64,000 nucleotides of DNA from Escherichia phage vB-Eco-KMB43. The notes under the pieces were generated by a model, which worked only from the letters and a program-made list of their open reading frames with translations, was not told where the DNA came from and ran no database searches. The stretch is taken from the sequence record OR525698.1; one strand, given 5' to 3'. Numbering within the stretch: the first letter of the stretch is position 1; each line of letters opens with the position of its first letter. Of this stretch, positions 1 through 64,000 are shown piece by piece. Made by a program: the position numbers and the translations under genes.

Positions 1-589
1 ATTGCTTTAAAAGTGCTTCCAGAAACTGCTGACGGGCTTTAGGCGTTACATAGTGTAAGTTAAGACCCAGCATTACAGTATTACCCGCCTTTGTCTTAGA
101 ATCACCCAGACAAATGATCAGCGGGAAAACATCCCAATATGGCAAAGTGTCTTTATACTTCGCATCATACATAAAGGTATAGATTCGCCCTACTTGCGGT
201 TTTACAATCTGGTGTCCCTTTATTCCCGCTTTTATTGTTTTAGTAAACCACTCCTGTGATTTTTCTTTAGGACGACTCTTTGATACAGCACGCATAGACG
301 CACGAAAATCATTAATCATCATCATTGCGCGTTGCTGCTTATTGAGACCCTTTGCGCCTTTCCCTTTTAGTTTTTCAACTTCTATTGCTGTTTTAATTTC
401 GCTTGCATAACGAGACATACTTTTAGTGAAAGTCGCATAGGCTATTCCCTTAGAATCTGCAAATGCTTTAGCTGTCATGCCTTTGGCTTTTGCTTTCGCA
501 AATTCTACACCCAATTCGACCCACTGTTTAGACTTTCTTTTTTGGGGAGACGGCTTTTCGTCTTCTGTGATTATTTCAAATACGCTCAT
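1..589 (-). CDS. gp2: DNA end-protector gp2-like protein, N-terminal ~196 codons; gene runs off the window start
   Basis: ATG at 589 (minus) with open frame to position 1 (translation MSVFEIITEDEKPSPQKRKSKQW...); located next to gene 4 and upstream of gene 53 as in T4. Confidence 0.45.
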   Translation of the reverse strand, partial: MSVFEIITEDEKPSPQKRKSKQWVELGVEFAKAKAKGMTAKAFADSKGIAYATFTKSMSRYASEIKTAIEVEKLKGKGAKGLNKQQRAMMMINDFRASMRAVSKSRPKEKSQEWFTKTIKAGIKGHQIVKPQVGRIYTFMYDAKYKDTLPYWDVFPLIICLGDSKTKAGNTVMLGLNLHYVTPKARQQFLEALLKQ

Positions 590-600
590 AATATTATCCT

Positions 601-1077
601 CTATTTGTTAAGCCCTTTAAAGCCAAACACTTTCTTTAATGCATGTTCGGTGATGATCTTAAACTCCATGTTATGCTTTTGGCACAAATCAACCGCAGCT
701 TTCCACTTTTCCGTGTTTACAGTATATGTGTAACACTCTTGCATGTATCTTTGCTTAGTCTTAGTGGTTATTCTTTTTGGCCTTTCCGGTGGCCGTGTCT
801 CTTTTGCCGGTTTAACTTCCCATAAGAACTCTTTACCATCTACAAATTTCACCCAAAAATCCATATGATACTTTCTGGATCGTTTATCTGCGCTAGACCA
901 GTAAGGTATAATCACACACTCAGAGTTCCATTTAGACACGCTAGGACTACGGTCCAAAAATTTCATTATGTGCAATTCCCAGCTTGATCTATAAGTGATT
1001 TTATGCAAGTTGTTTCCTTTGTACTTCTCAGGATTTTCTGGCTTGAACTTGCCCTTATAAGTGTTAGATCCTCCCAT
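601..1077 (-). CDS. gp4: head completion protein gp4-like
   Basis: 158-aa ORF; synteny between gene 2 and gene 53 as in T4 (gp4 is 150 aa); no motif-level confirmation. Confidence 0.45.
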   Translation of the reverse strand: MGGSNTYKGKFKPENPEKYKGNNLHKITYRSSWELHIMKFLDRSPSVSKWNSECVIIPYWSSADKRSRKYHMDFWVKFVDGKEFLWEVKPAKETRPPERPKRITTKTKQRYMQECYTYTVNTEKWKAAVDLCQKHNMEFKIITEHALKKVFGFKGLNK

Positions 1078-1092
1078 TTTAGCACCCTTTAT

Positions 1093-1100
1093 TATAAATA
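1093..1100 (+). promoter_or_regulatory. T4-type late promoter TATAAATA upstream of gene 53
   Basis: exact TATAAATA about 33 nt upstream of ATG 1133. Confidence 0.5.
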
Positions 1101-1132
1101 CATAATACTATTTATCAATTGAGGGTGCTAAA

Positions 1133-1687
1133 ATGCTCTTTTCTTTCTTCCCTGCCATTGAATACAACGGCAAGATGATTACTGACATTGTGCGCAATTA
1201 CCGCGCCTATTTCAACGCAATAATTTCTGATTATAACATACAAACATATTACATTCAAGGTAGTCCACGACCGGAACAAGTTGCATATGAAGTATACGGA
1301 AACCAACAACTTTATTGGATCTTGCTGATGCTTAATGACGTATACGATCCGTTCCATGACTGGATCACCGATCAAGAGACAGCATATGAATCAGCCGAAC
1401 AGCGATATGCAAATGTAGGAGGAAATCAAGTATTATACCACGTTGATATTGACGGAAACAAGTATTGGAATCTTACCGAATATCCGAAAGGATCAAGCAA
1501 TTGGTATGATAAAGGGGATATTCATCATCGTCATTTGCAGTTTCAAGGTGCACTATCGGCAGTAGACACACTGGAAGATGCGATCCTCCGTAATGAGGAA
1601 CGACGCAAGATCAAGATCATAGATCCTACACAAATTAAACAATTTATTAACGCATTCATTCGAGAAATGGAAAAGGCTGATGTGTAA
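1133..1687 (+). CDS. gp53: baseplate wedge protein gp53
   Basis: 184-aa ORF directly upstream of gp5; T4 gene order 53-5. Confidence 0.6.
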   Translation: MLFSFFPAIEYNGKMITDIVRNYRAYFNAIISDYNIQTYYIQGSPRPEQVAYEVYGNQQLYWILLMLNDVYDPFHDWITDQETAYESAEQRYANVGGNQVLYHVDIDGNKYWNLTEYPKGSSNWYDKGDIHHRHLQFQGALSAVDTLEDAILRNEERRKIKIIDPTQIKQFINAFIREMEKADV

Positions 1688-1698
1688 GGTGATTAATT

Positions 1699-3498
1699 AT
1701 GCTAATGTTTAATAACTCCGTTAAATGGTTTACCGGAATTGTAGAAAACAGGGAAGACCCATTAATGCTGGGGCGTGTTCAGGTTAGGATTCATGGTATA
1801 CATCCCTCGCTATCCGCACACGGTGACATTCAAGGTCTCCCAACCGAAGATCTATTATGGATTACGCCAGTACAAGATATTACAAGCGCGGCGATCTCCG
1901 GTATAGGTCAAAGCCCTACTGGTATTGTTGAAGGTTCAATGGTATTTGGTTTGGCTTTAGATGAACGTTATTTAAACTGCGTTATTCTGGGTACTATTGC
2001 CGGACAATATACAGAGAAACCACTCACTACAGAAGGTTTTTGCGACCCTTCTGGTGCATATCCTCGTTATATTGGTAATGATGTTAATATTCTTGCTCGT
2101 GGCGGTATTAACCCAGAAACCGGACAAACAACAAAACCTGATAGTGTCTATATTCGAGATGAAAACACTGGAGTTGCAGTAAATCCAGACGACGAGCCAT
2201 TAGACCAAATTCCGGTTGATGATAATCCTGATTTTACAATAGAAAAAATGCTGCGGGGCGATGAGGGATATCGCGAGAAATGGTATCTTGATTCAGAAGG
2301 ATATCCGACAATAGGCATCGGGCATTTGATCATTTATAAGAAAACCAGTGATCTGGGTATTATCAATAATGAACTTTCTAAGCTGGTAGGGCGTGAAGTT
2401 ACAAACGGAAGACTTACCGCCGAAGAAGTTAGTAAAGTATTTGCCGACGATATAGAAAAGACTCGTCGTGATATGCGCAAACATCCACGAATTGCACCTG
2501 TCTATAATAAATGTAATGCTTCTCGTCGTATGGCATTAGAAAATATGGCGTTTCAAATGGGTGTTGGTGGATTGGGTAAATTTAAGAATAGTCTTGCTGC
2601 GATGTTAGCGGAAGAATGGAAACAAGCCTATGATGGATTACGTCAATCTGTATGGGCTAACCAAACTCCAGGACGATCCAGCCGTGTTTCTAAAATTATT
2701 TTAACTGGTAACTTAGAATCATATGGCGTAATTGCTCCAAAGAAAGATGAATCTGTTTCTGATGATCCGCGAGCACGTTTGAGAAATGCCCGTATTGCTG
2801 CCTATAAGACGCAGAGAGCAGAAGAAGACCCAGAAGCACCGTTTACCCCACAAGACACACGAATCATGTTTAAAGAGCCTAAGAGTTCGTATTCTGCGAG
2901 GTATCCTTATAACCATGTGTACGAGTCAGAGAGCGGTCATATTATCGAGATTGATGATACTCCTTCTCACGAACGTTATCACCGCAAACATCCTTCTGGT
3001 ACATTTGAAGAAACCAGACCGGACGGAACGAGGGTAGAAAAGATTGAGGGTGATGATTATCTGATCGTTAAGCAAGGCCGGAAAGTCAACGTTAAGGGTA
3101 ATTTGCAAGTTGTTGTTGAAGGTGACGCGCAAGTTTATTATATGGGTAATGTAATGCAAACCGTTGATGGTAACGTCACTGAATTTATTCGTGGCAATGT
3201 TAATCAGACCGTTGAAGGTACTGCTAACATGCATGTTGTAGGTGATGTTACCGCTCAGCTTGACGCTAATTTAACGGCTAATGTCAAGGGTAATGCTGAA
3301 TTAATGATCGAGGGTAACACTACCGAAACAATTAAAGGTAACTATGATTTAACCGTTGAGGGTAATTTTAATATGACCGTCAATGGCACTAAATCAGATC
3401 AGGTTAATGGTGACTGGTCCCGTAATTGTGGTGCAAGCGTTAAAGATATTGCATCTGGTACAGTTAAAATTGATGGTAGCCGTATTGATCTTGGGTGA
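1699..3498 (+). CDS. gp5: baseplate hub/cell-puncturing protein gp5 with lysozyme domain
   Basis: 599 aa; internal T4-lysozyme-like segment YLDSEGYPTIGIGHL; C-terminal octapeptide-like beta-helix repeats (VxGNxxxxV pattern, e.g. VKGNLQVVVEGDAQV, VEGTANMHVVGDV). Confidence 0.85.
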   Translation: MLMFNNSVKWFTGIVENREDPLMLGRVQVRIHGIHPSLSAHGDIQGLPTEDLLWITPVQDITSAAISGIGQSPTGIVEGSMVFGLALDERYLNCVILGTIAGQYTEKPLTTEGFCDPSGAYPRYIGNDVNILARGGINPETGQTTKPDSVYIRDENTGVAVNPDDEPLDQIPVDDNPDFTIEKMLRGDEGYREKWYLDSEGYPTIGIGHLIIYKKTSDLGIINNELSKLVGREVTNGRLTAEEVSKVFADDIEKTRRDMRKHPRIAPVYNKCNASRRMALENMAFQMGVGGLGKFKNSLAAMLAEEWKQAYDGLRQSVWANQTPGRSSRVSKIILTGNLESYGVIAPKKDESVSDDPRARLRNARIAAYKTQRAEEDPEAPFTPQDTRIMFKEPKSSYSARYPYNHVYESESGHIIEIDDTPSHERYHRKHPSGTFEETRPDGTRVEKIEGDDYLIVKQGRKVNVKGNLQVVVEGDAQVYYMGNVMQTVDGNVTEFIRGNVNQTVEGTANMHVVGDVTAQLDANLTANVKGNAELMIEGNTTETIKGNYDLTVEGNFNMTVNGTKSDQVNGDWSRNCGASVKDIASGTVKIDGSRIDLG

Positions 3499-3506
3499 GG
3501 TAACTA

Positions 3507-4073
3507 ATGGTTGAAATTCTTCCGATGAGTTCAAAATTGGAGGATATCAGCGAGCGAGAAATCTTTGAGGTGGTGTTCTCTTATAAAGCAACGCCACCGG
3601 ATGCAAATACCACATACACGATTAAAGAGTTTAAGATCAGCGAGTATCGCCCTAATAAGGGCGTTACCGTTGAAGAAACTAAAATATCTGGTGAGTATCG
3701 GGATAGTTTTTCGCTTGGCGCGGATTCTCTTAAATATATAACGAAAGATAGAATTAAAAAATCTGCCGGAAGTTTTGATGATTTACCAGATCCAACTACC
3801 GCAGATCTATATTATTTTAACGCTCCTACACGTCTACAGGAGGTTTATACTTATAAAGTAACCCTAACCTATATCCAATCTGTTTCAGAGTCTTCTGGTG
3901 GTTCTGATGAAGGAAATAGTGGTGGTTCCAATAGCCGAGAGGGTGCTGGTGAAACTAATCCGCCTCCGGTAGTAACCGAGCACACAATAGAGAAAGTTTA
4001 TACTCAAACCGTTTTTGGAAATTGGGATGTGTGGGCGCAGCAACTAAGAGATTATGTACATAGGGGTGTTTAA
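3507..4073 (+). CDS. 5.1: gp5.1-like hypothetical protein
   Basis: 188-aa ORF in the 5.1 position between gene 5 and the PAAR-like 5.4 ORF. Confidence 0.4.
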
Positions 4074-4366
4074 TGGCTGGATTATCCTACGATAAAGCTA
4101 AAACTACAGGGCACGGAAACTACCCACCTACGGTAATTAATGCAACTCAATCTAAGGTATTTGTTGAGGGTATCCCTGTATTAGTCGAAGGAGACCCAAT
4201 TACACCACATACAAAAACAACAAAGCCTTATGATACACACGGGGGAACTACGGTCGCCAGTACCCCGAAAGTATTTGTTACCGGAAAGAAAGCAATTCAA
4301 ATGGCAGATCGTATTAGCTGTGGCGATACCGTCGCTATGGCATCACCGAAGGTATTCATAAAATGA
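4073..4366 (+). CDS. 5.4: gp5.4-like spike-tip (PAAR-type) protein
   Basis: 97-aa ORF, same length and position as T4 gp5.4; start overlaps the 5.1 stop. Confidence 0.55.
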
Positions 4367-6267
4367 CAAAGCAAAAGATTACACAAATTCCTGATATTTT
4401 TAATGCTGCTACATTCGATGAAATTAAAAGCGCATTAACAGACTGGATGAGAAACCAGGAAGAATTTAAAGATTTTGATTTTAATGGTGCTGGTATTAAC
4501 GTATTGATGGACTTGCTCGCATATAATACCCTTTATATTCAGCAATTCGCCAACGCCGCGCTATATGAATCTTTTATCAGAACGGCAATTAAGCGTAGTT
4601 CAGTTGTTCAAGCCGCGCAAGATTTAGGATATTTGCCAGCAAGTAAAACTAGTGCATCGACTACAATTATGTTGCACGTATCCCATCCGCGAAATCCGGC
4701 AAGTATTCGAATCCCACGAGGAACTAAATTTATTGCAAGTGTGGATCGCCAGACGTCTTACCCGTTTGTGACTACAGAAGACGTTGTGAGCGTTTTAGGT
4801 TCAAATGGTTTATATACGCCCATGCTTAAAGTCGCACAAGGTCGTATTGTTCGTACAGAAATGTTATTTGATCCGAAGAAACAAATTCTGATCCGTGATC
4901 CTGATATTGACCGCGCTCAGGTTAAGTTGTGGGTAGACGGTGCTGAATGGAAAGACTGGACGCGAGAAAGCATTGTTAATGCAACTGGCGCTAGTAATAT
5001 TTTCTATATGCGTGAAACCGTAGACGGACATACTGAAATTTTCTTTGGTGAGGGCGAATCAACTTTATCTGCTGCTGGTGGGGCGCTGGAAGCAAATTAT
5101 ATTGGTGGACTTAAGCCGTCAACTGGTGCTAATATTGTTATCGAATATATCAGCACTAAGGGCGCGGAAGCAAACGGTTCAGTTAATTTCACATACGCGG
5201 ATACCCTTGCATCTATCTCTATTGTTAAAATTATTGAGAATCCGACAAATGATCGTGATTATGTCGGTGCAGATGGTGGTGGTGATCCTGAATCAATCGA
5301 ACGTATCCGTGAACTTGCTCCGGTAATGCGTGAATCTCAGCGTCGTTGTGTAACTGCTTCCGACTACGAGGCTTTTGTATCTAGCCGTTTTGGTAGTATT
5401 GTTCAGGCGGTACAATGTTTCACCGACCGAGAAAAACCAGGTTATGCTTTTGTTGCTGTTAAGCCTAAATCTGGCTTGCGCTTGACAACTGTTCAAAAAG
5501 AAGATATGCGGGATTATCTGGCAAAATATAACCTTGCCCCTATCACGCCGAGCATCATTGACCCTAACTATCTGTATATTAAACAGAATATTAAAGTTTC
5601 CTATTCAATCAATGACTTGTCAGAATCAGAGCAGTGGTTGCGAGGTGCGGTTATTGATCAGATTGATGCATATTATACCGACGAAGTGGAAATTTTTAAC
5701 CAGACATTTAGTAAGTCTAAAATGCTTGCTCGTATTGACAAAGCTGATGTATCTGTGATAGGTTCTAGTGCAGAAATCGAGATGGTGCGAGAGATCGACA
5801 ACTTCTATAAAGCACCGATGGCGGGAATCAAGTTTTTAAACCAGTATAAGAGCGGAATCAAGTCTAGTTCATTCAACTTCGAAAAGGACGACAAGCAATA
5901 TCCGATCCATTATGTAAGTACAGAAATGAACAAAGAATCCGGTTTAGCTAAATTGTTGGTTGGACCTTTCCCTGTTGATTCTACAATCGCTTTACCGCAC
6001 TATTCCGGCACTGATTTTGATAAAGAGGTTATTGACGGGGCGGACCTATACTTTGAGGTTGGAGAGGTTCAGCATTATGACGACCTTATTTCATGGGATC
6101 TGGGTAAACTGAATATCAATAGCGATCGCTTTACTGGTTCATATATTGAGTTGACAGCTAAACCGATTGCTGATAACATCTTTACTAAAGACGGTTCTTT
6201 GATCGTGTTTGAAAACGATCTCCGTCCTCAGTACACAACTATTAGTCTGGAGGCAATTGCTCAATGA
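4363..6267 (+). CDS. gp6: baseplate wedge protein gp6
   Basis: 634 aa; synteny and size (T4 gp6 ~660 aa); ATGA-type overlap with neighbours. Confidence 0.7.
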
Positions 6268-9200
6268 TTAAAGCGCCTAGTGTAACTAGCTTGACAATAG
6301 AAAAATTGTCTGCTAATCAGGCGTATATCACATGGGATGACGTAGGCGAAAACTTCTTTTATTTTGTGGAGTTAGCCGAAACCAGAACACGAGACGGGGA
6401 GATCATCCCCGTCGATGAGTTAAGCTGGGTAAACCTGGGATATACTGCCGACCAAAACTGGTTTGAGGATAAAAACCTTTTTCCAGAATATTATTACAAA
6501 TTTCGTGTAGCAGTAGCCGCAGAAGGATTTGAACAAAGTAAATGGATTGAAACCGAAGAGTTTCAGACATTTAAAACAAACGCATATAATTTTTCTATGA
6601 TGCGAGAGTTCAACCTTGCAAACGAGTTTATAAAGGAAAAATTTACATACGATAATCGAGAGTATGTCAAGTTTAATACCGACCTTATTCAAGCATCATT
6701 GATGAAGGAAGATTTTGTCTTTAGTCCTGAATATGCAAACATGACAAATATCTCAAACTACATTGTAGTTGATGAGAACTTTCATGAAATACAGGATCAC
6801 ATAGAAAAAGTTTGTATTGATATAAACCGCACTATGTTAGCGGAAATGAACGGTGTTTTGTACCTTTTCGAACGGTTCCAGCCGATTGTGAAAGTGTCAA
6901 ATGATAAAGGTCAATCATGGAAAGCATACAAGGCTTTTAATGACCGTGTAGGAAATCCGGTTTCCCGCACATGCGTTTATCAGTCTAAAACCACTACTTA
7001 CGTTTTAGGATATGACCGAATCTTTTACGGACGACAAGCTAGCGATACTCGATGGAGCGCGGACGATGTTCGATTTAGTGATGATACGATCACTTTTGCA
7101 AAGGTTGGTGACGAGAACGATTTAGGCTTTGACGTTGAGGTCTTTGGTGTATTTTCCAGATTAACAGGGGACACCACAAAATACGCCGAAGCTATGGCGT
7201 GCAGTGATGACTATTTGTGGGTTGGTGCTAAAGATGTTATTCGCCGGATTCGTCTTAAGAATACTCCAGTTGATACCGTACAGGGTTCGCCTACGTTTGG
7301 AGAAAAAATATTCGATCCTGATGTTATCCGAGTAACAGGAAATGATAAAGCTGTCATTCAGAAAATGGATGTGATCGACGGTAAATTGCTTGTATTTGTT
7401 ACTGGTGAAGTTAAACAGCGTTATCAAGATCCAACCAAACCAGAAAACGTTGTTCCGTCAGATGATGCGGGTGTATACTTAATAGGGAGTGATGGTCTGT
7501 CTTTTCAGAGAGTATTTGGCAACACTCCGCAGGAAAGGGAATATATTCAGCATGGGTTCAGTAATATGTCAACCAATGGTGATGAGGTGTTCATAAGCCA
7601 TTATAATCATCACTTCGAAAGCATTTTACCTGATCCAGAAACTGCCGAGAAATATGAATTGGGCGAAGCTGTAAAATATTCTCAGGAGCCAACTTATCTA
7701 ACTGATAAGAAAATACATCAAACGACTTTCAGAGCAAGTTATGATGATTTGCGTATTTGGGAATTAGGACCGCAAGCGTATTATAATGAGGCTGATTATA
7801 CATGGATGCGTCGAAACGGTGTTCGTGTATGGATCACAAATGATAATCGCCCGTTGGTTGTTTATCCAGAGGTTATCTATACTCAAGAAGTTGATACTTC
7901 CGGCATTCTTGATAAAAACAGAATTAACCGTGAAGTTTATGATAAAGGGACCGTGACCTGTTATCTTAACAATGTTAAATTTGAAGGATTTAAACAATAT
8001 GCATCCGGTGTAATGTTCCATAAAAACACGGGAGAGATCATAGGATTCTATCAATTTAACTATCGCGTTCGTGATCAGGTTGGTGTATATTGGAAACCTA
8101 CAAATGTAGCATTTGTTGCTGAATTGCAAAATCAGGTTCGAGAGGTTCCCTGGGTTCCGGTTCACTACGATCGAGAACAAGACCCAGATTTGCGACCTTT
8201 ACTGAATAAGATGACACCTGATAGCTTTTTACTTGAGAACGAAAATTTCAGAAAATTCTCTGAATATTATCTGCAATTCTTAAGTGATGGTTCAGGAACA
8301 TATTATAATAAACTAAAAAATCTGATTAAAAACAAATATCCACGCGAGCAAGATGCATATGAGTATCTTTGGTCAGAGATGAACAAACGAAACATCTATG
8401 CAGATAAAAACAAGCGAGATGCGGTCGTAAGATTCTTTGAATCCCGCAAATCAGATTTTTATTCCACTAAGGGCGTGGAGGCTTCTTATAAGTTCTTGTT
8501 TAAGTTACTTTATAATGAAGATGTGGAAATTGAGGTTGAATCACAAGCCGGACTAGAGTATGATATTGTTGTTAGTTCAACGAACATTGACGAGGATATC
8601 GTAGGTCGCACGATTTATACCACGACCGGACGGGCTAACGTGACTTATCTTGAAAGGGAATATGAAGGTGGACGTCTACGCTGGCGAGTAACCATTCATA
8701 ACCTGATCGGGCGGTTCGAAGAAGGTCAAGTGATCAAATCAGAGAAAACAGCGTTTGAAGGGATGATCCTTGTTGGTGTACGTGGTAAAGAGTTGCTGAG
8801 TAGTTCAATCGACTATATCAACCGATCACGAAGCCAATACACCATGAAGATTAAAAGTGCATTGCCAGTTTCGCGCTATGCAAATGATGTAATGCGATTC
8901 GTTCATCCTGTCGGCTTTGGGTTTATCGGTGTTACCCTGCTTACGATGTTCATTAACAGCGGGTTGAGCATGAAGCACACCGAGACTATAATTCAATCTC
9001 TGAAAAATTATAAGTTTGACAGCGGATTGCCTAGCGTGTATCCTGATCGGGTGGCAGACCTTGATGTTGATGGAAATATTAAGATTGACCCACTAACAGG
9101 GAAACCATTATACTTAACGTCACCGACAATTGGCGAAGAGTTCCCTGTTCCTCCTGAATATGATCAGGAGAACAGCGAATTGTTCCACGGACTTAAAGCA

Positions 9201-9350
9201 AGCGAACGAAGATTTGCAATGAGTCCACTGTTTGACCAGTCGGCGGTAACATTCTCTATGTTCCGTGAACTTGTAGATAAAAGGTTGAAGGATAATATAG
9301 GGAATCCACGCGATCCGAAGAATCCGACACAGAGGAAAATTAATGGCTAA
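6264..9350 (+). CDS. gp7: baseplate wedge protein gp7
   Basis: 1028 aa; size and position match T4 gp7 (~1032 aa). Confidence 0.7.
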   Translation: MIKAPSVTSLTIEKLSANQAYITWDDVGENFFYFVELAETRTRDGEIIPVDELSWVNLGYTADQNWFEDKNLFPEYYYKFRVAVAAEGFEQSKWIETEEFQTFKTNAYNFSMMREFNLANEFIKEKFTYDNREYVKFNTDLIQASLMKEDFVFSPEYANMTNISNYIVVDENFHEIQDHIEKVCIDINRTMLAEMNGVLYLFERFQPIVKVSNDKGQSWKAYKAFNDRVGNPVSRTCVYQSKTTTYVLGYDRIFYGRQASDTRWSADDVRFSDDTITFAKVGDENDLGFDVEVFGVFSRLTGDTTKYAEAMACSDDYLWVGAKDVIRRIRLKNTPVDTVQGSPTFGEKIFDPDVIRVTGNDKAVIQKMDVIDGKLLVFVTGEVKQRYQDPTKPENVVPSDDAGVYLIGSDGLSFQRVFGNTPQEREYIQHGFSNMSTNGDEVFISHYNHHFESILPDPETAEKYELGEAVKYSQEPTYLTDKKIHQTTFRASYDDLRIWELGPQAYYNEADYTWMRRNGVRVWITNDNRPLVVYPEVIYTQEVDTSGILDKNRINREVYDKGTVTCYLNNVKFEGFKQYASGVMFHKNTGEIIGFYQFNYRVRDQVGVYWKPTNVAFVAELQNQVREVPWVPVHYDREQDPDLRPLLNKMTPDSFLLENENFRKFSEYYLQFLSDGSGTYYNKLKNLIKNKYPREQDAYEYLWSEMNKRNIYADKNKRDAVVRFFESRKSDFYSTKGVEASYKFLFKLLYNEDVEIEVESQAGLEYDIVVSSTNIDEDIVGRTIYTTTGRANVTYLEREYEGGRLRWRVTIHNLIGRFEEGQVIKSEKTAFEGMILVGVRGKELLSSSIDYINRSRSQYTMKIKSALPVSRYANDVMRFVHPVGFGFIGVTLLTMFINSGLSMKHTETIIQSLKNYKFDSGLPSVYPDRVADLDVDGNIKIDPLTGKPLYLTSPTIGEEFPVPPEYDQENSELFHGLKASERRFAMSPLFDQSAVTFSMFRELVDKRLKDNIGNPRDPKNPTQRKING

Positions 9351-10338
9351 TGAAAATAGTGTGATCTATCGCTCAATCATTACTAGCAAATTCAGAACAG
9401 AAAAACTTCTGAACTTCTATAATTCTGTAGGCGATGGAGCAAATCAAATTACAATTTATGGAACGTTTGGACGTTCGGAGCCGTGGTCAGAAAACGAAAA
9501 AGAGGTGGGCTTTGCCCCACCTTATCCGACCGATTCAACGGCTGGTGTTGTTGACATGTGGACCCATATGATGGGGGCGGTTAAGATTAACAAATCACTT
9601 CTTGATGCGGTTATCCCTCGTAAAGATTGGGGTGATACCGGACAGGATAACCCGCGCACGTTCTTTATCAATGACATTGTTGTCGTAAACTCAGCACCAT
9701 ATAACCGTACAGATGTTGGTAGCGGCTGGATGGTTTACCGTGTAACTGATGTTCCTGATCGCGGTTACTGCTCGATTTCAAGCATTGACGCTAAAGTAGA
9801 GTGTTTGAAGTTGGGCGGAAAGTGGACACCTACCCATGAATCAATTGCGCCACCTGTAGGAAAGGGCGATTCTATTGATATGGGTGATGGGTATCGTTGG
9901 GAATATCTGTACACAATTCCGCCTGATGCGGCGATCAACCGTTGCACCAATGAACATATTGTTGTACCGTTCCCCGATGAACTGCGACAAGATCCGGCGC
10001 GTTGGGGCTATGACAATGTGATCACCTGGTATAATGACTATAATCTGCTTTATCGGCTGAAAGTAGTAACTTTGCGTTTTCAGGCTTATATGGACTCTGC
10101 GCAATTCCCAACTACCGCGTTAGTGGGTAATACTGGTTTCCGTCAGTTAAGCATTATCCTTAACCCATTGGAAAAGAAAGCACGCCCTAGCGATCCAGAC
10201 GTTAAAGCGGTTAAATATAAGTACCGACCGCAAGACTTAGAGCCACACTCAGGAGAAATGATCTACATGGAAAACCGACAACCTATCGTTCGGTCATTAG
10301 ACCAAACAGAACTTGTTTCTGTATTGTTTGAGTTCTAA
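9343..10338 (+). CDS. gp8: baseplate wedge protein gp8
   Basis: 331 aa; size and position match T4 gp8 (334 aa). Confidence 0.7.
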   Translation: MANENSVIYRSIITSKFRTEKLLNFYNSVGDGANQITIYGTFGRSEPWSENEKEVGFAPPYPTDSTAGVVDMWTHMMGAVKINKSLLDAVIPRKDWGDTGQDNPRTFFINDIVVVNSAPYNRTDVGSGWMVYRVTDVPDRGYCSISSIDAKVECLKLGGKWTPTHESIAPPVGKGDSIDMGDGYRWEYLYTIPPDAAINRCTNEHIVVPFPDELRQDPARWGYDNVITWYNDYNLLYRLKVVTLRFQAYMDSAQFPTTALVGNTGFRQLSIILNPLEKKARPSDPDVKAVKYKYRPQDLEPHSGEMIYMENRQPIVRSLDQTELVSVLFEF

Positions 10339-10350
10339 GTGTATGATTTT

Positions 10351-10385
10351 AAAAGCCAATTCGAGAGAGTTGGCTTTTTCCATTT
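10351..10385 (+). terminator. rho-independent terminator after gene 8
   Basis: perfect inverted repeat AAAAGCCAA...TTGGCTTTT followed by T-rich tract. Confidence 0.6.
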
Positions 10386-10391
10386 TTGGTG

Positions 10392-10420
10392 TTGACAATA
10401 TTATTTGGTAAGGTATAATG
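10392..10420 (+). promoter_or_regulatory. sigma70-type (early-like) promoter
   Basis: TTGACA (10392-10397), 17-bp spacer, TATAAT (10415-10420); GGAGGA Shine-Dalgarno before ATG 10449. Confidence 0.6.
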
Positions 10421-10448
10421 CTCACATCTAAACAACGGAGGATAAATT

Positions 10449-10706
10449 ATGGCACGTCGTAAATTTACAGATAATTGTGAAGCAATTCAGGTATCCCCTT
10501 GCGGTTGGTATGTGATCGCGAACGGTGAAAAGATCGGAGAGATCATCGATCATACTCATTCATCACTAGCCGATTACACCGATGAACTATGGGAGGGTAT
10601 CAACTTCATGAATGACACTAAACGATTCAAGACTATCGACGAAGCTATCTATTTTGTGTATAATCCAACTTTCGGTATGTGGGGAACTAGAAAATGGCAC
10701 GCGTAA
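10449..10706 (+). CDS. hypothetical small protein (85 aa)
   Basis: ORF with strong SD (GGAGGA) downstream of a consensus promoter. Confidence 0.45.
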   Translation: MARRKFTDNCEAIQVSPCGWYVIANGEKIGEIIDHTHSSLADYTDELWEGINFMNDTKRFKTIDEAIYFVYNPTFGMWGTRKWHA

Positions 10707-11023
10707 ATATTAAACTGCATTATACAATGGGTAAACCAAAACATCCAATGCATAAAGTGTTTTGGGGCTTGCATCTTCAAGAAAAATGGCATGATAACTA
10801 TTGGTTTTGTGACCATGATAAGAAGTGGCATTCTCAAGATGAAGTTAATGCGATGATGGAACATGGTATAAAATTTAATTACTCTAATTATGACCATAGC
10901 ATTACTTGTATTCGAAAATTGAAACGGTTTATTCGAAAGAATCCGCAATTTAAAAACTTTGTGTTCTTTATGTCTCATGTTTATTTGGGGCATAGCGTTA
11001 CCGTAACAGCAAAGGTTAAATAA
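10694..11023 (+). CDS. hypothetical His/Trp-rich protein (109 aa)
   Basis: ORF overlapping neighbours; begins ATGGCACG like both flanking ORFs. Confidence 0.4.
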   Translation: MARVNIKLHYTMGKPKHPMHKVFWGLHLQEKWHDNYWFCDHDKKWHSQDEVNAMMEHGIKFNYSNYDHSITCIRKLKRFIRKNPQFKNFVFFMSHVYLGHSVTVTAKVK

Positions 11024-11862
11024 TGGCACGACTTTCTAAACAAGAGCAAAAATTACACGATCGGGCGATGGAGCTAATCAATTCAGATCGCCCATTGACC
11101 TATGAAGAAAAAGAATTTTGCTATAACAACTATCATGGCGATGGGCTAGGTGGTTCCGGTGCATTCTTTACCCCAGAAGGGCTTGCCTGGGATTTTACCA
11201 TTGATGCACACTGCACCGGAAAAGTATTGGACCTTTGTGCTGGGATCGGTCGTTTATCTTTTTGTATGTTGCATCGCTGTAAGCCAGAAAAGATCGTATG
11301 CGTCGAACTCAATCCAGAATTTGCGAGGATTGGCAAGCGACTATTACCGGAGGCAGAATGGATCACCAGCGATGTATTCGAATTTGAGTCAAACGAGAAA
11401 TTCGATGTTGTAATTAGCAATCCACCTTTCGGGAAAATCAATACAACCGACACAAAGGATGTATTTGAGTACACTGGCGGCGAATTTGAATTTAAGGTTA
11501 TGACATTAGGCCAGAAGTTTGCCGATGTAGGTTATTTTATTGTTCCTACTGGTTCCGCTGGTTTTGCCTATTCCGGTAGACCTTATTATGATGGATCAGT
11601 GAAGTCTAATAAATATCTAAAATGGAGCAAACAAACTGGTTTGGTGACTTATGCCGGATGTGGGATCGATACATCAATCTATCGCGATGAATGGCACAGT
11701 ACCAACGTTTTAACAGAAGTGGTTGAGGTTCGGTATTACGAGAAAGAAGCCGTAGAAGCGCCTAAATCGCGTCCTAACGAACAAATAGAAGAAAGTAAGG
11801 AGATTACCTTACCGGAACAAGAAACAGCGTCTGGGACGCTCTCAGACTTGTTTGACATTTAA
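11023..11862 (+). CDS. SAM-dependent N6-adenine (gamma-class, M.TaqI-like) methyltransferase
   Basis: motif order GAFFTPEGLAWDF (motif X), VLDLCAGIGRLS (motif I), VISNPPFG (motif IV NPPF/Y). Confidence 0.65.
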   Translation: MARLSKQEQKLHDRAMELINSDRPLTYEEKEFCYNNYHGDGLGGSGAFFTPEGLAWDFTIDAHCTGKVLDLCAGIGRLSFCMLHRCKPEKIVCVELNPEFARIGKRLLPEAEWITSDVFEFESNEKFDVVISNPPFGKINTTDTKDVFEYTGGEFEFKVMTLGQKFADVGYFIVPTGSAGFAYSGRPYYDGSVKSNKYLKWSKQTGLVTYAGCGIDTSIYRDEWHSTNVLTEVVEVRYYEKEAVEAPKSRPNEQIEESKEITLPEQETASGTLSDLFDI

Positions 11863-11867
11863 TTATA

Positions 11868-11892
11868 AGCCGTCCTCGTGGGCGGCTTTTTT
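11868..11892 (+). terminator. rho-independent terminator after methyltransferase gene
   Basis: AGCCGTCC..GGGCGGCT hairpin followed by TTTTTT. Confidence 0.55.
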
Positions 11893-11902
11893 GTATGTAT
11901 TT

Positions 11903-11910
11903 TATAAATA
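11903..11910 (+). promoter_or_regulatory. late promoter TATAAATA upstream of gene 9
   Basis: exact TATAAATA about 28 nt upstream of ATG 11938. Confidence 0.5.
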
Positions 11911-11937
11911 ATACATCATAACATGAGGAATTAAACA

Positions 11938-12792
11938 ATGGCACAAGTTCCAAAGAAAAGAATAGACACAGGTACGGTCGGCAATCCATCGACTGGCGAT
12001 ATCTTATATGATGGCGGTAATAAAATTAACGATAACTTTGATTCAATATATGACGCATTTGCTGATCAACGTCTAAAAGAGATTGATCATGGTGCTGGTC
12101 GAATGATTATTCATGCCACGGGATACTATCAGAAACACCCACGACAAAGCTATGCAGGATCGGCGGTAGAGATTGGTAGCTTACATGATATTGACACAAC
12201 TCAAGGCGCATTAATAGCAATTCTTCCTAAAGCTAAAGTTGGTGAGGGTGTTGTGTTCATAAATAGTAACGGTAGCTTTTCGGCAACAACACCACTAAAC
12301 ATTAGAACTCAAGCAGGAGATTCTATTAGCGGGTATTCCGGTGACGCGGTAATAACTCAACCTTTCTCAAAAGTCACCGTCTGGTGTACTGCCGTCGAAG
12401 GTAGTAGAGTTACCTGGCGGCTGGGCATCGAAAGTATGTTTACCGACACAACCACACCACTAGATAGGACAGTTAATGTAACTGGAGTTGCAACCAACGT
12501 TGCTATTGCAGCAAAAACAGAATATGTATCAATTAAACTATTAACAACCGCTAGCAATACGACGGGTTCAAAAATGCGCTCAAGCGAAACTCTATTGATG
12601 ATTGATGCCAGAGCCGGAAAAGTTTACGCGACAGAATATGCGGTTTTACAGAAAACAGAAGACGAATTATACACGGTTCGTTATTTCATTGGTTCCGGCG
12701 ATAAAGTATATGCAGAGTATAAGGCTACTGGCGAAAATATTCGTTTAGCAGTTAAAGCCACAGACACTATTAAAATCGGGGTTGCTACATGA
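11938..12792 (+). CDS. gp9: baseplate wedge / long-tail-fibre socket protein gp9
   Basis: 284 aa; size and position match T4 gp9 (288 aa). Confidence 0.7.
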   Translation: MAQVPKKRIDTGTVGNPSTGDILYDGGNKINDNFDSIYDAFADQRLKEIDHGAGRMIIHATGYYQKHPRQSYAGSAVEIGSLHDIDTTQGALIAILPKAKVGEGVVFINSNGSFSATTPLNIRTQAGDSISGYSGDAVITQPFSKVTVWCTAVEGSRVTWRLGIESMFTDTTTPLDRTVNVTGVATNVAIAAKTEYVSIKLLTTASNTTGSKMRSSETLLMIDARAGKVYATEYAVLQKTEDELYTVRYFIGSGDKVYAEYKATGENIRLAVKATDTIKIGVAT

Positions 12793-14591
12793 AACAATTA
12801 ATTAATATCGGTAACGTTGTTGATGACGGTACTGGTGATTATCTAAGAAAAGGCGGTCAAAAGATCAACGACAACTTTTCTGAACTTTATACTAAGCTGG
12901 GGGACGGCGATACCCCCCACGCATCCGGTGCATGGAAAACGCATACAGCGCCATTATTAAAGCCTAATTTTGGGGATGCGTGGGCTATCAATACAACAAA
13001 CAACGCGGTGTCGGTAGAGCTTCCTAAAGGTGGAGTTGGTGATTATAACAAGACAATTAAACTTCGTGATGTTTGGCGCTCGTGGGCGTCTCATAACGTA
13101 ACACTTAAGCCAGCACAAGGCGATACAATTAAAGGATCACCAATTGACCGAGAATTGTATAAAGATTTTATGGATGTTGAACTGGTTTATTGTGCGCCTG
13201 GGCGCTGGGAATATATCGAAAACAAGCGAGTTGACACGATCACCACGTCTGACCTAAGCACAGTAGCTAAGGAAGTTTATATTGCCACAGAAGGGCAAAC
13301 AGATTTCCCTAATGTATTTGGTTCTAACACATATAACACTCGAAATGTTGAAGTATATTATCGAGGAAACCTTTTATATTATGGTAAGTCTTTTAGTAAT
13401 GACTCTAACTACGGTTCAATTGGTGAGGATGGATCACTTGTTGAACTTGATGGCAAAAGCATAAAACTTCGTTTTCCTTGTTCGGCTGGGGACACCGTTC
13501 AAATTATTACATACATGGACGGAATTGCATCATTCCGATCTAGTTATATCACACACACAATTAGAGTGTATGATACCGGAATGACAGCACTAGAAACTAT
13601 TCCGGGTGAAGTGTGGGTAGGTGATTTATCGACGAAAAAAGAATTTACCAATGCTGATTTGGGAGTTAGTAAACGTGATATAATTAACCCAAATTCATTT
13701 GAGTTATTAATAAATGGTACTCAAATGATTAAAGCTGGTGATGCTGATCTTCCTTCGTTTGTCTGTGAAGGTGCTGACGGAGAAACCGAAGAGAGTTGCG
13801 CACTTGCTGGCGGTCAGTGGGTACAGTCTGGAGAAGATTATTCACTGGTATTTGATGAGAATAGCATTGTAACAGGGATTAAATTAGCTAAAGCGTTGGA
13901 CAATAGAGATACTATAACAATTCGTTGGTTTAATAACGATATCGGAACTCTATTAGAATGGGATGGTGTCGGCGGAATTAAAGAAAAAGCAGACAAGATT
14001 TATCTCAATAACGAAGACGAAGTTAATTTAACAAAACAAATTGAATATACAGACTTCCAGAATCCTAGTCAGAAAAACACTCGTCCGGCAGAAGAGTATT
14101 CAGGTCGAATTATGGATATATATTCACTGTTTGATATTTTTCATCCGGTCGGCACGATATACGAAAACGCACATAACCCAGCTAACCCAGCGACCTATAT
14201 GGGGTTTGGTATCTGGGTTCGGTATGCGGAAGGAGAATTTCTTGCTGGTTGGTCTTCCGATGCCAGCGACCAGAATTTTGCATTAAACAATAACGATCTT
14301 GATATTCATGGACAACCTACACACACCGCTGGTGGTACTGGTGGTGAAGTTGCCTATCAAATCAAGAAAGATATGATTCCTGAATTACAATCCAGCGATC
14401 GTGTTTTGGTGAAAGACGATACAGGGTCAATTATCATTGGTGGCTGTCAAGTTGATCCTGATGCGGCAGGTCCAGCGTTTACGAAATATAGAGAGGATAT
14501 CGTAAAAGTTAATTCTGGAAATGCCGATCCATCAATGATGGGTATTCTTCCTCCATATCGCACCGTTCATCGCTGGTTAAGGGTAGGTTAA
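12789..14591 (+). CDS. gp10: baseplate wedge / tail pin protein gp10
   Basis: 600 aa; size and position match T4 gp10 (602 aa). Confidence 0.7.
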   Translation: MKQLINIGNVVDDGTGDYLRKGGQKINDNFSELYTKLGDGDTPHASGAWKTHTAPLLKPNFGDAWAINTTNNAVSVELPKGGVGDYNKTIKLRDVWRSWASHNVTLKPAQGDTIKGSPIDRELYKDFMDVELVYCAPGRWEYIENKRVDTITTSDLSTVAKEVYIATEGQTDFPNVFGSNTYNTRNVEVYYRGNLLYYGKSFSNDSNYGSIGEDGSLVELDGKSIKLRFPCSAGDTVQIITYMDGIASFRSSYITHTIRVYDTGMTALETIPGEVWVGDLSTKKEFTNADLGVSKRDIINPNSFELLINGTQMIKAGDADLPSFVCEGADGETEESCALAGGQWVQSGEDYSLVFDENSIVTGIKLAKALDNRDTITIRWFNNDIGTLLEWDGVGGIKEKADKIYLNNEDEVNLTKQIEYTDFQNPSQKNTRPAEEYSGRIMDIYSLFDIFHPVGTIYENAHNPANPATYMGFGIWVRYAEGEFLAGWSSDASDQNFALNNNDLDIHGQPTHTAGGTGGEVAYQIKKDMIPELQSSDRVLVKDDTGSIIIGGCQVDPDAAGPAFTKYREDIVKVNSGNADPSMMGILPPYRTVHRWLRVG

Positions 14592-14592
14592 T

Positions 14593-15237
14593 ATGATTTC
14601 TAAAACACGTTCTAAAGCAAGCGTATTTTCTAGCGACGCAGCATTCATTTCATACGATCCGGGGTCGAAAGACCCCATTATTGGTGACATTCGCCCAATT
14701 GGTGGATTAAACGTAGACCAATCTCGCAAAGGTTCTTTTATTAACAACGTACAATCAGCCATTGATGATTTGTATAGCATTTCTATGCTTAATGTCGGTG
14801 ATGTATTGGTAACTACAAATTCAACTCCACCGGAAGCGGCGGGACAAATAGAAACTCTTTCTTTCACTGGAACGGTAACAAATAAACACGATCCAGCCGC
14901 GACAAAAGTTGTAATTGAAGTTTTGGGTTATCCATTTGTTGTTAATGTTGGAACATCGAATGTTGCATTATGCGAAATGGTCACAACAAAATTTACTGAA
15001 TTGAAAGACAAAAGTATCTTATTCTCTAGAGTTGAGAGGAAAGGTACTGGCAACGATAAAATAGAGATTCAGTATATTGATTCAAATGCACACGAAGCAA
15101 CGGTCGTAGAAAAATATGGTATTAGCGTTCGTGGGGAAATAAATTCCCCTGCTCGTTATGGTTATGGTGCATGGTCCAGAATGGGAACGGAAGAAAAATT
15201 TGGTTCAACACTATTTTATTTTAAGCGTATTGCGTAA
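14593..15237 (+). CDS. gp11: baseplate wedge / tail pin protein gp11
   Basis: 214 aa; size and position match T4 gp11 (219 aa). Confidence 0.65.
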   Translation: MISKTRSKASVFSSDAAFISYDPGSKDPIIGDIRPIGGLNVDQSRKGSFINNVQSAIDDLYSISMLNVGDVLVTTNSTPPEAAGQIETLSFTGTVTNKHDPAATKVVIEVLGYPFVVNVGTSNVALCEMVTTKFTELKDKSILFSRVERKGTGNDKIEIQYIDSNAHEATVVEKYGISVRGEINSPARYGYGAWSRMGTEEKFGSTLFYFKRIA

Positions 15238-15247
15238 GGTGTAAATT

Positions 15248-16651
15248 ATGAATAACACTATTAATCACGTAAAAGACGATGCACAGTATGTTAAGTTTGA
15301 CCCTACCGGAAATTGGCCTAGCAATATAAAAAACGTACAAGCGGCATTAGCCGCTATTCAGGGGTTTGCTATTGCAGGTCTTCCAACGGCAACCGAAGAA
15401 ACAGCGGGTATTGCTGAAATTGCTACTCAAAAAGAAGTAGATGATGGGTTGGATGGAACTAAAATTGTTACCCCAAAAACATTGGCTGTTAAGCTGTCAA
15501 GACCGGACGCAACAAAACTTGTCAAAGGGATCACTCGCTATGCTAATAACGATGAAGCTATGGGCGATACTCCAAATATTGCAATTGGTCCTGATACATT
15601 AACCCATGTATTCGAGAAGAAGAAGGCAACGGAAACCGTACAGGGTACAATTAAAATTTGTTCTATGGATGCGGCAAAAATAGGTAGCGATGACACTATG
15701 GCAGTAACGCCTAAAAAGATGCACGCTGCGATTGCTCAGATTGTTCCTGGATTGATCCCAGAGCAAAATACCGCTTCCGAATCCCGTGAGGGTCTAGTTA
15801 GGCTGGCAACAAGCCAACAAACGCTTGCTGGTACTATCAGAGAAGGATTTGCCGTTAGCCCATATGCATTTTCCAACGCAAGAGCCAATGAAAATCAGGC
15901 GGGTACTGTTAAAATTGCGTCATCCCAACAAATGATTGACGGTAATGACAACACAGTAGTAGTATCAGCACAAAAATTTGCGAACACTAAAGCAACCACT
16001 GGACAATTCGGTGTTGTTAAGCTAACAGATAATCCCGGTTCCGGTGAAGCAAATGCTGCGTTATCTGCAAATGCTCGTGTATTGCCTCTAAGCGGTGGTG
16101 TCGTTACTGGTGATGTGTATCGTCATAGTGGAGGTGACGGAAACCAGTTTACCACTAAAAACGAAATGGATGCATGGTGTATGCCAATTGGTGCAATTAT
16201 TCTAACTGCATTCAATAGCAATGATCACGGTGCATTTAAAATTTGTAACGGGCAATGGTTGAATAAACACCAATATCCTACGCTATTTGCTCGCATCGGA
16301 TTTACATATGGTGGTGACGGTGGAGATCATTTCGCTGTTCCAGATATGCGCGGTCTTGTTGCTCGTGGGTGCGATTGGGGAAGAGGTTTAGACCCAGGTC
16401 GTGGATTTGGTACTTATCAAGACGACACCATGCAACATATGACAGGTAACTTCCCTGTAGCTAACCGTTGGCGCGGTTGGACTGGTGGTGCATTTGCTAT
16501 CACAGGTGGTCAATGGAGCACGAACTATAAAAACGGTGGTGGTGATGATTGGGGTAGTATTGTTAACTTTGACAGCGCAAGACAGGTTAGAACGTCTGGC
16601 GAAACTCGCGTTAAAAGCCTTGCATTAAACTACGTTATAAGGGTACAATAA
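15248..16651 (+). CDS. gp12: short tail fibre protein gp12
   Basis: 467 aa; position after gp11; Gly-rich C-terminal region typical of fibre tips. Confidence 0.6.
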   Translation: MNNTINHVKDDAQYVKFDPTGNWPSNIKNVQAALAAIQGFAIAGLPTATEETAGIAEIATQKEVDDGLDGTKIVTPKTLAVKLSRPDATKLVKGITRYANNDEAMGDTPNIAIGPDTLTHVFEKKKATETVQGTIKICSMDAAKIGSDDTMAVTPKKMHAAIAQIVPGLIPEQNTASESREGLVRLATSQQTLAGTIREGFAVSPYAFSNARANENQAGTVKIASSQQMIDGNDNTVVVSAQKFANTKATTGQFGVVKLTDNPGSGEANAALSANARVLPLSGGVVTGDVYRHSGGDGNQFTTKNEMDAWCMPIGAIILTAFNSNDHGAFKICNGQWLNKHQYPTLFARIGFTYGGDGGDHFAVPDMRGLVARGCDWGRGLDPGRGFGTYQDDTMQHMTGNFPVANRWRGWTGGAFAITGGQWSTNYKNGGGDDWGSIVNFDSARQVRTSGETRVKSLALNYVIRVQ

Positions 16652-18420
16652 TGATCGAACAATTAAACATTCGAAAGATCCCTAACGTCGATGGTGTCCC
16701 TGGAGAGGGACAACATTCTATTAGCTGGATTAAAAATGGTGAATGTCTAAGCGCAGCAACCACAGAAACAGGACACGAGGGGACGCTTAACCGCGCCCCT
16801 TATGCGATTCAAGAAAATATTGTTCGTTTGGATGAAAATTCTAAGACAACGGTAACAAAAGTTAACGAAGTTGTTACAGCAGTTAATGATATTAAAACTA
16901 CTTTAGGCGCGGTTGCTGATGGTAGTATTATTGATATTGTCAATCAAACTATTGCAAAGGTTGAGTCTGTAGAAGAAAATTTAGGAGAAACTTCAAGGAC
17001 ATTACAAACCACAGTAGATGAACTGGCGGAGACAGGAAAGAAAATTGGTGTTCGTCCGGCAGCAGATCCGAGTACACGAACAATATATGATGATATTTCT
17101 TTCATCAAACAAGAATTGGGCGCTTTCCCTAACTTCAATATCAACGGTTATCCAGATCCAGGTAGTTCCGGTTCCGGTATCAAATATCGAGTTATCCAGA
17201 ATACGGAAGCATTAAACAACCACGGTCAGCGAATCCGCCAACTAGAAAACGACTGGCAAGATTCTGACGTTGGAGAGCTAACAGAACAAGTTAACAAAAT
17301 GCGAAGCGAGCTAGGAGACACATCACTAGCAACACAGGACAATGTTTATCTTCGTCTTCGCACAAACACTCGCAATATCGCTAGTATATCAAACGAAGTT
17401 CAGGAAGTAAAGAAAGCGATTCTATTTGAATCAATTCCCGATATCGGGACTAAAGTAACTAAGCTACAATCTGATTATACACAGCTTAATGATGAAGTCA
17501 ACGGCTTTGACGCTGGTATCCGTCCTCGTTTAACTCTTCTGGAAAATAAGATCGGCAATCCTCAAGCCGCTGGAAGTATTGATTATCGATTGACCAATCA
17601 AGAACTGGAATTTGTAGATCTTAAATCTATTGTCGGTGTCAGTGGTGCTGATGGCCTACGTGGTGAGGTTGCACGAATCTCTAACACAGTTGGTACTGAC
17701 AGTGAGCGTCATACTATCGCAGGTCGTCTAAAAATTGTAGAAAACACACAGGGACGACTAGAAGCTAGCGTACAGGATATCGAGCAAATGATCGGCGATC
17801 GAGATTCCGGTCTAACCGCCGGGGTTATTAAGCTGTCAAGCGACATGTACGGCAATCCAGAAGGAAGCACGCAGCTTGAACAAGATGGGATCGTGAAAAC
17901 TGTTAAGGAATTGAGCACATCAAATGCAAGCAAGGTAACAGACGTTCCTGATGATGGTTTCCATTATCTACGTAAGCACGGGGAATGGGTTCAGGTCGCA
18001 TGGGCGGCTGGTGCATTTAAAAACACCGCTCAGATTGATATTACTCTCGACGGACAAGATCAATACAAAGGAATCCCGCTAAACGATATGACCGAAGAAG
18101 TTCCTGCGCGTGGAATGGTTAAGAGCGAATCTCTTGTTACGGTTAACGACAAAGGCTTATTCCGTTGTGTTTTCCGTTGTTCTGTAAATGCGGCACATAA
18201 CGCTACTTTCGTAGTCGGTATTGCTAAAAATGGTCAGATTGTACATGAGGTACGACATGGTCATTATGGAACTGATGATTTAATTAGCTATTCTACCAGT
18301 GCTTTCCTAAATATTGAAAAGGGCGACCGGATCGATATTCGCATTAAGGGCGTATCCGAAGAAGCATTAGCGCAACAGCTACAAATTAAAGAGTTCCTCT
18401 TTGGGATTTCTCCGGTATAA
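16651..18420 (+). CDS. wac: fibritin (whisker) Wac-like with C-terminal extension
   Basis: 589 aa; coiled-coil-like segmented sequence; foldon-like segment DGFHYLRKHGEWVQV followed by ~150 extra residues. Confidence 0.55.
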   Translation: MIEQLNIRKIPNVDGVPGEGQHSISWIKNGECLSAATTETGHEGTLNRAPYAIQENIVRLDENSKTTVTKVNEVVTAVNDIKTTLGAVADGSIIDIVNQTIAKVESVEENLGETSRTLQTTVDELAETGKKIGVRPAADPSTRTIYDDISFIKQELGAFPNFNINGYPDPGSSGSGIKYRVIQNTEALNNHGQRIRQLENDWQDSDVGELTEQVNKMRSELGDTSLATQDNVYLRLRTNTRNIASISNEVQEVKKAILFESIPDIGTKVTKLQSDYTQLNDEVNGFDAGIRPRLTLLENKIGNPQAAGSIDYRLTNQELEFVDLKSIVGVSGADGLRGEVARISNTVGTDSERHTIAGRLKIVENTQGRLEASVQDIEQMIGDRDSGLTAGVIKLSSDMYGNPEGSTQLEQDGIVKTVKELSTSNASKVTDVPDDGFHYLRKHGEWVQVAWAAGAFKNTAQIDITLDGQDQYKGIPLNDMTEEVPARGMVKSESLVTVNDKGLFRCVFRCSVNAAHNATFVVGIAKNGQIVHEVRHGHYGTDDLISYSTSAFLNIEKGDRIDIRIKGVSEEALAQQLQIKEFLFGISPV

Positions 18421-18426
18421 GAAATT

Positions 18427-18449
18427 AAAGGGGCGTTAAGCCCCTTTTC
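18427..18449 (+). terminator. hairpin terminator after wac
   Basis: GGGGCGTTAAGCCCC palindrome followed by TTTTCC. Confidence 0.5.
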
Positions 18450-18466
18450 CGTTTATAGGTGATATT

Positions 18467-19399
18467 ATGTCAGGATATGTAACCAATAACCCAAGAGAAT
18501 TAAAAGACGCTATTCTGCGTCGTTTAGGCGCACCAGTAATTAACGTAGAAGTCACAGAAGACCAGATTTACGATTGTATTCAGAGAGCACTAGAACTCTA
18601 TGGGGAATATCATTTCGATGGTGTGAATAAAGGATATAAAGTATTTCGTGTTAGTGCAGAGCAAGCGCAACACGGGGTATTTGATTTAAGCGATTCTGGA
18701 GTATTCGCAGTAACTAAAATAATTCGAACAAACGTAGGTAGCGCGGCTACGATGGATGGCACTGCCGTTTATCCGTGGTTTACTGACTTTCTGTTGGGTT
18801 TAGCGGGTGTAAATGGCGGTTTAGGATCTGGCTGTAGTAAATTTTATGGTCCAAATGCAATGGGTGGTGATCTAGGATATTTCGAACAGCTTATGAGCTA
18901 TCGAGCCACTATGCAAAATATGCTCAATCCGCTGCCAGACTATTGGTATAATAGCGCAAACGGACAACTTAAGATTACAGGAAACTTCCGAGAAGGTGAT
19001 CTCATTGTTGTTGAATTATATGTTAAAAGCTATATAGACGTTCCTGACATGATCGGCGCGGTTGCTGGTTATGCTCATGCAGGAGGATGTTCTACCGCTG
19101 GCGGGATTAGCGCCGTTTATGATAATCCAACTGCTGGTTTAAGCGGGATTGTTGCTGGAATGGGACCGATCCGTGATAACAAGCAGGGCGCATATAATAA
19201 CCGTTGGGTTAAAGACATGGCAACCGCTTTCACTAAGGAGGTGTGGGGGTCCATCATGGCTAAACATCAAGGTCTGCAATTACCCGGCGGTGTCACTGTT
19301 GATGGTATCCGAATCATTGAAGAAGCACGCGCCGACATTGAGAAATTGCGACAAGAACTAGAATTATTAGATCCTCCGTTCGGCATCCTCATGATTTGA
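18467..19399 (+). CDS. gp13: neck protein gp13
   Basis: 310 aa; size and position match T4 gp13 (309 aa). Confidence 0.65.
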
Positions 19400-19405
19400 T
19401 TTATT

Positions 19406-19421
19406 GGGGGAGTATTCCCCC
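19406..19421 (+). other. stem-loop between genes 13 and 14
   Basis: GGGGGAGTATTCCCCC palindrome; weak T tract. Confidence 0.35.
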
Positions 19422-19435
19422 ATTTGGAGTAACAT

Positions 19436-20176
19436 ATGTTTAACAACACTCTTTTTGCTCGCCTTGAATCGCAGAAGGACTACGAGAATACACGACAAAC
19501 AGAGATTCTTAATCCTTATGTGAACTTTCACAAATATACAAATACTCAGACGTTAGCCGACGTTATGGTCGCCGAAGCTATTCAGATGCGAGGTGTAGAA
19601 TTATATTACATCCCTCGTGAATTTGTCAAACCAGATATGATCTTTGGTGAGGATGTTCAAAGCAAATTTACTAAAGCATGGAAATTTGCGGCTTATATTA
19701 ACTCATTTGATGGGTATGAAGGAGCGGGTAATTTCTTCTCTAGTTTCGGGTATCAAGCTAATGATGAACTAACTTTTACGGTTAACCCCAACCTATTCAA
19801 GCATCAAGTAGATGATCAAGAGCCAAAATCAGGTGACTTAATTTATATTCCTATGAGCAATGATTTATTTGAAATCTCATATGTAGAGCCATATCAGCCG
19901 TTTTTTCAGGCTGGCAAAAATGCCATGCGTAAAATTATTGCAGAGAAATTCGTGTATAGCGGTGAGGAATTGCGACCAGAATTACAACGCAATGAGGGAA
20001 TTAATGTTGATGAGTTTGCGGATCTGGATCTTGCACCGATCACTAATCTGGACGGGTTAACAGATATCAACTTAGATCAGTACAAAGAAGATAAGCAATT
20101 CAGAAGCGAAGGACAAGATTTTATTGATCCGTTTGATCCTATTAATGGCAAGGGTTCACCTTTCGCCGATTTTTGA
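19436..20176 (+). CDS. gp14: neck protein gp14
   Basis: 246 aa; synteny. Confidence 0.65.
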
Positions 20177-21036
20177 TAAATACTCATAAACAAGGGGGTC
20201 AAATGTTCGGTTGGCACTATAATTCGTCAATTAGAAGGTATATTGTATTGCTGGGTAATTTATTCTCCGGCGTACAAATTAAAAGGGTGCGTAGTGACGG
20301 TGAGCGTTTTATTAAAGTTCCTATCACCTACGCAAAGAAAGAAAAATTCATGATGAGTCTGGACAAATATAACAATATCTTAAGCGAGGAAGACGTAGCA
20401 AAGGTAGAAACTATTTTACCTCGTATGTGTCTTTCTTTGATTGATATGACATACGCCCAGAACTTTAAAACCAATATTGCAAATAAGACAGTACCAAAAT
20501 ATACAGAGGATGGAATCAGGAGCGTAACACAATATAATCCTGTACCATATAAGTTTACTTTCGAGTTAGGGATTTATACGCGTAACGAAGATGATATGTT
20601 TCAGATAATTGAACAGATTCTTCCTTACTTCCAGCCTCATTTTAACTGTAAGATTAAAGAACTACACGGTAATGATGTATGGATTGATCGAGATATTCAG
20701 GTCACAATTAGTTCTATTACTCCAGATGAACAGGTAGGCGAAGATAAGTTTTCTCGTCGTCGTCTTGAGTGGACCATTATGTTCGAATTTATCGGGTTTA
20801 TATATCCTCCAGCTACCGACGTTAAGGGGGAAATCAGAACGATTTATCTTGATTTTCATGCTAATTCTCGTGAATTGAATCCTAGCGGTAATTTTGAATC
20901 AGTGGATCACGAGGTCGTTAAACGTGACGTCGAGCAAGAAGATTGGGACGGAACTATCAAAGAATCATATTCTAGTGATATTCCAATACCAGTTGCACCG
21001 ACTCCACCGGGTCCACGTAGTGTAAGAGAATTTTAA
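20173..21036 (+). CDS. gp15: tail sheath stabiliser/terminator gp15
   Basis: 287 aa; synteny. Confidence 0.65.
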
Positions 21037-21049
21037 GAGGTAATTTATT

Positions 21050-23370
<2,321 letters not shown>

Positions 23371-23401
23371 CGATAATGCATAAAAAGATGAGGAAATTCT
23401 A

Positions 23402-25402
23402 ATGACTCTATTATCACCGGGTTTCGAAACGAAAGAAACTACTCTCTCCACTACCATTGTGCAATCTGCGACTGGTCGCGCGGCGCTGGTAGGTAAATTT
23501 CAATGGGGTCCAGCTTTCCAGATTGTTCAAGTAACTAATGAAGTTGAATTAGTTAATAAATTTGGTCAGCCGGATAATAACACCGCAGACTATTTCATGA
23601 GCGGGGCTAACTTCCTCCAGTATGGCAATGACCTGCGTGTTGTTCGTGTACTCAATAAAGAAAAAGCAAAAAACGCAACCGCACTGGCTGGTAACGTCGA
23701 GTTTGAAATCACAAACGAAGGTTCAAACTATGAAGTAGGCGATACCATCAAGATTAAACATAACCGTCAAGATATTGAAACGGCAGGTAAAGTAACTAAA
23801 GTTGATGGTGATGGTAAAGTTAAGGGAGTATTTATCCCAACTGGTAAAATTATCGCTCACGCTAAAGCAATTGGTGTTTATCCAGAACTTGATGGCGATT
23901 GGACGGCAGAGTTCACTTCTTCGTCAGGTAACGGCAGTGCGGCGCTGTCAGTAACTAAAATTGTTACTGATTCCGGTCTTCTGTTAACGGATCTGGAAAC
24001 TTCCCGCGCCAATATCACAAATCAAACTTTCTTGACTAAACTCCAGAAGTATGATATGCCAGCGGTAAGCGCGATCTATGCTGGTGAGATTGGCAACTCG
24101 CTGGAAGTGGAAATTCTGGCGCGTAGTGCGTTTAAGAACACTGCACCGGATCTGACCATATATCCTTATGGTGGCGAGCGCACCGCAGCACGCAACCTGA
24201 TTCCATATGCACCGCAGAATGATAATCAATATGCGTTTATTGTTCGTCGTGATGGTGTTGTGGTAGAATCCTATGTACTGTCTACTCTGAAAGGGGATAA
24301 AGACGTATACGGCAATTCTATCTATATGGACGACTTCTTTGCTCGTGGTTCTAGCCAGTACATCTATGCAACCGCTCAGGGCTGGGTAGATGGTTTCAGT
24401 GGCATTATCTCTCTTGCTGGTGGCGTTTCTGCTAACGAATCCGCAACTGCTGGTGTTGGTGCTGATCCGTTCATCGGTGCGATGATGCAAGGATGGGATC
24501 TGTTTGCTGAACGTGAATCTATTCACGTAAACCTGTTGATTGCTGGTGCATGTGCTGGCGAAGGCGATGCGTTCTCTACCGTACAGAAACATGCTGTTTC
24601 CATCGGTGACGAGCGTCAGGATTGCTTAGTAATGGTTTCTCCGCCGCGTAGCACTGTTGTTAATATTCCGGTGACTACCGCAATTGATAACCTGATTGCA
24701 TGGCGCGAAGGTTCAGGAAACTATAATGAAAACAACATGAACATTAATACCACTTACGCGGTTATTGATGGTAACTACAAATATCAGTATGACAAATACA
24801 ACGACGTAAACCGTTGGGTTCCGTTGGCTGCTGATATTGCTGGTTTATGTGCTCGAACTGATGTGGTATCTCAACCGTGGATGAGTCCGGCAGGTTATAA
24901 CCGTGGTCAGGTCATGAACGTGGTTAAACTGGCAATTGAGCCTCGCAAGGCGCACCGCGATCGTCTGTATCAGGCCGCAATTAACCCGGTAATCGGTGCT
25001 GGTGGTGAAGGGTTTATCCTGATGGGTGATAAAACCGCTACGACTGTTCCTAGCCCGTTTGACCGCATTAACGTTCGTCGTCTGTTTAACATGCTGAAAA
25101 AGAATATCGGCGATTCAAGCAAATACAAACTGTTTGAAAACAACGATAACTTTACTCGCGCTTCCTTCCGTATGGAGGTTTCGCAATATCTCAGCACGAT
25201 TCGCTCTCTTGGTGGCATTTATGACTTCCGAGTACAATGCGACACCACGAACAACACGCCTGATGTAATTGATCGTAATGAATTTGTTGCTAGCATGTTC
25301 ATCAAACCGGCAAAATCGATCAACTATATCATGCTCAATTTCACTGCTGTTGCAACTGGTGCTGATTTTGACGAAATTATCGGTCCAGCTAACCAGGCAT
25401 AA
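23402..25402 (+). CDS. gp18: tail sheath protein gp18
   Basis: 666 aa; position and size (T4 gp18 659 aa). Confidence 0.85.
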   Translation: MTLLSPGFETKETTLSTTIVQSATGRAALVGKFQWGPAFQIVQVTNEVELVNKFGQPDNNTADYFMSGANFLQYGNDLRVVRVLNKEKAKNATALAGNVEFEITNEGSNYEVGDTIKIKHNRQDIETAGKVTKVDGDGKVKGVFIPTGKIIAHAKAIGVYPELDGDWTAEFTSSSGNGSAALSVTKIVTDSGLLLTDLETSRANITNQTFLTKLQKYDMPAVSAIYAGEIGNSLEVEILARSAFKNTAPDLTIYPYGGERTAARNLIPYAPQNDNQYAFIVRRDGVVVESYVLSTLKGDKDVYGNSIYMDDFFARGSSQYIYATAQGWVDGFSGIISLAGGVSANESATAGVGADPFIGAMMQGWDLFAERESIHVNLLIAGACAGEGDAFSTVQKHAVSIGDERQDCLVMVSPPRSTVVNIPVTTAIDNLIAWREGSGNYNENNMNINTTYAVIDGNYKYQYDKYNDVNRWVPLAADIAGLCARTDVVSQPWMSPAGYNRGQVMNVVKLAIEPRKAHRDRLYQAAINPVIGAGGEGFILMGDKTATTVPSPFDRINVRRLFNMLKKNIGDSSKYKLFENNDNFTRASFRMEVSQYLSTIRSLGGIYDFRVQCDTTNNTPDVIDRNEFVASMFIKPAKSINYIMLNFTAVATGADFDEIIGPANQA

Positions 25403-25436
25403 TCAGTAAATTAGCATAGATTAAAAGTTAAATCAA

Positions 25437-25455
25437 GCGGGGAGAAAATCCCCGC
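25437..25455 (+). terminator. hairpin/attenuator after gene 18
   Basis: GCGGGGAGAAAATCCCCGC palindrome. Confidence 0.45.
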
Positions 25456-25475
25456 TCTATTAAGGAATATCAATT

Positions 25476-25970
25476 ATGGCACTCGATTTGAATGATATTA
25501 CACGCGGTTTCGAGTCTGGCGATTTTGCTCGTCCTAACCTGTTTGAAGTTGAGATCCCGTATCTGGGGCAAAACTTTAAGCTGATGTGTAAGGCTGCGAC
25601 CGTCCCGGCTGCGACCGTAGAAAAAATTGCTATAGGTTATCAAAACCGTAAAATTAACATCGCTGGCGACCGTGTATACGACGACTGGACCATCACTGTA
25701 TTCAACGATGACGCACACAAGATCCGTGATGCTATCGTTGCATGGAGCGATCAGACACACGGCACTGGTTCGGCGATCACTGGCGCAACTCCTGCACAGT
25801 ATAAGAAACAAGCTATTGTTCGTCAACTTAACCGTAACACCGAATCAACTAGCGAAAAAACATTGTACGGTATTTTCCCGACCAACGTAGGTGAAGTAAC
25901 CCTCGATTGGGAACAAAACAACGAAGTTGAAACGTTTGAAGTTACTTTTGCTATCGATTGGGTAGAATAA
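25476..25970 (+). CDS. gp19: tail tube protein gp19
   Basis: 164 aa; N-terminal NLFEVEIP and C-terminal TFEVTFAIDW tube motifs; synteny. Confidence 0.85.
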   Translation: MALDLNDITRGFESGDFARPNLFEVEIPYLGQNFKLMCKAATVPAATVEKIAIGYQNRKINIAGDRVYDDWTITVFNDDAHKIRDAIVAWSDQTHGTGSAITGATPAQYKKQAIVRQLNRNTESTSEKTLYGIFPTNVGEVTLDWEQNNEVETFEVTFAIDWVE

Positions 25971-25982
25971 ATATATTATCAT

Positions 25983-26001
25983 GCGGGGAGAAGTTCCCCG
26001 C
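25983..26001 (+). terminator. hairpin after gene 19
   Basis: GCGGGGAGAAGTTCCCCGC palindrome, near-copy of the one at 25437. Confidence 0.45.
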
Positions 26002-26028
26002 CTAATTTCTCCCAATTCGAGGTGAATA

Positions 26029-27594
26029 ATGTTTAGTAGATTAAAAATGCTTGCGCGTTGGGCTGATTTTGACAACGACAAATACGAAGAACAAATTAAA
26101 GATAAAGCAGAGTCTATCGCCGCACCTAAAAACAATGATGGTGCTACGGAAGTAGAAATTAATGATAATTTACCTGCTAGCGCGTGGAACTCTCTTACCC
26201 AGCAATTTTACAGCACCGACCAGAAAATCAGCACAACTAAGCAATTAGTTAACACATATCGCGGTTTGATGAATAACCATGAAGTCGAAAACGCTGTACA
26301 AAATATCGTTAACGATGCGATTGTATTTGAAGAAGGTCATGAAGTTGTTTCATTAAATCTTGAGGCGACTGGTTTTAGTGAATCTGTAAAAGAGCGCATT
26401 CATGAAGAATTTAAAGATCTTTTAAACACTATCCAGTTTGATAAGCGTGGTCAGGATATGTTCCGTCGCTGGTATGTCGATTCGCGTATTTTCTTCCATA
26501 AGATCATCGGTAAAAATCCAAAAGATGGTATCGTAGAATTACGCCAGCTTGATCCACGAAATCTTGAATATGTTCGCGAGATCATTACAGAAGACACCCC
26601 GGAAGGTAAAATTTATAAAGCAACGAAAGAATATTTCATTTACACCGTAGGCAATAGTTCTTATTGCGCGGGCGGTCAAGTATTCTCTCCTAATAGTCGC
26701 GTTAAAATCCCGCGTAGTGCTATTACATACGCTCACAGCGGCTTGATGGATTGCGATGATAAATATATCATTGGTTATTTGCATCGGGCTGTTAAGCCAG
26801 CAAACCAGCTTAAATTGTTGGAAGACGCAATGGTCGTTTATCGTATCACGCGTGCACCGGAACGCCGAGTGTTCTTTATTGATACCGGAAACATGAACAA
26901 CCGCAAGGCTGCACAGCACATGAACTCAGTGGCACAGTCTTTTAAAAACCGCGTTGTTTATGATGCATCGACTGGTAAACTTAAAAACCAGCAAGCAAAC
27001 CTATCAATGACAGAGGACTACTGGTTACAGCGTAGAGATGGTAAAGCAATCACCGATGTTACTACTTTACCCGGTGCATCCGGTATGAGTGATATCGATG
27101 ATATTCGCTACTTTAACCGTAAATTGTATGAAGCGTTGCGTGTGCCATTGTCACGTAGCAATCTCTCCGATGCTAATATGGTGATCGGTGGTGACGGTTC
27201 AGAAATTACTCGCGATGAGTTGGAATTTTCGAAATTCATTAGAACTCTGCAATCACAGTTTTCGGAAGTATTGCGCGATCCGCTTAAATATAATCTGATT
27301 CTCAAAAATGTAATTACGGAAGACGATTGGGATCGTGAAATAAATAATATCAAGGTGGTTTTCCATCGGGACTCTTACTATACAGAAGTTAAAGACGCGG
27401 AAATTTTAGAACGTCGAATCGGTCTAATCGAACGTATTACACCTTACATTGGTAAATATTTCTCTAACCAGACAGTGATGCGTGACATTCTGAAATATAC
27501 CGATGACCAGATGGACACCGAGAAGAAACAGATCGAAGAAGAAGCGAACGATCCGCGCTTTAAACAAACTCCCGATGAAATAGAGGATTTTTAA
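26029..27594 (+). CDS. gp20: portal vertex protein gp20
   Basis: 521 aa; size and position match T4 gp20 (524 aa). Confidence 0.85.
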   Translation: MFSRLKMLARWADFDNDKYEEQIKDKAESIAAPKNNDGATEVEINDNLPASAWNSLTQQFYSTDQKISTTKQLVNTYRGLMNNHEVENAVQNIVNDAIVFEEGHEVVSLNLEATGFSESVKERIHEEFKDLLNTIQFDKRGQDMFRRWYVDSRIFFHKIIGKNPKDGIVELRQLDPRNLEYVREIITEDTPEGKIYKATKEYFIYTVGNSSYCAGGQVFSPNSRVKIPRSAITYAHSGLMDCDDKYIIGYLHRAVKPANQLKLLEDAMVVYRITRAPERRVFFIDTGNMNNRKAAQHMNSVAQSFKNRVVYDASTGKLKNQQANLSMTEDYWLQRRDGKAITDVTTLPGASGMSDIDDIRYFNRKLYEALRVPLSRSNLSDANMVIGGDGSEITRDELEFSKFIRTLQSQFSEVLRDPLKYNLILKNVITEDDWDREINNIKVVFHRDSYYTEVKDAEILERRIGLIERITPYIGKYFSNQTVMRDILKYTDDQMDTEKKQIEEEANDPRFKQTPDEIEDF

Positions 27595-27828
27595 ATGAAA
27601 CAATTTATCGAAGCAATTAAAACTCGCGATCTAACGCTGATCGAAAAAGAATTTGATAAGATCATGGAGGCTAAAAAAGCCCAGATCATCGAATCCCAGC
27701 GTGTCGAAATCGCATCCAGTATCATGATCGAAGGTGAAGAAGAAAAAGACCGCGATGATGAAGATATGGAAGATGAGGACGACGAAGATCGCAAAGACGA
27801 TAAAAAAGACAAAGAAGACGACGAATAA
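27595..27828 (+). CDS. gp67: prohead core protein gp67 (acidic)
   Basis: 77 aa, highly acidic C-terminus (EDMEDEDDEDRKDDKKDKEDDE); position after portal. Confidence 0.55.
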   Translation: MKQFIEAIKTRDLTLIEKEFDKIMEAKKAQIIESQRVEIASSIMIEGEEEKDRDDEDMEDEDDEDRKDDKKDKEDDE

Positions 27829-27840
27829 TAGGAAGCCAAC

Positions 27841-28248
27841 ATGATTAAAGATTTTACTCCTAAAGCTGACTTAGAAACTTTTCTGCCGGAAGCACAGGAA
27901 AAATTGGACATGTTGGCTATGTTTGAGTCAGAAGAACTATTGAAAATCGTTGAAGGTATCTCCGAGGATGAGCCGGAACTGGCGGTAGCAATGCTGTCTA
28001 TCATCGACGGAATTACTGTAAATGAAGCAATGGTTAAACATGTAAACGCACGCGGGGAAGTTGCACGTAAGAAAGATCGCAAAACCCGTGAGCGTAATGC
28101 TTACATGACTACTGGCCTAAGCAAAGCTAAACGCCGTCAAATTGCCCGTCGTGCTGCAAAAACCAAACGTGCAAATCCATCTATAGAACGTCATGCGGAA
28201 CGTAAGCGCAAAAAAGCAATGCGTAAACGTAAGGCGTTAGGATTATAA
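27841..28248 (+). CDS. gp68: prohead core protein gp68
   Basis: 135 aa, basic C-terminus; synteny. Confidence 0.55.
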   Translation: MIKDFTPKADLETFLPEAQEKLDMLAMFESEELLKIVEGISEDEPELAVAMLSIIDGITVNEAMVKHVNARGEVARKKDRKTRERNAYMTTGLSKAKRRQIARRAAKTKRANPSIERHAERKRKKAMRKRKALGL

Positions 28249-28259
28249 CAGGAAACAAC

Positions 28260-28955
28260 ATGGAAAAGAACGAATTACTGATCGAACAATGGGGCGTTCC
28301 TTGTGCTCGCGGTAGTTCGTCATTGCTTGAATCATTTGATGATAAGGCTACAGGAAATCTCTATATTCAAGGGATTTTCCTGCAAGCCGAAACGGTAAAC
28401 CGCAATAAACGCTGGTATCCTCGCAGTGTTCTAGAAAATGCGGTTACTAAATACATACATGAACAAGTTGAGACACATCAAGCTCTAGGCGAACTTAATC
28501 ACCCAGCAAGAGCAATGCCAGATCCATCTAATGCTTGCATCATAATTGAAAAATTATGGTGGGAAGGTAATAACGTGATGGGTAAAGCCCGTGTTATTGA
28601 AGGGGATAAAGGCGCAGGTGATAAACTTGCTGCACTGATTCGCGCTGGCTGGATTCCTGGCGTTTCCTCCCGTGGGTTGGGTCGTTTGAAAGACTCAGGT
28701 CGCGGATACAATATTGTACAGGAAGGTTTTGTGTTGACGGTTGGTGTTGATGTTGTATGGGGTCCGAGCGCACCTGATGCGTGGGTAACTCCGGTGGTTG
28801 AGTCAACGGATAGCGATTCTAGCGCGTCAGACGCACCAGAAAGCGATAAAACCGAAAAAGTGACTAACCCTACAGCCTCGCAACAAAACATCGTAGAATC
28901 GAATAATAGCGCGTTTATGGCGCTCGCAGAAGCGTTATCTAAACGCTATAAATAA
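28260..28955 (+). CDS. gp21: prohead core scaffold/protease gp21
   Basis: 231 aa; synteny between 68 and 22. Confidence 0.7.
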   Translation: MEKNELLIEQWGVPCARGSSSLLESFDDKATGNLYIQGIFLQAETVNRNKRWYPRSVLENAVTKYIHEQVETHQALGELNHPARAMPDPSNACIIIEKLWWEGNNVMGKARVIEGDKGAGDKLAALIRAGWIPGVSSRGLGRLKDSGRGYNIVQEGFVLTVGVDVVWGPSAPDAWVTPVVESTDSDSSASDAPESDKTEKVTNPTASQQNIVESNNSAFMALAEALSKRYK

Positions 28956-28986
28956 TAACGTCGTTATCAACAAGAAGGTTATAACC

Positions 28987-29781
28987 ATGCTTAAAGAAAT
29001 GCTGCTCGAAGAAGCAAAACAGATCACCGTAGACCTTGCTCTCGATGACCTGTTTGAATCCGTCGAACTGTCGCCGGAAGTAAAAGAAAATTTTGGTACT
29101 ATCTACGCTCAGGCGGTAAAAGCTAATGCTGTTGCACTGGCAGAAAGCCACATTGAAAAAATCGCCGCTAAAGCCGATGAACTGGTAGAATCAAAGGTCG
29201 AAGAAGCACGCACCGAGATTGAAACCAAACTGTACGAAGATGCAGATAAATTCCTGAATCACTTAGGCGCTAAATGGCTGGCAGAAAATAAAGAAGCCGT
29301 TACCCGTAATATTAAAGCGGATCTGTGCGAATCCCTGATTGGTTCTCTGAAAGATGTTTTCGTTACTCACAATGTTGTAGTACCGGAAGAATCTGTAGAC
29401 GTTGTTGCTGAACTTGACGAAGCACTCAAAGAAGAAAAAGAAAAAACCTCCGAACTCTTTGATGCCAAACTGCAACTTGAAAGCGAAATTCGTGGCATGA
29501 AGCGCGAACAAGCGATCAATGAAAGCACTCGTGATCTTTCCGATACTCAGAAAGAAAAAGTAACCGCGCTGATTGAAGGTCTGGAATATAGCGAAACTTT
29601 CGATAAGAAATTAACTGCAATTGTCGAAATGGTTGCTAAGAAAGAAGACAAACCAGCGAAGATTGAAGAATCACTAAATACTGATGCCGACAAGCTGAAT
29701 GTTATTGCAGAAGCTGTCGAAGAATCAGAGAAAAAGGCAACTGTAGATTCCGGCGTATCCCGCTACCTGAATTTCATCTAA
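28987..29781 (+). CDS. gp22: prohead core scaffolding protein gp22
   Basis: 264 aa, acidic/helical composition; synteny. Confidence 0.65.
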   Translation: MLKEMLLEEAKQITVDLALDDLFESVELSPEVKENFGTIYAQAVKANAVALAESHIEKIAAKADELVESKVEEARTEIETKLYEDADKFLNHLGAKWLAENKEAVTRNIKADLCESLIGSLKDVFVTHNVVVPEESVDVVAELDEALKEEKEKTSELFDAKLQLESEIRGMKREQAINESTRDLSDTQKEKVTALIEGLEYSETFDKKLTAIVEMVAKKEDKPAKIEESLNTDADKLNVIAEAVEESEKKATVDSGVSRYLNFI

Positions 29782-29799
29782 TGTAATTCAAATCTACTT

Positions 29800-29807
29800 T
29801 ATAAATA
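29800..29807 (+). promoter_or_regulatory. late promoter TATAAATA upstream of gene 23
   Basis: exact TATAAATA about 34 nt upstream of ATG 29841. Confidence 0.55.
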
Positions 29808-29840
29808 CTTTAGGTTAACAACAAACAAGGTTTAAAGAAC

Positions 29841-31439
29841 ATGAAAACTACCAAAGAACTGATGGAAAAATGGTCCCCGCTGCTGGAGAACGAAAAACTG
29901 CCGGAAATCGCAACTGCGTCTAAGCAGAAACTGGTTGCTAAAATTCTGGAATCTCAGGAAGCGGATTTTGCTGTAGACCCGATCTATAAGGATGAAAAAG
30001 TTGTTGAAGCATTCGGTGGCTTTATCGTAGAAGCCGAAGTTGCTGGCGACCACGGTTATGACGCATCTCAGATCGCGGCTGGTCAGACTACTGGTGCAAT
30101 CACTAACGTAGGTCCGGCTGTTATCGGTATGGTTCGCCGTGCTATCCCTAACCTGATCGCATTTGATATTTGTGGTGTTCAGCCGATGAGCACTCCGACT
30201 AGCCAGATCTTTGCAATCCGTTCTGTATACGGTCCAGATCCGCTGGCAGGTGGCAATGCTCAGAATGTTCGTGAAGCATTCCATCCGATGTATGCACCTG
30301 ATGCGTTCCATAGCTCTCTTGCTGCTAAAGGTGCAACTGTAGGTTCACCAACTGGTACTGCATTCGCTAAACTAACTCTCAGTACTCCGATTGCTGCAGG
30401 TGATATTGTACACCACACCTTCGCAGAAACTGGCATTGCATATCTGCAAAACGTTACCTCAGGACAAGTAACCCCGACCAAATCTGGCAGCGAGTCAGAT
30501 GATGAAGTTGTCATGAAGCTGATTGAAGAAGGTAAACTGGCTGAAATCGCTTTCGGTATGGCGACTTCCATTGCCGAAATTCAGGAAGGATTTAACGGTT
30601 CCAGCAATAACCCGTGGGCTGAAATGTCAATGCGTATTGACAAACAGGTTGTTGAAGCGAAATCTCGCCAACTGAAAGCCCGTTACTCTATCGAAGTTGC
30701 GCAGGATCTGCGTGCTGTACACGGTATGGATGCTGACGCTGAACTGAATGCTATCCTGGCTAACGAAGTTCTGCTGGAAATCAACCGTGAAATCGTTGAC
30801 GTCATCAACTTTACCGCTCAGGTTGGTAAGACTGGTATGACTCAGACCGTTGGTTCTAAAGCTGGTGTATTTGACCTGCAAGACCCGATCGATACTCGCG
30901 GTGCTCGTTGGGCTGGTGAATCCTTCAAATCTCTGATCTACCAGATCGACAAAGAAGCTGCTGAAATCGCTCGTCAGACTGGTCGCGGTGCTGGTAACTT
31001 TGTTATCGCTTCCCGTAACGTTGTAAACATTCTGGCTTCTGCTGATCAGGGTATCAGTCTTGCTATGCAGGGTGCTGCAAAAGGTCTGAACACCGACACC
31101 ACTAAAGCTGTTTTCGCTGGTGTTCTGGCTGGTAAGTACAAAGTGTTCATCGACCAGTATGCTCGTCAAGACTACTTCACCGTAGGTTACAAAGGCGACA
31201 ACGAAATGGATGCTGGTATCTACTATGCTCCGTATGTTGCTCTGACTCCGCTGCGTGCAACTGACCCGCAGTCTTTCCACCCGGTTCTGGGCTTCAAGAC
31301 TCGCTATGGCATCGGCATTAACCCGTTTGCAGACAGCAAATCCCAGGCACCGTCCGCTCGCATCACCTCCGGTATGTTGAGCAAAGACAGCGTAGGTAAA
31401 AACGCATACTTCCGTCGTGTATGGGTTAAGGGTTGCTAA
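29841..31439 (+). CDS. gp23: major capsid protein gp23
   Basis: 532 aa; size and position match T4 gp23 (521 aa); highly biased codon usage typical of a highly expressed gene. Confidence 0.9.
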   Translation: MKTTKELMEKWSPLLENEKLPEIATASKQKLVAKILESQEADFAVDPIYKDEKVVEAFGGFIVEAEVAGDHGYDASQIAAGQTTGAITNVGPAVIGMVRRAIPNLIAFDICGVQPMSTPTSQIFAIRSVYGPDPLAGGNAQNVREAFHPMYAPDAFHSSLAAKGATVGSPTGTAFAKLTLSTPIAAGDIVHHTFAETGIAYLQNVTSGQVTPTKSGSESDDEVVMKLIEEGKLAEIAFGMATSIAEIQEGFNGSSNNPWAEMSMRIDKQVVEAKSRQLKARYSIEVAQDLRAVHGMDADAELNAILANEVLLEINREIVDVINFTAQVGKTGMTQTVGSKAGVFDLQDPIDTRGARWAGESFKSLIYQIDKEAAEIARQTGRGAGNFVIASRNVVNILASADQGISLAMQGAAKGLNTDTTKAVFAGVLAGKYKVFIDQYARQDYFTVGYKGDNEMDAGIYYAPYVALTPLRATDPQSFHPVLGFKTRYGIGINPFADSKSQAPSARITSGMLSKDSVGKNAYFRRVWVKGC

Positions 31440-31524
31440 TATAAGCCAATTCCTGAAAACTCCGGTCGGGTGCAATACCCGACTTATCATAAACCTTATG
31501 ACAGTGTAAAGTGTTAATTCCAAA

Positions 31525-31553
31525 GGGAAGACTCGAAAGGGTCTTCCCTTTTT
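31525..31553 (+). terminator. rho-independent terminator after gene 23
   Basis: GGGAAGAC..GTCTTCCC hairpin followed by TTTTT. Confidence 0.65.
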
Positions 31554-31569
31554 GCGTATTATAACCAGT

Positions 31570-31577
31570 TATAAATA
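31570..31577 (+). promoter_or_regulatory. candidate late promoter TATAAATA in the 23-24 intergenic region
   Basis: exact TATAAATA; no long ORF immediately downstream. Confidence 0.35.
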
Positions 31578-31938
31578 AGGTTGCAAGCCTATATTCTATT
31601 GGGAGCGAAAATAGATACACACAACAAAGACAGGAAGATGCAGAACATCGGTGGGTTGCTAGCCTAAATCCGGTGGCTATGATATGTGATTGATTTTGAT
31701 GCTGGATTTATTAAAACACAACAAACAATTCCACCAATTTTCGTAGTAACTGCATGGCAAAGGGACCAATGAATGAAATGAGCGTTCATGTTGATATTGG
31801 GTCGGATAGATTTGGTAGATATACAGATCTGGTGTCTGCCGACCTTGTTATGACATTCCAGTGTGACGCTAGCGGTAATTTTTGGTTTTGGTACGCTGTT
31901 CCCCGAATTAACCCAAAATTCTCCATAAGGAGGAATGC

Positions 31939-32091
31939 ATGAGTAAGAAAGAAAACAGCTATGTTATGACTCGTAAGGAATACAACGAATTGATGTTAGC
32001 ATTAGCTTATGCAATTATTCGTTCTGATCATGCAATTAATCTGGTAAACAAAGTTAACCGTAGCGTTGATAATGTTTCTAGGAAGAAGTAA
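31939..32091 (+). CDS. hypothetical small protein (50 aa)
   Basis: ATG preceded by AAGGAGG at 5-nt spacing; below the 60-aa cutoff of the ORF track. Confidence 0.4.
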   Translation: MSKKENSYVMTRKEYNELMLALAYAIIRSDHAINLVNKVNRSVDNVSRKK

Positions 32092-32130
32092 GTTTATTTT
32101 TGGAATCCTTTGGATTCCTTTTTCTTTTTG

Positions 32131-32138
32131 TATAAATA
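32131..32138 (+). promoter_or_regulatory. late promoter TATAAATA upstream of gene 24
   Basis: exact TATAAATA about 38 nt upstream of ATG 32176. Confidence 0.5.
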
Positions 32139-32175
32139 TGATATATCCATTAAGGCAAATACAGGATTCATAAAC

Positions 32176-33417
32176 ATGACTCATATTTTTACTGAACTGT
32201 TGCGGGAATCTACTTCCTCAGTAGCTAACCAGACAGCGCGACCGCAACTATTATCATTAACTCGCGCGGTAAACAACCTGATTTTCTCTGATCTGGTAGC
32301 AATCCAGCCAACGGATCAACCAGTATCTGCATTGTACGGCCTACGTTATCTTAATCATGATGGTCAGATGACTTTCCGAACTGCTGCAACCTACGGTGGT
32401 GCGGTTGGTGATCGCACAGAGATTGAAGAGTTTTCAAAAGAAAAATCTTATGACGAAGGCGCACTATTCAAATCAGGCGATGTTGTATACGAAGTTGTGA
32501 CCGCTGGTACAGTCGGTGAAGATGCCGAAACTCCAGAAGCTGCGATCTTTAAAGGCGTAATGACAAACAAAATTCGTTTCTATAGCGATTGTGCATCGGT
32601 AGAATACTTTGAAGATAAAAACACCGAAATTGCGTCTACCTCTATGCAGTTTGACAAGTGGCAAGTTAATGTAGGTTCTCGTAAACTGAAAACCTCGTTC
32701 ACCACTGAATTAATGCAGGATCTTGAGGCAAGCCAAATCAACTCTGAAAACTCTGTAATTGATCTTCTGGCTACTGTTGCTTCAGAAGAGATCAACAAAG
32801 ATATTATTCAGAAGTTGATCACTGTATCATCTCGCTATAAAATTAAAGGGATCACCCCTGATGGCGTACTTTCTCTCGTTAGCGTTCAGGATGCACCAAC
32901 ACAAGCGCGTGAACTTTACCGCTATGCTTGCGAGATGAGCAATCAAATGTTGCGGACTTCCTCCTTTGCTGGTACATACGTTTTGGCGTCTTCTCGCGTG
33001 GTTGGCCTCCTGCAATCTTCCGGTTGGATGGAAGAAACCGACAATGCTCTAAGCGAAGGTCGTCTACGTTGCGGTCTGGAAGTGTACGCAGACACGACAA
33101 CACCTTTCGATTATATGCTCGTTGGTTGTAAGCACATGATCGGTGATATGGAGAGTGTCGGTTCTCTGTTCTACTCCCCATATACAGAAGCCGACGGCGC
33201 TGGCGCGTATAAGAGCGTAATTGACCCTAATAGCTTCCAGCATCATGTAGCTATTATGAATCGTTATTCACTCTCTGTCAACCCATATACATCAAAAGTT
33301 GATCAGGAAGAACACCAGGTCATCAAGGGTGACGATTGGGGTAAAATGGCTGGACGTTCAGAAATGTCCTACATTTTAGGAATCGAACTGCCACCGCTTG
33401 AGATTGACAACGCTTAA
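32176..33417 (+). CDS. gp24: head vertex protein gp24
   Basis: in-frame ATG 32176 (MTHIFTELL) downstream of the late promoter; the ORF-track start at 32110 would place the promoter inside the gene; gp23-paralogue position. Confidence 0.8.
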   Translation: MTHIFTELLRESTSSVANQTARPQLLSLTRAVNNLIFSDLVAIQPTDQPVSALYGLRYLNHDGQMTFRTAATYGGAVGDRTEIEEFSKEKSYDEGALFKSGDVVYEVVTAGTVGEDAETPEAAIFKGVMTNKIRFYSDCASVEYFEDKNTEIASTSMQFDKWQVNVGSRKLKTSFTTELMQDLEASQINSENSVIDLLATVASEEINKDIIQKLITVSSRYKIKGITPDGVLSLVSVQDAPTQARELYRYACEMSNQMLRTSSFAGTYVLASSRVVGLLQSSGWMEETDNALSEGRLRCGLEVYADTTTPFDYMLVGCKHMIGDMESVGSLFYSPYTEADGAGAYKSVIDPNSFQHHVAIMNRYSLSVNPYTSKVDQEEHQVIKGDDWGKMAGRSEMSYILGIELPPLEIDNA

Positions 33418-34005
33418 CTAAATATCTAACCAAGACAAGTCAGATCCGCCCAAGATTTTTTCGACGGCGGATCTATTTTCTTGATGATATAAGTTAAAAC
33501 ATGGTATCCCATGTCTACGGGCAACATAAACAGCAATTCTAGTTCCTCCCGAAACGATTCCATTAACTTCTTTCGCCCAAAATATCACACAATCTACCGG
33601 ATCATCAAGTGTCTCACCTAAGACTTGAGCAACATTTCTAGAAAACAGATTTTGCATGTATAACGGTATAGAACGAGGATTATCATAAACATGTTCTAAT
33701 TCATCCATCGCCAGATTTTTTTGTTCTAAGGTTTGCCATGCAATCACATCATGACCGTTATGCTTGTGGTCATAAAACTTCCAATTTGGAATGAAAATTT
33801 TTCTATAATCTGGATCGTAATACTTCATGAAAGCATTGTCCATACCGTAAGCCCCTCCAGAATGCGCTACAACGCGATTTTCTGACAATACCCTCCCAAT
33901 GGTACTAGCCATTATCAAAATGTCGCTAGGCGCTTTTCTAGAGCCGATTAAAGCACATCTACGAAGTGGTTTTACTCCAAATAGATCTTGTAACTGGTCA
34001 AACAT
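33418..34005 (-). CDS. DprA/Smf-like (SLOG-type Rossmann) domain protein
   Basis: 195 aa; motifs LIGSRKAP, HSGGAYGMD, LFSRNVAQVLG, SGGTRIAVYVARRHGIP matching the DprA core pattern GSR / SG.A.G.D / RNR / SGS..TA. Confidence 0.45.
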   Translation of the reverse strand: MFDQLQDLFGVKPLRRCALIGSRKAPSDILIMASTIGRVLSENRVVAHSGGAYGMDNAFMKYYDPDYRKIFIPNWKFYDHKHNGHDVIAWQTLEQKNLAMDELEHVYDNPRSIPLYMQNLFSRNVAQVLGETLDDPVDCVIFWAKEVNGIVSGGTRIAVYVARRHGIPCFNLYHQENRSAVEKILGGSDLSWLDI

Positions 34006-34158
34006 AATATTTCCTCCATAGAAAGCAATATCATACTACAAGTTAATAACAAATACAAGTATCCGCGTAGCGGAAGCGAGCACAGCGAGCATTAAAAACA
34101 CTTCCAGTAATTGATTAATAAATGTTCGAAACAAATTTTTATTATTTTATAAGATAAG

Positions 34159-34329
34159 TCTTCGTTTTGATCATAATTTAAACATACATGTAAAACTACA
34201 CAAAAGGATATCGCTTCGCGAACTCCTACGGAGTATAACATTTGTGTTACAATATGTAGTGATTAATAATTAACCAAAGATACATTTTCTATGTTCTAAA
34301 GATCTTTCTTCGTTTTGATCATAATTTAA
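34159..34329. repeat. pair of direct repeats (23-bp core TCTTCGTTTTGATCATAATTTAA at 34159-34181 and 34307-34329) in AT-rich non-coding region
   Basis: two identical 23-mers plus shared downstream CATGTAAA(A)CT about 148 bp apart. Confidence 0.6.
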
Positions 34330-34385
34330 TCAAACAGTATTAATATTGTGCACATGTAAACTAAAATTATGTTAATAATAGATAC

Positions 34386-34410
34386 AAAAAAGCCGCCCAG
34401 AAGGACGGCT
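34386..34410 (-). terminator. rho-independent terminator (minus strand)
   Basis: AGCCGCCCAGAAGGACGGCT hairpin with T-run on the minus strand, just downstream of the ORF ending at 34419. Confidence 0.6.
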
Positions 34411-34418
34411 AATGTTAA

Positions 34419-34856
34419 TTATTTGTTGATAACGATCTGATTTCGGCGAATGGTAACATTACTCTTAGAGATGATCAGATCATCCGGCACTACGTTAGTT
34501 TTGTATGGTTGGAATCGAACAAGCATCTGATTGCGTTTAGACCCTTCCTTAATCTTGATTTCCATCTGGATATTGTTGCCTACGTGAGCAACCGCAATTT
34601 CACCTTTATTCTCATAGACCCACTTGCTGGTAACGTCTCCAGCAAAAGCCTTAATAACTTGCAATGCTTCGTCGTATGCGGTAGAGCTGTGAACTTTCAG
34701 AAGGCCAGCCGTAGCAAGACGGGAGCAGGTGATCGCCGGAGATTGCCAAACATCAACATTAATTTGCTCAATCATAGTAACACCGCCCTGATCAACTGCT
34801 TTGAATGCTTCGAACATTGCCTTTTTCATTGCTACGTGGTTTTTACGGAATTTCAT
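34419..34856 (-). CDS. hypothetical protein (145 aa)
   Basis: ORF in the 24.x position; no recognised motifs. Confidence 0.4.
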   Translation of the reverse strand: MKFRKNHVAMKKAMFEAFKAVDQGGVTMIEQINVDVWQSPAITCSRLATAGLLKVHSSTAYDEALQVIKAFAGDVTSKWVYENKGEIAVAHVGNNIQMEIKIKEGSKRNQMLVRFQPYKTNVVPDDLIISKSNVTIRRNQIVINK

Positions 34857-34902
34857 AATTATTCACCTCTATTGATTAGTTATTCAGAATATTAATTACA
34901 AA

Positions 34903-35178
34903 TTAGGACATTGCCCGTTTGAATGCGTCCATTATAACAGTGTTATTTGGCTTGTCAACACGTTTTTGAACTTTATTTTTAAATTTTTTGTTGATGTGGT
35001 GTTTACGATAAACAACCTTTTCACGGCTGGCGTAAGCCTCGCGTGCATCTTTTACCATCAACCATTCCTTAGCCGCATCTTGTCCGCTGATCCCGCCAAT
35101 CTTCTTAGCAATATCAACAAAATTAAGACCGTGGTCTTCGCGTAGCATGTAAACCATTAACGCTGTTTTCTTGTCCAT
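34903..35178 (-). CDS. hypothetical basic protein (about 91 aa from ATG 35178; alternative start 35286)
   Basis: ATG overlapping the stop of the upstream ORF (TGATG coupling); basic C-terminus. Confidence 0.35.
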   Translation of the reverse strand: MDKKTALMVYMLREDHGLNFVDIAKKIGGISGQDAAKEWLMVKDAREAYASREKVVYRKHHINKKFKNKVQKRVDKPNNTVIMDAFKRAMS

Positions 35179-35375
35179 CACTTCGCCCCATTGACGATTA
35201 ACAGGATAGTGATCAGTACCGGAAACTGGATCATGACAGTACCAAAAAACCGGATAAACGCATTTTCCGACTTCCACACATGACATGCGACTAGCTGATA
35301 GACCATTGTTGCAACCAAAGCCAGAAAATACATCTCGATTGGTGCTTCTTTGATCAATCGTACAACCTCATTCAT
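35178..35375 (-). CDS. small hydrophobic (membrane) protein, 65 aa
   Basis: strong SD GAGGTGA 5 nt upstream of ATG 35375; two hydrophobic stretches. Confidence 0.4.
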   Translation of the reverse strand: MNEVVRLIKEAPIEMYFLALVATMVYQLVACHVWKSENAFIRFFGTVMIQFPVLITILLIVNGAK

Positions 35376-35569
35376 ACTTCACCTCATACATTCATAAACA
35401 CAACAACGAATAGGACAGTAACAGTTATTAAAGCCATTTTCAACCCCATATTCATAATATTTTCCTCATAGGGTAACGCCCTGTCGATGCGTGCCATTAT
35501 AGGCATCTAAATCGCTCTGTCAAGCACAAAAACAAAAAAGCCACCCCGAAGGATGGCTGATAGATTTCA

Positions 35570-36784
35570 TTAAGCAGGATGCGTTTCACGAATGCGTAGA
35601 ACTCGCTCTAACGTCTCTCGGTCCAGTTTATGTAACTTTTTGGACTGATACATGAAACCATTGCGAGATTCCATGCAAGTGCAATCACTATATTTTTCTT
35701 CCGCTGCCGCGATTGTCTCCAGATCTTTGGCGTACTTGCTGGTTGAATAAACTTCTCGGTTACGCCACTCTAACCCAGCCTCATTGAATTTAACAATCTC
35801 GTCAAATACCCACCATCCAATGTAGATAAATGAAGTTTTGCGCCACGGGATCGGGTGTACGTAACGAAACATTTTAACAACTTCCATTGAACATTTTCTA
35901 CTTGTACTTGTTGCAACTTCTACTGTTTCATCTTCGATCTGTTGATATAGTTTAGCAACACACCAGAATTTGGCTGTGTCATCGTAAGTAGCACTCTCTT
36001 TGAACAGATGACCGTCTGGCATGATAGAAAATCCTTCCTGTGCTTCGCCGACCTCACTACCGATCAGAGTCGGTGACAGTTGCCCTTCGCGCTGCAAATA
36101 CCAGTTATATTTGATCGTCAATTCAGGCATACCGCTAGAATCGCCTACAATGTTCTCTGACACAACATAATTAAGTAAGATCTCATTACCTAGTGCCACG
36201 GTCTTTGATTCCACCACATCCTGATCTACGTTCATTGTTGCCAGCATGATTTTAGTCGATGCGCTAGCGGCTGAATCTTCCGACTCACCCCACACTTTTA
36301 CAGTATACACGCCGTTTTTATCTGCTGTAAATTTTTGGATCGTAATATCCTGTGTTGTGTCTATAACGTCTTCGCCCTTACTCCAACTATAATGTAGTTC
36401 ATAGTTGTCTGCTGGAGTATTCCCACCAGAAAATTTTACTGTTGCATGTAATTCTACGTCTGTTTGTGATGATACGTAGAAATGCTGCGGTTCGGTGATA
36501 TTTACGATTAATTCAGCTTCTTCCATGAGGAAAACTTCAGATTCTACTGATTCCGTCGTATCGGTATCTTGTACCGTTACTTTATAGCTACCCGCATTTT
36601 CACTTGTTGCACCTACTACAGATAGCGTAGCTGTGCTATTTTCATGTGGTTGGTCGTCTTTTGTCCATGTATATGTCAAATTGCTGGGTAATGGTTCGTC
36701 ACCCGCTACAGTCGCCGTTAAGGTGAAACCATCTCCAGCAAGAAAACATCTTTTGTCAGATTTAATTGATACTGTGAAAGTCAT
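35570..36784 (-). CDS. hoc: Hoc-like outer capsid decoration protein with Ig-like domains
   Basis: 404 aa; repeated Ig-like segments (LTYTWTKDD..., GSYKVTV, YTVKVWG); hoc position upstream of inh on the minus strand. Confidence 0.6.
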   Translation of the reverse strand: MTFTVSIKSDKRCFLAGDGFTLTATVAGDEPLPSNLTYTWTKDDQPHENSTATLSVVGATSENAGSYKVTVQDTDTTESVESEVFLMEEAELIVNITEPQHFYVSSQTDVELHATVKFSGGNTPADNYELHYSWSKGEDVIDTTQDITIQKFTADKNGVYTVKVWGESEDSAASASTKIMLATMNVDQDVVESKTVALGNEILLNYVVSENIVGDSSGMPELTIKYNWYLQREGQLSPTLIGSEVGEAQEGFSIMPDGHLFKESATYDDTAKFWCVAKLYQQIEDETVEVATSTSRKCSMEVVKMFRYVHPIPWRKTSFIYIGWWVFDEIVKFNEAGLEWRNREVYSTSKYAKDLETIAAAEEKYSDCTCMESRNGFMYQSKKLHKLDRETLERVLRIRETHPA

Positions 36785-36953
36785 ATAAAGCCACTCCCAT
36801 AGAAAATCCGAATTTAATTAATTGAAATAGTTGATTGCCATCAACCAGATAACCATTGCGAGATTCCAATACATGAGTATTAGAATAGTGATGTAACGAG
36901 GCCGAAATAGTATCGATCTCGTCTGGGTATTTGTTCTGTTTGATGTAATACAT
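36762..36953 (-). other. short ORF resembling the Hoc C-terminal segment (possible duplicated fragment or mini-gene)
   Basis: 63-aa ORF; peptide NKYPDEIDTISASLHHYSNTHVLESRNGYL parallels Hoc SKYAKDLETIAAAEEKYSDCTCMESRNGFM; 18-nt identity AACCATTGCGAGATTCCA at 36852-36869 and 35656-35673; no SD. Confidence 0.3.
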
Positions 36954-37049
36954 TGATTTTGTTAGAAATGTAGTATCCTCTTTTTAATTGCATAACGGAA
37001 CTACAATTAAAATTATAACAAATATTTCACAACTTTTATCACCCAAAAA

Positions 37050-37775
37050 TTACTTGAGTGTGTGGAATTGGCTGTGTTTAGTCTCTCGCACCTTGACAGA
37101 CCCATCGCGTTTGATATAATAGATCAGCGACTTGAGGGTGTCGTGTACATACGCGTGCGGGAAACGTTCTGGATACTTCTTCCAATCTGGAGTATTAACG
37201 ATCCAGTCGAAAATCCACCACGGGCAGGAGTAGTAACCACGACCGCCACCGATCAAGCAAATGGTCGGACGGAAGCCAGTAAGATCGCAAAATGAATCAG
37301 TGTCATGTGCTGGGGAACGATGCTCTGCTTCGTTAGAGAAAATGTTGGCTACCGGAGATTCCACTTTAACTTCCGGTGCTTCTTCAACATCTGACTTAAC
37401 TTCTTCGACCACTGGTTCAACTGCCGGAGATTCTTCTTTTGTTTCTTCAATGACGATCTCAGGTTCTTTCATTGCTTCAACCAGAGACGGATCAACTTCG
37501 TCGAATACCACTTTATCATCTGCGGTGTCTGCTGCCAGAATAAGATCGTTAATACTGGTTCCTTCTGCCGGAGTTTCTTCTTCCATTTCGGAAGCCAGTT
37601 TAGTTAATTCTGTTTCTACGAACTCGATCATGTTCTCTAGCGAGAGCGTCTTTTTGACCTTTATATCAAATTGTTTTGCGTAGTCCGCTAATTCTGTTTT
37701 AGCGGCTTTCTGTGATTCTTTGTCGTCGGACGCCGCAATAGCGCGGAGTTCTTCGAAATATTCTTTATCAAACAT
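37050..37775 (-). CDS. inh: Inh-like protein (inhibitor of prohead protease), by position only
   Basis: 241 aa; acidic central region; location adjacent to hoc as in T4. Confidence 0.3.
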   Translation of the reverse strand: MFDKEYFEELRAIAASDDKESQKAAKTELADYAKQFDIKVKKTLSLENMIEFVETELTKLASEMEEETPAEGTSINDLILAADTADDKVVFDEVDPSLVEAMKEPEIVIEETKEESPAVEPVVEEVKSDVEEAPEVKVESPVANIFSNEAEHRSPAHDTDSFCDLTGFRPTICLIGGGRGYYSCPWWIFDWIVNTPDWKKYPERFPHAYVHDTLKSLIYYIKRDGSVKVRETKHSQFHTLK

Positions 37776-37801
37776 GTTATTCTCCTGATTGGGGGTGTTT
37801 G

Positions 37802-37809
37802 TATAAATA
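37802..37809 (+). promoter_or_regulatory. late promoter TATAAATA upstream of uvsW
   Basis: exact TATAAATA 37 nt upstream of ATG 37846. Confidence 0.5.
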
Positions 37810-37845
37810 TTTGTATACTGTATTTATTGAGTGAGGCTATTCGCT

Positions 37846-39330
37846 ATGCAAGATATTAAAATTCACTTTCTGAACTATTCCCATGTTCAAATTGAATGTA
37901 GCGATTCAATTTTATTAGAAATGCGAGATTATTTTAGTTTTGAAGTCGAGGGAGCGCGGTTTCAAAAAAGATTTAAGTATGGTGGATGGGATGGGCGTAT
38001 TCGTCTTTTAGACTACAACGGAAAGTTGCCTATCGGCCTAACTAAAACCGTGGGAATCTTCGCTAAAAATATGGGCTATAGCGTATGGGTAGATCCTCGC
38101 TTATTCGAAAAAGAACAAGTTACAGAAGAAGAAATTACAAAATGGTGTAATGACTTAGAATTATATTCCGGTGCTAACAGGATCACCCCGCACTGGTATC
38201 AATCAAAGGCTGTCTTTGAAGGTATCCATCATAAACGCCGTATGTTAGTTTTGCCTACGTCCGCTGGTAAATCTGCGATTGCTTGTATGTTGTCTCGCTG
38301 GTACTTAGAGAACTACGAAGGGAAAGTGCTGATCATCGTTCCTACCACGTCGCTAGTGCTGCAAATGCGTGATGACTTTGTTGATTATCGCCAGTTTCCT
38401 TATGAAGCAATTCATACTATCATGAGCGGTACTAGTAAACACGTAGGTGATCGCCTGATCGTTGTTAGTACGTGGCAATCAGCATGTAAACAGCCTCGTG
38501 AGTGGTTCCAACAATTCGGGATGGTTATTGTTGACGAATGTCACAAAGCCACTGCTAAAAACCTGCTAAACATCGTTACTGATATGGATCATTGCCAATT
38601 TAAGATCGGTATGACTGGTTCCCCTCGTGACGGGAAAGCTAACATGATGCAGTATGTCGGGCTTTTCGGTGATATTTCTAAGATCGTGAGTATTGACCGC
38701 CTGATGGAAGAAGGGCAGGTGACAAAACTGAAAATTAACTGTCTTTTCCTTCGTTATACCGATGAGGAATGTAGCGCGGTTAAGGGTAGAGAATATGCGG
38801 AAGAGATCAAGTATATTACGTCTAACCCACGACGAAATAAGTTTGCTTGTAATTTGGCGCTAAAACTCGCTAAGAAGGGCGAAAACGTATTCCTTATGTT
38901 CCGCAATACTAAGCACGGAAAACTTATGTATGACGCGTTACAGAAGGTACACGACAAGGTTTATTATATTGACGGTGGAGTTAAGACAGAAGAACGTGAT
39001 GAATTTAAGAAATTAGCGGAAGGGGAAACCGGGATCATTTGCGTTGCATCCTATGGTGTGTTCTCTACTGGTGTTTCAATTAAGAATTTGCACCATGTTA
39101 TTTTCGGTCATCCAGTGAAGGAATCAACTATCGTTCGTCAGAGTATCGGTCGTGCATTGCGTAAACATGGTTCTAAGGATATTGCAACGGTCTGGGATCT
39201 TATAGATCATCTGGCGGTGAAGACAAAGAGCAAGAATGCTAAGAAACAGTTTAGTCACCTTAATTATGCTCTTAAACACGCGCTTTTGAGGATACAGCTT
39301 TACAATACCGATAAATTTGAGTATGCTTAA
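37846..39330 (+). CDS. uvsW: UvsW SF2 DNA helicase
   Basis: helicase motifs LPTSAGKSAI (Walker A-like) and DECHK (DExH); ATG 37846 (MQDIKIHF) downstream of the promoter; T4 UvsW is about 500 aa. Confidence 0.75.
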   Translation: MQDIKIHFLNYSHVQIECSDSILLEMRDYFSFEVEGARFQKRFKYGGWDGRIRLLDYNGKLPIGLTKTVGIFAKNMGYSVWVDPRLFEKEQVTEEEITKWCNDLELYSGANRITPHWYQSKAVFEGIHHKRRMLVLPTSAGKSAIACMLSRWYLENYEGKVLIIVPTTSLVLQMRDDFVDYRQFPYEAIHTIMSGTSKHVGDRLIVVSTWQSACKQPREWFQQFGMVIVDECHKATAKNLLNIVTDMDHCQFKIGMTGSPRDGKANMMQYVGLFGDISKIVSIDRLMEEGQVTKLKINCLFLRYTDEECSAVKGREYAEEIKYITSNPRRNKFACNLALKLAKKGENVFLMFRNTKHGKLMYDALQKVHDKVYYIDGGVKTEERDEFKKLAEGETGIICVASYGVFSTGVSIKNLHHVIFGHPVKESTIVRQSIGRALRKHGSKDIATVWDLIDHLAVKTKSKNAKKQFSHLNYALKHALLRIQLYNTDKFEYA

Positions 39331-39380
39331 ACACGCGCTTTTGAGGATACAGCTTTACAATACCGATAAATTTGAGTATG
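39271..39380 (+). repeat. perfect tandem duplication, 2 x 55 bp, spanning the uvsW stop codon
   Basis: CTTAAACACGCGCTTTTGAGGATACAGCTTTACAATACCGATAAATTTGAGTATG at 39271-39325 and again at 39326-39380. Confidence 0.9.
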
Positions 39381-39446
39381 TCACGAAAACCATCGAGATT
39401 TAATAAATAGGGGCTTTAATGCCCCTTTATTCTACGGAGATTAAAA

Positions 39447-39683
39447 ATGATTAGCTTTAAACGTTTTTTGGTTGAGGCCGCTATTGACGGTTTCATGCGT
39501 AAGATTTATTCTTGTAATACTATCGAGGGATTAAATGAACTTGAGGCATATTATGAGAAGCGCAAGAAAGAAACAGAATTGAAACCTGCTGATGATATTT
39601 CGATCCGTGATGCCATCGCTGGACGCCGTAAGCAACTGGAAGCGGACAACGAGCCAGAAGATGAGCCGGAAGAGGATTTTTAA
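39447..39683 (+). CDS. uvsW.1: UvsW.1-like small protein
   Basis: 78 aa (T4 UvsW.1 76 aa) immediately downstream of uvsW; acidic C-terminus. Confidence 0.55.
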   Translation: MISFKRFLVEAAIDGFMRKIYSCNTIEGLNELEAYYEKRKKETELKPADDISIRDAIAGRRKQLEADNEPEDEPEEDF

Positions 39684-39689
39684 GATATA

Positions 39690-39713
39690 AAAAAGCCCCA
39701 TCATTGATGGGGC
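39690..39713 (-). terminator. hairpin terminator at convergence of uvsW.1 and the uvsY operon
   Basis: GCCCCATCATTGATGGGGC palindrome with T-run on the minus strand. Confidence 0.55.
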
Positions 39714-39746
39714 AAAATAAACCAATTAAAATCGGTTATCAACAAA

Positions 39747-39923
39747 TTACATTAACAGCATTGTTTGCTCTACGAGTTGTTCTTGTTCTTCGCCGTTCGC
39801 ATCTTCACTAATCGAACGTTCTGTTACTAGCTGTAAGCAGTAGCCAGTGTGAACAACGCCGTTTTCTGTCTGGACGGATAACGCATCCTCGACAGGTTGT
39901 TTACAACAAATACAGATTTTCAT
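39747..39923 (-). CDS. small Cys-rich protein (58 aa), uvsY.-1/-2 position
   Basis: AGGAGG SD 7 nt upstream of ATG 39923; MKICICCKQP...GYCLQ cysteine cluster; not in ORF track (<60 aa). Confidence 0.45.
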   Translation of the reverse strand: MKICICCKQPVEDALSVQTENGVVHTGYCLQLVTERSISEDANGEEQEQLVEQTMLLM

Positions 39924-39944
39924 AAAAATTCCTCCTGCATGTAT

Positions 39945-40352
39945 TTAGCGACCAGATTCCAGCATACGCAATTCTATAGCATTCTTGATCGCAAAGCCAC
40001 GAGATTTAACGATATCAAGTGCGCGACCAGCAAAATCCATTACCATCTGGTAATATGCAATTTTCGTATCAAGTGGTAAGATCTCGTCGTCTGCTGCCAT
40101 GACAACTTTCAATTCTGATTTCTCATATTCAGCACGACACCAGTCATCACTACGGTTAGTGTAAAAATCAAGACGATTTTTCATAGCCTTTTTCTTTTTA
40201 GCCTCAAGAGCAATCGTCTCTCTTTTCGCCTCGCTGTAAATCCTTAACCACTTTGAGTATACTACCGGATTATTCAGCGCCTCCCATTGCAACTTAGTCG
40301 CATCGATCTTCATGTCAGCTTCTAATTGTTCTTTCAAATCGTTTAGGTCCAT
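39945..40352 (-). CDS. uvsY: UvsY recombination mediator
   Basis: 135 aa; strong resemblance to T4 UvsY as recalled (DLKEQLEADMKIDATKLQWEALNN..., C-terminal VKSRGFAIKNAIELRMLESG). Confidence 0.8.
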   Translation of the reverse strand: MDLNDLKEQLEADMKIDATKLQWEALNNPVVYSKWLRIYSEAKRETIALEAKKKKAMKNRLDFYTNRSDDWCRAEYEKSELKVVMAADDEILPLDTKIAYYQMVMDFAGRALDIVKSRGFAIKNAIELRMLESGR

Positions 40353-40399
40353 AATATCCCCTTATTCACACTAAGACCTATATCATATCACACACAAAA

Positions 40400-40786
40400 T
40401 CACTTTGCAAGTCTTATGCGTAGTTGTTCAAGATCATCTGGGTTATCTATTACTGAAAAGTAGATTGATACTATGATTGAGTTATCGTCGTACTGCGGAG
40501 TTACTTCTACTGTCAGGTTTCGGACCCGTGGTTCATAGTTTCGGATCGCCTCATTGATGTTTTTTGATAAGGTGTCCACTGTCAGTGGGTTCATGTTCTC
40601 AAACAGTGATTTATTGAGATCGCATCCAAACAGTGGATCAAATGGACGAGATCCCTTGCGAGTAGTCACGATCAGTAGAATAGAATCCTTAACCGCTTTA
40701 ATCCCTATGTTCTTTTTAACGTCGTTATTCCACGATCTGGATATATTGAGATCCAAATCAGTATACATCTGATTAATAGTTGCCAT
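40400..40786 (-). CDS. gp25: baseplate wedge protein gp25
   Basis: matches T4 gp25 as recalled (TTRKGSRPFDPLFGCDL, FSVIDNPDDLEQ); ATG 40786 with GAGGT SD; ORF-track start 40798 is a TTG. Confidence 0.8.
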   Translation of the reverse strand: MATINQMYTDLDLNISRSWNNDVKKNIGIKAVKDSILLIVTTRKGSRPFDPLFGCDLNKSLFENMNPLTVDTLSKNINEAIRNYEPRVRNLTVEVTPQYDDNSIIVSIYFSVIDNPDDLEQLRIRLAK

Positions 40787-40794
40787 GTTATACC

Positions 40795-41424
40795 TCAAAG
40801 AATTTTAAGGAAACTGGATAGACCTGATAATGAATATACACCAGATTCCCCGCATTCGCACTTGATCGGTACTGCCAGCGTGATTTGATTTCTTGTTAGC
40901 TCGTCGATCACTTCTTCCACTTTATCCGTGGTAAGCATATCCAGCACACGGTCAAAGTCCTGTGCGTTCAGGTCGTCTATATTGAATTGCTGATCGCCGA
41001 TCACGATATATTCGATACATGCAATTACCATCTGCATAATATCAACATCTTCTGTAAATTTAGGTTGACGAAACTTGATTTTTACTTGTCCTAAGTCTAG
41101 AATATATGGTTCAACTTCTGGTATCTGTGTGCGTGAAACATCAAGAGAATATACTTTCTCTTTATTGCATACACCACACACCCAAGTAGCATCAATTTTC
41201 ATCTTATTGAGGCTGTGACACCATAAGAGAAGAAAAATATATTCTGCTTCGCATTTCTCTAGCTCTAATGCATTGATCCCCGTACATTCATGTATGATCT
41301 CTATAACAACCTCTGACAGCTTGCCAGTCTCTTTTGCTGCTACCAGTTTTTGAAATTCGCCGAAGGTGAAAGCACGGGCGTGTATCAACTTTTCGCCTAA
41401 TTGGATCTTGAAAAAGTATTGCAT
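40795..41424 (-). CDS. gp26: baseplate hub protein gp26
   Basis: 209 aa (T4 gp26 208 aa) upstream of gp25 on the minus strand; CGVCNKEK zinc-ribbon-like motif. Confidence 0.6.
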   Translation of the reverse strand: MQYFFKIQLGEKLIHARAFTFGEFQKLVAAKETGKLSEVVIEIIHECTGINALELEKCEAEYIFLLLWCHSLNKMKIDATWVCGVCNKEKVYSLDVSRTQIPEVEPYILDLGQVKIKFRQPKFTEDVDIMQMVIACIEYIVIGDQQFNIDDLNAQDFDRVLDMLTTDKVEEVIDELTRNQITLAVPIKCECGESGVYSLSGLSSFLKIL

Positions 41425-41466
41425 AATAAAACACCCTTTATAAACACATAGAATTATTTAGTATTT

Positions 41467-41474
41467 TATAAATA
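41467..41474 (+). promoter_or_regulatory. late promoter TATAAATA upstream of gene 51
   Basis: exact TATAAATA about 21 nt upstream of ATG 41495. Confidence 0.5.
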
Positions 41475-41494
41475 CCCGAAAGGGGGATTATACC

Positions 41495-42265
41495 ATGAAT
41501 ATTATCCGAATAAAACTACCGGAAGGTGTGCAGAGATTTAAACCCTTCACGGTAAAAGATTATAGAGATTTCCTTCTGGTGTCAACTGAAATTAAGATGA
41601 ATCCAGAAGAAGAACAAACGATTCTGGATGAGCTATTAGAAGAAATATATCCAGAAGTAGATCCGGCATTTCGTGAATATATTTTCCTGAATGTCTTTAC
41701 TAGTTCAATTGGTAAAACTAAGATACCGCTTTGTTTTACTTGCCCGACTTGCAACAAAGAAAGAAAAATGTTGCTTAACTTACAGGTTGAAGCACTAAAA
41801 CCAATCGTTCTAGAGGCCGCAGGGCTTAAAATAACTTTCCGGTATGTTAAACCATCAACCGACTATGCAAAAACGTTTCTGGATGCGATAGAGCGTGTAT
41901 CTGATGGTATTAATGATTATCTATGGACTGAATTACCGGAAGAAGTTAGAGAACAGGTTATCGATTCAATCTCATTTGCTGAATTTGAAGAAGTTGTTAA
42001 GCAGATGCACACAATCAAGATCGAACAAAAGATATCTTGTTGTGAAAGTCATGACCTGAAATACATAGGTCTTCTTCCATTGTTCAAATTGTTGTTGAAT
42101 CCAGATGAGTTATTCATCTTTTATCGAATAAACCATCTATTGGCAAAATCAAATTATTCTATCAGTGATCTTATGGACATGTTACCCGTCGAGAGAAACA
42201 TTGCACTGACACTGGTCGAGAAAGACGTAAAAGAGGCAAACAATGCAAAGAACGGGGTTTCCTAA
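41495..42265 (+). CDS. gp51: baseplate hub assembly protein gp51
   Basis: 256 aa (T4 gp51 249 aa); divergent from gp26; CPTCNKERK motif. Confidence 0.5.
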   Translation: MNIIRIKLPEGVQRFKPFTVKDYRDFLLVSTEIKMNPEEEQTILDELLEEIYPEVDPAFREYIFLNVFTSSIGKTKIPLCFTCPTCNKERKMLLNLQVEALKPIVLEAAGLKITFRYVKPSTDYAKTFLDAIERVSDGINDYLWTELPEEVREQVIDSISFAEFEEVVKQMHTIKIEQKISCCESHDLKYIGLLPLFKLLLNPDELFIFYRINHLLAKSNYSISDLMDMLPVERNIALTLVEKDVKEANNAKNGVS

Positions 42266-43352
42266 TGTCTCAATAAAACTTTATCAGGATTATGAGGCAT
42301 TTCTAAATCATCGCTTTATAGAATTGGGTGCTACCTTTGTTACAATGACTCTGCGTGATTCGATTCGTGGGGTGAACGAAGGATTGTTGCAATTCTATGA
42401 TAATAAGGCGATGCATACAAAATTAAACGGGAGAGAGATCATTCAGATTTCTCTATCCACTGCTAATACAGATGAAGTGTTTAACCGAATCTATGGGATC
42501 TCTCATAGTAATGTAACAATTGACCAAAAATCAGACAACATTTTAACATTCCAGTTAAAGAGTTATCATGAAACCCTAAACCTTAAATTTTCTAGCTCAT
42601 TGACAAATAACGCTGTTAATAACGTAACTAGTATGATTGATGCCATCTATAAGGAAGTTCCTTTATGGAAACCTACTATAAAGGGTGATAACGTTGTTAT
42701 TCCTCGTTGTCCGTGGGTTAGTACCATAAATGACTATATGGATTTTGTTAGGGCATACGGGCAAAGCGTAGAAACCGAGTCTTTCGTGTATTGCTGGGAA
42801 GATTTTGATGGTATAACGATCGCTGGACACGATACAATATTAAAAAATGAGCCAATACCAGCTATAATCTGTGAGCCTAGACTCATGGGGCAATTTATTG
42901 ATATGTCGCCTAATCTGATGGTTTTTAATTTCGAGTGGCAGACTAAGAGCAATGCTAAAGTTAAAAATTCATTTAGCAATGTGACATACACAACTATTGA
43001 TTTTGTTACTAAGCAGTATAATAAAATTATTGTTGGTAATGGGGATAATATTGCACACTTTGCTCATGGCGGCGCTTATGGCGATTTAACTTATAAGAAT
43101 GCGTTTTTGGAAGGTTCTAAACTTGCCACAATAGAACAATATGATTCATATGCTACCGCCGTGTGTCACGGTAATTTTTCGTTGCGCCCTGGTATGGTTA
43201 TTCGATTCTTTGATGAGAAGCAACAAGCACGCAATGATTTTATTGTTGACGAAGTTGTGCATGAAATTAGCCGAGAGCAATCATTAACTCACCTGTATAT
43301 GATCGGTAACAGCGAAGAATTACAGGAAGTCAAATTTGAAGGTAAGATATAA
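42243..43352 (+). CDS. gp27: baseplate hub protein gp27
   Basis: 369 aa; position before gp29-like ORF. Confidence 0.6.
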   Translation: MQRTGFPNVSIKLYQDYEAFLNHRFIELGATFVTMTLRDSIRGVNEGLLQFYDNKAMHTKLNGREIIQISLSTANTDEVFNRIYGISHSNVTIDQKSDNILTFQLKSYHETLNLKFSSSLTNNAVNNVTSMIDAIYKEVPLWKPTIKGDNVVIPRCPWVSTINDYMDFVRAYGQSVETESFVYCWEDFDGITIAGHDTILKNEPIPAIICEPRLMGQFIDMSPNLMVFNFEWQTKSNAKVKNSFSNVTYTTIDFVTKQYNKIIVGNGDNIAHFAHGGAYGDLTYKNAFLEGSKLATIEQYDSYATAVCHGNFSLRPGMVIRFFDEKQQARNDFIVDEVVHEISREQSLTHLYMIGNSEELQEVKFEGKI

Positions 43353-45058
43353 TGACAGAAACTAAACCTATGTTAAAATTTGTTGTTCCTGTAAAAAAAT
43401 TAGAGATAAACGGGAAACATATCAAGATCCCAAAAATGGGGATTAAGCAACATCGATTATTAAAAGATGTTCGTAGCTGTGATGAAACATTAAAGATTCT
43501 TCTTGATTCAATCTGTCCTGGGTTAAACGCTGCCGAGTCTGAATTGGTTATGCTTAACCTTTGTGCGTATGAAGAATTGCAAAAACTCAATAATTTCTCT
43601 TCTCAGATGAATGAGAAATTACGTGGTTTTGGTGTTATGATGGAACGTAGATTTGGTGTTGTCAGTAAAATGGCTAGCGGTATTGGTGCGATTGAAGAAG
43701 CACTGAAAAAACCGGAACAACCGCAAACAATGCCATCACCTCAGCCAGTTTTGCCTACTGTACCGGAACAGCCTAATAATGACAACTATCAAGGTCTTCC
43801 AAAGAAAAAACCAGATGTTGAGGAACGGAAGAAAAAGAACGCCGCAGATAAGCGCAATGCGGATTCTATGGAAAATCTTCTTAAAGTTGTTCGTGGAGGA
43901 TTTAAAGAAACCATAGGTATCTCTAATAAGGTCTTAGGGATGTTATTTAAGATCACCTTGACCGCTATGGCAGAAGCCGCAAAATGGGGCGCTATTTTGA
44001 TGGGTATTGTTTTTGCCATTGATACCCTTATGATTCATTTCAGATATTGGAGTGATTTATTCGAAACAAAATTTGATGAATTTATGGATAAAGCCGGAGA
44101 ATGGGCTGGACCCATTAGTGATATTCTAACAACTATTCGTCAAGTTCGAGATTATTGGTCTAAAGGTGAATATGGAGAATTAATTAAATCTCTTGTTATG
44201 GGTATTGGTGATGCATTCTATAAAACCTTTATCCAACTTGATCGAATTATCACTACTGGTATTGCTAAAATTCTTCGCATGATCCCTGGTATGGGTGATT
44301 ATGCCGATAAGTTAGAATATGGTGCTTTAAAATCTGCTGTCGCTCAAGGTTATACGCCAAATGAAAGAGAACTCGAATTAATGGATAAGGTCGAGTCTGA
44401 ACACGAAGAGGACAAATACGGGGAGCGTACTGGTTGGACCGGAAAAGCCCGTGATATTGGTGAGGCTATCGGTGACTCCATTAAAGATAAAGTTAACGAG
44501 GGTCTTGTTAGTCTGGGTTGGAGAGATCAAAAGGATGTTGACGCAGAGAAGCGACAAGAAGAATTAAAGCGCGGAGAATATGAGTCTGTTTCTGCTGAAC
44601 AACGATCTGCTAGTCGTAAACTTAGAATTAAAAGTGAGGGCGCGATCAACAATATTAATGAAGTTATGGAGAATTTGAGCGGTGACTATGACAAAGAAAG
44701 AATGGGAGAGTTGAAAAAGGATATTGATGTTTACCGTGAGCAAGTTCAAGATCCTACATTAGTTGAAAGTGATCGTTCTCAGTTAGAGCGTCTTATTGAA
44801 AAATTTGATGAGATGTATGCTGATAAAACTAAGGGTGTTGTGCAAACACAGCCGGTTCCTGCAACTGAAACGGAAACAGCAAAACAAGCGGAACGTACTG
44901 AACAAATGCAGAAACAAGCTGCAATCCAGAAACAAACGACAAATCAGACCTCAAACGTAAATAATACACAAATTGTAACAAACAATAGAACTATTAAACA
45001 GGGTGCACCAACAACTAGAATTGATGCCCCCGGTACAATTAATATGGGGAACTTTTAA
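43352..45058 (+). CDS. gp29: baseplate hub / tail-length determinant gp29-like protein
   Basis: 568 aa with central hydrophobic/helical segments; position between gp27 and gp48; no separate gp28-sized ORF present. Confidence 0.5.
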   Translation: MTETKPMLKFVVPVKKLEINGKHIKIPKMGIKQHRLLKDVRSCDETLKILLDSICPGLNAAESELVMLNLCAYEELQKLNNFSSQMNEKLRGFGVMMERRFGVVSKMASGIGAIEEALKKPEQPQTMPSPQPVLPTVPEQPNNDNYQGLPKKKPDVEERKKKNAADKRNADSMENLLKVVRGGFKETIGISNKVLGMLFKITLTAMAEAAKWGAILMGIVFAIDTLMIHFRYWSDLFETKFDEFMDKAGEWAGPISDILTTIRQVRDYWSKGEYGELIKSLVMGIGDAFYKTFIQLDRIITTGIAKILRMIPGMGDYADKLEYGALKSAVAQGYTPNERELELMDKVESEHEEDKYGERTGWTGKARDIGEAIGDSIKDKVNEGLVSLGWRDQKDVDAEKRQEELKRGEYESVSAEQRSASRKLRIKSEGAINNINEVMENLSGDYDKERMGELKKDIDVYREQVQDPTLVESDRSQLERLIEKFDEMYADKTKGVVQTQPVPATETETAKQAERTEQMQKQAAIQKQTTNQTSNVNNTQIVTNNRTIKQGAPTTRIDAPGTINMGNF

Positions 45059-46116
45059 TGAAAATTAGTGTTATCAATGATGCCGTTGATAGCTTTAAAG
45101 CGGGGGTTAAAACCTCCGCTGGTTTTACCTCAAAAAATAAAGGGAAAACATTAACCGCTCAATTCCCCGCTGAACGTGCTAGCGGTAATGATGCTAGCGG
45201 TTATTATATCAACGACTTATATAATAATGGTCTGTTATTCACTGCATACGATTACACCTCTCGTACTACTGGATCGCTGCGTGATTTCAGGAAAAAGAAA
45301 AATGTTGCTAGCGGTTTTGGTGGTAGCGTTAATATCGCTGGTTTTGATTTAAATTTGGGTGGGAGAAATGCTGCATTTGACCGAGAGGCAATTGCTAATA
45401 TTCTTCTTCCTCGTAGTCAATCTGACGTTGACGCTGCCAGCCATAAGTTTAATGATGTTGGTGAATCTGTTATTTCTCGCGGCGGTGGTACTTTAGGCGG
45501 TGCTCTTTCTAATATGGCATCTACTGCCGTTTTTGGTGGTATCGAAAGTATTACTGGTGGATACCTTGCCGATCACGGTGAACAGATTTATAATACTGCG
45601 CGAAGCATGTATGCGGGTGCTGATGCACGAACTAAAAACTACGTATGGCATCTAACCCCACGTAGTATTGAAGACCTTCGCAATATTCTGATCATATACG
45701 AAACGTTTTTAGAATTGTCTTATGGTTCTAGTGGCATTTCCAGCACCGCAAAAGAATTAAAAGCGGAAGTTGATGCGTGGTATAAAAATACACTATTGAG
45801 AAAATCCACCCCAGAGGAAGCGAAGAGAAATGATACTCTGTTTGAAGGGATCACCGATTTTCTATCAAACGTAATTACTGTATCTAACCCGACAATATGG
45901 ATGATCTCTAACTTCGGCAAGCGTACATCGTTTGAAGGGCGTAGCGATGCATTTGGTCCCGCTCAGATCTCAAGTGTACGTCTGGACAAGTCGCCTGATG
46001 GTAAGTTTAATGGCCTTGCTATTTCTCCTAACTTGCCGAGTACCTTTGTTCTGGAAGTATCATTTAGAGAGATCTTGACACTTTCCCGTGGTACTATATT
46101 TGGGAGTGCGGCATAA
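45058..46116 (+). CDS. gp48: baseplate tail-tube junction protein gp48
   Basis: 352 aa; C-terminal tube-like motif TFVLEVSFREI; synteny. Confidence 0.6.
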   Translation: MKISVINDAVDSFKAGVKTSAGFTSKNKGKTLTAQFPAERASGNDASGYYINDLYNNGLLFTAYDYTSRTTGSLRDFRKKKNVASGFGGSVNIAGFDLNLGGRNAAFDREAIANILLPRSQSDVDAASHKFNDVGESVISRGGGTLGGALSNMASTAVFGGIESITGGYLADHGEQIYNTARSMYAGADARTKNYVWHLTPRSIEDLRNILIIYETFLELSYGSSGISSTAKELKAEVDAWYKNTLLRKSTPEEAKRNDTLFEGITDFLSNVITVSNPTIWMISNFGKRTSFEGRSDAFGPAQISSVRLDKSPDGKFNGLAISPNLPSTFVLEVSFREILTLSRGTIFGSAA

Positions 46117-46646
46117 TGTTTGATTTAAATGACTTTAACGAACAAGCCGCTAACCTTGACTTTCAGCGATCGAACTTATTCAGCGTGGCATTTGCCACCA
46201 CTCCAAGTAATAAGACACAAGCGATCCTAGAAAGTATGGGTGGTGCGGTATATGATATTATACCAAATGCATTAAATGACTATTTCGGGATTACTCGTGG
46301 TGATTATACTGACGCATTAACAAATCTTGCTGTGCAGGGTGTTAGGCGTGCTGTTGATTCATCTGGTGTCAAAAAGTATCTTTTAGGTGCAATGTCATCC
46401 CGCGTAGTTCAATCTCTTCTGGGGCAATTTGATGTTGGTACATATGCGCTTGACTGGTTCAATCTGGCATATAAGACAAGCGGTCTTCTGGTGTATGCTG
46501 TTAAGGTTCCAGAAAACAGATTGAATTATGAAATGGACCGTAACCACAATGCGCCAAACATTCGATTAATGGTAAGTGTCTGGAAGAAAAAGATGGTCTT
46601 AAGCTGTCTGATGTGTATATTTGTACAGAGACTGAATTTACTTTAA
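46116..46646 (+). CDS. gp54: gp54-like tail-tube initiator, N-terminal segment (frame interrupted)
   Basis: N-terminus MFDLNDFNEQAANLDFQRSNLFSVAF parallels gp19 N-terminus; last ~18 codons look like out-of-frame read-through. Confidence 0.45.
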   Translation: MFDLNDFNEQAANLDFQRSNLFSVAFATTPSNKTQAILESMGGAVYDIIPNALNDYFGITRGDYTDALTNLAVQGVRRAVDSSGVKKYLLGAMSSRVVQSLLGQFDVGTYALDWFNLAYKTSGLLVYAVKVPENRLNYEMDRNHNAPNIRLMVSVWKKKMVLSCLMCIFVQRLNLL

Positions 46647-46867
46647 ATGGTAAAGTCTTTAAATTTAAAAATCCAATGTATACTTCTGACCCCATTATCG
46701 ATGACGCTGATTTCTTGAGTCATCATTATCACGATCCTAGTGTAGACTTCCATGATTTCCCAGCTTTTATTATGGATTGGGCTACAGGATTAAGAAAAAC
46801 TATTGCACTGGATACACCGGAAGGTACTATCTATGGTGGAATTAACATATTGGATCGCCTATCATGA
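46613..46867 (+). other. middle open frame within the gp54 region (frame 2, GTG-initiated in ORF track)
   Basis: frame open from 46544 to 46867, overlapping the 3' end of the previous segment by ~100 nt. Confidence 0.3.
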
Positions 46868-46972
46868 ATGACGCATTAACATCATTTCGCGGGATGCGCA
46901 AGGAAGCGGAAGAAAACCCGATTGATAAACTTAACAAATTAGATAAACGGACGTGATTTCGATCCGCTTGTA

Positions 46973-47425
46973 TTGAGCTTTAGAATGGACTCTAGCGCAT
47001 CAAACTATCGAGCAATGCAGGATTGGGTTAACTCAGTAGAAGACCCCGTTACAGGGCTTCGTGCGCTTCCTGTTGACGTTGAAGCAGATATTCAGGTTAA
47101 CTTACATAACCGAATGGGAGTTCCTCACACGATCATGATGTTTAATGGTTGTGTTCCTGTTGGTGTGAGTGCACCGGAATTAACCTATGAAAATAACAAC
47201 GAAATAACAACATTCGATGTTACTTTCGCATATCGTTCTATGCAAACTGGTGCTGTAGGAGAGCAAGCCGCGCGAGAATGGATTGAGGATAAGGCAATAA
47301 ACGCAATAACAAACACTTTCGGCAATAATTTACTTGATAGTGGGTTATCTGCTGCTGGTAATGCTTTATCGCGTCTAAATGGCGTTGGTGGGCGTGTGGT
47401 GAATACTGTCACTAACTGGTTCTGA
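46973..47425 (+). CDS. gp54: gp54-like tail-tube initiator, C-terminal segment
   Basis: contains tube C-terminal motif PELTYENNNEITTFDVTFAY paralleling gp19 EVTLDWEQNNEVETFEVTFAI; frame open from 46943. Confidence 0.45.
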   Translation: MSFRMDSSASNYRAMQDWVNSVEDPVTGLRALPVDVEADIQVNLHNRMGVPHTIMMFNGCVPVGVSAPELTYENNNEITTFDVTFAYRSMQTGAVGEQAAREWIEDKAINAITNTFGNNLLDSGLSAAGNALSRLNGVGGRVVNTVTNWF

Positions 47426-47433
47426 TAATCGAA

Positions 47434-47460
47434 AGGCGGGGATTATCCCCGCCTTTTTAT
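47434..47460 (+). terminator. rho-independent terminator after gene 54
   Basis: AGGCGGGGATTATCCCCGCCT hairpin followed by TTTTTATTTT. Confidence 0.65.
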
Positions 47461-47942
47461 TTTGCTAAATCATTGCAATATTTTAGTGCCTTAGTTTGAA
47501 ATTCTGCGCTGTTAAGTTCTTCATAACGGTCATAATCACCGTTTAATGCTGCTTTTCTTGCTTCTTGCTCTATCTGCATGTCAGACATGATAATACAGCG
47601 ATCCCGTGCTTTCATCTTCTCAAGTTGTATAAACTCTTCTTTCTGTTTGCGCAATTCTTCTTGACGCTTCTTTTCTTCTCGTGCTTTCTCTTCCCGCGCT
47701 TCTTTGATTGCATCCTTGAACATCTGCGTTTGTGGTGCTAAACCAACTTTAACGCGACCCACGTCTCGACGTTCCATTTTAGAAATAAAGCATGATTCGA
47801 TCTGATCATCACTTGCATATGCTGCTTTACATTCACGAAGCAAGAAAACCGGATCTGATTTAGCATTCATCATAGCTTCCATGTTAGCACAACCAGTAAG
47901 CATGAATGCAGACGCAAGACCAATTAGTTTAATCATTTTCAT
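47457..47942 (-). CDS. predicted lipoprotein with charged coiled-coil region
   Basis: 161 aa; signal peptide plus lipobox LTGC (MKMIKLIGLASAFMLTGC); Lys/Glu-rich helical segment. Confidence 0.5.
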   Translation of the reverse strand: MKMIKLIGLASAFMLTGCANMEAMMNAKSDPVFLLRECKAAYASDDQIESCFISKMERRDVGRVKVGLAPQTQMFKDAIKEAREEKAREEKKRQEELRKQKEEFIQLEKMKARDRCIIMSDMQIEQEARKAALNGDYDRYEELNSAEFQTKALKYCNDLAK

Positions 47943-48763
47943 TTAGTCACCTCACCGAAAATTGTAAATTGTCTACGATTCTCATCGCCGAAAGATTCTA
48001 CTACGTCGTTTACCTTGACGCAAGTCCCGCGCGGTAAAATTACTTCACATTCGCAAGGATTCCATGCAATTGACCCAACAACAAAACCTTTATGATCTTT
48101 TACGTCAATTACCCACGATACATTACAAGAATGTTGCATCTTTCCGGTCATCGATTCATATCGATTCTCACAATAAAGGCTAGTGCTGTTTGATAGCCAT
48201 CCTCCAAAGATGATCGGTGTCATGCTGGTCGATACAAAGTTTTTAAAGGTAAACTCCTTATCTTCAATGATGCGCTCTATTGTCTGAATGTCAAGATGTT
48301 GACCGCGATAAAGAGTACCGTTTAACTTTTCGGTTTTATCCATGACACAATCCATCAAATCGACAATCTCTGATATCTCGTCGGTCATGTCTTCTTCCCC
48401 TAAGAGAGCACCATTTACCCATTCGTATTGTTCAGATACATAATCACAGATTGCATTATATTCTGCTGGGGTTATGTTGTTATGTTTGTAATGTTTGAAT
48501 ACATTATCTCCAAAGTCTTCGGAATGTACTTCATACATCACATTAATGATTTTCTTGACAAATCCATAATCTTGTGTCTCGCGCTCAAGGAAGCGGATAA
48601 CCTTCACATAATCATCAAAGTTAATCTGATCGCTGATCATCTCAGTGATCATGTAACCATTAATCCCCTCAATGTCATATGTTTCAATATAATTGTCCAT
48701 ACGTTCCATCATTGATTCGCGTGATTCTTCCGAAAGACGAAAATCCTGTAATTTCTTGAACAT
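47939..48763 (-). CDS. ADP-ribosyltransferase, Alt-like paralogue (short)
   Basis: 274 aa; R-S-ExE motifs TLYRGQHL, FVSTSMTP, CECEVILPRG shared with the Alt ORF. Confidence 0.55.
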   Translation of the reverse strand: MFKKLQDFRLSEESRESMMERMDNYIETYDIEGINGYMITEMISDQINFDDYVKVIRFLERETQDYGFVKKIINVMYEVHSEDFGDNVFKHYKHNNITPAEYNAICDYVSEQYEWVNGALLGEEDMTDEISEIVDLMDCVMDKTEKLNGTLYRGQHLDIQTIERIIEDKEFTFKNFVSTSMTPIIFGGWLSNSTSLYCENRYESMTGKMQHSCNVSWVIDVKDHKGFVVGSIAWNPCECEVILPRGTCVKVNDVVESFGDENRRQFTIFGEVTK

Positions 48764-48842
48764 TTTAAACCTCCCATATAACAGAAAACGGGGCTAGTAT
48801 AAAACTAGTCCCCGTTTGAGTCAACCATTATTTCTTAAAAAA
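48764..48842 (-). promoter_or_regulatory. intergenic hairpin plus sigma70-like promoter (minus strand) between alt and the alt-like gene
   Basis: on minus strand TTGACT (plus 48809-48814), 17-bp spacer, TATACT (plus 48786-48791); imperfect palindrome AACGGGGCTAGT..ACTAGTCCCCGTT. Confidence 0.4.
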
Positions 48843-50894
48843 TTACATTTTAAATTTATCTGGCATTGCGTCTACAGATACCAGATCAGCGATAAGCTGA
48901 CGTAGAGTTGCCTTATCTGCTTTCTTACGTTCGGTTTTAGCTTCGCTAATGAAGCTGGAGAAAGACAGGTCAGAAGCAGGTTTAATAACACCTTCACGGA
49001 TGAATGCATCACCGTCTGCGATCATCTCGCCAGATTCTTGTAATGCTGCCAGTTCATTTTTGTTCATAATATGTGCCTCAATGTAATAAGTTTCTTGTGA
49101 ATCCGTCGATGCCGTAGCACGAGTTACCGTATCAAAGGATAACACAACACCGCGAGGAAGTAAAATCTCGCATTCTTTGTAAGCAAATGCTTTGTTACCT
49201 ACTGGCAACACAGGGATGTTTTCCGCGCCAGCAATGGAGAAAGCAACATTAGCGCCACCTTCACCGCGAGAGCCAGCCATAGAATCAACACCAGCAACGG
49301 CACTAGCCACGTTTGCATTCCAGCCGCCAAAAATGTTAGGTGCAAGGGAAGTGCTCACATAGTTTTTAAAGTAAAACGCTTTTTGCTTACGTGCAGTTTC
49401 CCACATTTGAGTCCGGAAGTCCATACCACGATACAGAATAGTACCCGGATCAAGTTTAACGCCATAGTTGGAGAAGGCATTATCCAGTGCATCGCACATC
49501 TTGACCAATTCTTCTGGATCTGCGATGCCTTCAAACTCTTCCAGCTTACGATCAGTTAGGAAGTTGTTCATATTGATGTATGCTGCATCGGCATATTCGC
49601 TCAATACAAAACCTTCCGCGCCCGGCAGATCAAGATCAATATCTGCCATCATTTCACCCATGTTGCTAGCAATTGCTTCAAACATACCGGAAGCAACATT
49701 ACGTAGGGCATCGGTTTTAATCTGGGTGATATGACTACGCAGCATTTCAGCTTTTACATCTGCTGGCATAGACTGGTCTACTCGATCCATTGCCAGGGCG
49801 GTGATCTTGTTTTCGAATACTTCCTCGCTCATGATTTCTTTTAAGCGTTTGATTGATGCTGCGATAACTTCCGCAGACAACGGATCATATTGATCCTGAA
49901 CTTTTACCAGTTCGCTTACTGCGTATTTTGCATCTGCTTCGCTTTCAAAAATAGTACGCATGAAACCATAGCGAGTGATAATATCACTTGTCCAGTCATT
50001 CAGAGAACGGGCGGTTGAACGTTCTAATGCTTGACGATCAATCAGAGTATTAAACTGTTTCTTAGGTTCGGCTTCGGTGATATCTTCTTCCGGTTTAAGA
50101 TTAATTTTTTCTGGATGATTCACATAGTCGCTGTTATAGGTCGCTTGAGTTTTCAGCATTTCTTCTTTAGTCAAACGAGATTTAGCCGCTACGCGTTGTT
50201 CTGCTTCCGCGTTTCGTTCTTCTTCTGACACAAGACTAGCCGCATACGCCTCATCTTTAGTCAGAGATTCACCAGTAGCCTTAGATACCCAGCGATCACC
50301 TAAATCACTTTCTACTTTAGTGAACAAGGATTCATCAAGTTTAATCCCTTTAATCTTATCAATCGCCATCCCGCGACGCTTGACAACAACTAAAGCGATC
50401 TTTTTGCTGGTCATTACTTCCTGCTGGAATACTTCAAACTTCGGTGTACGACGCACCAAACGCTCTATAACGCGCTTAACCAGTTCGGTCTTACCTTTCA
50501 TGCGGGATACGTTAAAACGGAACATAACAGCGTCTAATTGCGCTTTACGGGCTGTTTCCATAACCACATCAAAAGCACTTGCCATAACTGCAATCGGGTT
50601 ATCTCCTAGACCATTTTTAAGCTGTACAATACGACCGCTTTTGTTCATTTCGCACAGTACAACATGTGCGGTCTTGTCACCCATACGAATGATTTTAGGT
50701 GTTTTGTTGGTGAAGTTACAAAGACGGACAATCACATCTTTATCGCGTGTCTGTACTGCAAAAAGCTGTTTAGGATTCTGCTTAGGCTTTAAGCACTGTA
50801 CCGGAGCAATACTGCCAAAGTTTTCTTCCTCTTCCGTCAACAGCCATTTCTCGAAAGATTCAATCATTAGATCGTCGATTTCTAAGTTAAACAT
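48843..50894 (-). CDS. alt: Alt ADP-ribosyltransferase
   Basis: 683 aa (T4 Alt 682 aa); ART motifs ILYRGMDF, YVSTSLAP, KECEILLPRG near C-terminus. Confidence 0.7.
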   Translation of the reverse strand: MFNLEIDDLMIESFEKWLLTEEEENFGSIAPVQCLKPKQNPKQLFAVQTRDKDVIVRLCNFTNKTPKIIRMGDKTAHVVLCEMNKSGRIVQLKNGLGDNPIAVMASAFDVVMETARKAQLDAVMFRFNVSRMKGKTELVKRVIERLVRRTPKFEVFQQEVMTSKKIALVVVKRRGMAIDKIKGIKLDESLFTKVESDLGDRWVSKATGESLTKDEAYAASLVSEEERNAEAEQRVAAKSRLTKEEMLKTQATYNSDYVNHPEKINLKPEEDITEAEPKKQFNTLIDRQALERSTARSLNDWTSDIITRYGFMRTIFESEADAKYAVSELVKVQDQYDPLSAEVIAASIKRLKEIMSEEVFENKITALAMDRVDQSMPADVKAEMLRSHITQIKTDALRNVASGMFEAIASNMGEMMADIDLDLPGAEGFVLSEYADAAYINMNNFLTDRKLEEFEGIADPEELVKMCDALDNAFSNYGVKLDPGTILYRGMDFRTQMWETARKQKAFYFKNYVSTSLAPNIFGGWNANVASAVAGVDSMAGSRGEGGANVAFSIAGAENIPVLPVGNKAFAYKECEILLPRGVVLSFDTVTRATASTDSQETYYIEAHIMNKNELAALQESGEMIADGDAFIREGVIKPASDLSFSSFISEAKTERKKADKATLRQLIADLVSVDAMPDKFKM

Positions 50895-50940
50895 TTTATA
50901 TCCTCTAGTTGATAACCTATAAACCTATATTTATGAAAAA

Positions 50941-50955
50941 GGGGCTTAACGCCCC
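50941..50955 (-). terminator. hairpin terminator (minus strand)
   Basis: GGGGCTTAACGCCCC palindrome with T-run on the minus strand. Confidence 0.5.
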
Positions 50956-50961
50956 CATTTA

Positions 50962-51174
50962 TTATAATGCACCATCGAGCAATTGCTCTAAGGTGTATCC
51001 TGAATAGTCTTTTTCAATCAGGATATATTTTCCTACTCGTTTAATACAACCGCGCATTTCAACGTATTCTGCGTAGTTGATGGTGCGAGTTGTTCCATCT
51101 TCCAGTAATGCAGTACCGATTTCGTTAATGCGGTCATAAGTTACGTCGGTAATGATGATTTCGATGTTAGCCAT
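50962..51174 (-). CDS. hypothetical small protein (70 aa)
   Basis: ORF preceded by cassette copy 1 with AAGGAG SD. Confidence 0.45.
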   Translation of the reverse strand: MANIEIIITDVTYDRINEIGTALLEDGTTRTINYAEYVEMRGCIKRVGKYILIEKDYSGYTLEQLLDGAL

Positions 51175-51245
51175 TTGATACTCCTTAGTAGTTCGTTTCG
51201 GTATGGGTGTATTATGATATACACCCTCTGTTATGTCAACAACTT
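51175..51245 (-). promoter_or_regulatory. promoter/5'UTR cassette copy 1 (PeSL-like)
   Basis: minus-strand TTGACA (plus 51234-51239), 17-bp spacer, CATAAT, conserved UTR ...ACACCCATACCGAAACGA..AAGGAG. Confidence 0.6.
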
Positions 51246-51425
51246 TTAGAACATTTTTGAAATCAATTCTGCTTTGATTTCGCAGAGAACATCTAAAGAT
51301 TTCTCGTCACCTGCTTTTGCTGCTTCTGCTTGCATTTTTGAAATGGCTTCAATGTCGGTGCAATTATAAGCCGCTTGAACTTTAGCGATTGCGATGATTG
51401 CCGATTCGATGGTTAAGTGTTTCAT
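51246..51425 (-). CDS. hypothetical small protein (59 aa)
   Basis: ATG 51425 directly downstream of cassette copy 2; not in ORF track. Confidence 0.4.
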   Translation of the reverse strand: MKHLTIESAIIAIAKVQAAYNCTDIEAISKMQAEAAKAGDEKSLDVLCEIKAELISKMF

Positions 51426-51495
51426 GTTTGATTCCCCTTTCGTTTCGGTATGTGTGTATTATAGGGGATCACCGATCCCCCTGTCAACAACTTTT
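51426..51495 (-). promoter_or_regulatory. promoter/5'UTR cassette copy 2 (PeSL-like)
   Basis: TTGACA (plus 51482-51487), palindromic spacer GGGGGATCGGTGATCCCC, TATAAT, conserved UTR. Confidence 0.65.
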
Positions 51496-51498
51496 TAG

Positions 51499-52014
51499 TT
51501 ATTTTTTTAATTGCTCATCTTGCAATAGGGCAATCACATGCTGGCGATGTTCTTCCGATTGAGGCACACCGAAAAAGTTTGTTTTGTAGAAATACTCTAA
51601 TCGGTCTTCTCGTGTGCTCTCTTCCATCATGATCGCGGGTAGTCCGAGATTTCGGAAACGTCGCTTTTCTGCTGGCGTAAAATCACTGTAATACAACATA
51701 GAATCATCATTACCAGCAATGCTAAACTCATCCTTCATAAAGGAGAATATTGCGTTTAAACGCTGTTTACCGTCCACGATTTCGATCTCATAGCGAGAGC
51801 CATCATCAATCTTAGCCATTGCGATAGCACCGACCGGAAAATCATTAATCAGGTTTTCGATAAACATACGTTTGTTTTCGGTGTCCCATACCAAAGGACG
51901 CTGATAATCTGGGTTCATGTTGATATAGCCATCTTCTAACCATGCTTCGTAAACAGAGATGACAAAGTTTTTAGTATTGGTATAGTAACGGCGTTTAGGC
52001 GTTAAACGGTTCAT
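51499..52014 (-). CDS. DUF262 / ParB-like nuclease-domain protein
   Basis: motifs DYQRPLVW and VDGKQR; ATG 52014 with AGGAGA SD, 1 nt after the upstream stop; ORF-track alternative start 52050. Confidence 0.55.
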   Translation of the reverse strand: MNRLTPKRRYYTNTKNFVISVYEAWLEDGYINMNPDYQRPLVWDTENKRMFIENLINDFPVGAIAMAKIDDGSRYEIEIVDGKQRLNAIFSFMKDEFSIAGNDDSMLYYSDFTPAEKRRFRNLGLPAIMMEESTREDRLEYFYKTNFFGVPQSEEHRQHVIALLQDEQLKK

Positions 52015-52015
52015 G

Positions 52016-52348
52016 TTATAGTCTCCTGAATGGATCATCACGTAAATCAATATCTTTTAAGAACTCATCCCATGAATGGCGGATATTGTTCTTAATTCTC
52101 CAGATAAGCGCAGGGATTGAACGCTCTCCCATCTGGAAGTATGGATCATATGATCCGTATGCCCAATATGCTACTACAATTCCACAATCAGCGCAATAGT
52201 ATTCTATTTCACTTGCTGGCGACCAAAGTCCATCAATATGATCGGTGATCTTGCTTTCGATGTTATGGCTATGACAATCAGGGCAACGGATGCAATGACC
52301 TTGTTTATCGTAATTTGACGTTAGCGAATACTTAAACAATCTCATCAT
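52016..52348 (-). CDS. zinc-ribbon protein (two CxxC pairs)
   Basis: 110 aa; CIRCPDC ... CADCG; start overlaps upstream stop (ATGA). Confidence 0.45.
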   Translation of the reverse strand: MMRLFKYSLTSNYDKQGHCIRCPDCHSHNIESKITDHIDGLWSPASEIEYYCADCGIVVAYWAYGSYDPYFQMGERSIPALIWRIKNNIRHSWDEFLKDIDLRDDPFRRL

Positions 52349-53061
52349 AGATCCTTATTTGCTTCAAATACTGCCTTTGCGAATCCTCGCGGGGTAAGTG
52401 ACCTGATAGTCTTTGTTTTCGTTCCTTTCCCGCCTAGCTTAGAATGCTGTTTACTGTACCCTTTATTAATCTGCAAAGGTTTCTTTTCTGGCATTATAAA
52501 GCCTTGTCCGGTCCATAAGCAAGTCTTTTTCGGGTACATATCACGGGCGGCGATATACTCAGGAAAAGTAGGATGTTTATCATCTTCCGGCAAATAACCG
52601 CCATATTCCCACGGATGGAACATATAATCAGGCTTACGCCACATGCTAGAGATAACGCTTACAGGATTCTCTATCATGTAGGGAACTCCTAGCCATTCAC
52701 CCAAATAAGCGGTTATTTTAGCTGCCCGTACATCATGAACTTGAATCAATGGTCCTTGCTCTCGTTTCTTTCGTTCAAAGTGTGCAGCGCCACTAACAGC
52801 TAAATTGGTGCACGGTGGGAATGCAAAGATAATATCCGGTTTCCCCCATTCAAGGTCCATTGCTCTTTCCAGCCAGTTCAAATCAATCCAGGTGTTTACA
52901 TAGGTAATGTTTGGATGTTCAAATCTGGTATTATACTTTTTGTATGTACCGTGGTCGGCGTCATCCGCATTAAAGCAGACTACCTTATGACCTGCTTTAG
53001 CCCATTCTAGCCCCATTATCCCCGATCCGTCAAAGTTACAGAATATTAATTTTTGTTTCAT
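52345..53061 (-). CDS. C5-cytosine methyltransferase-fold protein (atypical PCT motif)
   Basis: 238 aa; motif I-like FCNFDGSGIMG, motif IV-like DIIFAFPPCTNLAVSGA, motif VI-like MIENP; no obvious target-recognition domain. Confidence 0.5.
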   Translation of the reverse strand: MKQKLIFCNFDGSGIMGLEWAKAGHKVVCFNADDADHGTYKKYNTRFEHPNITYVNTWIDLNWLERAMDLEWGKPDIIFAFPPCTNLAVSGAAHFERKKREQGPLIQVHDVRAAKITAYLGEWLGVPYMIENPVSVISSMWRKPDYMFHPWEYGGYLPEDDKHPTFPEYIAARDMYPKKTCLWTGQGFIMPEKKPLQINKGYSKQHSKLGGKGTKTKTIRSLTPRGFAKAVFEANKDL

Positions 53062-53303
53062 ATACGCCCCTTTAATCCAACACAGATTTTAGAAGGTTCT
53101 TTGCCGTGCCACATTAAGTAAAGTCCATTAATGCGGCCTTGTTTTGTATATGATTCTTTTCTGATCTTCTTATAGTGTCGTGCTTCCTCAGCCGATTGTT
53201 TAGAATACCAATCATAAAGGAAGAGGCACAAAGGCCAACCATTAGCGGCCTTAATGCAGTTATTAAGAAATTCCTTATTGCGTTTAATTAATTTTCTTTT
53301 CAC
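53058..53303 (-). CDS. hypothetical basic protein (81 aa)
   Basis: ORF with overlapping start/stop in the operon. Confidence 0.4.
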   Translation of the reverse strand: MKRKLIKRNKEFLNNCIKAANGWPLCLFLYDWYSKQSAEEARHYKKIRKESYTKQGRINGLYLMWHGKEPSKICVGLKGRI

Positions 53304-53551
53304 GCTGCCCCCATTGGTTTGATAGTAACAGAATCTAAAAGACCTTTGTTAGCCAGTTCGCGGCAAGTTTTCAGATCCGCAACTTCCCAGCCAGCCGCAA
53401 TCAGGTTATCGATGAGGCTGTTAGCAACTTCTTCGCTCATGAAAGAGCACTGTTTGCCGATGGTGTAGCGTACACGCTGTAATTTCAGTTTACGGAAGCC
53501 TTTAACGTTCAGGTCTTTAGCGATTTTCTTTGCGGTTTCGATGTTAGCCAT
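53300..53551 (-). CDS. hypothetical protein (83 aa), first gene of the operon
   Basis: ATG directly downstream of cassette copy 3 (AGGAGAATCAAACAATG). Confidence 0.45.
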   Translation of the reverse strand: MANIETAKKIAKDLNVKGFRKLKLQRVRYTIGKQCSFMSEEVANSLIDNLIAAGWEVADLKTCRELANKGLLDSVTIKPMGAA

Positions 53552-53628
53552 TGTTTGATTCTCCTAAGTGGTATCTAGTCTTGATGGTTGTATTGTAGGG
53601 GAGTTATCCTCCCCTGTCAACACTTTTT
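53552..53628 (-). promoter_or_regulatory. promoter/5'UTR cassette copy 3 (PeSL-like)
   Basis: TTGACA (plus 53615-53620), palindromic spacer GGGGAGGATAACTCCCC, TACAAT, conserved UTR. Confidence 0.6.
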
Positions 53629-53634
53629 ATAAAA

Positions 53635-53802
53635 TTATTTGTTAATTTCCGGTGCGTTGCTAGGATAGTAACCTTCTTTAACTCCGAGGTATTTCGCAAC
53701 CATCCCTACAATCTTCTGTGCTACTACAATGTCAAATTTCAGATAATCTTCGCCGTGGGTTTCAATGATATATGCTTCACATGCTGCTTTAGTCTCGAAC
53801 AT
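53635..53802 (-). CDS. hypothetical small protein (55 aa), paralogue of 57256-57423
   Basis: ATG after cassette copy 4; about 87% amino-acid identity to the second copy. Confidence 0.5.
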   Translation of the reverse strand: MFETKAACEAYIIETHGEDYLKFDIVVAQKIVGMVAKYLGVKEGYYPSNAPEINK

Positions 53803-53873
53803 TTTGATTCTCCTATTTCGTTTCGGTATGTGTGTATTATAGGGGATCTCCCGATCCCCGTCAACAACTTTTT
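53803..53873 (-). promoter_or_regulatory. promoter/5'UTR cassette copy 4 (PeSL-like)
   Basis: TTGACG (plus 53860-53865), palindromic spacer GGGATCGGGAGATCCCC, TATAAT. Confidence 0.6.
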
Positions 53874-53880
53874 TTTAAAA

Positions 53881-54162
53881 TTATTCGTGATTAGTTTCGA
53901 TGTTGTGCATTTTGCACCAGTTCAGCCAATCACCCAGATCCTGATAGTTAATGCTTTTATCTGCTGCCATCGTTTTTGTCTTGATACCCATATGTGCGTT
54001 ATGAGTAAGCATTTTTACAGTGAACTCAATTTTATCACCTTTAGCTTTAACATCAACCAGTTTGGTCCACTGGCTACCAGCGCCGCGAATGTTCATACCA
54101 ACGATGTTTCCGATGTATGCTTCTTTGTTTTTCAGGATTTCGGTTGCTTTGATGAATTTCAT
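53881..54162 (-). CDS. hypothetical protein (93 aa)
   Basis: ORF downstream of cassette copy 5. Confidence 0.45.
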   Translation of the reverse strand: MKFIKATEILKNKEAYIGNIVGMNIRGAGSQWTKLVDVKAKGDKIEFTVKMLTHNAHMGIKTKTMAADKSINYQDLGDWLNWCKMHNIETNHE

Positions 54163-54232
54163 TTTTGATTCTCCAGTTCGTTTCGGTATGTGTGTATTAT
54201 GCTATTTTCTTACTTTGGTGTCAACAACTTTT
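54163..54232 (-). promoter_or_regulatory. promoter/5'UTR cassette copy 5 (PeSL-like)
   Basis: TTGACA (plus 54219-54224), CATAAT, conserved UTR. Confidence 0.55.
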
Positions 54233-54233
54233 T

Positions 54234-54503
54234 TTAGATATTTTCAGAAATAAATTTTAAAACTTGACGTAAATGTTTCTCATCTTTGATAGTCGCCGGA
54301 AGTTCTTCTTTTACTTCCTGTGCAAGATAGATATTTCCGTTCCAAGTGAAAGATCCGTCTTCGTTTACGCGATAGCTGAACATCCACTCGCAATCATTTT
54401 CGATTTCATATACACACAGAAGAGTGTAATCTTCAAAGCTATTGATTTCAAGGTCGAAGCCGTGACGTTTTGCAAAGTTGGTAGTGGTTTTAGTCAGTGC
54501 CAT
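54234..54503 (-). CDS. hypothetical protein (89 aa)
   Basis: ORF downstream of cassette copy 6. Confidence 0.45.
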   Translation of the reverse strand: MALTKTTTNFAKRHGFDLEINSFEDYTLLCVYEIENDCEWMFSYRVNEDGSFTWNGNIYLAQEVKEELPATIKDEKHLRQVLKFISENI

Positions 54504-54580
54504 TGTTTGATTCTCCTAAGTGGTATCTCGTCTTGATGGGTGTATTATGCTATAGGCGTGATCTGGTGTCAATGCTTTTT
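54504..54580 (-). promoter_or_regulatory. promoter/5'UTR cassette copy 6 (PeSL-like)
   Basis: TTGACA (plus 54567-54572), 17-bp spacer, CATAAT. Confidence 0.55.
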
Positions 54581-54820
54581 TTAATTTTATGCAATAAAAA
54601 GACGACACTAAGGTCGGCACATTTTAAAAATTCTTGCCATATATGCAAGCCTCATAATCTAGAGGATGACCGCCAATCCTACCCGGCTTAATATTCCAAC
54701 CGCATCGATATTTGCTGACCATGCTAACAGTTTCGGTTCTTAGAGCATTTTCTTTGCAAATCATACCCCATAAATTCTTTTCTATAAGGACAGTCCGCTT
54801 TGCAAGTTGGCGGTTCTACG

Positions 54821-55012
54821 TCATTTAGCGGGTCGGAAGCAGTTGGCTTTATTATCAATTCTTTGTTTGCAATAATCATAAGCACATCCCATTGAAGACA
54901 ATTTAACATCTTCGCAATAAGTGTTGAATCCGTCAAACACGGTCACTTCGTATTTGACTCCATCAGCGATAGCTTTTACTTTATACCATCCATGCTTGTA
55001 TAAAATCTTCAT
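54821..55012 (-). CDS. hypothetical Cys-rich protein (63 aa)
   Basis: ATG directly downstream of cassette copy 7; overlapped out of frame by ORF 54724-54936. Confidence 0.4.
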   Translation of the reverse strand: MKILYKHGWYKVKAIADGVKYEVTVFDGFNTYCEDVKLSSMGCAYDYCKQRIDNKANCFRPAK

Positions 55013-55082
55013 CTTTATTTCCTCAATCTCGTTTCGATGGGTGTATTATGCTATAGGCTAGACCAGGTTGTCAACAACTTTT
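55013..55082 (-). promoter_or_regulatory. promoter/5'UTR cassette copy 7 (PeSL-like)
   Basis: TTGACA (plus 55069-55074), CATAAT, conserved UTR. Confidence 0.55.
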
Positions 55083-55103
55083 TTAATTTTTTGGAAATAA
55101 AAA

Positions 55104-55124
55104 AGCCGACGCTAAGGTCGGCTA
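55104..55124 (-). terminator. rho-independent terminator (minus strand)
   Basis: AGCCGACGCTAAGGTCGGCT hairpin with TTTTTT on the minus strand; degenerate copy at 54597-54620. Confidence 0.6.
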
Positions 55125-55130
55125 ATAAAA

Positions 55131-55439
55131 TCATTTAGACAAATAATCATTCTGTGCAATCCGGTCGGCGTATGCTGGTGTTACGTCAATCGCCAACACT
55201 TTAACGCGTGCTTTCTTGCGACCTGGGTTTTCTCGTAACCAGTGCTCATGACCGTGCACATTTTTATATTTTGATGCGGTTTCGAAGGTACGGATCGGAC
55301 CTGGATAATCTGCGTAAAGGATCTCTAGGTCTTCGGTGATGTAAAAATATACATCATAATTACTGTTCTCTAGTTTAAGCAGAGAATTGCGAAATTGTGG
55401 TAAATTCTCGCGGGTAAATTCAACTACAAGATTTTTCAT
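55131..55439 (-). CDS. small protein, paralogue family A (HxHW ... AxDV.P..AD), member 1
   Basis: ATG 55439 with GAGGA SD; HEHW and VLAIDVTPAYAD motifs. Confidence 0.5.
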   Translation of the reverse strand: MKNLVVEFTRENLPQFRNSLLKLENSNYDVYFYITEDLEILYADYPGPIRTFETASKYKNVHGHEHWLRENPGRKKARVKVLAIDVTPAYADRIAQNDYLSK

Positions 55440-55468
55440 AGTGATATCCTCATTCAGATAGATTAAAA

Positions 55469-55483
55469 GGGGCTTAACGCCCC
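55469..55483 (-). terminator. hairpin terminator (minus strand)
   Basis: GGGGCTTAACGCCCC palindrome, identical to 50941-50955. Confidence 0.5.
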
Positions 55484-55488
55484 GTATA

Positions 55489-55776
55489 TTAAAACAGTCC
55501 TTCCTGTACACCGTAGTAGAGTTCGTCACTGATAATTTCATTAATGCGACGGTGTGCATATTCCTGATTTGCGAAGTTGTCAGCAAGTTCTACTTTAGTT
55601 TCGCCGTCATGAGTCCATTTAGTGATAACTTTACCATCTGCAAATTTGAAGTTGAACTCTTTAGCTACTGCATCGCGTACCAGACGTGCGAACTTGTTGT
55701 TACGGATTGCATTATCGGTTTCGTGTGCAGCGTGAGCAAATTTGTTAACTTTCAGAGTGATAGTAATGTATGCCAT
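55489..55776 (-). CDS. small protein, paralogue family B, member 1
   Basis: 95 aa; LVRDAVAKEFNFK shared with 58658-58969 (LIREVRKALAKEFNTK). Confidence 0.5.
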   Translation of the reverse strand: MAYITITLKVNKFAHAAHETDNAIRNNKFARLVRDAVAKEFNFKFADGKVITKWTHDGETKVELADNFANQEYAHRRINEIISDELYYGVQEGLF

Positions 55777-55859
55777 AATTTGATTCTCCTAGTTAGAAAG
55801 TGTATCTCGTTTCGATGGGTGTATTATGCTATACACCCGATCCATTGTCAACGCCTTTT
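55777..55859 (-). promoter_or_regulatory. promoter/5'UTR cassette copy 8 (PeSL-like)
   Basis: TTGACA (plus 55846-55851) overlapping the stop codon of the upstream ORF; CATAAT. Confidence 0.55.
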
Positions 55860-56183
55860 TATAAAATAATTTTCGATATCTTTATGATGTTTTTCTCGTG
55901 CTTGGTCTGCCTCGGCTGGCGATACGTTGGAAGCGATAATCTTCACTACTGTTGCACCTTTTTCGGTGTCCGACACCCAATGATTATGGAAACCGCTATT
56001 ATTAAACACTTGATAAGAAAATGATTTAATGCTAGGGAAATTATATGTGTAATAGCGTACCTTTAATTCTGAATCTATGTATAGATAGATCACCGCACCT
56101 AGATAGACCGTCTCACTCGTTCCATCAACTAACAGTAGAGTATTTCGCAATTCTTCTAAATTGTCTTTTGTAAGAAAAATCAT
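55848..56183 (-). CDS. small protein, paralogue family A, member 2
   Basis: 111 aa; LYIDSELKVRYY, HNHW, IIASNVSPAEAD. Confidence 0.5.
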   Translation of the reverse strand: MIFLTKDNLEELRNTLLLVDGTSETVYLGAVIYLYIDSELKVRYYTYNFPSIKSFSYQVFNNSGFHNHWVSDTEKGATVVKIIASNVSPAEADQAREKHHKDIENYFIKRR

Positions 56184-56197
56184 AGTATAATCCTCAA

Positions 56198-56533
56198 TTA
56201 AACCAAATTAACTTTGGTGTTGTGGTGTTTTTCTCGTGCTTCGTCCGCTTCTTCCGGTGTCACGTTACGAGCGACTACAATAACACTTGCTGCCTCTCCG
56301 TGATGAGAGATCTCTACCCAATGGTTATGATTTGTGAATCCGTGTTTTATTGCGTAAGCGAACGGCTTGGACGTCCAGTAGTTACTATAATATCGTACAT
56401 TTAGATCGCTATCAATGTACAAATATGTGCTGTCGTTTACATTGCCACTAACAACAAAAACAAGACAATTGCGAAGATCTGGCAATATTTTGTCTGTCAA
56501 TTTTATAATGTGACTGTTCATAATTAACACCAC
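56198..56533 (-). CDS. small protein, paralogue family A, member 3
   Basis: 111 aa; LYIDSDLNVRYY, HNHW, VVARNVTPEEAD. Confidence 0.5.
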   Translation of the reverse strand: MVLIMNSHIIKLTDKILPDLRNCLVFVVSGNVNDSTYLYIDSDLNVRYYSNYWTSKPFAYAIKHGFTNHNHWVEISHHGEAASVIVVARNVTPEEADEAREKHHNTKVNLV

Positions 56534-56733
56534 TCAAGAGTTTTTGAAAACACATCTATCCATTGTTGAGTATATGCAGTTTCTTTCCACGAGACAATAC
56601 CAGTAGAATAATGATTCTTGTTTCCAGAAAAGGACGGGCATTTTGATGCATCTTCCATCATCTTTTCGGCGAACTCTGGTTCGTATACTCGCAAGATCTG
56701 TTGATATGCTTTGTAGTCTTTAAATTTGCTCAT
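56524..56733 (-). CDS. hypothetical small protein (69 aa)
   Basis: ORF between family A members. Confidence 0.4.
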   Translation of the reverse strand: MSKFKDYKAYQQILRVYEPEFAEKMMEDASKCPSFSGNKNHYSTGIVSWKETAYTQQWIDVFSKTLEWC

Positions 56734-56998
56734 AATCGTTAACTACCTTATCAGCTTCTTTTATTGTTTTTACATCAACTGCGATAACCCGTAAAGGTTC
56801 GTCGTGGTTCCACCAATGATCGTGAATATCAGCTTGTGATTTATCACCAAAGGAATCACGAATATCATTTTTACATTTATAGCTAATGTGACCGTCATAG
56901 TCAACATAAAGGTAATTATCGAAAATCGGCGTTTTTAAGATCATGCCGAAAAATCTTTCTTTGTGTGTCTTATCCAGTGTTGCAGTAATTCGCATCAT
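56720..56998 (-). CDS. small protein, paralogue family A, member 4
   Basis: 92 aa; HDHW, VIAVDVKTIKEAD; AGAGGAA SD. Confidence 0.5.
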   Translation of the reverse strand: MMRITATLDKTHKERFFGMILKTPIFDNYLYVDYDGHISYKCKNDIRDSFGDKSQADIHDHWWNHDEPLRVIAVDVKTIKEADKVVNDYEQI

Positions 56999-57010
56999 AA
57001 TATATTCCTC

Positions 57011-57190
57011 TTAGAAAGGGATGGTCATTTCTTGAGCTTGTACATTCTCGTTAGGATTAAACTTCATCCAACCGATATTGTCTACCAGCATATGCACATT
57101 TTTATCATATCCTACGTGAGTAGTCAATACTAAATGTGCTTTACCTTCAACGATGATTTCCATGTACTTCTGAACTTCGATAGCTTTCAT
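57011..57190 (-). CDS. hypothetical small protein (59 aa)
   Basis: ATG directly downstream of cassette copy 9; not in ORF track. Confidence 0.4.
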   Translation of the reverse strand: MKAIEVQKYMEIIVEGKAHLVLTTHVGYDKNVHMLVDNIGWMKFNPNENVQAQEMTIPF

Positions 57191-57191
57191 T

Positions 57192-57255
57192 TTTGATTCT
57201 CCGTTTGTTGTCTTGATGGGAGTATATTACTACTCCCTTTAATCATTGTCAACTA
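57192..57255 (-). promoter_or_regulatory. promoter/5'UTR cassette copy 9 (PeSL-like)
   Basis: TTGACA (plus 57247-57252), 17-bp spacer, TAATAT; palindrome GGGAGTA..TACTCCC. Confidence 0.5.
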
Positions 57256-57423
57256 TTATTTGTTAATTTCCGGTGCGTTGCTCGGATAGTAACCTTCTTT
57301 AACACCCAGATATTTTGCGACCATTCCGGTGATCTTCTGTGCTACTACAATGTCAAATTTCAGGTAGTCTTCACCGTGGTTTGCTACAATGTATGCTTCG
57401 CATTCTGCTTTAGTCTGGAACAT
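57256..57423 (-). CDS. hypothetical small protein (55 aa), paralogue of 53635-53802
   Basis: near-identical nucleotide and protein sequence to the first copy; ATG after cassette copy 10. Confidence 0.5.
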   Translation of the reverse strand: MFQTKAECEAYIVANHGEDYLKFDIVVAQKITGMVAKYLGVKEGYYPSNAPEINK

Positions 57424-57493
57424 TTTTGATTCTCCTATATCTCGTTGGTATGTGTGTAGTATAGGGGATCACCGATCCCCTGTCAACAACTTT
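57424..57493 (-). promoter_or_regulatory. promoter/5'UTR cassette copy 10 (PeSL-like)
   Basis: TTGACA (plus 57481-57486), palindromic spacer GGGGATCGGTGATCCCC, TATACT. Confidence 0.6.
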
Positions 57494-57802
57494 TTATTCT
57501 TCATCTTCATCTTTATCTTGATATGCGTACGTCATAAATTTGTCTGCTACTTTGTCCGCGTTTTCAGGTTCTACGTCTGACGCTAGGACAACAGCTAGTT
57601 CTGTTTTGTCGTTTCCATCATACCAATGATTATGAGTGTCGTTTTCTTCGATATAAAACGAATCATTTGGAGTTGTGCGACAATATACGTCTAAATTCCC
57701 ATCGATATAAAAGATCCAATCCGAATACAAAATGATTGTTTTAGCAAGATTTTTATTGCCTTCAACGAAAGGTTCGGCTACAAACAAATTAGTATGTTCC
57801 AT
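57494..57802 (-). CDS. small protein, paralogue family A, member 5
   Basis: ATG 57802 with GAGGA SD; HNHW, LAVVLASDVEPENAD. Confidence 0.5.
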   Translation of the reverse strand: MEHTNLFVAEPFVEGNKNLAKTIILYSDWIFYIDGNLDVYCRTTPNDSFYIEENDTHNHWYDGNDKTELAVVLASDVEPENADKVADKFMTYAYQDKDEDEE

Positions 57803-57819
57803 AGTATTTTTCCTCAAAA

Positions 57820-58011
57820 TTATACAGCTTCGTAAACTTCCCAATGTCCAACACCAGCACGCTTAACGAAAAGGTTTTCTTTTATGTTATTCATAAACGT
57901 CTGGATGGATTTAATTCGTTTGGAAGGTTTCCAGTCTTCGTTGGTATTGCGTCGATACATCATAACATTACCAGACCGCTTATATTCAGCAACCATTTTA
58001 AGACCACACAT
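57820..58011 (-). CDS. hypothetical small protein (63 aa)
   Basis: ATG 58011 with GAGGA SD downstream of cassette copy 11. Confidence 0.4.
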   Translation of the reverse strand: MCGLKMVAEYKRSGNVMMYRRNTNEDWKPSKRIKSIQTFMNNIKENLFVKRAGVGHWEVYEAV

Positions 58012-58090
58012 AATATTATCCTCAATTTGTGGGAGAGTATTACCCTCCCGATTATTGTTATACTACATTACGCAAAATGGCGTGTCAATG
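58012..58090 (-). promoter_or_regulatory. promoter cassette copy 11 (divergent variant)
   Basis: TTGACA (plus 58083-58088, inside the 3' end of the upstream ORF), TAGTAT; palindrome GGGAG..CTCCC. Confidence 0.4.
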
Positions 58091-58388
58091 CTTCTTTTGC
58101 TGTTCCGCTAAGATTCTCTATCTCTCCTGGCATAACATCAACCGCCAGAACTTCTACAACATCCTCTGATCCTAACCAGTGAGTATGACCTTTGTAGAAC
58201 TTGATAATCAGACTACCTTCCTCATCCCATTTAACGCTATCGCTAGCCCACCACACATCACCGTCGATAAAGTTGATGTAAAGCACACTACGCCACATTG
58301 AATTAATTACTTTCAATACTGCGCCTTTCATATCTTCCACGGTGTGGTCTTCCATTTTGAAGACCTCGCCTACCTGAACTTTTGCCAT
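58068..58388 (-). CDS. small protein, paralogue family A, member 6
   Basis: 106 aa; HTHW, VLAVDVMPGEIEN. Confidence 0.5.
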   Translation of the reverse strand: MAKVQVGEVFKMEDHTVEDMKGAVLKVINSMWRSVLYINFIDGDVWWASDSVKWDEEGSLIIKFYKGHTHWLGSEDVVEVLAVDVMPGEIENLSGTAKEALTRHFA

Positions 58389-58405
58389 TTAGTCACCTCT
58401 CTTTA

Positions 58406-58585
58406 TTACATAACAATTACGCCAGCCGTTGAAAGTTGATGTTTCAACTGAGCATTTTCTGCTACTGTCAAATCAATGATTTCTTGTGACGCTGCAATCA
58501 TATAGCCATTGGTGATATTGTTTTGCATCAGTTCAATGGTTTCTTCGTTGTAGCGGATTTTAGCGATGATTTCGTTGAAGTTCAT
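58406..58585 (-). CDS. hypothetical small protein (59 aa)
   Basis: ATG 58585 directly downstream of cassette copy 12; not in ORF track. Confidence 0.4.
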   Translation of the reverse strand: MNFNEIIAKIRYNEETIELMQNNITNGYMIAASQEIIDLTVAENAQLKHQLSTAGVIVM

Positions 58586-58657
58586 AATTGATTCTCCTAG
58601 TTCGTTTCGGTATGTGTGTATTATAGGGGAGTTTAACCTCCCCTGTCAACAACTTTT
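58586..58657 (-). promoter_or_regulatory. promoter/5'UTR cassette copy 12 (PeSL-like)
   Basis: TTGACA (plus 58645-58650), palindromic spacer GGGGAGGTTAAACTCCCC, TATAAT. Confidence 0.6.
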
Positions 58658-58969
58658 TTAAAGTTTTTCCATGATAACGGTCATAATTACATCTTCTGCG
58701 CGAGCGGTCAGATTATCAGCGTCAGCATGTGGGCGGTTGGTTGTTACAGAGATAACACCGTTGCGCACTGGTTTGATATTGATATCAAGATGATCCGCGA
58801 AACGTTCGCCAGTTACAGAATGAATTTTGGTGTTAAATTCTTTTGCCAGTGCCTTGCGAACTTCACGAATCAGGATAGCGTTTTTCAGTTGGTTCTCCGC
58901 GCTCATGGTCTTCTGAGTGTTCATGGTTCCGTCGAAGTCAATCATTGGCAGCGTTACGATGTATTTCAT
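58658..58969 (-). CDS. small protein, paralogue family B, member 2
   Basis: 103 aa; LIREVRKALAKEFNTK. Confidence 0.5.
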   Translation of the reverse strand: MKYIVTLPMIDFDGTMNTQKTMSAENQLKNAILIREVRKALAKEFNTKIHSVTGERFADHLDINIKPVRNGVISVTTNRPHADADNLTARAEDVIMTVIMEKL

Positions 58970-59056
58970 TTTTGATTCTCCGTTTAAGAAAGTGTGTTTC
59001 GTTTTGATGTGTGTAGTATAGGGGATACGTGATCCCCTGTCAACAACTTTTTTGAA
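58970..59056 (-). promoter_or_regulatory. promoter/5'UTR cassette copy 13 (PeSL-like)
   Basis: TTGACA (plus 59038-59043), palindromic spacer GGGGATCACGTATCCCC, TATACT. Confidence 0.6.
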
Positions 59057-59401
59057 TTATTTTTTCATGAGCTTAATGGCTTCTTCCATAGCCAGCACAT
59101 TTCGATAGTTAGGGTATCGTGTTAGATCGTCATACATTCGCTTAAGGGTGGAAACTTCCTCAAACTCTGGGTTTTCTAGATACAGTTGAACAAATTGTTT
59201 CTCTACCATCTCGGCTTTTAGCTTGTCTGCTTGTTCCTGTTCATATGATTTCGTTGGACCCAACACCAACAAAATGATAAAGGTGATCAACGGGCTAATG
59301 ATCAATGATAGGATAACATAACCAATAACGCTACGGTTTAAACGGCTTGCGTACATGCCTACAAGGAAAACAAAAAGGATATAGATAAACAGAAAGAACA
59401 T
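59057..59401 (-). CDS. small inner-membrane protein (two predicted TM helices)
   Basis: 114 aa; N-terminal hydrophobic segments MFFLFIYILFVFLVGMYA and VIGYVILSLIISPLITFIILLVLG. Confidence 0.5.
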   Translation of the reverse strand: MFFLFIYILFVFLVGMYASRLNRSVIGYVILSLIISPLITFIILLVLGPTKSYEQEQADKLKAEMVEKQFVQLYLENPEFEEVSTLKRMYDDLTRYPNYRNVLAMEEAIKLMKK

Positions 59402-59408
59402 ATAATGG

Positions 59409-59882
59409 TTACTCCTTATTTTCGCGCTCGTACTTTTCGAAATAAAATTCTACTGGCTGGTCGTGGATTGACAGCAAGCCAAAGCGTTTAGCCGCTCGCA
59501 ATCCCATATTGCGCTGAATGTACTTCTGGAAGTTCTCGCGTATACACTTACGCCAGGATTCTAAGCCCATGCAGCTTTTATAAAGATTGCATTGCACACA
59601 TGCCGGATTCATGTTATCAAGTATATCATGCTCCGGTTTATGCATTCCTACAACCTTATACTTCCACGATCCATCATCATTACGGACAATTCGTCCATTT
59701 TCATCATAGACTACCTTTGAGCGTCGCAATACTGGTTTGATGTGGTCTGCGTGCCAGCGATCCCCTAGTTCCTCGCCACAATAGGCACAACGTCCACCAT
59801 ATTTCATTTTCAGGATCTGGCGTTGCTCTTTCTTTGACAATTTTTTAGGTTTAGGGGCTTTCGCCCCTTCATTATCACACAT
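59409..59882 (-). CDS. HNH endonuclease (candidate homing endonuclease)
   Basis: 157 aa; CAYCGEEL...HADHIKPV...NMNPACVQCN (CxxC-H-N-H-CxxC arrangement); start overlaps ligase stop region. Confidence 0.6.
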   Translation of the reverse strand: MCDNEGAKAPKPKKLSKKEQRQILKMKYGGRCAYCGEELGDRWHADHIKPVLRRSKVVYDENGRIVRNDDGSWKYKVVGMHKPEHDILDNMNPACVQCNLYKSCMGLESWRKCIRENFQKYIQRNMGLRAAKRFGLLSIHDQPVEFYFEKYERENKE

Positions 59883-61377
59883 CGAATACCTCTTTTACTG
59901 TATTTGCAGTGGTCTTGTCGTAGCGAATACGTTTGATGATTGGGAGAAATAAAGAGAACTCCGGTTCATCTTCTTTACGTGATTTGCTGCGAATGTACCC
60001 GTTGCATGTCATCTCAATGACTTTTCCAATCAGGTTATGACGGTCAGCCCATAACATTTCTCGGTCGAGTTCATTTCGACGATCGAACGGAATTACACGT
60101 TCAGTACCATCATCACCTTTTTCGGTTGTAGTGTCGGTTAATCCCGATCCGGTGTTAGTCATCATTCGTCCGCACGCACTACGGACAGTAAAACCGCCTA
60201 CCTTATTGGGGTCTTTACTATGCGGATATACATCAACAATTTCCGCGTCGAAGTCAATCACTTCTTTAAATTTAACCTGATCTTTACTACGGCGATCTTC
60301 AAATACACCATGTAAATTTTTAAGGATAATACCTTCTAAGCCCATGTTGACATAACGATGATATACTTCGCGAGCTTCATCGATATTGTTAACTACAGTG
60401 TTTTCTATGATCTGAACACGAGGATCGTTAAGTTCTTCAACAATCTGTTTTAGTTCTTCGAATCGATCTTTATATTGCTTCGTTGCTTTCTCGTTTCCGT
60501 AATACACATCACGGTCGATAACATCCCAGACAGTGTAAACAATACATTGGGCTTCTTCTTTTGGAATAGTTCCTTTAAGTGATTTGTTGAGGATACCATT
60601 TCCGGTCTGACGATCTGCAACAACGGATTCTTTCACTGCTTCCGCTACTGGCGTTAATGGCATTTCCTCTTCTTCAAATATCCATGACAGAGTACCATCA
60701 TAAACGCTTTCAACGAAGTTCTGCGCTGGTGTTTGCGAAAGGGTAGGCATATATACCAATTCGCCATCTAGAACAATTCCACGGCCTCGTAGACGCTCTA
60801 AAACCGCAAACAAATCATCAAGCCCTTGATAGGTATTACCTGAGCGGGTATAGATTGCTAATGTTTCCCCGTCAATATCAGCCATACCACGAGCGCCATC
60901 GCTTTTAAGTTGTGCATACGCCGGATACTTGATATTAGCAATAGTCTTATCAGAACATGACGATGCAAGGTGGCACGGTTGCTGGGGGATCAGTTTCTTC
61001 CATACCTTGTTTGCAGTGGTAGCGGAACAGCCGCATTCCAGATCACGATTCAGGACCATCATTGCAACTTTAGCATCATCCTCTGACAAGCAAGTCAGAG
61101 TATCGGTAACTAGCTGTAATGCTGCATTACCAGTTACTTGACGCGTGGCAAGTTTATTTTTAAAGACCTGTAATGCACCGGATAAAGACAATACAGACGA
61201 ATAGCGAGACGGTTTATCGTATTTCTTTACGCCAAACGTAACCTGTTTGCAATATGCCAGATAAAAGCATTCTTTCAGCGTTTCATTGCTCGCGGATTCT
61301 TTCAGAATCTTTTCTTTCAGCGATGTTTTGTCTGTTGCTGCAAGCTGATTAATGATATTAAGAATTGACATTTTCAC
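59875..61377 (-). CDS. gp30: ATP-dependent DNA ligase (gene 30)
   Basis: 500 aa; adenylation motif AQLKSDGARG (KxDGxR); size matches T4 ligase (487 aa). Confidence 0.85.
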   Translation of the reverse strand: MKMSILNIINQLAATDKTSLKEKILKESASNETLKECFYLAYCKQVTFGVKKYDKPSRYSSVLSLSGALQVFKNKLATRQVTGNAALQLVTDTLTCLSEDDAKVAMMVLNRDLECGCSATTANKVWKKLIPQQPCHLASSCSDKTIANIKYPAYAQLKSDGARGMADIDGETLAIYTRSGNTYQGLDDLFAVLERLRGRGIVLDGELVYMPTLSQTPAQNFVESVYDGTLSWIFEEEEMPLTPVAEAVKESVVADRQTGNGILNKSLKGTIPKEEAQCIVYTVWDVIDRDVYYGNEKATKQYKDRFEELKQIVEELNDPRVQIIENTVVNNIDEAREVYHRYVNMGLEGIILKNLHGVFEDRRSKDQVKFKEVIDFDAEIVDVYPHSKDPNKVGGFTVRSACGRMMTNTGSGLTDTTTEKGDDGTERVIPFDRRNELDREMLWADRHNLIGKVIEMTCNGYIRSKSRKEDEPEFSLFLPIIKRIRYDKTTANTVKEVFDV

Positions 61378-61837
61378 CTCGTTTTGTTAAACGTTCACGA
61401 ATATCATTGAGGATACTACAAAATTCCGATTCAGTCAATATAGTCTTTAACGGATCAGTTCCACCTATGCTATGACGTAATTTCTTATTTCCGGTAGCAA
61501 GTAATGCTTTACAAAATTCTGGGTTATTCCGTGCCATCGTAACAAATGCCAGATGTACCAGTCTGTAATAATGCTCACTCATTCGATGAATCGGGCGACC
61601 CTGAAAATATAACATGTGATTCTCAATCTTTTCAGTTCTTCCGGTTCTTTTTGCTTTGCCACCGTGCATCAAAAAGATTTCTCTTTGTCTCTGAGGGTTC
61701 TTAAATCTTAGCCCCTGTAAAAATCCTTCTGTGCTGTTAATATCGCAGCCAAATAAACGGAATGGTCTTTTATTGAAATTACTCAATTCACCCGATGGAT
61801 AAGGTCCACCCGCATAGATATCAATTTCAGAAGTCAT
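61358..61837 (-). CDS. NADAR / YbiA-like domain protein
   Basis: 159 aa; GELSNF...STEGFLQGLRF and ALLATGNKKL paralleling E. coli YbiA as recalled (GDFSNF...TSEHYFQAQKF, ALLATAPAKL). Confidence 0.6.
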   Translation of the reverse strand: MTSEIDIYAGGPYPSGELSNFNKRPFRLFGCDINSTEGFLQGLRFKNPQRQREIFLMHGGKAKRTGRTEKIENHMLYFQGRPIHRMSEHYYRLVHLAFVTMARNNPEFCKALLATGNKKLRHSIGGTDPLKTILTESEFCSILNDIRERLTKRGENVNS

Positions 61838-61991
61838 TGAAACTAATCTCGCTAATCAGAGAGAACGGATCATAATCGTCATTAGGAATATCGATAGTAA
61901 TCGAATGAGGATTTACCCATACACCAAACTGGTCTTCTTCGGTGAATACTTCGGTATGGATTTCGTGGATGTTTACATTCATAGTTTTCAT
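61827..61991 (-). CDS. hypothetical small protein (about 54 aa)
   Basis: ATG 61991 with AAGGA SD; overlaps the start of the NADAR ORF; not in ORF track. Confidence 0.3.
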   Translation of the reverse strand: MKTMNVNIHEIHTEVFTEEDQFGVWVNPHSITIDIPNDDYDPFSLISEISFNDF

Positions 61992-62045
61992 AATAAAATT
62001 TCCTTAATAATCAATAACTTACAAAATCATATAGCCAAAATATAG

Positions 62046-62064
62046 GCGGGATTATTTCCCGCCG
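62046..62064 (-). terminator. hairpin terminator after gene 31 (minus strand)
   Basis: GGCGGGATTATTTCCCGCC palindrome with T-rich tract on the minus strand. Confidence 0.5.
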
Positions 62065-62074
62065 TTTAAAATCA

Positions 62075-62398
62075 TTAACCGTAAACTACCACAATATTCT
62101 GTTTGTGTGTTACAGTCCATTTCAGGTCGATCTCTTCTTCCTTCTTAACGCCGTTAATAACGTCTGGATGAGGAACTTTATTCATCTTGCCATGTGGCAG
62201 TAAAACAGTTTTACCCAGCAATTCTTTATCTACCGTTTCACCGATATCAATAATCTTACCTACCAGCGGAATCTCGCCCATAGTGCGCTTTTGCTCAATA
62301 ATGATCCCCATAGAGCTTTTTACTTCTGTCCCTGCGCTTTCTGCTTTAGCTTCAATGATCACATAGTCACCAAGTGCTTTAGGAGTTTTAACGGTCAT
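62075..62398 (-). CDS. gp31: GroES-like co-chaperonin gp31
   Basis: 107 aa; GDYVIIEAK and KVPHPDV paralleling T4 gp31; position between ligase and cd. Confidence 0.6.
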   Translation of the reverse strand: MTVKTPKALGDYVIIEAKAESAGTEVKSSMGIIIEQKRTMGEIPLVGKIIDIGETVDKELLGKTVLLPHGKMNKVPHPDVINGVKKEEEIDLKWTVTHKQNIVVVYG

Positions 62399-62439
62399 AA
62401 TTTTATTACCTCTTCAAATCAATACAGTTTAATGATGAA

Positions 62440-62760
62440 TTATTTATAAATTTCGACGATCTGCGCTGGAGTCAGCCCGTCTACATTAATCAGACTATCA
62501 AGCCCAAAACTACGGAAACCTTCAACTGCAATTTCATATACTGGCAAAGATGTTTCTGATTCTTTACGCGGTTTTTCAACATTCGGAACTAACCACTTTT
62601 CGTATGTTTCAAACGGCATCAGTGCCGGATCTCGCGTGGCGATCATCTCACGGACAGTACCATCTTTCTTAGTAAACTGCAAAGAGTGAGTACCGACCGA
62701 AAACATTTTCTTTAGTGCTTCACGAAGTGCGATATTATCAACTTGTTCAGTCATTATCAA
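62440..62760 (-). CDS. hypothetical protein (31.1/31.2 position)
   Basis: 106-aa ORF between cd and gene 31. Confidence 0.4.
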   Translation of the reverse strand: MIMTEQVDNIALREALKKMFSVGTHSLQFTKKDGTVREMIATRDPALMPFETYEKWLVPNVEKPRKESETSLPVYEIAVEGFRSFGLDSLINVDGLTPAQIVEIYK

Positions 62761-63253
62761 TACCCTTCAAATCAGTCAATAATGCTTTTGGAATACGCGT
62801 GATTGTAATATCTGCATTATTCAGAATATCAGCCCAATCACGCCCACCATTTCGATCATATGTGTCGCAATAGTATAGATGTTTAATACCACTGTTTGCA
62901 ATTGCTTTAGCGCAATCTGGACACGGTGAAGCAGTACACCACATACTAGCGCCTTCAATCGATACACCGCTACGGGCAGCAAACAAAATAGCATTTAATT
63001 CAGCATGGATCTCGTTTTTCTGTGACCATGCACTATGCTCTGGTCGTTTTTCTGGGATCATTTTGCCGTCATCATCCAGCCAACCGTTTTTATGTGCATG
63101 ACAGCTACAATTTACTTGCCCTGCTGGAGTTCCGTTAAATCCAGTAGAAATGATTCGCCCGTCTTTTTCGATCAGTGCGCCTACCTTCCACGAAACGCAT
63201 TTAGAGTTCTTTGCGATTAGATAGGCGATCTGCATGTAAGTTTGTGACAACAT
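62747..63253 (-). CDS. cd: dCMP deaminase
   Basis: 168 aa; zinc-binding motifs HAELNAI and PCPDCAKAI. Confidence 0.85.
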   Translation of the reverse strand: MLSQTYMQIAYLIAKNSKCVSWKVGALIEKDGRIISTGFNGTPAGQVNCSCHAHKNGWLDDDGKMIPEKRPEHSAWSQKNEIHAELNAILFAARSGVSIEGASMWCTASPCPDCAKAIANSGIKHLYYCDTYDRNGGRDWADILNNADITITRIPKALLTDLKGIDND

Positions 63254-63274
63254 AATATAATCCTCACATAGTAA

Positions 63275-63478
63275 TTAACCGTATACGCGAAAGTATTCTA
63301 CTGATCCGTCGCTATACTGTTTTACATTGAATGTATTCACACCATGATTATTTCTCATGATGACATATACACTGCGACGTTCATCGCTAAACGGCATAAC
63401 TGGCGCTGGTTCAATATCAACACTAAAACCACGTTTAGCAAGTGCTTCGCCTAATTGCTTGAGTTTATCGGTAAACAT
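63275..63478 (-). CDS. hypothetical small protein (67 aa)
   Basis: ORF in the cd.x position. Confidence 0.4.
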   Translation of the reverse strand: MFTDKLKQLGEALAKRGFSVDIEPAPVMPFSDERRSVYVIMRNNHGVNTFNVKQYSDGSVEYFRVYG

Positions 63479-63954
63479 TAAAAGTCTCCGTAGTTAACCT
63501 GAAAACATTCTACACCAATTGAGCGGTACATGTCAACCACTTGATCACGGTCATCTACCGCCAAAACAACATGATAACGCGGTGCAATTTCAGAGAAGAA
63601 GATCTCTTTCTTCACTTCATGATCAGGACGACGATCATTAGTTTCACGTTGAAAGTGATCACTCGGTTCAATACCCTGTTCACGCAACCATTGCAGAGTA
63701 TCTTCTTCGCAAACATCCTCACGCCCTGAGCATGTAATGATACGATAACCATTATCACGATACAGTTTAAGCATTTCGACCACTTGCGGACGAGGTTTAT
63801 CTTCTTTGACCTTTGTCCAGTCAAACGGATGACGACCGCCCTTATCCGCTAATGTCCCATCAATATCAAAGATCACTGCCTTTGGCAGCATGGTATTCGG
63901 TTTGTATACTTCTTGACCCATATATTCCTGCATCAGATAAAATTGGTTGCGCAA
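63478..63954 (-). CDS. HAD-superfamily phosphatase-like protein
   Basis: 158 aa; HAD motif I VIFDIDGTLAD; C-terminal acidic motif VLAVDDRD. Confidence 0.55.
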   Translation of the reverse strand: MRNQFYLMQEYMGQEVYKPNTMLPKAVIFDIDGTLADKGGRHPFDWTKVKEDKPRPQVVEMLKLYRDNGYRIITCSGREDVCEEDTLQWLREQGIEPSDHFQRETNDRRPDHEVKKEIFFSEIAPRYHVVLAVDDRDQVVDMYRSIGVECFQVNYGDF

Positions 63955-64000
63955 ATGAGAAAGTGGAATTGCTTTCTCACCGCGATATAAATTACGTTTC

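What the first reader, a model, noticed from the sequence alone, without database searches (positions are those of the whole stretch)
10380..11895. Early-type gene island with an orphan gamma-class N6-adenine methyltransferase inserted between baseplate genes 8 and 9
In T4 gene 9 follows gene 8 directly. Here a 1.5 kb insert is bracketed by terminators (10351-10385 and 11868-11892) and has its own consensus sigma70 promoter (TTGACA-17-TATAAT at 10392-10420), unlike the TATAAATA late promoters of the flanking genes. It encodes two small proteins and a 279-aa methyltransferase with M.TaqI-like motif order (FFTP, LDLCAGIG, NPPF). No cognate restriction endonuclease is present, so it is an orphan MTase, plausibly protective. 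All three ORFs begin ATGGCACG (MAR...), suggesting a shared translation-initiation context or a common origin.
Basis: partly seen in the sequence, partly recalled or inferred. Interest (0 to 1): 0.55.

Follow-up and report, generated by a model that had tools for sequence, protein, structure and literature searches.

The report
Clamp-tethered DNA methyltransferase early-gene cassette
A small early-expressed gene cassette wedged between two baseplate genes of an RB49-like coliphage is already annotated and ordinary, but its orphan adenine methyltransferase ends in the same sliding-clamp-binding peptide as the phage's own DNA polymerase, which suggests it methylates phage DNA while riding on the replication clamp.

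Summary
Window 10351-11910 holds terminator, consensus sigma70 promoter, three translationally coupled ORFs (85, 109 and 279 aa), terminator and late promoter, between gp8 and gp9. Minor corrections: the promoter spacer is 16, not 17, and it ends at 10419.

It is not a recent insert. The window is a Krischvirus (RB49-like). The island is in all 58 Krischvirus records, was annotated in RB49 in 2003, and fits the published PeSL class of promoter/terminator cassettes. More distant metagenomic relatives keep the methyltransferase at the 8/9 junction but vary the upstream ORFs.

The methyltransferase has the order FFTP, CAGIG, NPPF and an adenine-N6 fold, with no separate target-recognition domain and no nuclease partner.

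The new point is the tail. After a disordered linker the protein ends TLSDLFDI*, and RB49 DNA polymerase gp43 ends SLTDLFDI*, which is the orthologue of T4's gp45 clamp-binding peptide. Across the family, 32 of 94 tailed members end in beta-clamp motifs (QLSLF, QLDLF), against 0.7 expected. A lambdoid-phage copy carries QLDLF, and prophage-edge copies have no tail.

Best reading: an early, replication-fork-tethered orphan DNA adenine methyltransferase. Clamp binding, DNA substrate and target motif are all inferred, not shown.

The parts
9343..10338 (+). gp8 baseplate wedge subunit (upstream late gene; context)
   Evidence: Pfam PF09215 Phage-Gp8, 7e-143; phrog_977.
10351..10378 (+). Intrinsic terminator ending the gene 6-7-8 late transcript; the stem-loop half of a PeSL-type element
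   Evidence: 12-bp stem followed by a T-run. Folding energy -17.3 kcal/mol, z = -4.55. Annotated as a terminator in GEC-3S. An equivalent hairpin is present in T4 and in L012 and L014.
10392..10419 (+). Consensus sigma70 early promoter, TTGACA-16-TATAAT; the promoter half of the PeSL
   Evidence: 12/12 match. Annotated as a promoter in GEC-3S. The same terminator-plus-promoter layout occurs upstream of the methyltransferase in L012 and L014. The PeSL class is defined in PMC2839356.
10437..10441 (+). Shine-Dalgarno GGAGG, 7 nt upstream of the ORF1 ATG
   Evidence: Read directly from the sequence.
10449..10706 (+). ORF1, 85 aa, function unknown (phrog_16603)
   Evidence: At least 90% identical in Krischvirus and about 69% identical in rV5-like Vequintavirus, where it is again adjacent to an ORF2 homologue. 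Absent from relatives L012 and L014.
10694..11023 (+). ORF2, 109 aa, function unknown (phrog_12630); overlaps ORF1 by 13 nt; contains a hypervariable patch at about 10725-10900
   Evidence: Only 5 clusters in 5.8 billion proteins. Allelic dimorphism within Krischvirus. The AlphaFold2 model is unusable at pLDDT 52.
11023..11862 (+). Orphan N6-adenine-type methyltransferase, 279 aa (RB49ORF143w family, phrog_3820); its start overlaps the ORF2 stop (TAATG)
11164..11175 (+). Motif X, FFTP (aa 48-51)
   Evidence: Invariant in 33 homologues.
11227..11250 (+). Motif I, LDLCAGIG (aa 69-76), the AdoMet-binding loop
   Evidence: L71, C72, A73, G74, I75 and G76 are invariant.
11419..11430 (+). Motif IV, NPPF (aa 133-136), the catalytic amino-methyltransferase motif
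   Evidence: N133, P134 and F136 are invariant and P135 is at least 90% conserved.
11755..11829 (+). Disordered acidic linker (aa 245-269)
   Evidence: pLDDT below 50 for residues 245-273. Length and sequence vary among homologues, and the linker is absent from prophage copies.
11830..11859 (+). C-terminal peptide SGTLSDLFDI; proposed gp45 sliding-clamp-binding motif
   Evidence: RB49 gp43 ends ASLTDLFDI*, which is orthologous to the T4 gp43 tail ASLDFLFG*, the known clamp-binding epitope (PMC2988020). The gp43 tail is invariant in 57 Krischvirus records. A C-terminal regex picks out only gp43, gp55 and this protein among real genes. Clamp motifs are enriched across the family.
11867..11888 (+). 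Intrinsic terminator ending the early cassette
   Evidence: 9-bp stem (6 GC pairs) followed by T6. Folding energy -15.9 kcal/mol, z = -4.9. Annotated in GEC-3S.
11903..11910 (+). T4-type late promoter TATAAATA for gene 9
   Evidence: The same element follows the methyltransferase terminator in L012 and L014, and the gene 8 terminator in T4.
11938..12792 (+). gp9 baseplate wedge / tail-fibre connector (downstream late gene; context)
   Evidence: Pfam T4_gp9_10_N, 6e-41; phrog_967.

Best explanation
The region is a PeSL-type early-gene cassette lodged at the transcription-unit boundary between late genes 8 and 9 of a Krischvirus (RB49-like) phage.

Proposed mechanism:
1. Host sigma70 RNA polymerase starts at the consensus promoter (10392-10419) right after infection.
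2. It transcribes three translationally coupled ORFs and stops at the hairpin at 11867-11888.
3. The upstream hairpin (10351-10378) stops late gene 6-8 transcripts, and gene 9 restarts from its own TATAAATA late promoter.

The constant cargo is a compact orphan N6-adenine DNA methyltransferase. Its catalytic Rossmann domain (aa 1-244) is followed by a disordered acidic linker and a C-terminal peptide, TLSDLFDI. That peptide copies the sliding-clamp-binding tail of the phage's own DNA polymerase gp43. I infer that the enzyme docks on the phage gp45 clamp and methylates phage DNA at or just behind the replication fork. The likely purpose is to protect or mark newly made, otherwise unmodified phage DNA.

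Shown here: the anatomy, conservation, motifs, fold class, tail identity and family-wide motif enrichment.
Inferred: promoter and terminator activity in this phage, DNA as the substrate, m6A as the product, physical clamp binding, and the biological benefit.

ORF1 and ORF2 are a separate, exchangeable two-gene module of unknown function.
For: Architecture and conservation:
- establish the anatomy.
- The island is in all 58 Krischvirus records at 93-99.9% identity.
- The promoter and terminators are annotated in GEC-3S.
- The PeSL class has experimentally active promoters and terminators in phi1 and RB49 (PMC2839356).
- Relatives with 65%-identical methyltransferases keep terminator, early promoter, methyltransferase, terminator and TATAAATA between gp8 and gp9, but with 0 or 1 different upstream ORF.
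- T4 has only a terminator and a late promoter at this junction.

Methyltransferase identity:
- Motifs X, I and IV are invariant.
- phrog_3820, 4e-117.
- PADLOC DNA methyltransferase profiles match from residue 35-46, so they include FFTP.

Clamp tether:
- Methyltransferase tail ...SGTLSDLFDI* against RB49 gp43 ...ASLTDLFDI*: 6 of the last 8 residues identical plus S/T swaps.
- The gp43 tail aligns with T4 gp43 ASLDFLFG*, the established gp45-binding epitope shared with gp33 and gp55.
- The tail sits behind a disordered linker, as in gp55.
- Against a 68-70%-identical homologue (P0002), the linker is about 37% identical (my count from the alignment) but the last 10 residues are 9/10 identical.
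- Among real genes in the window and in about 89 kb of RB49, only gp43, gp55 and this protein match the C-terminal motif.
- Family-wide, 32 of 94 tails carry Q-x(1-2)-[LMIF]-F in the last 12 residues, against 0.67 in shuffles. The strict beta-clamp motif occurs in 21 of 94, against 0.08.
- The tail type follows the clamp the phage uses. A lambdoid phage with O/P replication genes, which rely on the host beta clamp (established lambda biology), carries QLDLF, the highest-affinity beta-clamp consensus. T4-like phages carry DLF or NLF tails resembling their own gp43 tails.
- In RB16, Matisse and L021 the gene sits inside the replication gene cluster.
Against: - Clamp binding rests on sequence analogy only.
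- There is no discrete target-recognition domain, so sequence specificity is unexplained.
- The Slopekvirus and Pseudotevenvirus tails (LFTFTIE) resemble their gp43 tails (LFGDW) only in a short DLF/NLF core.
- Some T4-like phages (Aeromonas AS-zj) and all prophage-edge copies lack a tail, so tethering is not essential to the enzyme.
- Some papers treat RB49 DNA as unmodified, although they tested cytosine only.
- The phage already encodes a Dam homologue, so the need for a second adenine methyltransferase is unexplained.
Confidence: 0.62

Rival explanations
1. Ordinary free-diffusing orphan DNA adenine methyltransferase (anti-restriction moron) in an early cassette. The similarity of its C-terminus to gp43 is coincidental or has no function.
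For: Orphan phage methyltransferases are common. Tail-less family members exist in Aeromonas phage AS-zj and at prophage edges in Citrobacter and Enterobacter, so the core works without a tail. The shared peptide is only 8 residues.
Against: The chance of at least 6 of 8 C-terminally anchored identities to gp43 in any of about 275 proteins is roughly 3e-4 (my estimate). The tail is conserved while the linker diverges. Clamp motifs are enriched about 50-fold at family C-termini, and the tail type tracks the clamp the phage uses.
Confidence: 0.2
2. The enzyme is not a DNA methyltransferase. It would instead be an rRNA or tRNA adenine/guanine amino-methyltransferase, or a release-factor / ribosomal-protein glutamine methyltransferase, that reprograms host translation early in infection.
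Against: All those hits fall far below curated cut-offs (for example 37.5 against 199 bits) and cover only motifs I-IV. DNA methyltransferase profiles (PADLOC mad2 at 5e-17, Type II methyltransferases) extend across motif X. Clamp-binding peptides make sense only for DNA-tracking enzymes. The gene sits in replication clusters in RB16, Matisse and L021, and next to O/P in a lambdoid phage.
Confidence: 0.1
3. The tail makes the protein a competitor or regulator of the clamp. It would modulate the balance between replication and gp45-dependent late transcription, or block the host clamp, and methylation would be secondary.
For: gp43, gp33 and gp55 compete for the same gp45 sites. Over-produced clamp binders such as MuC perturb clamp-dependent processes.
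Against: The catalytic motifs are invariant across the family, which indicates selection on methyltransferase activity. Nothing here points to inhibition.
Confidence: 0.05

Closest known systems
PeSL (promoter-early stem-loop) cassettes of RB49, phi1 and other T4-like phages (Arbiol et al. 2010, PMC2839356; Comeau et al. 2014, PMC4122927)
   Same: A stable stem-loop terminator sits immediately next to a consensus sigma70 promoter, followed by a Shine-Dalgarno site and the start of a non-core ORF. The element lies in one of the 'few' positions inside the virion module. The cargo varies between relatives.
   Different: The papers I read do not mention this locus or the methyltransferase. Here the stem-loop lies upstream of the -35 box, which is one of the five described subclasses. 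No mini-circle or recombination event was shown for this locus.
C-terminal gp45 sliding-clamp-binding peptides of T4-family gp43, gp33 and gp55 (PMC2988020; the RB69 gp45-peptide structure is cited there)
   Same: A hydrophobic and acidic peptide at the extreme C-terminus behind a flexible, variable linker. The Krischvirus methyltransferase tail TLSDLFDI is nearly identical to Krischvirus gp43 SLTDLFDI.
   Different: According to the review, the known clients are the polymerase, the clamp loader and the late-transcription factors. No methyltransferase is listed. Binding was not tested here.
Gamma-class N6-adenine DNA methyltransferases (M.TaqI, Eco57I family, Type I HsdM, MmeI)
   Different: There is no separate target-recognition domain and no specificity subunit. 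The whole enzyme is about 240 aa plus the tail. Sequence similarity to these families is weak (Eco57I 2e-6, N6_Mtase below cut-off).
Bacterial beta-clamp clients carrying the QL[SD]LF motif (Dalrymple consensus; review PMC11139829) and the phage Mu late activator MuC (bioRxiv 10.1101/2025.01.04.631326)
   Same: Many distant members of this methyltransferase family end in QLSLF, QLDLF, QLTLF or QLALF at the C-terminus, as Pol II and Pol IV do. MuC shows that phage proteins can use the host clamp.
   Different: The window's protein carries a T4-type tail, not a beta-type tail. The review lists no methyltransferase among beta-clamp partners.
Eukaryotic DNMT1 recruited to PCNA through a PIP box (my own knowledge, not checked here)
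   Same: The concept is the same: a DNA methyltransferase tethered to the replication sliding clamp so that nascent DNA is methylated at the fork.
   Different: Unrelated enzyme class (C5-cytosine), unrelated motif and clamp, and a maintenance-methylation role. This is an analogy only.
T4-type Dam orphan methyltransferase (present in RB49 at NC_005066 39922-40734)
   Same: A phage-encoded orphan adenine methyltransferase with no nuclease partner.
   Different: A different class and locus. The Dam C-terminus (…VYVTNVD*) has no clamp-like motif.

Membership tests
PeSL regulatory cassette | Near-consensus sigma70 -35/-10 promoter in an intergenic region | tested here: met
   TTGACA-16-TATAAT, 12/12, at 10392-10419.
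PeSL regulatory cassette | Stable stem-loop adjacent to or overlapping the promoter, able to terminate upstream transcription | tested here: met
   Hairpin at 10351-10378, 13 nt upstream of the -35 box. Folding energy -17.3 kcal/mol, z = -4.55, followed by a T-run.
PeSL regulatory cassette | Precedes non-core (ORFan) genes and marks a site of gene-content variation between relatives | tested here: met
   The cargo differs: ORF1 + ORF2 + methyltransferase in the window, methyltransferase alone in L012/L013, and a 154-aa ORF + methyltransferase in L014.
PeSL regulatory cassette | Promoter and terminator activity in vivo | not testable with these tools
   Shown only for other PeSLs in phi1 and RB49.
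Gamma-class N6-adenine DNA methyltransferase | Linear motif order X, then I (FxGxG-like), then IV ((D/N)PP(Y/F)) | tested here: met
   FFTP 48-51, LDLCAGIG 69-76, NPPF 133-136; invariant in 33 homologues.
Gamma-class N6-adenine DNA methyltransferase | Class I Rossmann methyltransferase fold closest to adenine-N6 enzymes | tested here: met
Gamma-class N6-adenine DNA methyltransferase | Target-recognition domain C-terminal to the catalytic domain (as in M.TaqI), or a specificity subunit | tested here: not met
   The seven-stranded fold ends at about residue 237 and is followed only by a disordered tail. No S-subunit gene is nearby.
Gamma-class N6-adenine DNA methyltransferase | Produces N6-methyladenine in DNA at a defined motif | not testable with these tools
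   No methylome data were found for Krischvirus adenines.
Restriction-modification system | A cognate restriction endonuclease encoded next to the methyltransferase | tested here: not met
   The neighbours are two small proteins with no Pfam, NCBIfam or PADLOC hits, plus gp8 and gp9.
T4-family gp45 sliding-clamp clients | Hydrophobic and acidic peptide at the extreme C-terminus resembling that of the cognate gp43 | tested here: met
   TLSDLFDI* against gp43 SLTDLFDI*. The gp43 tail is orthologous to T4 ASLDFLFG*.
T4-family gp45 sliding-clamp clients | A flexible, poorly conserved linker between the folded domain and the peptide | tested here: met
   pLDDT below 50 for residues 245-273. The linker varies in length and sequence.
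T4-family gp45 sliding-clamp clients | Physical binding to gp45 and clamp-dependent activity | not testable with these tools
   No complex prediction or experiment is available here.
PrmC/HemK, RsmC, L3 glutamine methyltransferase (NCBIfam equivalogs) | Score above the curated family cut-off | tested here: not met
   37.5 against 199 bits, 29.2 against 295, and 28.7 against 230.
phrog_3820 (phage 'DNA methyltransferase' family) | Full-length profile match | tested here: met
   E = 4.3e-117, residues 1-250 of the protein against positions 1-246 of 255 in the profile.

The most novel reading that the evidence does not exclude
This family of compact phage adenine methyltransferases would be a previously unrecognised class of sliding-clamp clients. 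Different lineages have fitted the same catalytic core with whichever clamp-binding peptide matches the clamp that replicates the phage: a gp43-like tail for gp45 in T4-like phages, and QL[SD]LF for the host beta clamp in lambdoid and other phages. Methylation of nascent phage DNA would then be coupled to the replication fork, a prokaryotic-virus counterpart of DNMT1-PCNA. In Krischvirus, which lacks the hmC pathway, this could be how progeny DNA is protected or marked quickly enough during rapid replication.
Probability: 0.55. Interest if true: 0.72.

Novelty: new variant of a known kind. Interest (0 to 1): 0.55.

Why it matters
The island itself is routine. It is a known, annotated PeSL-type early cassette carrying a putative methyltransferase, present in every RB49-like phage.

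The value lies in the tail. If the methyltransferase rides on the sliding clamp, it adds a DNA-modifying enzyme to the short list of T4 gp45 clients and bacterial beta-clamp clients. It would explain how a phage with unmodified cytosines can methylate DNA as fast as it replicates. It would also supply a simple sequence rule (catalytic core, disordered linker, clamp peptide) for finding fork-coupled DNA-modifying enzymes in phage genomes.

This is directly testable with a peptide-binding assay and a tail-deletion methylome.

There is also a practical point for phage-therapy genomics. Krischvirus phages are therapy candidates, and their restriction escape and DNA-modification status are still being worked out (PMC13390438).

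Tried and rejected
- PDB sequence search, Pfam and NCBIfam gave only weak hits covering motifs I-IV, below the cut-offs. I rejected the 'release-factor glutamine methyltransferase' and 'rRNA guanine-N2 methyltransferase' labels found in some records.
- ORF1 and ORF2 have no Pfam, NCBIfam or PADLOC hits. The ORF2 family is only 5 clusters, and its AlphaFold2 model has pLDDT 52, so I ran no fold search. Function remains unknown.
- I asked whether the tail arose by recent recombination with the 3' end of gene 43. Only the last five codons plus the stop codon are alike (17 of 18 nt). The upstream codons and downstream flanks are unrelated, so there is no sign of a recent large transfer.
- I asked whether ATGGCACG marks recombination breakpoints. 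The divergent patch between the window and Phi1 begins about 30 nt inside ORF2 and ends well before the methyltransferase start, so this is not supported.
- The Rfam scan of 9800-12400 found nothing near gathering scores.
- The base-composition profile shows only a mild AT-rich dip over ORF2.
- Literature searches for a clamp-binding methyltransferase in phages or bacteria found none in the held library. This does not prove novelty.
- No adenine-methylation data for Krischvirus were found.
Full report
**1. What is there**

The window is part of a Krischvirus (RB49-like 'pseudo-T-even' coliphage). Window 9343-12792 matches phages FL04 and LF73P4 at 99.9% identity and 56 further Krischvirus records at 92.7-98% identity over its full length.

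The layout between gp8 and gp9 is as follows.
- gp8, 9343-10338 (Pfam Phage-Gp8, 7e-143).
- A hairpin terminator, 10351-10378.
- A perfect sigma70 promoter, TTGACA-16-TATAAT, 10392-10419.
- A GGAGG ribosome-binding site.
- ORF1, 10449-10706 (85 aa).
- ORF2, 10694-11023 (109 aa), overlapping ORF1 by 13 nt.
- A 279-aa methyltransferase, 11023-11862, whose start overlaps the ORF2 stop as TAATG.
- A second hairpin terminator, 11867-11888.
- A T4-type late promoter, TATAAATA, 11903-11910.
- gp9, 11938-12792 (T4_gp9_10_N, 6e-41).

Both hairpins are far more stable than shuffled controls (z = -4.6 and -4.9, 0 of 200 shuffles).

The exceptions are the promoter spacer (16, not 17) and the promoter end coordinate (10419, not 10420).

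**2. Is it more than chance?**

A 12/12 sigma70 consensus site is expected about 0.08 times in 64 kb on both strands (my arithmetic from the composition). The window has seven. Several of the minus-strand sites lie in the hyperplastic region at 51-59 kb or next to hoc.

ATGGCACG occurs three times on the + strand, and all three are the island's start codons, against 0.6 expected. The pattern is conserved in GEC-3S and RB49.

It does not indicate common ancestry.
- The three proteins are unrelated.
- MA[RK] is the conserved N-terminus of the whole methyltransferase family.
- ORF1 and ORF2 homologues in rV5-like phages begin MSLRK and MAHV.
- The methyltransferases of the deeper relatives start ATGGCTAGA and ATGGCTAAA.

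I read the shared 8-mer as a locally selected or homogenised initiation context. Its cause is unresolved.

**3. Not a recent insert, and already described as a class**

The island is present in all 58 Krischvirus records. RB49 annotated it as ORF140w-143w, with ORF143w noted as methyltransferase-like (also Nolan et al. 2006). GEC-3S annotates the same promoter and both terminators.

A terminator fused to a strong sigma70 promoter in front of non-core ORFs is the PeSL element of Arbiol et al. 2010. They measured promoter and terminator activity for other copies. [quoted passage not shown]

T4 has only 63 bp between genes 8 and 9, and those 63 bp already hold a hairpin terminator and TATAAATA. 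The cassette therefore sits exactly at a pre-existing transcription-unit boundary.

Metagenomic relatives whose methyltransferases are about 65% identical keep the same frame between gp8 and gp9: terminator, early promoter, methyltransferase, terminator, TATAAATA.
- L012 and L013 have no small ORFs.
- L014 has one unrelated 154-aa ORF.

The methyltransferase is thus the stable resident of this junction, and the upstream ORFs are exchangeable.

ORF1 and ORF2 form an independent two-gene module. The same adjacent pair, with the same 13-nt overlap and about 69% identity, occurs in rV5-like Vequintavirus without the methyltransferase.

**4. The methyltransferase**

*Sequence.* Profiles place it in phrog_3820 (4e-117). 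Matches to general families are weak: MTS 1e-9, Eco57I 2e-6, and PrmC/RsmC far below curated cut-offs. PADLOC DNA methyltransferase profiles match from residue 35-46 onward, so they include FFTP (mad2 at 5e-17, Type II methyltransferases).

*Motifs.* FFTP, CAGIG and NPPF are invariant in 33 homologues.

*Structure.* The AlphaFold2 model is confident (pLDDT 83). A seven-stranded Rossmann fold ends near residue 237, residues 245-273 are disordered, and there is a short terminal helix.

Taken together:
- The gamma-like motif order and adenine-N6 chemistry are supported.
- A TaqI-type recognition domain is absent.
- The catalytic domain alone does not settle DNA against RNA.
- No nuclease partner is present, so it is an orphan.
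- RB49 also has a separate dam gene.

**5. The new observation: a clamp-binding tail**

Aligning homologues showed two forms.
- Copies at the edges of enterobacterial prophages end with the catalytic core. One Citrobacter freundii sequence alone is on 887 contigs.
- Copies in lytic T4-like phages carry an extra acidic linker and a conserved terminal peptide.

*The match to gp43.* The window's protein ends ...ETASGTLSDLFDI*. RB49 DNA polymerase gp43 ends ...EKVASLTDLFDI*, and this tail is invariant in 57 Krischvirus records. It aligns with T4 gp43 ...EEKASLDFLFG*. That C-terminal hydrophobic and acidic peptide is the established gp45 sliding-clamp-binding epitope, shared and interchangeable among gp43, gp33 and gp55. 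In gp55 it is preceded by an unstructured, variable linker (Geiduschek and Kassavetis 2010).

The methyltransferase tail is closer to gp43's than the tails of the known clients are: RB49 gp55 ends SLDQFYEIEN* and gp33 ends NTLDI*.

*Specificity.* I searched the window and about 89 kb of RB49 for ORFs ending in L-x(1-2)-[LMF]-[FY]-x(0-4). Among real genes it finds only gp43, gp55 and the methyltransferase.

*Selective conservation.* Against a 68-70%-identical homologue (P0002), the linker is about 37% identical (my count from the alignment) while the last ten residues are 9/10 identical.

**6. Family-wide support**

A search of 1.84 billion representative proteins found 730 relatives. Of the 150 best that are listed, 144 have a full core, and 94 of those have tails of at least 10 residues.
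- 32 of the 94 carry Q-x(1-2)-[LMIF]-F in the last 12 residues, against 0.67 in shuffled tails (maximum 5 in 1000 shuffles).
- 21 of the 94 match the strict beta-clamp pattern Q-[LMIVAF]-x-[LMF]-F, against 0.08 expected.
- Typical endings are QLSLFDAA, EQLTLF, QLALF and QLDLFGG. These fit the Dalrymple consensus QL[SD]LF.

The tail type follows the clamp the phage uses, as shown below.

| Phage | Replication clamp | Methyltransferase tail | gp43 tail |
|---|---|---|---|
| Window / RB49 (Krischvirus) | own gp45 | SGTLSDLFDI* | ASLTDLFDI* |
| Matisse (Slopekvirus) | own gp45 | SDLFTFTIE* | SLNDLFGDW* |
| RB16 (Pseudotevenvirus) | own gp45 | QNLFTFTIE* | SLNTLFGDDW* |
| L021 (T4-like) | own gp45 | GNFTFVIE* | SLNDLFGDDW* |
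| L019 (lambdoid; O, P, NinB neighbours) | host beta clamp (established lambda biology) | EEQQLDLFGEAA* | not applicable |
| Aeromonas phage AS-zj | not examined here | none | not examined |
| Citrobacter / Enterobacter prophage-edge copies | not applicable | none | not applicable |

QLDLF, the tail of the lambdoid copy, is the highest-affinity beta-clamp consensus. In RB16, Matisse and L021 the gene lies inside the replication cluster, between the primase/61.1 genes and the helicase gene 41.

Clamp-binding peptides make functional sense only for proteins that work on DNA. This is the strongest available argument that the substrate is DNA.

**7. How it most likely works**

Shown here: the anatomy, its conservation, the catalytic motifs and fold class, and the identity and enrichment of the tails.

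Inferred:
- The cassette is transcribed by host RNA polymerase immediately after infection and insulated from late baseplate transcription by its two terminators.
- The methyltransferase is made before or as replication starts.
- It docks through its tail on gp45 clamps at forks and on clamps left on nascent DNA.
- It methylates adenines in new phage DNA, protecting or marking a genome that lacks the T-even hmC pathway.

Still unknown: the target sequence, whether the loops replacing a recognition domain give any specificity, and the roles of ORF1 and ORF2.

**8. Rivals**

- A free, untethered orphan methyltransferase with a coincidental tail (about 0.2).
- An RNA or protein methyltransferase (about 0.1).
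- A clamp competitor or regulator (about 0.05).

The evidence for and against each is in the rival-explanations section.

**9. Novelty**

The island and the putative methyltransferase are already in the databases and in the PeSL literature, so on that basis the finding is ordinary.

I found no report of a clamp-binding methyltransferase in phages or bacteria in the searchable library. A 2024 beta-clamp review lists none. I therefore rate it a new variant of a known kind: an orphan phage DNA methyltransferase carrying a sliding-clamp tether. Two caveats apply. The library is incomplete, and binding has not been tested.

Noticed in passing
window 10725-10900 (inside ORF2): There is a hypervariable patch. 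The window and Phi1 are only 53-78% identical here at the nucleotide level, while ORF1 is about 100% and the methyltransferase 82-100% identical. At least three ORF2 alleles circulate in Krischvirus (at least 95%, 86% and about 72% amino-acid identity). This suggests allelic exchange or diversifying selection on a protein of unknown function.
   Followed up: partly
L015 (Vequintavirus FV3, JQ031132) 3256-3830: Homologues of ORF1 and ORF2 (about 69% identity) are adjacent, with the same 13-nt overlap, in rV5-like phages. Those phages are otherwise unrelated and lack the methyltransferase, so this is a mobile two-gene module shared between phage families.
   Followed up: partly
L002 (RB49, AY343333) 2606-2852: In the original RB49 record ORF1 is split into ORF140w and ORF141w by a frameshift. 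A later RB49 record (OZ035808) has it intact (98.8% identity in a single piece). This is probably a sequencing error or a lab-stock mutation.
   Followed up: partly
window about 33418-35560, minus strand: There is a second early-type block inside the late head-gene region, between a major-head-protein paralogue (32110-33417, presumably gp24) and hoc (35570-36784). It holds a DprA-like protein and two unknown ORFs, preceded by a hairpin plus TTGACA-16-TATAAT (-35 at 35523) and a second 12/12 promoter at 34958. This matches the PeSL paper's remark that hoc is PeSL-associated.
   Followed up: partly
window about 51200-59100, minus strand: There is a dense run of at least 10 near-consensus sigma70 promoters, most preceded by AAAAAGTTG. 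This is a hyperplastic early-gene region of small ORFs.
   Followed up: no
L019 (lambdoid phage contig, SRR18336524) 10001-10768: A family member sits in the nin region just after the O and P replication genes. It ends in EEQQLDLFGEAA, which contains the optimal E. coli beta-clamp-binding pentapeptide QLDLF.
   Followed up: partly
L003-L009 (Citrobacter and Enterobacter chromosomes): Tail-less copies of the methyltransferase (54-55% identity) are the last gene at prophage or island edges next to host genes, a moron-like position. One Citrobacter freundii sequence alone is on 887 contigs.
   Followed up: partly
L010 (RB49, NC_005066) 39922-40734: Krischvirus also encodes a T4-type Dam homologue, so the phage carries two predicted adenine methyltransferases.
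   Followed up: no
L016 (RB49) 17696-17965: The annotated RB49 gp33 ends ...EPTNTLDI*. This is a much shorter and weaker version of the clamp-binding tail than in gp43, gp55 or the methyltransferase.
   Followed up: no
window 35497 (minus strand): One of the two minus-strand ATGGCACG copies directly abuts the -10 box (TATAATGGCACG) of the PeSL-like promoter near hoc, rather than lying at a long ORF's start.
   Followed up: no

What the first reader, a model, noticed from the sequence alone, without database searches (positions are those of the whole stretch)
16651..18420. Fibritin with a ~150-residue extension beyond the foldon-like segment
The Wac-like ORF is 589 aa versus 487 in T4. A foldon-like segment (DGFHYLRKHGEWVQV) is followed by an extra domain rich in beta-type residues (…FRCVFRCSVNAAHNATFVVGIAKNGQIVHEV…). 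This could be a receptor-binding or environment-sensing tip added to the whiskers.
Basis: partly seen in the sequence, partly recalled or inferred. Interest (0 to 1): 0.4.

Follow-up and report, generated by a model that had tools for sequence, protein, structure and literature searches.

The report
RB49-type fibritin with C1q-like head
This is the ordinary neck-whisker gene of an RB49/JSE-like coliphage: its extra C-terminal 137 residues are real, follow a retained foldon motif, and are predicted to fold as a C1q/TNF-like knob, but this long form of fibritin has been known since 2005.

Summary
ORF 16651-18420 (+) encodes a 589-aa fibritin between gene 12 and gene 13 of a Krischvirus; it is 99.8% identical to phage FL04, 98.4% to JSE, and the same length as RB49 wac. 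The segment DGFHYLRKHGEWVQV (aa 435-449) is homologous to the T4 foldon: on its own it passes Pfam's Fibritin_C threshold. It is also the most conserved part of the protein. The 137 residues after it (aa 453-589) are not an artefact. They are present and intact in all 57 Krischvirus genomes, in two Serratia phages and in metagenomic relatives, and they are under purifying selection.

The most likely role is a trimeric distal knob that, with the foldon hairpin, nucleates folding of the fibre and docks the long tail fibre. A host-binding adhesin role is not excluded, but the absence of hypervariable loops argues against it.

The "RB49-type" fibritin C-terminal module is already in the literature. 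Only the fold assignment and the retained foldon seem undescribed. Interest is low to moderate.

The parts
16651..18420 (+). wac (fibritin, neck whisker) ORF, 589 aa plus stop codon
   Evidence: ORF listing. PHROG 1056 'fibritin neck whisker' E 1e-180 covering aa 1-581. T4 fibritin in the PDB, E 5.7e-52. 98.4% nt identity to the annotated JSE wac.
16651..16800 (+). N-terminal neck/collar-attachment domain (aa 1-50)
   Evidence: Aligns to T4 fibritin from residue 6. tblastn with aa 1-63 finds 1452 T4-like phage records, shown rows annotated fibritin/whisker. Short beta strands at aa 4-8 and 23-28 in the full-length model, at low confidence.
16801..17940 (+). Segmented alpha-helical shaft (aa 51-430), homologous to the T4 fibritin coiled coil
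   Evidence: phmmer alignment of aa 7-431 to T4 residues 6-436. Pfam Fibritin_C from aa 368. The monomer AF2 model shows about 14 helices at aa 51-424 separated by loops, at low pLDDT as expected for one chain of a trimer.
17941..18006 (+). Foldon-homologous beta-hairpin segment (aa 431-452, DVPDDGFHYLRKHGEWVQVAWA), internal rather than terminal
   Evidence: The 34-aa piece alone matches Pfam Fibritin_C positions 65-91/93, E 3.6e-6, 27.5 bits against a cut-off of 21. 10 of 17 positions are identical to the T4 foldon without gaps. It is the most conserved region of the family: 77-100% identity where overall identity falls to 51%; dN/dS 0.04. Hairpin strands at aa 440-442 and 445-447 in the full-length model, low pLDDT.
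18007..18417 (+). C1q/TNF-like (BclA_C-like) jelly-roll head domain (aa 453-589)
18427..18447 (.). GC-rich hairpin (AAAGGGGCgttaaGCCCCTTT) with flanking T/A runs, just after the wac stop and before gene 13
   Evidence: Sequence read. Reported by the terminator-like scan. A terminator is annotated at the equivalent position after wac in Klebsiella phage Miro.
15248..16651 (+). Context: gene 12 (short tail fibre), immediately upstream, its stop overlapping the wac start
18467..19399 (+). Context: gene 13 (head-tail adaptor/neck protein), immediately downstream

Best explanation
The ORF is the RB49-type fibritin (gpwac) of a Krischvirus. It has four parts: a conserved N-terminal neck-attachment domain, a segmented alpha-helical coiled-coil shaft homologous to T4's, a retained foldon-type beta-hairpin (aa 431-452), and, 3-4 residues later, a 137-residue C1q/TNF-like jelly-roll head (aa 453-589). 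Proposed mechanism: three heads associate around the fibre axis, as C1q/TNF/BclA heads do, and together with the foldon hairpins form the C-terminal trimerisation and registration nucleus from which the coiled coil zips up. On the virion the head is the distal knob of each of the six whiskers. It is the surface that captures the long tail fibre near its knee during assembly and holds it retracted under unfavourable conditions. That is the job done by the C-terminal end of T4 fibritin, here with a larger interface matched to the much larger gp36 of these phages. Shown here: gene identity, domain architecture, foldon homology, the fold of the head, its conservation and purifying selection. Inferred: the trimeric state of the head, its role in folding (rests on published biochemistry) and tail-fibre docking.
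For: Identity and architecture. Foldon homology: above Pfam's cut-off on its own; most conserved region; dN/dS 0.04. By alignment, the positions matching the T4 foldon trimer contacts are kept: D431 for Glu461, then Y439, R441 and W446 for Tyr469, Arg471 and Trp476. The roles of those T4 residues are from my own knowledge of the foldon structures. Head fold. Every high-scoring structural neighbour is an obligate trimer sitting on a trimeric stalk, which fits a domain fused to a trimeric coiled coil. Folding role: Letarov and Krisch 2013 (PMC3797505) report that RB49 fibritin, unlike T4 and JS98, cannot trimerise with a small foldon motif alone and needs its expanded C-terminal domain. Tail-fibre docking: the same paper states that the T4 C-terminal moiety contacts the fibre near the knee. 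Krischvirus gp36 is 496 aa against 221 in T4 (length from my own knowledge), with the Pfam gp36 domain only at aa 57-153. The long gp36 and the headed 591-aa fibritin co-occur again in Serratia phage 92A1. Several loops and strand stretches of the head are nearly invariant (HNATF 516-520, GHYGTD 537-542, SYSTSAFLNI 546-555), as expected for a conserved phage partner rather than variable host glycans.
Against: No multimer model could be run, so the trimer and any interface are untested. The foldon region has low pLDDT in both monomer models. Within the genus there is no co-variation between the head and gp36: the JSE and RB49 heads are 77% identical while their gp36 proteins are 95% identical. 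The long-gp36/headed-fibritin association rests on only two, possibly sister, lineages. Golomidova et al. [quoted passage not shown] The 2005 paper that reports gpwac/gp36 covariance could not be read and is cited from memory only.
Confidence: 0.55

Rival explanations
1. Accessory adhesin or lectin. The C1q/TNF-like head binds a host-surface or environmental glycan (LPS/O-antigen, capsule, mucus), so that the whiskers give weak, reversible pre-adsorption and bring the tail fibres near the cell.
For: The fold is shared with phage receptor-binding heads and lectins: cyanophage A4 tail fibre and A-1(L) short tail fibre CBD, TM4 gp23, lactococcal phage 1358 RBP bound to GlcNAc, PRD1 P5, a Photorhabdus TNF-like lectin, BclA, and many phage tail-fibre and collagen-like proteins in BFVD. 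Letarov and Krisch proposed an adhesin-like role for other fibritin C-terminal variants. The head exists as two allelic types (JSE-like and RB49-like, 77-78% identity), and ECD7 carries a JSE-type head on an RB49-type shaft, a mosaic pattern typical of host-range modules.
Against: There are no hypervariable loops: JSE versus RB49 differences are spread over strands (17 of 89) and loops (13 of 48). The head diverges at the same rate as the shaft, with dN/dS 0.17. The same head type occurs across phages isolated on many different E. coli and Shigella hosts. The ECD7 junction lies inside the head, not at a module boundary. The distal carbohydrate-binding module on the neck fibre of cyanophage A-1(L) showed no host binding (PMC10966104).
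Confidence: 0.2
2. A purely structural cap. The head serves only as a stable trimerisation and folding nucleus and protease-resistant end-cap for the fibre, with no ligand. Whisker function, if any, resides elsewhere.
For: Published biochemistry says that the expanded C-terminal domain is needed for folding of RB49 fibritin. C1q/TNF/BclA heads are very stable trimers that nucleate collagen-like stalks (established knowledge of those families). The head evolves at a moderate rate, comparable to the shaft.
Against: A 22-residue foldon-type motif under the strongest constraint in the protein is retained next to it, which makes a 137-residue domain redundant if only trimerisation were needed. Nearly invariant surface-loop motifs (HNAT, GHYGTD) across members down to about 50% identity suggest a conserved interaction. 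The loop positions come from the predicted secondary structure only.
Confidence: 0.15
3. Artefact: the extension results from a frameshift, a read-through or the fusion of two genes.
For: None found. The only oddity was two 110-aa database 'proteins' matching the head alone.
Against: The checked 110-aa entry (P0002) is a fragment created by a run of N inside wac in a scaffold; P0001 (927-nt contig) was not examined. The intact 589-aa frame is present in 57 of 57 Krischvirus genomes and in RefSeq annotations. The region is under purifying selection and gives a confident fold.
Confidence: 0.01

Closest known systems
RB49-type fibritin (gpwac of phages RB49, Phi1, JSE; Letarov et al. 2005; Letarov and Krisch 2013)
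   Same: Same gene, same length (589 aa), same position between genes 12 and 13. It is 98% identical to JSE wac at the nucleotide level (about 98% in protein by region); against RB49 wac the protein regions are 77-91% identical, with the head at 78%. The literature already lists it as one of eight C-terminal fibritin types with an expanded C-terminal domain needed for folding.
   Different: Nothing material in the sequence. What this analysis adds is annotation. The C-terminal moiety is described in the literature as 'unrelated to that of T4 Wac', whereas a foldon-homologous hairpin is in fact retained and the added domain has a C1q/TNF-like fold. I found no paper in the library stating this.
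T4 fibritin (gpwac, 487 aa; PDB 2bsg, 1aa0, 1rfo foldon)
   Same: N-terminal domain and coiled-coil shaft align over aa 7-431 (E 5.7e-52). The foldon hairpin shares 10 of 17 residues, including the Tyr, Arg and Trp of the trimer core.
   Different: In T4 the foldon is the C-terminus and is sufficient for trimerisation. Here its last residues (LSTFL) are replaced by a short linker into a 137-aa head. The shaft is about 25 aa shorter.
BclA C-terminal domain and ExsFA/BxpB of Bacillus exosporium; gC1q heads (C1q, C1QL, cerebellin, Caprin-2, adiponectin); TNF ligands (EDA-A1 and others)
   Different: Sequence identity is only 9-18%, and no member reaches the Pfam gathering score (best 27.9 bits against 38). 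The stalk is an alpha-helical coiled coil plus foldon, not a collagen triple helix. Ligands are unknown.
Phage fibre or spike knobs with a TNF/C1q-like fold (PRD1 P5, cyanophage A4 and A-1(L) tail-fibre domains, TM4 gp23 RBD, lactococcal phage 1358 RBP head, Sf6 needle knob)
   Different: Those sit on tail fibres, spikes or vertices that contact the host. This one sits on the neck whiskers, whose known partner in T4 is the phage's own long tail fibre.

Membership tests
Fibritin / gpwac of T4-like phages | Conserved N-terminal domain of about 50 aa that attaches to the neck | tested here: met
   Aligned to T4 fibritin from residue 6. tblastn of aa 1-63 hits 1452 T4-like records, shown rows annotated fibritin/whisker.
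Fibritin / gpwac of T4-like phages | Long segmented alpha-helical coiled-coil shaft | tested here: met
   Homology to the T4 shaft over aa 7-431, E 5.7e-52. About 14 helical segments at aa 51-424 in the AF2 monomer model, low confidence. Heptad periodicity was not analysed separately.
Fibritin / gpwac of T4-like phages | Gene located between gene 12 (short tail fibre) and gene 13 (neck) | tested here: met
Fibritin / gpwac of T4-like phages | Homotrimeric fibre on the virion collar | not testable with these tools
   Only monomer prediction was available. Trimerisation of RB49 fibritin is reported in the literature.
T4-type foldon | Sequence match to the foldon part of Pfam Fibritin_C | tested here: met
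   The 34-aa segment alone gives E 3.6e-6 and 27.5 bits against a cut-off of 21, profile positions 65-91/93.
T4-type foldon | Located at the extreme C-terminus and sufficient for trimerisation | tested here: not met
   It is followed by 137 more residues. Published biochemistry says RB49 fibritin needs the expanded C-terminal domain. Sufficiency was not tested here.
RB49-type fibritin (Letarov and Krisch 2013) | C-terminal module homologous to that of RB49 wac | tested here: met
   Head 78% identical to the RB49 head, with the same 589-aa length.
C1q/TNF-like superfamily (including BclA_C) | Compact jelly-roll beta-sandwich of about 10 strands with C1q/TNF topology | tested here: met
C1q/TNF-like superfamily (including BclA_C) | Sequence membership of Pfam C1q (PF00386) or BclA_C (PF18573) at the gathering threshold | tested here: not met
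   Window protein: BclA_C 15.9 bits (cut-off 38) and C1q 14.0 bits (cut-off 23.7). Best family member: 27.9 bits, E 2.4e-6. 11 of 13 and 9 of 13 members give sub-threshold hits. hhalign against the adiponectin gC1q domain is not significant. A profile search of PDB sequences found nothing.
C1q/TNF-like superfamily (including BclA_C) | Homotrimer with N- and C-termini at the base, next to the stalk | not testable with these tools
   No multimer prediction and no coordinates were available. Inferred from fusion to a trimeric coiled coil and from the first and last strands of the domain being its termini.
Phage receptor-binding domain | Binds a host surface receptor; usually has hypervariable distal loops that track host range | tested here: inconclusive
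   Binding is not testable here. Variation is not concentrated in loops, the rate equals that of the shaft, and dN/dS is 0.17. However, two head alleles and one recombinant (ECD7) exist.

The most novel reading that the evidence does not exclude
The six neck whiskers of Krischvirus (and of Serratia phage 92A1-like viruses) end in C1q-like lectin heads that bind a bacterial or gut-surface glycan. This would make the collar a third adhesion organelle besides the long and short tail fibres, with exchange of head alleles between lineages (as in ECD7) reflecting adaptation to different surfaces.
Probability: 0.15. Interest if true: 0.55.

Novelty: already known. Interest (0 to 1): 0.25.

Why it matters
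Fibritin controls when a T4-like phage deploys its tail fibres, and its foldon is widely used as an engineering tag. If the RB49-type whisker keeps a foldon hairpin and adds a C1q-like knob, that gives a concrete structural hypothesis for two things. One is why RB49 fibritin needs its large C-terminus to fold. The other is what surface might contact the enlarged gp36 knee of the tail fibre. It also corrects the common statement that the RB49 C-terminus is unrelated to T4's. This is an annotation-level refinement of a known protein family, not a new system.

Tried and rejected
1. A word-indexed search with the head alone, and then with a head profile, returned only two 110-aa entries. The one examined (P0002) is a wac fragment produced by a run of N in a scaffold, not a free-standing head gene.

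2. The exhaustive phmmer search of 1.84 billion representatives with aa 432-589 found only three real relatives, all fibritins of about 590 aa, plus one junk repeat protein, P0022. No donor family for the head could be identified by sequence.

3. A head profile against PDB sequences found nothing. hhalign against the adiponectin gC1q domain was not significant, although the aligned strands are the equivalent ones.

4. The precomputed Pfam tag PF28231 on close homologues turned out to be a faint STB2_C hit and is irrelevant.

5. I tested co-variation of the head with gp36 inside the genus and found no signal: gp36 is 88-100% conserved regardless of head type.

6. I considered that C1q-like heads might be separate small ORFs next to wac in other T4-like genera, prompted by BFVD hits to a 159-aa KPV15 protein and a 141-aa Morganella MP1 'fibritin'. 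Klebsiella phage Miro has no such ORF beside wac, and I did not pursue this further.

7. The afdb50 fold library was unavailable.

8. Letarov et al. 2005 could not be read.

9. One literature query (whiskers/Wac/TNF-like) returned only irrelevant papers.
Full report
**Observation**

The ORF exists exactly as stated: window 16651-18420, + strand, 589 aa. Its ATG overlaps the stop codon of the upstream gene by one base (caaTAATGatc). The neighbouring ORFs are in T4 order: gp10, gp11, gp12, this ORF, gp13, gp14, gp15.

T4 fibritin chains in the PDB are 486-487 aa. After the quoted foldon-like string there are 140 residues, not about 150. The net excess of 102 aa arises because the shaft is about 25 aa shorter than in T4.

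**What phage and what gene**

The 1770-nt gene is 99.8% identical to Escherichia phages FL04 and LF73P4, 98.4% to JSE, and 76-80% to the ECD7/GEC-3S group. All 57 matching records are Krischvirus or Krischvirus-like phages and cover the full length. In the JSE, ECD7 and RB49 RefSeq records the same 1770-nt ORF is annotated as wac, fibritin neck whisker.

PHROG 1056 'fibritin neck whisker' matches aa 1-581 (E 1e-180). T4 fibritin matches aa 7-431 (E 5.7e-52). Pfam Fibritin_C matches aa 368-450 (E 1e-24).

Seventeen database homologues of 30-95% identity are all 587-589 aa and all carry the C-terminal region. The extension is therefore not a frameshift, fusion or annotation artefact. The only apparently free-standing copies of the head were two 110-aa entries; the one examined (P0002) is a fragment made by a run of N inside wac in a scaffold.

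**The foldon-like segment**

A 34-aa piece (TSNASKVTDVPDDGFHYLRKHGEWVQVAWAAGAF) on its own matches the last third of Pfam Fibritin_C, positions 65-91 of 93. The E-value is 3.6e-6 and the score 27.5 bits, above the curated cut-off of 21.

Against T4 (APRDGQAYVRKDGEWVLL) it shares 10 of 17 residues without gaps. From my own knowledge of the foldon structures, the trimer is held by Trp476, the Glu461-Arg471 salt bridge and Tyr469-Arg471 backbone bonds. The aligned residues here are W446, D431/R441 and Y439/R441. These residues are invariant or nearly invariant in the family.

This segment is the most conserved part of the protein. It stays 77-100% identical in homologues whose overall identity falls to 51%, and its dN/dS is 0.04. 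More distant relatives keep a recognisable form:

- P0020 has PNDDFYYVRNHANWIQV.
- Serratia phage 92A1, the same sequence as P0021, has PDDQFYYVRQGDRWVQI.

The segment is therefore homologous to the foldon. The statement in the literature that the RB49 Wac C-terminal moiety is unrelated to that of T4 (PMC9569957) applies to the added domain, not to this hairpin.

**The extension**

Residues 453-589 gave only sub-threshold Pfam hits:

- BclA_C, E 0.012, and C1q, E 0.059, for the window protein.
- BclA_C, E 2.4e-6 and 27.9 bits, for the 51%-identical homologue P0018. This is still below the gathering score of 38.
- Across 13 family members, 11 hit BclA_C and 9 hit C1q.

An AlphaFold2 model of aa 420-589, built on an 18-sequence alignment, has mean pLDDT 83 and pTM 0.74. 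The values are about 90 or higher throughout aa 450-589, with ten beta strands.

Foldseek against the PDB gave the same families at probability 1.00. Against predicted viral structures it gave 484 hits with E<=1e-3, many of them collagen-repeat/C1q proteins and tail fibres.

The fold assignment is therefore robust for a predicted structure. Sequence-level membership of the Pfam C1q or BclA_C families is not met. A head profile found nothing among PDB sequences, and hhalign to adiponectin gC1q was not significant, although it aligned the equivalent D-E-F-G strands.

The full-length monomer model is poor overall (pLDDT 60), as expected for one chain of a trimeric fibre. It still shows the expected layout: short N-terminal strands, about 14 helices from aa 51 to 424 separated by loops, a hairpin at aa 440-447, and then the confident head.

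**Distribution and evolution**

- Of 1452 phage records with a fibritin N-terminal domain, only the 57 Krischvirus records have this head at the tblastn level.
- Using the divergent P0020 head as a stepping stone adds two Serratia phages, 92A1 and 4S. The 92A1 fibritin is 591 aa.
- An exhaustive phmmer scan of 1.84 billion representative proteins found only three real relatives, all fibritins of 589-591 aa. A 30%-identical member (P0019) sits in the same gp12/gp13 context on a T4-like contig.
- The head diverges at about the same rate as the shaft.
- Differences between JSE-type and RB49-type heads (77-78% identity) are spread over strands (17 of 89) and loops (13 of 48). dN/dS is 0.17.
- Some predicted loops and strands are nearly invariant: HNATF, GHYGTD and SYSTSAFLNI.
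- ECD7 is a recombinant. Its residues 1-474 are 98-100% RB49-like. From about residue 481 to the end, the sequence is 99% JSE-like at the nucleotide level. The junction lies at about window 18073-18094, inside the head.

**How it probably works**

Published work (PMC3797505) lists the RB49 type as one of eight fibritin C-terminal forms. It states that only T4 and JS98 fibritins fold with the small foldon alone. RB49 fibritin needs sequences in its expanded C-terminal domain. In T4 the C-terminal moiety contacts the long tail fibre near its knee.

All close structural neighbours of the head are obligate trimers mounted on trimeric stalks. The head begins 3-4 residues after the foldon hairpin. 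I therefore infer that head plus hairpin form the C-terminal trimerisation and registration nucleus, and the distal knob of each whisker.

The most likely partner is the phage's own long tail fibre:

- Krischvirus gp36 is 496 aa against 221 in T4 (the T4 length is from my own knowledge). Its Pfam gp36 domain covers only aa 57-153.
- The long gp36 recurs in Serratia phage 92A1, which also has the headed fibritin.
- This agrees with my recollection of the abstract of Letarov et al. 2005, that novel gpwac C-termini go with novel gp36 C-termini. I could not read that paper.

Against this, the head and gp36 do not co-vary within the genus. gp36 is 95% identical between JSE and RB49, while the heads are 77% identical. 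The association across genera rests on two lineages only.

The adhesin reading remains possible, because the fold is a common receptor-binding knob and head alleles recombine. However, the variation pattern is not that of an adhesin tip. A distal carbohydrate-binding module on the neck fibre of another myophage showed no host binding (PMC10966104).

**Comparison with the known, and novelty**

The gene is a member of the fibritin family and specifically of the RB49 type. Both are described in the literature, and the window's allele is nearly identical to annotated genes. In the searchable library I found no statement that the RB49-type module is C1q/TNF-like or that it retains a foldon hairpin. 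Those two points are small annotation-level additions.

C1q/TNF-like knobs are widespread on phage fibres, so a specialist would not be surprised. I rate the finding as already known, with interest 0.25.

**Limits**

- No multimer modelling and no model coordinates were available.
- The afdb50 fold library was unavailable.
- Apex and base loop assignments are inferred from secondary structure only.
- dS between the JSE and RB49 types is near saturation outside the head, so dN/dS values are rough.

Noticed in passing
window 18073-18420 (compare L006 and L007): The wac gene of phage ECD7 is a recombinant. Residues 1-474 are 98-100% RB49-like, and residues from about 481 to 589 are 99% (nt) JSE/window-like. 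The left junction lies inside the C1q-like head rather than at the domain boundary. The right junction cannot be placed because the first half of gene 13 is at least 95% identical in all lineages.
   Followed up: partly
window 16086-16385: Nucleotide identity between the window and JSE drops from 95-100% to 74-81% in the C-terminal part of gene 12 (short tail fibre). This suggests a different receptor-binding allele of gp12 in this phage.
   Followed up: no
window 18427-18447: A GC-rich hairpin (AAAGGGGCgttaaGCCCCTTT) flanked by A and T runs sits in the 46-nt gap between wac and gene 13. It is terminator-like on either strand. There is no TATAAATA late-promoter motif between 11910 and 23363, so wac is probably co-transcribed with the upstream baseplate genes.
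   Followed up: partly
window 19399-20176; L002 9567-10322; L006 5816-6400: JSE carries a homing-endonuclease ORF between genes 14 and 15, and ECD7 carries segC between genes 13 and 14. The window has neither: gene 14 overlaps gene 15 directly.
   Followed up: no
L003 18548-20038 (JSE gp36): Krischvirus gp36 (the long tail fibre knee protein) is 496 aa, more than twice the size of T4 gp36, and only aa 57-153 match the Pfam gp36 domain. About 340 C-terminal residues have no family assignment. It is 88-100% conserved in the genus and about 30% identical to a long gp36 in Serratia phages 92A1 and WSPA.
   Followed up: partly
L004 3829-3928: Two 110-aa 'proteins' (P0001, P0002) match the head alone; P0002 is a gene-calling artefact of a 100-N gap inside wac in a metagenome scaffold, and P0001 (927-nt contig) was not examined.
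   Followed up: yes
L001 6565-7991: On the contig carrying the most divergent headed fibritin (P0019, 30% identity), the gene-12 position holds a 402-aa ORF with no Pfam hit, followed by an extra 72-aa ORF before wac.
   Followed up: no
BFVD hits: A 159-aa uncharacterised protein of Klebsiella phage KPV15 and a 141-aa 'fibritin neck whiskers' protein of Morganella phage MP1 have the same C1q-like fold (TM 0.75-0.78 on the target). The related Klebsiella phage Miro has no such ORF next to wac, so where these proteins sit and what they do was not resolved.
   Followed up: partly

What the first reader, a model, noticed from the sequence alone, without database searches (positions are those of the whole stretch)
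33418..34005. DprA/Smf-like domain protein in the position where T4 carries rnlB
The 195-aa minus-strand ORF directly after gene 24 has the DprA Rossmann-core signature (LIGSRKAP; HSGGAYGMD; LFSRNVAQVLG; SGGTRIAVYVARRHGIP) but lacks the flanking SAM and winged-helix domains. DprA loads RecA onto single-stranded DNA. A stand-alone DprA-like (SLOG-type) domain next to the uvsW/uvsY recombination genes is not part of the canonical T4 gene set as I recall it. It could act in recombination or in nucleotide-derived signalling or conflict.
Basis: partly seen in the sequence, partly recalled or inferred. Interest (0 to 1): 0.6.

Follow-up and report, generated by a model that had tools for sequence, protein, structure and literature searches.

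The report
Stand-alone DprA-like SLOG protein in phage
The ORF is a real gene for a small nucleotide-binding protein related to the bacterial DNA-uptake protein DprA; it belongs to a large, already annotated phage family with no tested function, and its gene partners elsewhere suggest it helps phages resist ADP-ribose-based bacterial immunity rather than promote recombination.

Summary
Window 33418-34005(-) encodes a 195-aa single-domain protein with the quoted motifs, convergent on gene 24, in the slot where T4 has rnlB. The window is a Krischvirus (RB49-type).

It is a full-length member of PHROG 768, "DprA-like DNA recombination-mediator protein". Homologues occur in 1,354 phage records and about 4,300 50%-identity clusters. 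Viral SLOG domains linked to Macro and NADAR were described computationally in 2022, so this is not new.

Context argues against a RecA/UvsX-loader role:
- Across 102 family subgroups, the recurrent partners are DarG-type macrodomains (15 groups), NADAR (8 groups plus at least 5 fusions), DUF4326, NAMPT and SSB.
- In T4-like phages the gene follows RNA ligase 2, which RB49 has lost.
- This phage also encodes an AdfN-like NADAR, a DarG-like macrodomain and UvsY.

Most likely role (about 0.5, inferred): it binds or processes a nucleotide or ADP-ribose ligand in counter-defence. Interest is modest.

The parts
33418..34005 (-). CDS of the 195-aa stand-alone SLOG (DprA-like) domain protein, a member of PHROG 768. 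Conserved pocket motifs: G21-S22-R23, S49-G-G-A-x-G54-x-D56, L120-F-S-R123-N124-x-x-Q127, G153-G154-T155.
34013..34017 (-). Shine-Dalgarno sequence GGAGG, 7 nt upstream of the ATG at 34005-34003.
   Evidence: Read directly from the sequence.
34006..34418 (-). 413-nt spacer upstream of the gene. It holds an intrinsic terminator of the upstream 145-aa ORF (34387-34410) and two copies of a 77-nt direct repeat (34112-34188 and 34260-34336). No consensus sigma-70 promoter was found in it. It occupies the place where relatives carry rnlB.
   Evidence: In Jiaodavirus, Moonvirus and Morganella phage, Rnl2 lies directly upstream of the SLOG gene. No Rnl2 remnant was found by tblastn.
61358..61837 (-). 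gp30.3/AdfN-like NADAR-clan gene beside DNA ligase. It is a candidate functional partner, because the same two domains are fused or adjacent in other phages and bacteria. It is not physically linked to the SLOG gene here.
   Evidence: Pfam PF08010 Phage_30_3 at E 1.2e-38; NADAR fusions and neighbours of the SLOG family; T4 gp30.3 is AdfN, a DNA ADP-ribosylglycohydrolase (PMC11825919).

Best explanation
The gene encodes a stand-alone SLOG-superfamily Rossmannoid domain. It belongs to a large, mostly phage- and mobile-element-borne family whose closest characterised relative is the DprA Rossmann domain. The protein keeps a strictly conserved polar pocket (GSR, SGGAxGxD, L/F-x-x-RN-x-x-Q, GGT). 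This pocket corresponds by motif order and position to the one that holds a flipped-out base in DprA-ssDNA, and to the nucleotide or ADP-ribose site of other SLOG domains.

I infer that it binds, and possibly cleaves, a nucleotide moiety: either an ADP-ribose-derived small molecule or an ADP-ribosylated base on single-stranded DNA or RNA. I infer that it acts in the phage's counter-defence and nucleic-acid repair against NAD+/ADP-ribosylation-based immunity of the DarTG type, alongside the phage's NADAR (AdfN-like gp30.3) and DarG-type macrodomain hydrolases. In relatives, RNA ligase 2 would belong to the same set. I do not think it acts as a RecA/UvsX loader.

Shown: the gene, the fold, family membership, motif conservation and the genomic associations.

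Inferred: the ligand, any catalysis, and the counter-defence role.
For: Fold and family:
- PHROG 768 matches at E 1e-60. About 4,319 50%-identity clusters match at E<1e-3.
- D56 is invariant across 143 diverse representatives. G21, R23, S49, G50, G54, R123, N124, Q127, G153, G154 and T155 are at least 90% conserved.

Fusions:
- NADAR is fused in 5 of the top 150 representatives. Two of these are about 1,480 aa and also carry YAcAr and LDcluster4 SLOG domains.
- Further NADAR fusions are L151 and L158.
- DUF4326 is fused in P0160, L081 and L117.

Neighbours across 167 loci, grouped into 102 subgroups at 60% identity:
- A DarG/TARG1-type macrodomain is the top real neighbour. Its profile matches the DarG macro 5m3i at E 1e-36.
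- That macrodomain occurs in 15 groups, 14 of 15 on the same strand, 7 within 400 nt. The median distance is 812 nt against 2,596 nt under random placement, P=0.0006.
- NADAR lies within 2.5 kb or is fused in 8 groups.
- NAMPT occurs in 4 loci. SSB occurs in 7 groups.
- Individual contexts include an Acb2/Tad1-type sponge and a Kinase-PolyVal giant protein.

This phage and close relatives:
- The RB49 genome has an AdfN-like NADAR and a DarG-type macrodomain (E 4e-26).
- In Morganella phage vB_Mm5, an RB49-subfamily SLOG lies 1.9 kb from gp30.3 and DNA ligase.

Literature:
- Viral SLOG domains were predicted to act in NAD+/ADPr pathways through Macro, NADAR and DUF4326 links (PMC9503650).
- Phage NADARs remove ADP-ribose from DNA and defeat DarTG1 (PMC11825919).
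Against: - No experiment exists for any member of this family; none was found in eight literature searches.
- The Macro and NADAR links come mainly from the 'GIGSR / H-x-RN' branch, which is about 30% identical to the RB49 protein. In the T4-like branch the conserved neighbour is Rnl2.
- In RB49 itself the gene stands alone, 27 kb from the NADAR gene.
- Most family members are stand-alone, so fusions are a minority.
- The NADAR distance test alone is weak (P=0.07).
- The nearest relatives by sequence and fold are ssDNA-binding DprA proteins, not enzymes. The LOG catalytic motif PGGxGTxxE is absent.
- SSB, RecJ, SF1 helicase and AlkB-like partners fit a purely nucleic-acid role equally well.
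Confidence: 0.5

Rival explanations
1. It is a minimal DprA: an ssDNA-binding recombination mediator or protector. It would bind phage or incoming ssDNA through the Rossmann pocket and load or modulate UvsX or host RecA.
For: - DprA gives the best structural and sequence match.
- 94 of 143 representatives give a weak PF02481 hit and none hits YpsA or YAcAr.
- Both DprA ssDNA-binding motifs, G-S/T/A-R and F/L/Y-x-x-R-N/D, are present and conserved.
- Family partners include a RecJ fusion, SSB neighbours in 7 groups and SF1/PIF1 helicase neighbours.
- Iyer et al. 2021 suggested such a role for jumbo-phage DprA (PMC7824862).
Against: - It scores below all curated DprA thresholds. It lacks about the first 45 positions of the DprA domain model, as well as the SAM and C-terminal domains.
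- The phage has a canonical UvsY mediator.
- Its position near uvsW is ordinary synteny, and the gene sits elsewhere in other phages.
- This reading does not explain the recurrent Macro, NADAR, DUF4326 and NAMPT links or the multi-SLOG-NADAR giant proteins.
- The protein is slightly acidic (pI 6.4, net charge -2), though the family varies.
Confidence: 0.2
2. It is an accessory factor of RNA ligase 2 in RNA, or RNA-DNA hybrid, nick repair. It might recognise or clean damaged or modified RNA ends. RB49 would keep it as a leftover after losing rnlB.
For: - Rnl2 (Pfam RNA_ligase + T4_Rnl2_C) lies immediately upstream, often overlapping by 1-14 nt, in Jiaodavirus, Moonvirus, Morganella phage and other T4-like loci. 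This covers 14 loci and 5-7 subgroups.
- The pair is also kept, split only by an HNH insertion, in a different genome region in Slopekvirus.
Against: - The adjacency is confined to Straboviridae and could be inherited synteny from one event.
- T4 has rnlB without the SLOG gene at this locus.
- RB49 and its relatives P0003 and P0005 have the SLOG gene without any Rnl2 in the locus. tblastn finds none anywhere in the RB49 genome. Neither gene therefore needs the other.
- No Rnl2 link is seen outside T4-like phages.
Confidence: 0.1
3. It is an orphan-antitoxin mimic. Like AdfN for DarG1, the phage DprA-like protein would substitute for the DprA-like antitoxins ShosA or PsyrA, and so keep the phosphoribosyltransferase toxins ShosT or PsyrT silent during infection.
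For: - PADLOC gives weak hits to PsyrA (E 4e-5) and ShosA (E 3.5e-4).
- ShosA neutralises ShosT without binding it, through ssDNA binding, dimerisation and RecA (PMC12961424), so a trans-acting substitute is conceivable.
- There is precedent for phage orphan antitoxins (PMC11825919).
Against: - The PADLOC hits cover only the 45-residue GSR-SGGA region shared by all DprA-like proteins.
- ShosA is no closer than DprA, MCP or YpsA in fold.
- No PRTase neighbour came up in the recurrent-neighbour screen.
- The protein lacks ShosA's extra domains (195 vs 308 aa).
Confidence: 0.08

Closest known systems
DprA/Smf Rossmann domain (Pfam PF02481; e.g. H. pylori DprA 4ljk/4ljr, R. palustris 3maj)
   Same: - Same order of pocket motifs: G-S-R after the first strand, SGGAxGxD after the second, L/F-x-x-R-N on the following helix, and a glycine-rich loop later.
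   Different: - Scores below the curated thresholds, and only the N-terminal 46 residues align to the Pfam model.
- Lacks the first ~45 positions of the DprA domain model, the SAM domain and the C-terminal winged-helix/DML1 domain.
- Has a family-specific insert at about aa 74-114.
- Encoded by phages rather than in competence contexts.
- ssDNA binding, dimerisation and RecA binding are untested.
PHROG 768 / 'viral SLOG domains' of Iyer, Burroughs, Anantharaman & Aravind 2022 (PMC9503650)
   Same: - Full-length member (E 1e-60).
- Typically a stand-alone protein of about 180 aa.
- Family-level links to Macro, NADAR and DUF4326, and co-occurrence with NADAR and Macro in the same genome, were reproduced here.
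   Different: - The database name, 'recombination mediator', and the published prediction, degradation or sensing of soluble ADPr signals, disagree. Neither has been tested.
- The paper assigns viral SLOGs mainly to the YpsA-like clade. Here Pfam profiles and folds put DprA closest and give no YpsA or YAcAr hit.
- The RB49 copy has no Macro or NADAR neighbour.
LOG / 'lysine decarboxylase-like' phosphoribohydrolases (PF03641)
   Different: The catalytic PGGxGTxxE motif is absent. The equivalent loop reads SGGTRIA, with no glutamate.
ShosA and PsyrA, DprA-like antitoxins of PRTase toxin-antitoxin defence systems
   Different: There is no adjacent PRTase toxin, the protein is much shorter, and the similarity is limited to the generic motif region.
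ThsA SLOG domain (Thoeris cADPR sensor) and YpsA
   Different: There is no fused effector, and no sequence-profile match to the YpsA or YAcAr models among 143 family representatives.

Membership tests
DprA/Smf (Pfam PF02481, NCBIfam TIGR00732) | Score at or above the curated family threshold over the ~205-aa DprA domain. | tested here: not met
   PF02481 scores 22.3 bits against a cut-off of 29.6, with only aa 15-60 aligned to model positions 45-90. TIGR00732 scores 14.4 against 191.15. Sequence search of solved structures gives DprA at E 0.7 with the single sequence and E 3e-4 with the family profile.
DprA/Smf | Rossmann-type DprA fold. | tested here: met
   [not shown]
DprA/Smf | Motif 1, G-S/T/A-R, in the loop after the strand (Wang et al. 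2014). | tested here: met
   G21-S22-R23 follows strand 16-21. G and R are at least 90% conserved in 143 representatives.
DprA/Smf | Motif 2, F/L/Y-x-x-R-N/D, on the pocket helix. | tested here: met
   L120-F-S-R123-N124 lies on predicted helix 115-129, and RN is at least 90% conserved. The equivalence rests on pattern and position, not on a residue-level structural superposition.
DprA/Smf | ssDNA binding, dimerisation and RecA loading. | not testable with these tools
   Needs biochemistry. Net charge was inconclusive: pI 6.4 for this protein, family median 8.5.
DprA/Smf | Usual flanking domains (N-terminal SAM, C-terminal winged helix/DML1). | tested here: not met
   The protein is 195 aa and a single domain. 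These domains are not universal in DprA, however.
SLOG superfamily | Rossmannoid fold with glycine-rich nucleotide loops. The top structural neighbours are all SLOG members. | tested here: met
   [not shown]
LOG phosphoribohydrolases | Catalytic motif PGGxGTxxE. | tested here: not met
   The equivalent loop is S152-G-G-T-R-I-A158 with no Glu. The family consensus is xGGTxxA.
PHROG 768 (phage 'DprA-like' family) | Full-length profile match. | tested here: met
   E 1.2e-60, aa 15-187 aligned to profile positions 4-181 of 191. Identical or near-identical proteins are annotated this way in GenBank, e.g. Shigella phage SFHK24.
Viral SLOG-Macro-NADAR ADPr network (Iyer et al. 2022) | Fusion or conserved neighbourhood with Macro, NADAR or DUF4326. 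| tested here: inconclusive
   Met at family level. Not met at this locus, where the neighbours are gp24 and an unknown 145-aa ORF. The same genome does encode NADAR and a DarG-type macrodomain.
ShosA/PsyrA antitoxins | Adjacent PRTase toxin gene and a specific profile match. | tested here: not met
   Only partial PADLOC hits over aa 15-61. There is no toxin gene beside it.

The most novel reading that the evidence does not exclude
The phage SLOG protein is a DprA-derived reader, or N-glycosidase, of ADP-ribosylated single-stranded nucleic acid. It would work with orphan-antitoxin-type hydrolases, the AdfN NADAR and the DarG-like macrodomain, to undo DarT-type ADP-ribosylation of replicating phage DNA. 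It could be the phage-specific helper that AdfN appears to need (PMC11825919). That would make the database label 'recombination mediator' wrong for more than 1,300 phage genomes, and it would reconcile the DprA-like pocket with the ADP-ribose-centred gene context.
Probability: 0.2. Interest if true: 0.65.

Novelty: already known. Interest (0 to 1): 0.3.

Why it matters
If the counter-defence reading is right, a protein annotated as a recombination mediator in over a thousand phage genomes, including many therapeutic Klebsiella, Pseudomonas and Acinetobacter phages, is part of the anti-DarTG / anti-NAD+-immunity toolkit. A small, well-folding protein with four invariant pocket motifs would then give a direct handle on how phages recognise ADP-ribosylated DNA or ADP-ribose signals. 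As it stands, the finding adds no new kind of element.

Tried and rejected
- **Curated family assignment.** Pfam, NCBIfam and PADLOC give only sub-threshold, N-terminal hits, so there is no curated family beyond PHROG 768.
- **Conserved downstream partner.** The overlapping downstream ORFs in phAPEC8, Pseudomonas G1, Slopekvirus and EE36phi1 fall in four different PHROGs. Rejected.
- **Recombination-gene linkage.** The neighbours in RB49 are only head genes, DUF2774, hoc and inh. No recombination gene recurred among the neighbours, apart from SSB and an SF1 helicase.
- **rnlB remnant in the 413-nt spacer, or elsewhere in RB49.** tblastn found nothing (best E 0.13).
- **Known RNA in the spacer.** Only chance-level Rfam hits.
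- **Charge as a proxy for DNA binding.** Inconclusive.
- **Architecture census with a third database search.** It returned almost only stand-alone proteins and added little.
- **AFDB fold search.** The library was not available.
- **Burroughs et al. 2015, the SLOG classification paper.** It could not be read, because it is not held. The clade assignment, YpsA-like versus DprA, therefore rests on my own profile and fold results.
- **Supplementary tables of Iyer et al. 2022.** Not held.
- **The 125-aa 'FVFGSN..HGAGAA' neighbour family in N4-like phages.** Only marginal TARG1 similarity (E 0.1), so it is left unassigned.
- **Experimental work on any phage DprA-like or SLOG protein.** Eight literature searches were run and none found any.

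Full report
**1. Observation.**

The window is a Krischvirus of the RB49 type. The protein is 100% identical to that of Krischvirus RB49 OZ035808.1 and 99.5% identical to that of Shigella phage SFHK24.

ORF 33418-34005(-) is 195 aa.

It converges on the gp24-type vertex gene (32110-33417, +), and the two stop codons touch. In T4 the gene in that slot is rnlB, and no SLOG gene lies there.

The gene is certainly real. It matches PHROG 768 at E 1.2e-60 over its full length. tblastn finds homologues in 1,354 of 50,697 phage records. A profile search of 1.84 billion cluster representatives gives 4,319 hits at E<1e-3.

**2. What it is.**

AlphaFold2 with a 32-sequence alignment gives a confident single-domain α/β model (pLDDT 93.9, pTM 0.89).

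- Foldseek agrees, with HpDprA at E 2e-5 and TM 0.52.
- The fold is therefore SLOG, and DprA is the nearest solved relative.

By sequence it is not a curated DprA.

- Pfam PF02481 reaches 22.3 bits against a gathering score of 29.6, and covers only aa 15-60.
- TIGR00732 reaches 14.4 against 191.
- Of 143 diverse family representatives, 94 give such weak DprA hits, 21 hit the SLOG LDcluster4 model, and none hits YpsA or YAcAr.

Four motifs are conserved family-wide: G-[IVL]-GSR-x-x-P, SGGAxGxD, [HFYM]-x-RN-x-x-Q and x-GGT-x-x-A. D56 is invariant. G21, R23, S49, G50, G54, R123, N124, Q127, G153, G154 and T155 are at least 90% conserved.

Wang et al. proposed two motifs as the definition of the DprA ssDNA pocket: G-S/T/A-R and F/L/Y-x-x-R-N/D. 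In HpDprA these are R52, F140, R143 and N144, which hold a flipped thymine (PMC3950713). Both are present here, as G21-S22-R23 and L120-F-S-R123-N124, and they sit on the matching loop and helix of the model.

The LOG catalytic motif PGGxGTxxE is absent.

The protein lacks about the first 45 positions of the DprA domain model, and it lacks the SAM and winged-helix domains.

**3. Context in T4-like phages.**

In Jiaodavirus, Moonvirus, Morganella phage vB_Mm5 and other Straboviridae, the gene order is hoc - DUF2774(24.3) - x - Rnl2 - SLOG, convergent with gene 24. Rnl2 and the SLOG gene often overlap by 1-14 nt.

Slopekvirus keeps the Rnl2-(HNH)-SLOG pair in a different genome region, 1.3 kb from NAMPT.

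RB49 and its metagenomic relatives P0003 and P0005 have DUF2774 - 145-aa ORF - about 400-nt spacer - SLOG instead. The RB49 genome has no Rnl2 anywhere.

The SLOG gene therefore does not replace rnlB. It is rnlB's usual neighbour, kept in a lineage that lost rnlB. T4 shows the opposite arrangement at this locus: rnlB is there and the SLOG gene is not. That weakens any idea of an obligate Rnl2-SLOG partnership.

The uvsW and uvsY genes are simply the next conserved block. UvsY itself is present at 39945-40352 (PDB 4zws, E 2e-38).

**4. Context across the whole family.**

I fetched 80 IMG/VR loci, 80 bacterial or archaeal genome loci and several GenBank phage loci. I grouped them into 102 subgroups at 60% SLOG identity and clustered all six-frame ORFs within 3.5 kb.

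*Macrodomain.* After removing alternative-frame artefacts of the SLOG gene itself, the most recurrent neighbour is a ~150-aa family.

- Its profile matches the DarG macrodomains 5m3i (E 1e-36) and 5m31 (E 2e-32), and TARG1 (E 6e-22).
- It occurs in 15 of 102 groups, on the same strand in 14.
- It lies within 400 nt or is fused in 7.
- The median distance is 812 nt against 2,596 nt for random placement in the same loci (P=0.0006).

*NADAR.*

- It lies within 2.5 kb or is fused in 8 groups.
- It is fused in 5 of the top 150 cluster representatives.
- Two of those, about 1,480 aa long, carry this SLOG domain plus a YAcAr SLOG, an LDcluster4 SLOG and NADAR in one chain.

*Other partners.*

- DUF4326 fusions in P0160, L081 and L117.
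- NAMPT in 4 loci.
- SSB in 7 groups.
- An SF1/PIF1 helicase.
- One RecJ fusion.
- One AlkB-like 2OG-oxygenase fusion, below Pfam's cut-off (28.5 vs 31.2 bits).
- One locus beside an Acb2/Tad1-type sponge, and one between a Kinase-PolyVal giant protein and NADAR.

*This phage.* The RB49 genome also encodes a gp30.3-type NADAR (window 61358-61837, PF08010 E 1e-38) and a DarG-type macrodomain outside the window (E 4e-26). In Morganella phage vB_Mm5, an RB49-subfamily SLOG lies 1.9 kb from gp30.3 and DNA ligase.

**5. What is already known.**

GenBank and pharokka annotate this very protein as 'DprA-like DNA recombination-mediator protein'.

Iyer et al. 2021 suggested jumbo-phage DprA as an extra ssDNA-binding protein (PMC7824862).

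Iyer et al. 2022 surveyed viral SLOG domains. They noted fusions and neighbourhoods with Macro, NADAR and DUF4326, and predicted that the domains sense or degrade ADP-ribose-derived immune signals (PMC9503650).

Since then, several experimental results have appeared:
- T4 gp30.3 was shown to be AdfN, a NADAR that removes ADP-ribose from DNA and defeats DarTG1. There is a hint that it needs another T-even factor (PMC11825919).
- NADARs reverse guanine ADP-ribosylation on DNA and RNA.
- The T4 enzyme is less active than a nucleic-acid-binding bacterial NADAR (PMC11833690).
- ShosA, a DprA-like antitoxin, binds ssDNA and RecA (PMC12961424).

I found no experiment on any member of the phage SLOG family itself.

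**6. Most likely mechanism.**

The invariant polar pocket shows that the protein binds a nucleotide-like moiety. This step is well supported.

The partners are dominated by enzymes that remove ADP-ribose from nucleic-acid bases (DarG-type macro, NADAR) or that deal with NAD+/ADPr (DUF4326, NAMPT). A second theme is single-strand handling and nucleic-acid sealing (SSB, RecJ, helicase, Rnl2, DNA ligase).

The reading that covers both themes is a DprA-derived module. It would recognise, and perhaps process, ADP-ribose-type ligands or ADP-ribosylated single-stranded nucleic acid, as part of counter-defence and repair. This step is inference, with confidence about 0.5.

The rivals are:
- a pure recombination-mediator role, about 0.2;
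- an Rnl2 accessory role, about 0.1;
- a ShosA/PsyrA antitoxin mimic, about 0.08.

Caveats:
- The Macro and NADAR links come mostly from a branch about 30% identical to the RB49 protein.
- Most members are stand-alone.
- In RB49 the gene has no informative neighbour.

**7. Verdict.**

The element is an ordinary, already annotated member of a known but experimentally untouched phage family. Novelty is 'already known' and interest is modest.

The useful outputs are a testable anti-ADP-ribosylation hypothesis, the Rnl2-SLOG pairing in T4-like phages, and the loss of rnlB in the RB49 lineage.

Noticed in passing
window 34112-34188 and 34260-34336 (within spacer 34006-34418): A 77-nt direct repeat: two copies, 71% identical, 148 nt apart, with an exact 23-nt core TTAAATTATGATCAAAACGAAGA on the minus strand. 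It occurs only here in the window and in the RB49 genome, and it is conserved in other Krischvirus. Each copy begins a tiny ORF (MIKTK...). It sits where relatives carry rnlB. Its function is unknown.
   Followed up: partly
window 34387-34410(-), 35535-35558(-); promoters 35523-35496(-) and 34958-34931(-): Two near-identical GC-rich terminator hairpins (AGCCrTCCTTCkGGGyGGCT + T-run) and two perfect consensus sigma-70 promoters (TTGACA-16-TATAAT). From memory, these resemble the promoter-early/stem-loop cassettes reported for RB49-type phages.
   Followed up: no
window 61358-61837(-), overlapping the start of DNA ligase 59875-61377(-): A gp30.3-family (NADAR-clan, Pfam PF08010, E 1e-38) gene. 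It is a homologue of T4 AdfN, the anti-DarTG1 DNA ADP-ribosylglycohydrolase.
   Followed up: partly
L091 29046-29510(-) = OZ035808.1 about 127,046-127,510 (outside the window): The RB49 genome encodes a DarG/TARG1-type macrodomain protein (E 4e-26 against the neighbour-family profile). The phage therefore carries SLOG, NADAR and Macro genes at three separate loci.
   Followed up: partly
RB49 genome L089-L092: No RNA ligase 2 (rnlB) and no NAMPT homologue were detected by tblastn (best E 0.13 and 1.6). Many other T4-like phages have Rnl2 immediately upstream of the SLOG gene.
   Followed up: yes
window 33415-33420: The stop codons of the convergent gp24 gene (TAA, 33415-33417, +) and the SLOG gene (TAG, 33418-33420, -) are directly adjacent. 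There is no intergenic spacer or terminator between them.
   Followed up: no
L008 3594-3980, L075 7202-7579, L110 6687-7049 and five other loci (alignment A6): In N4-like phages and related loci, the SLOG gene is accompanied by a conserved ~125-aa protein with the motif FVFGSNxAGxHGAGAA...SYAIPTK. It has no Pfam hit and only marginal TARG1 similarity (E 0.1). It may be a divergent macro-like partner.
   Followed up: partly
window 34419-34856(-): A 145-aa ORF upstream of the SLOG gene (PHROG 15652, unknown function, no Pfam hit). ORFs of similar size (142-151 aa) sit at the same position in the RB49-like metagenomic relatives L178 and L179; their homology was not checked.
   Followed up: no
window 1-2000 vs OZ035808.1: The first 2 kb of the window are only 93.7% identical to the RB49 assembly OZ035808.1, and the last 2 kb are 98.4% identical. 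The window therefore comes from an RB49 relative or a mosaic, not from that exact record.
   Followed up: no
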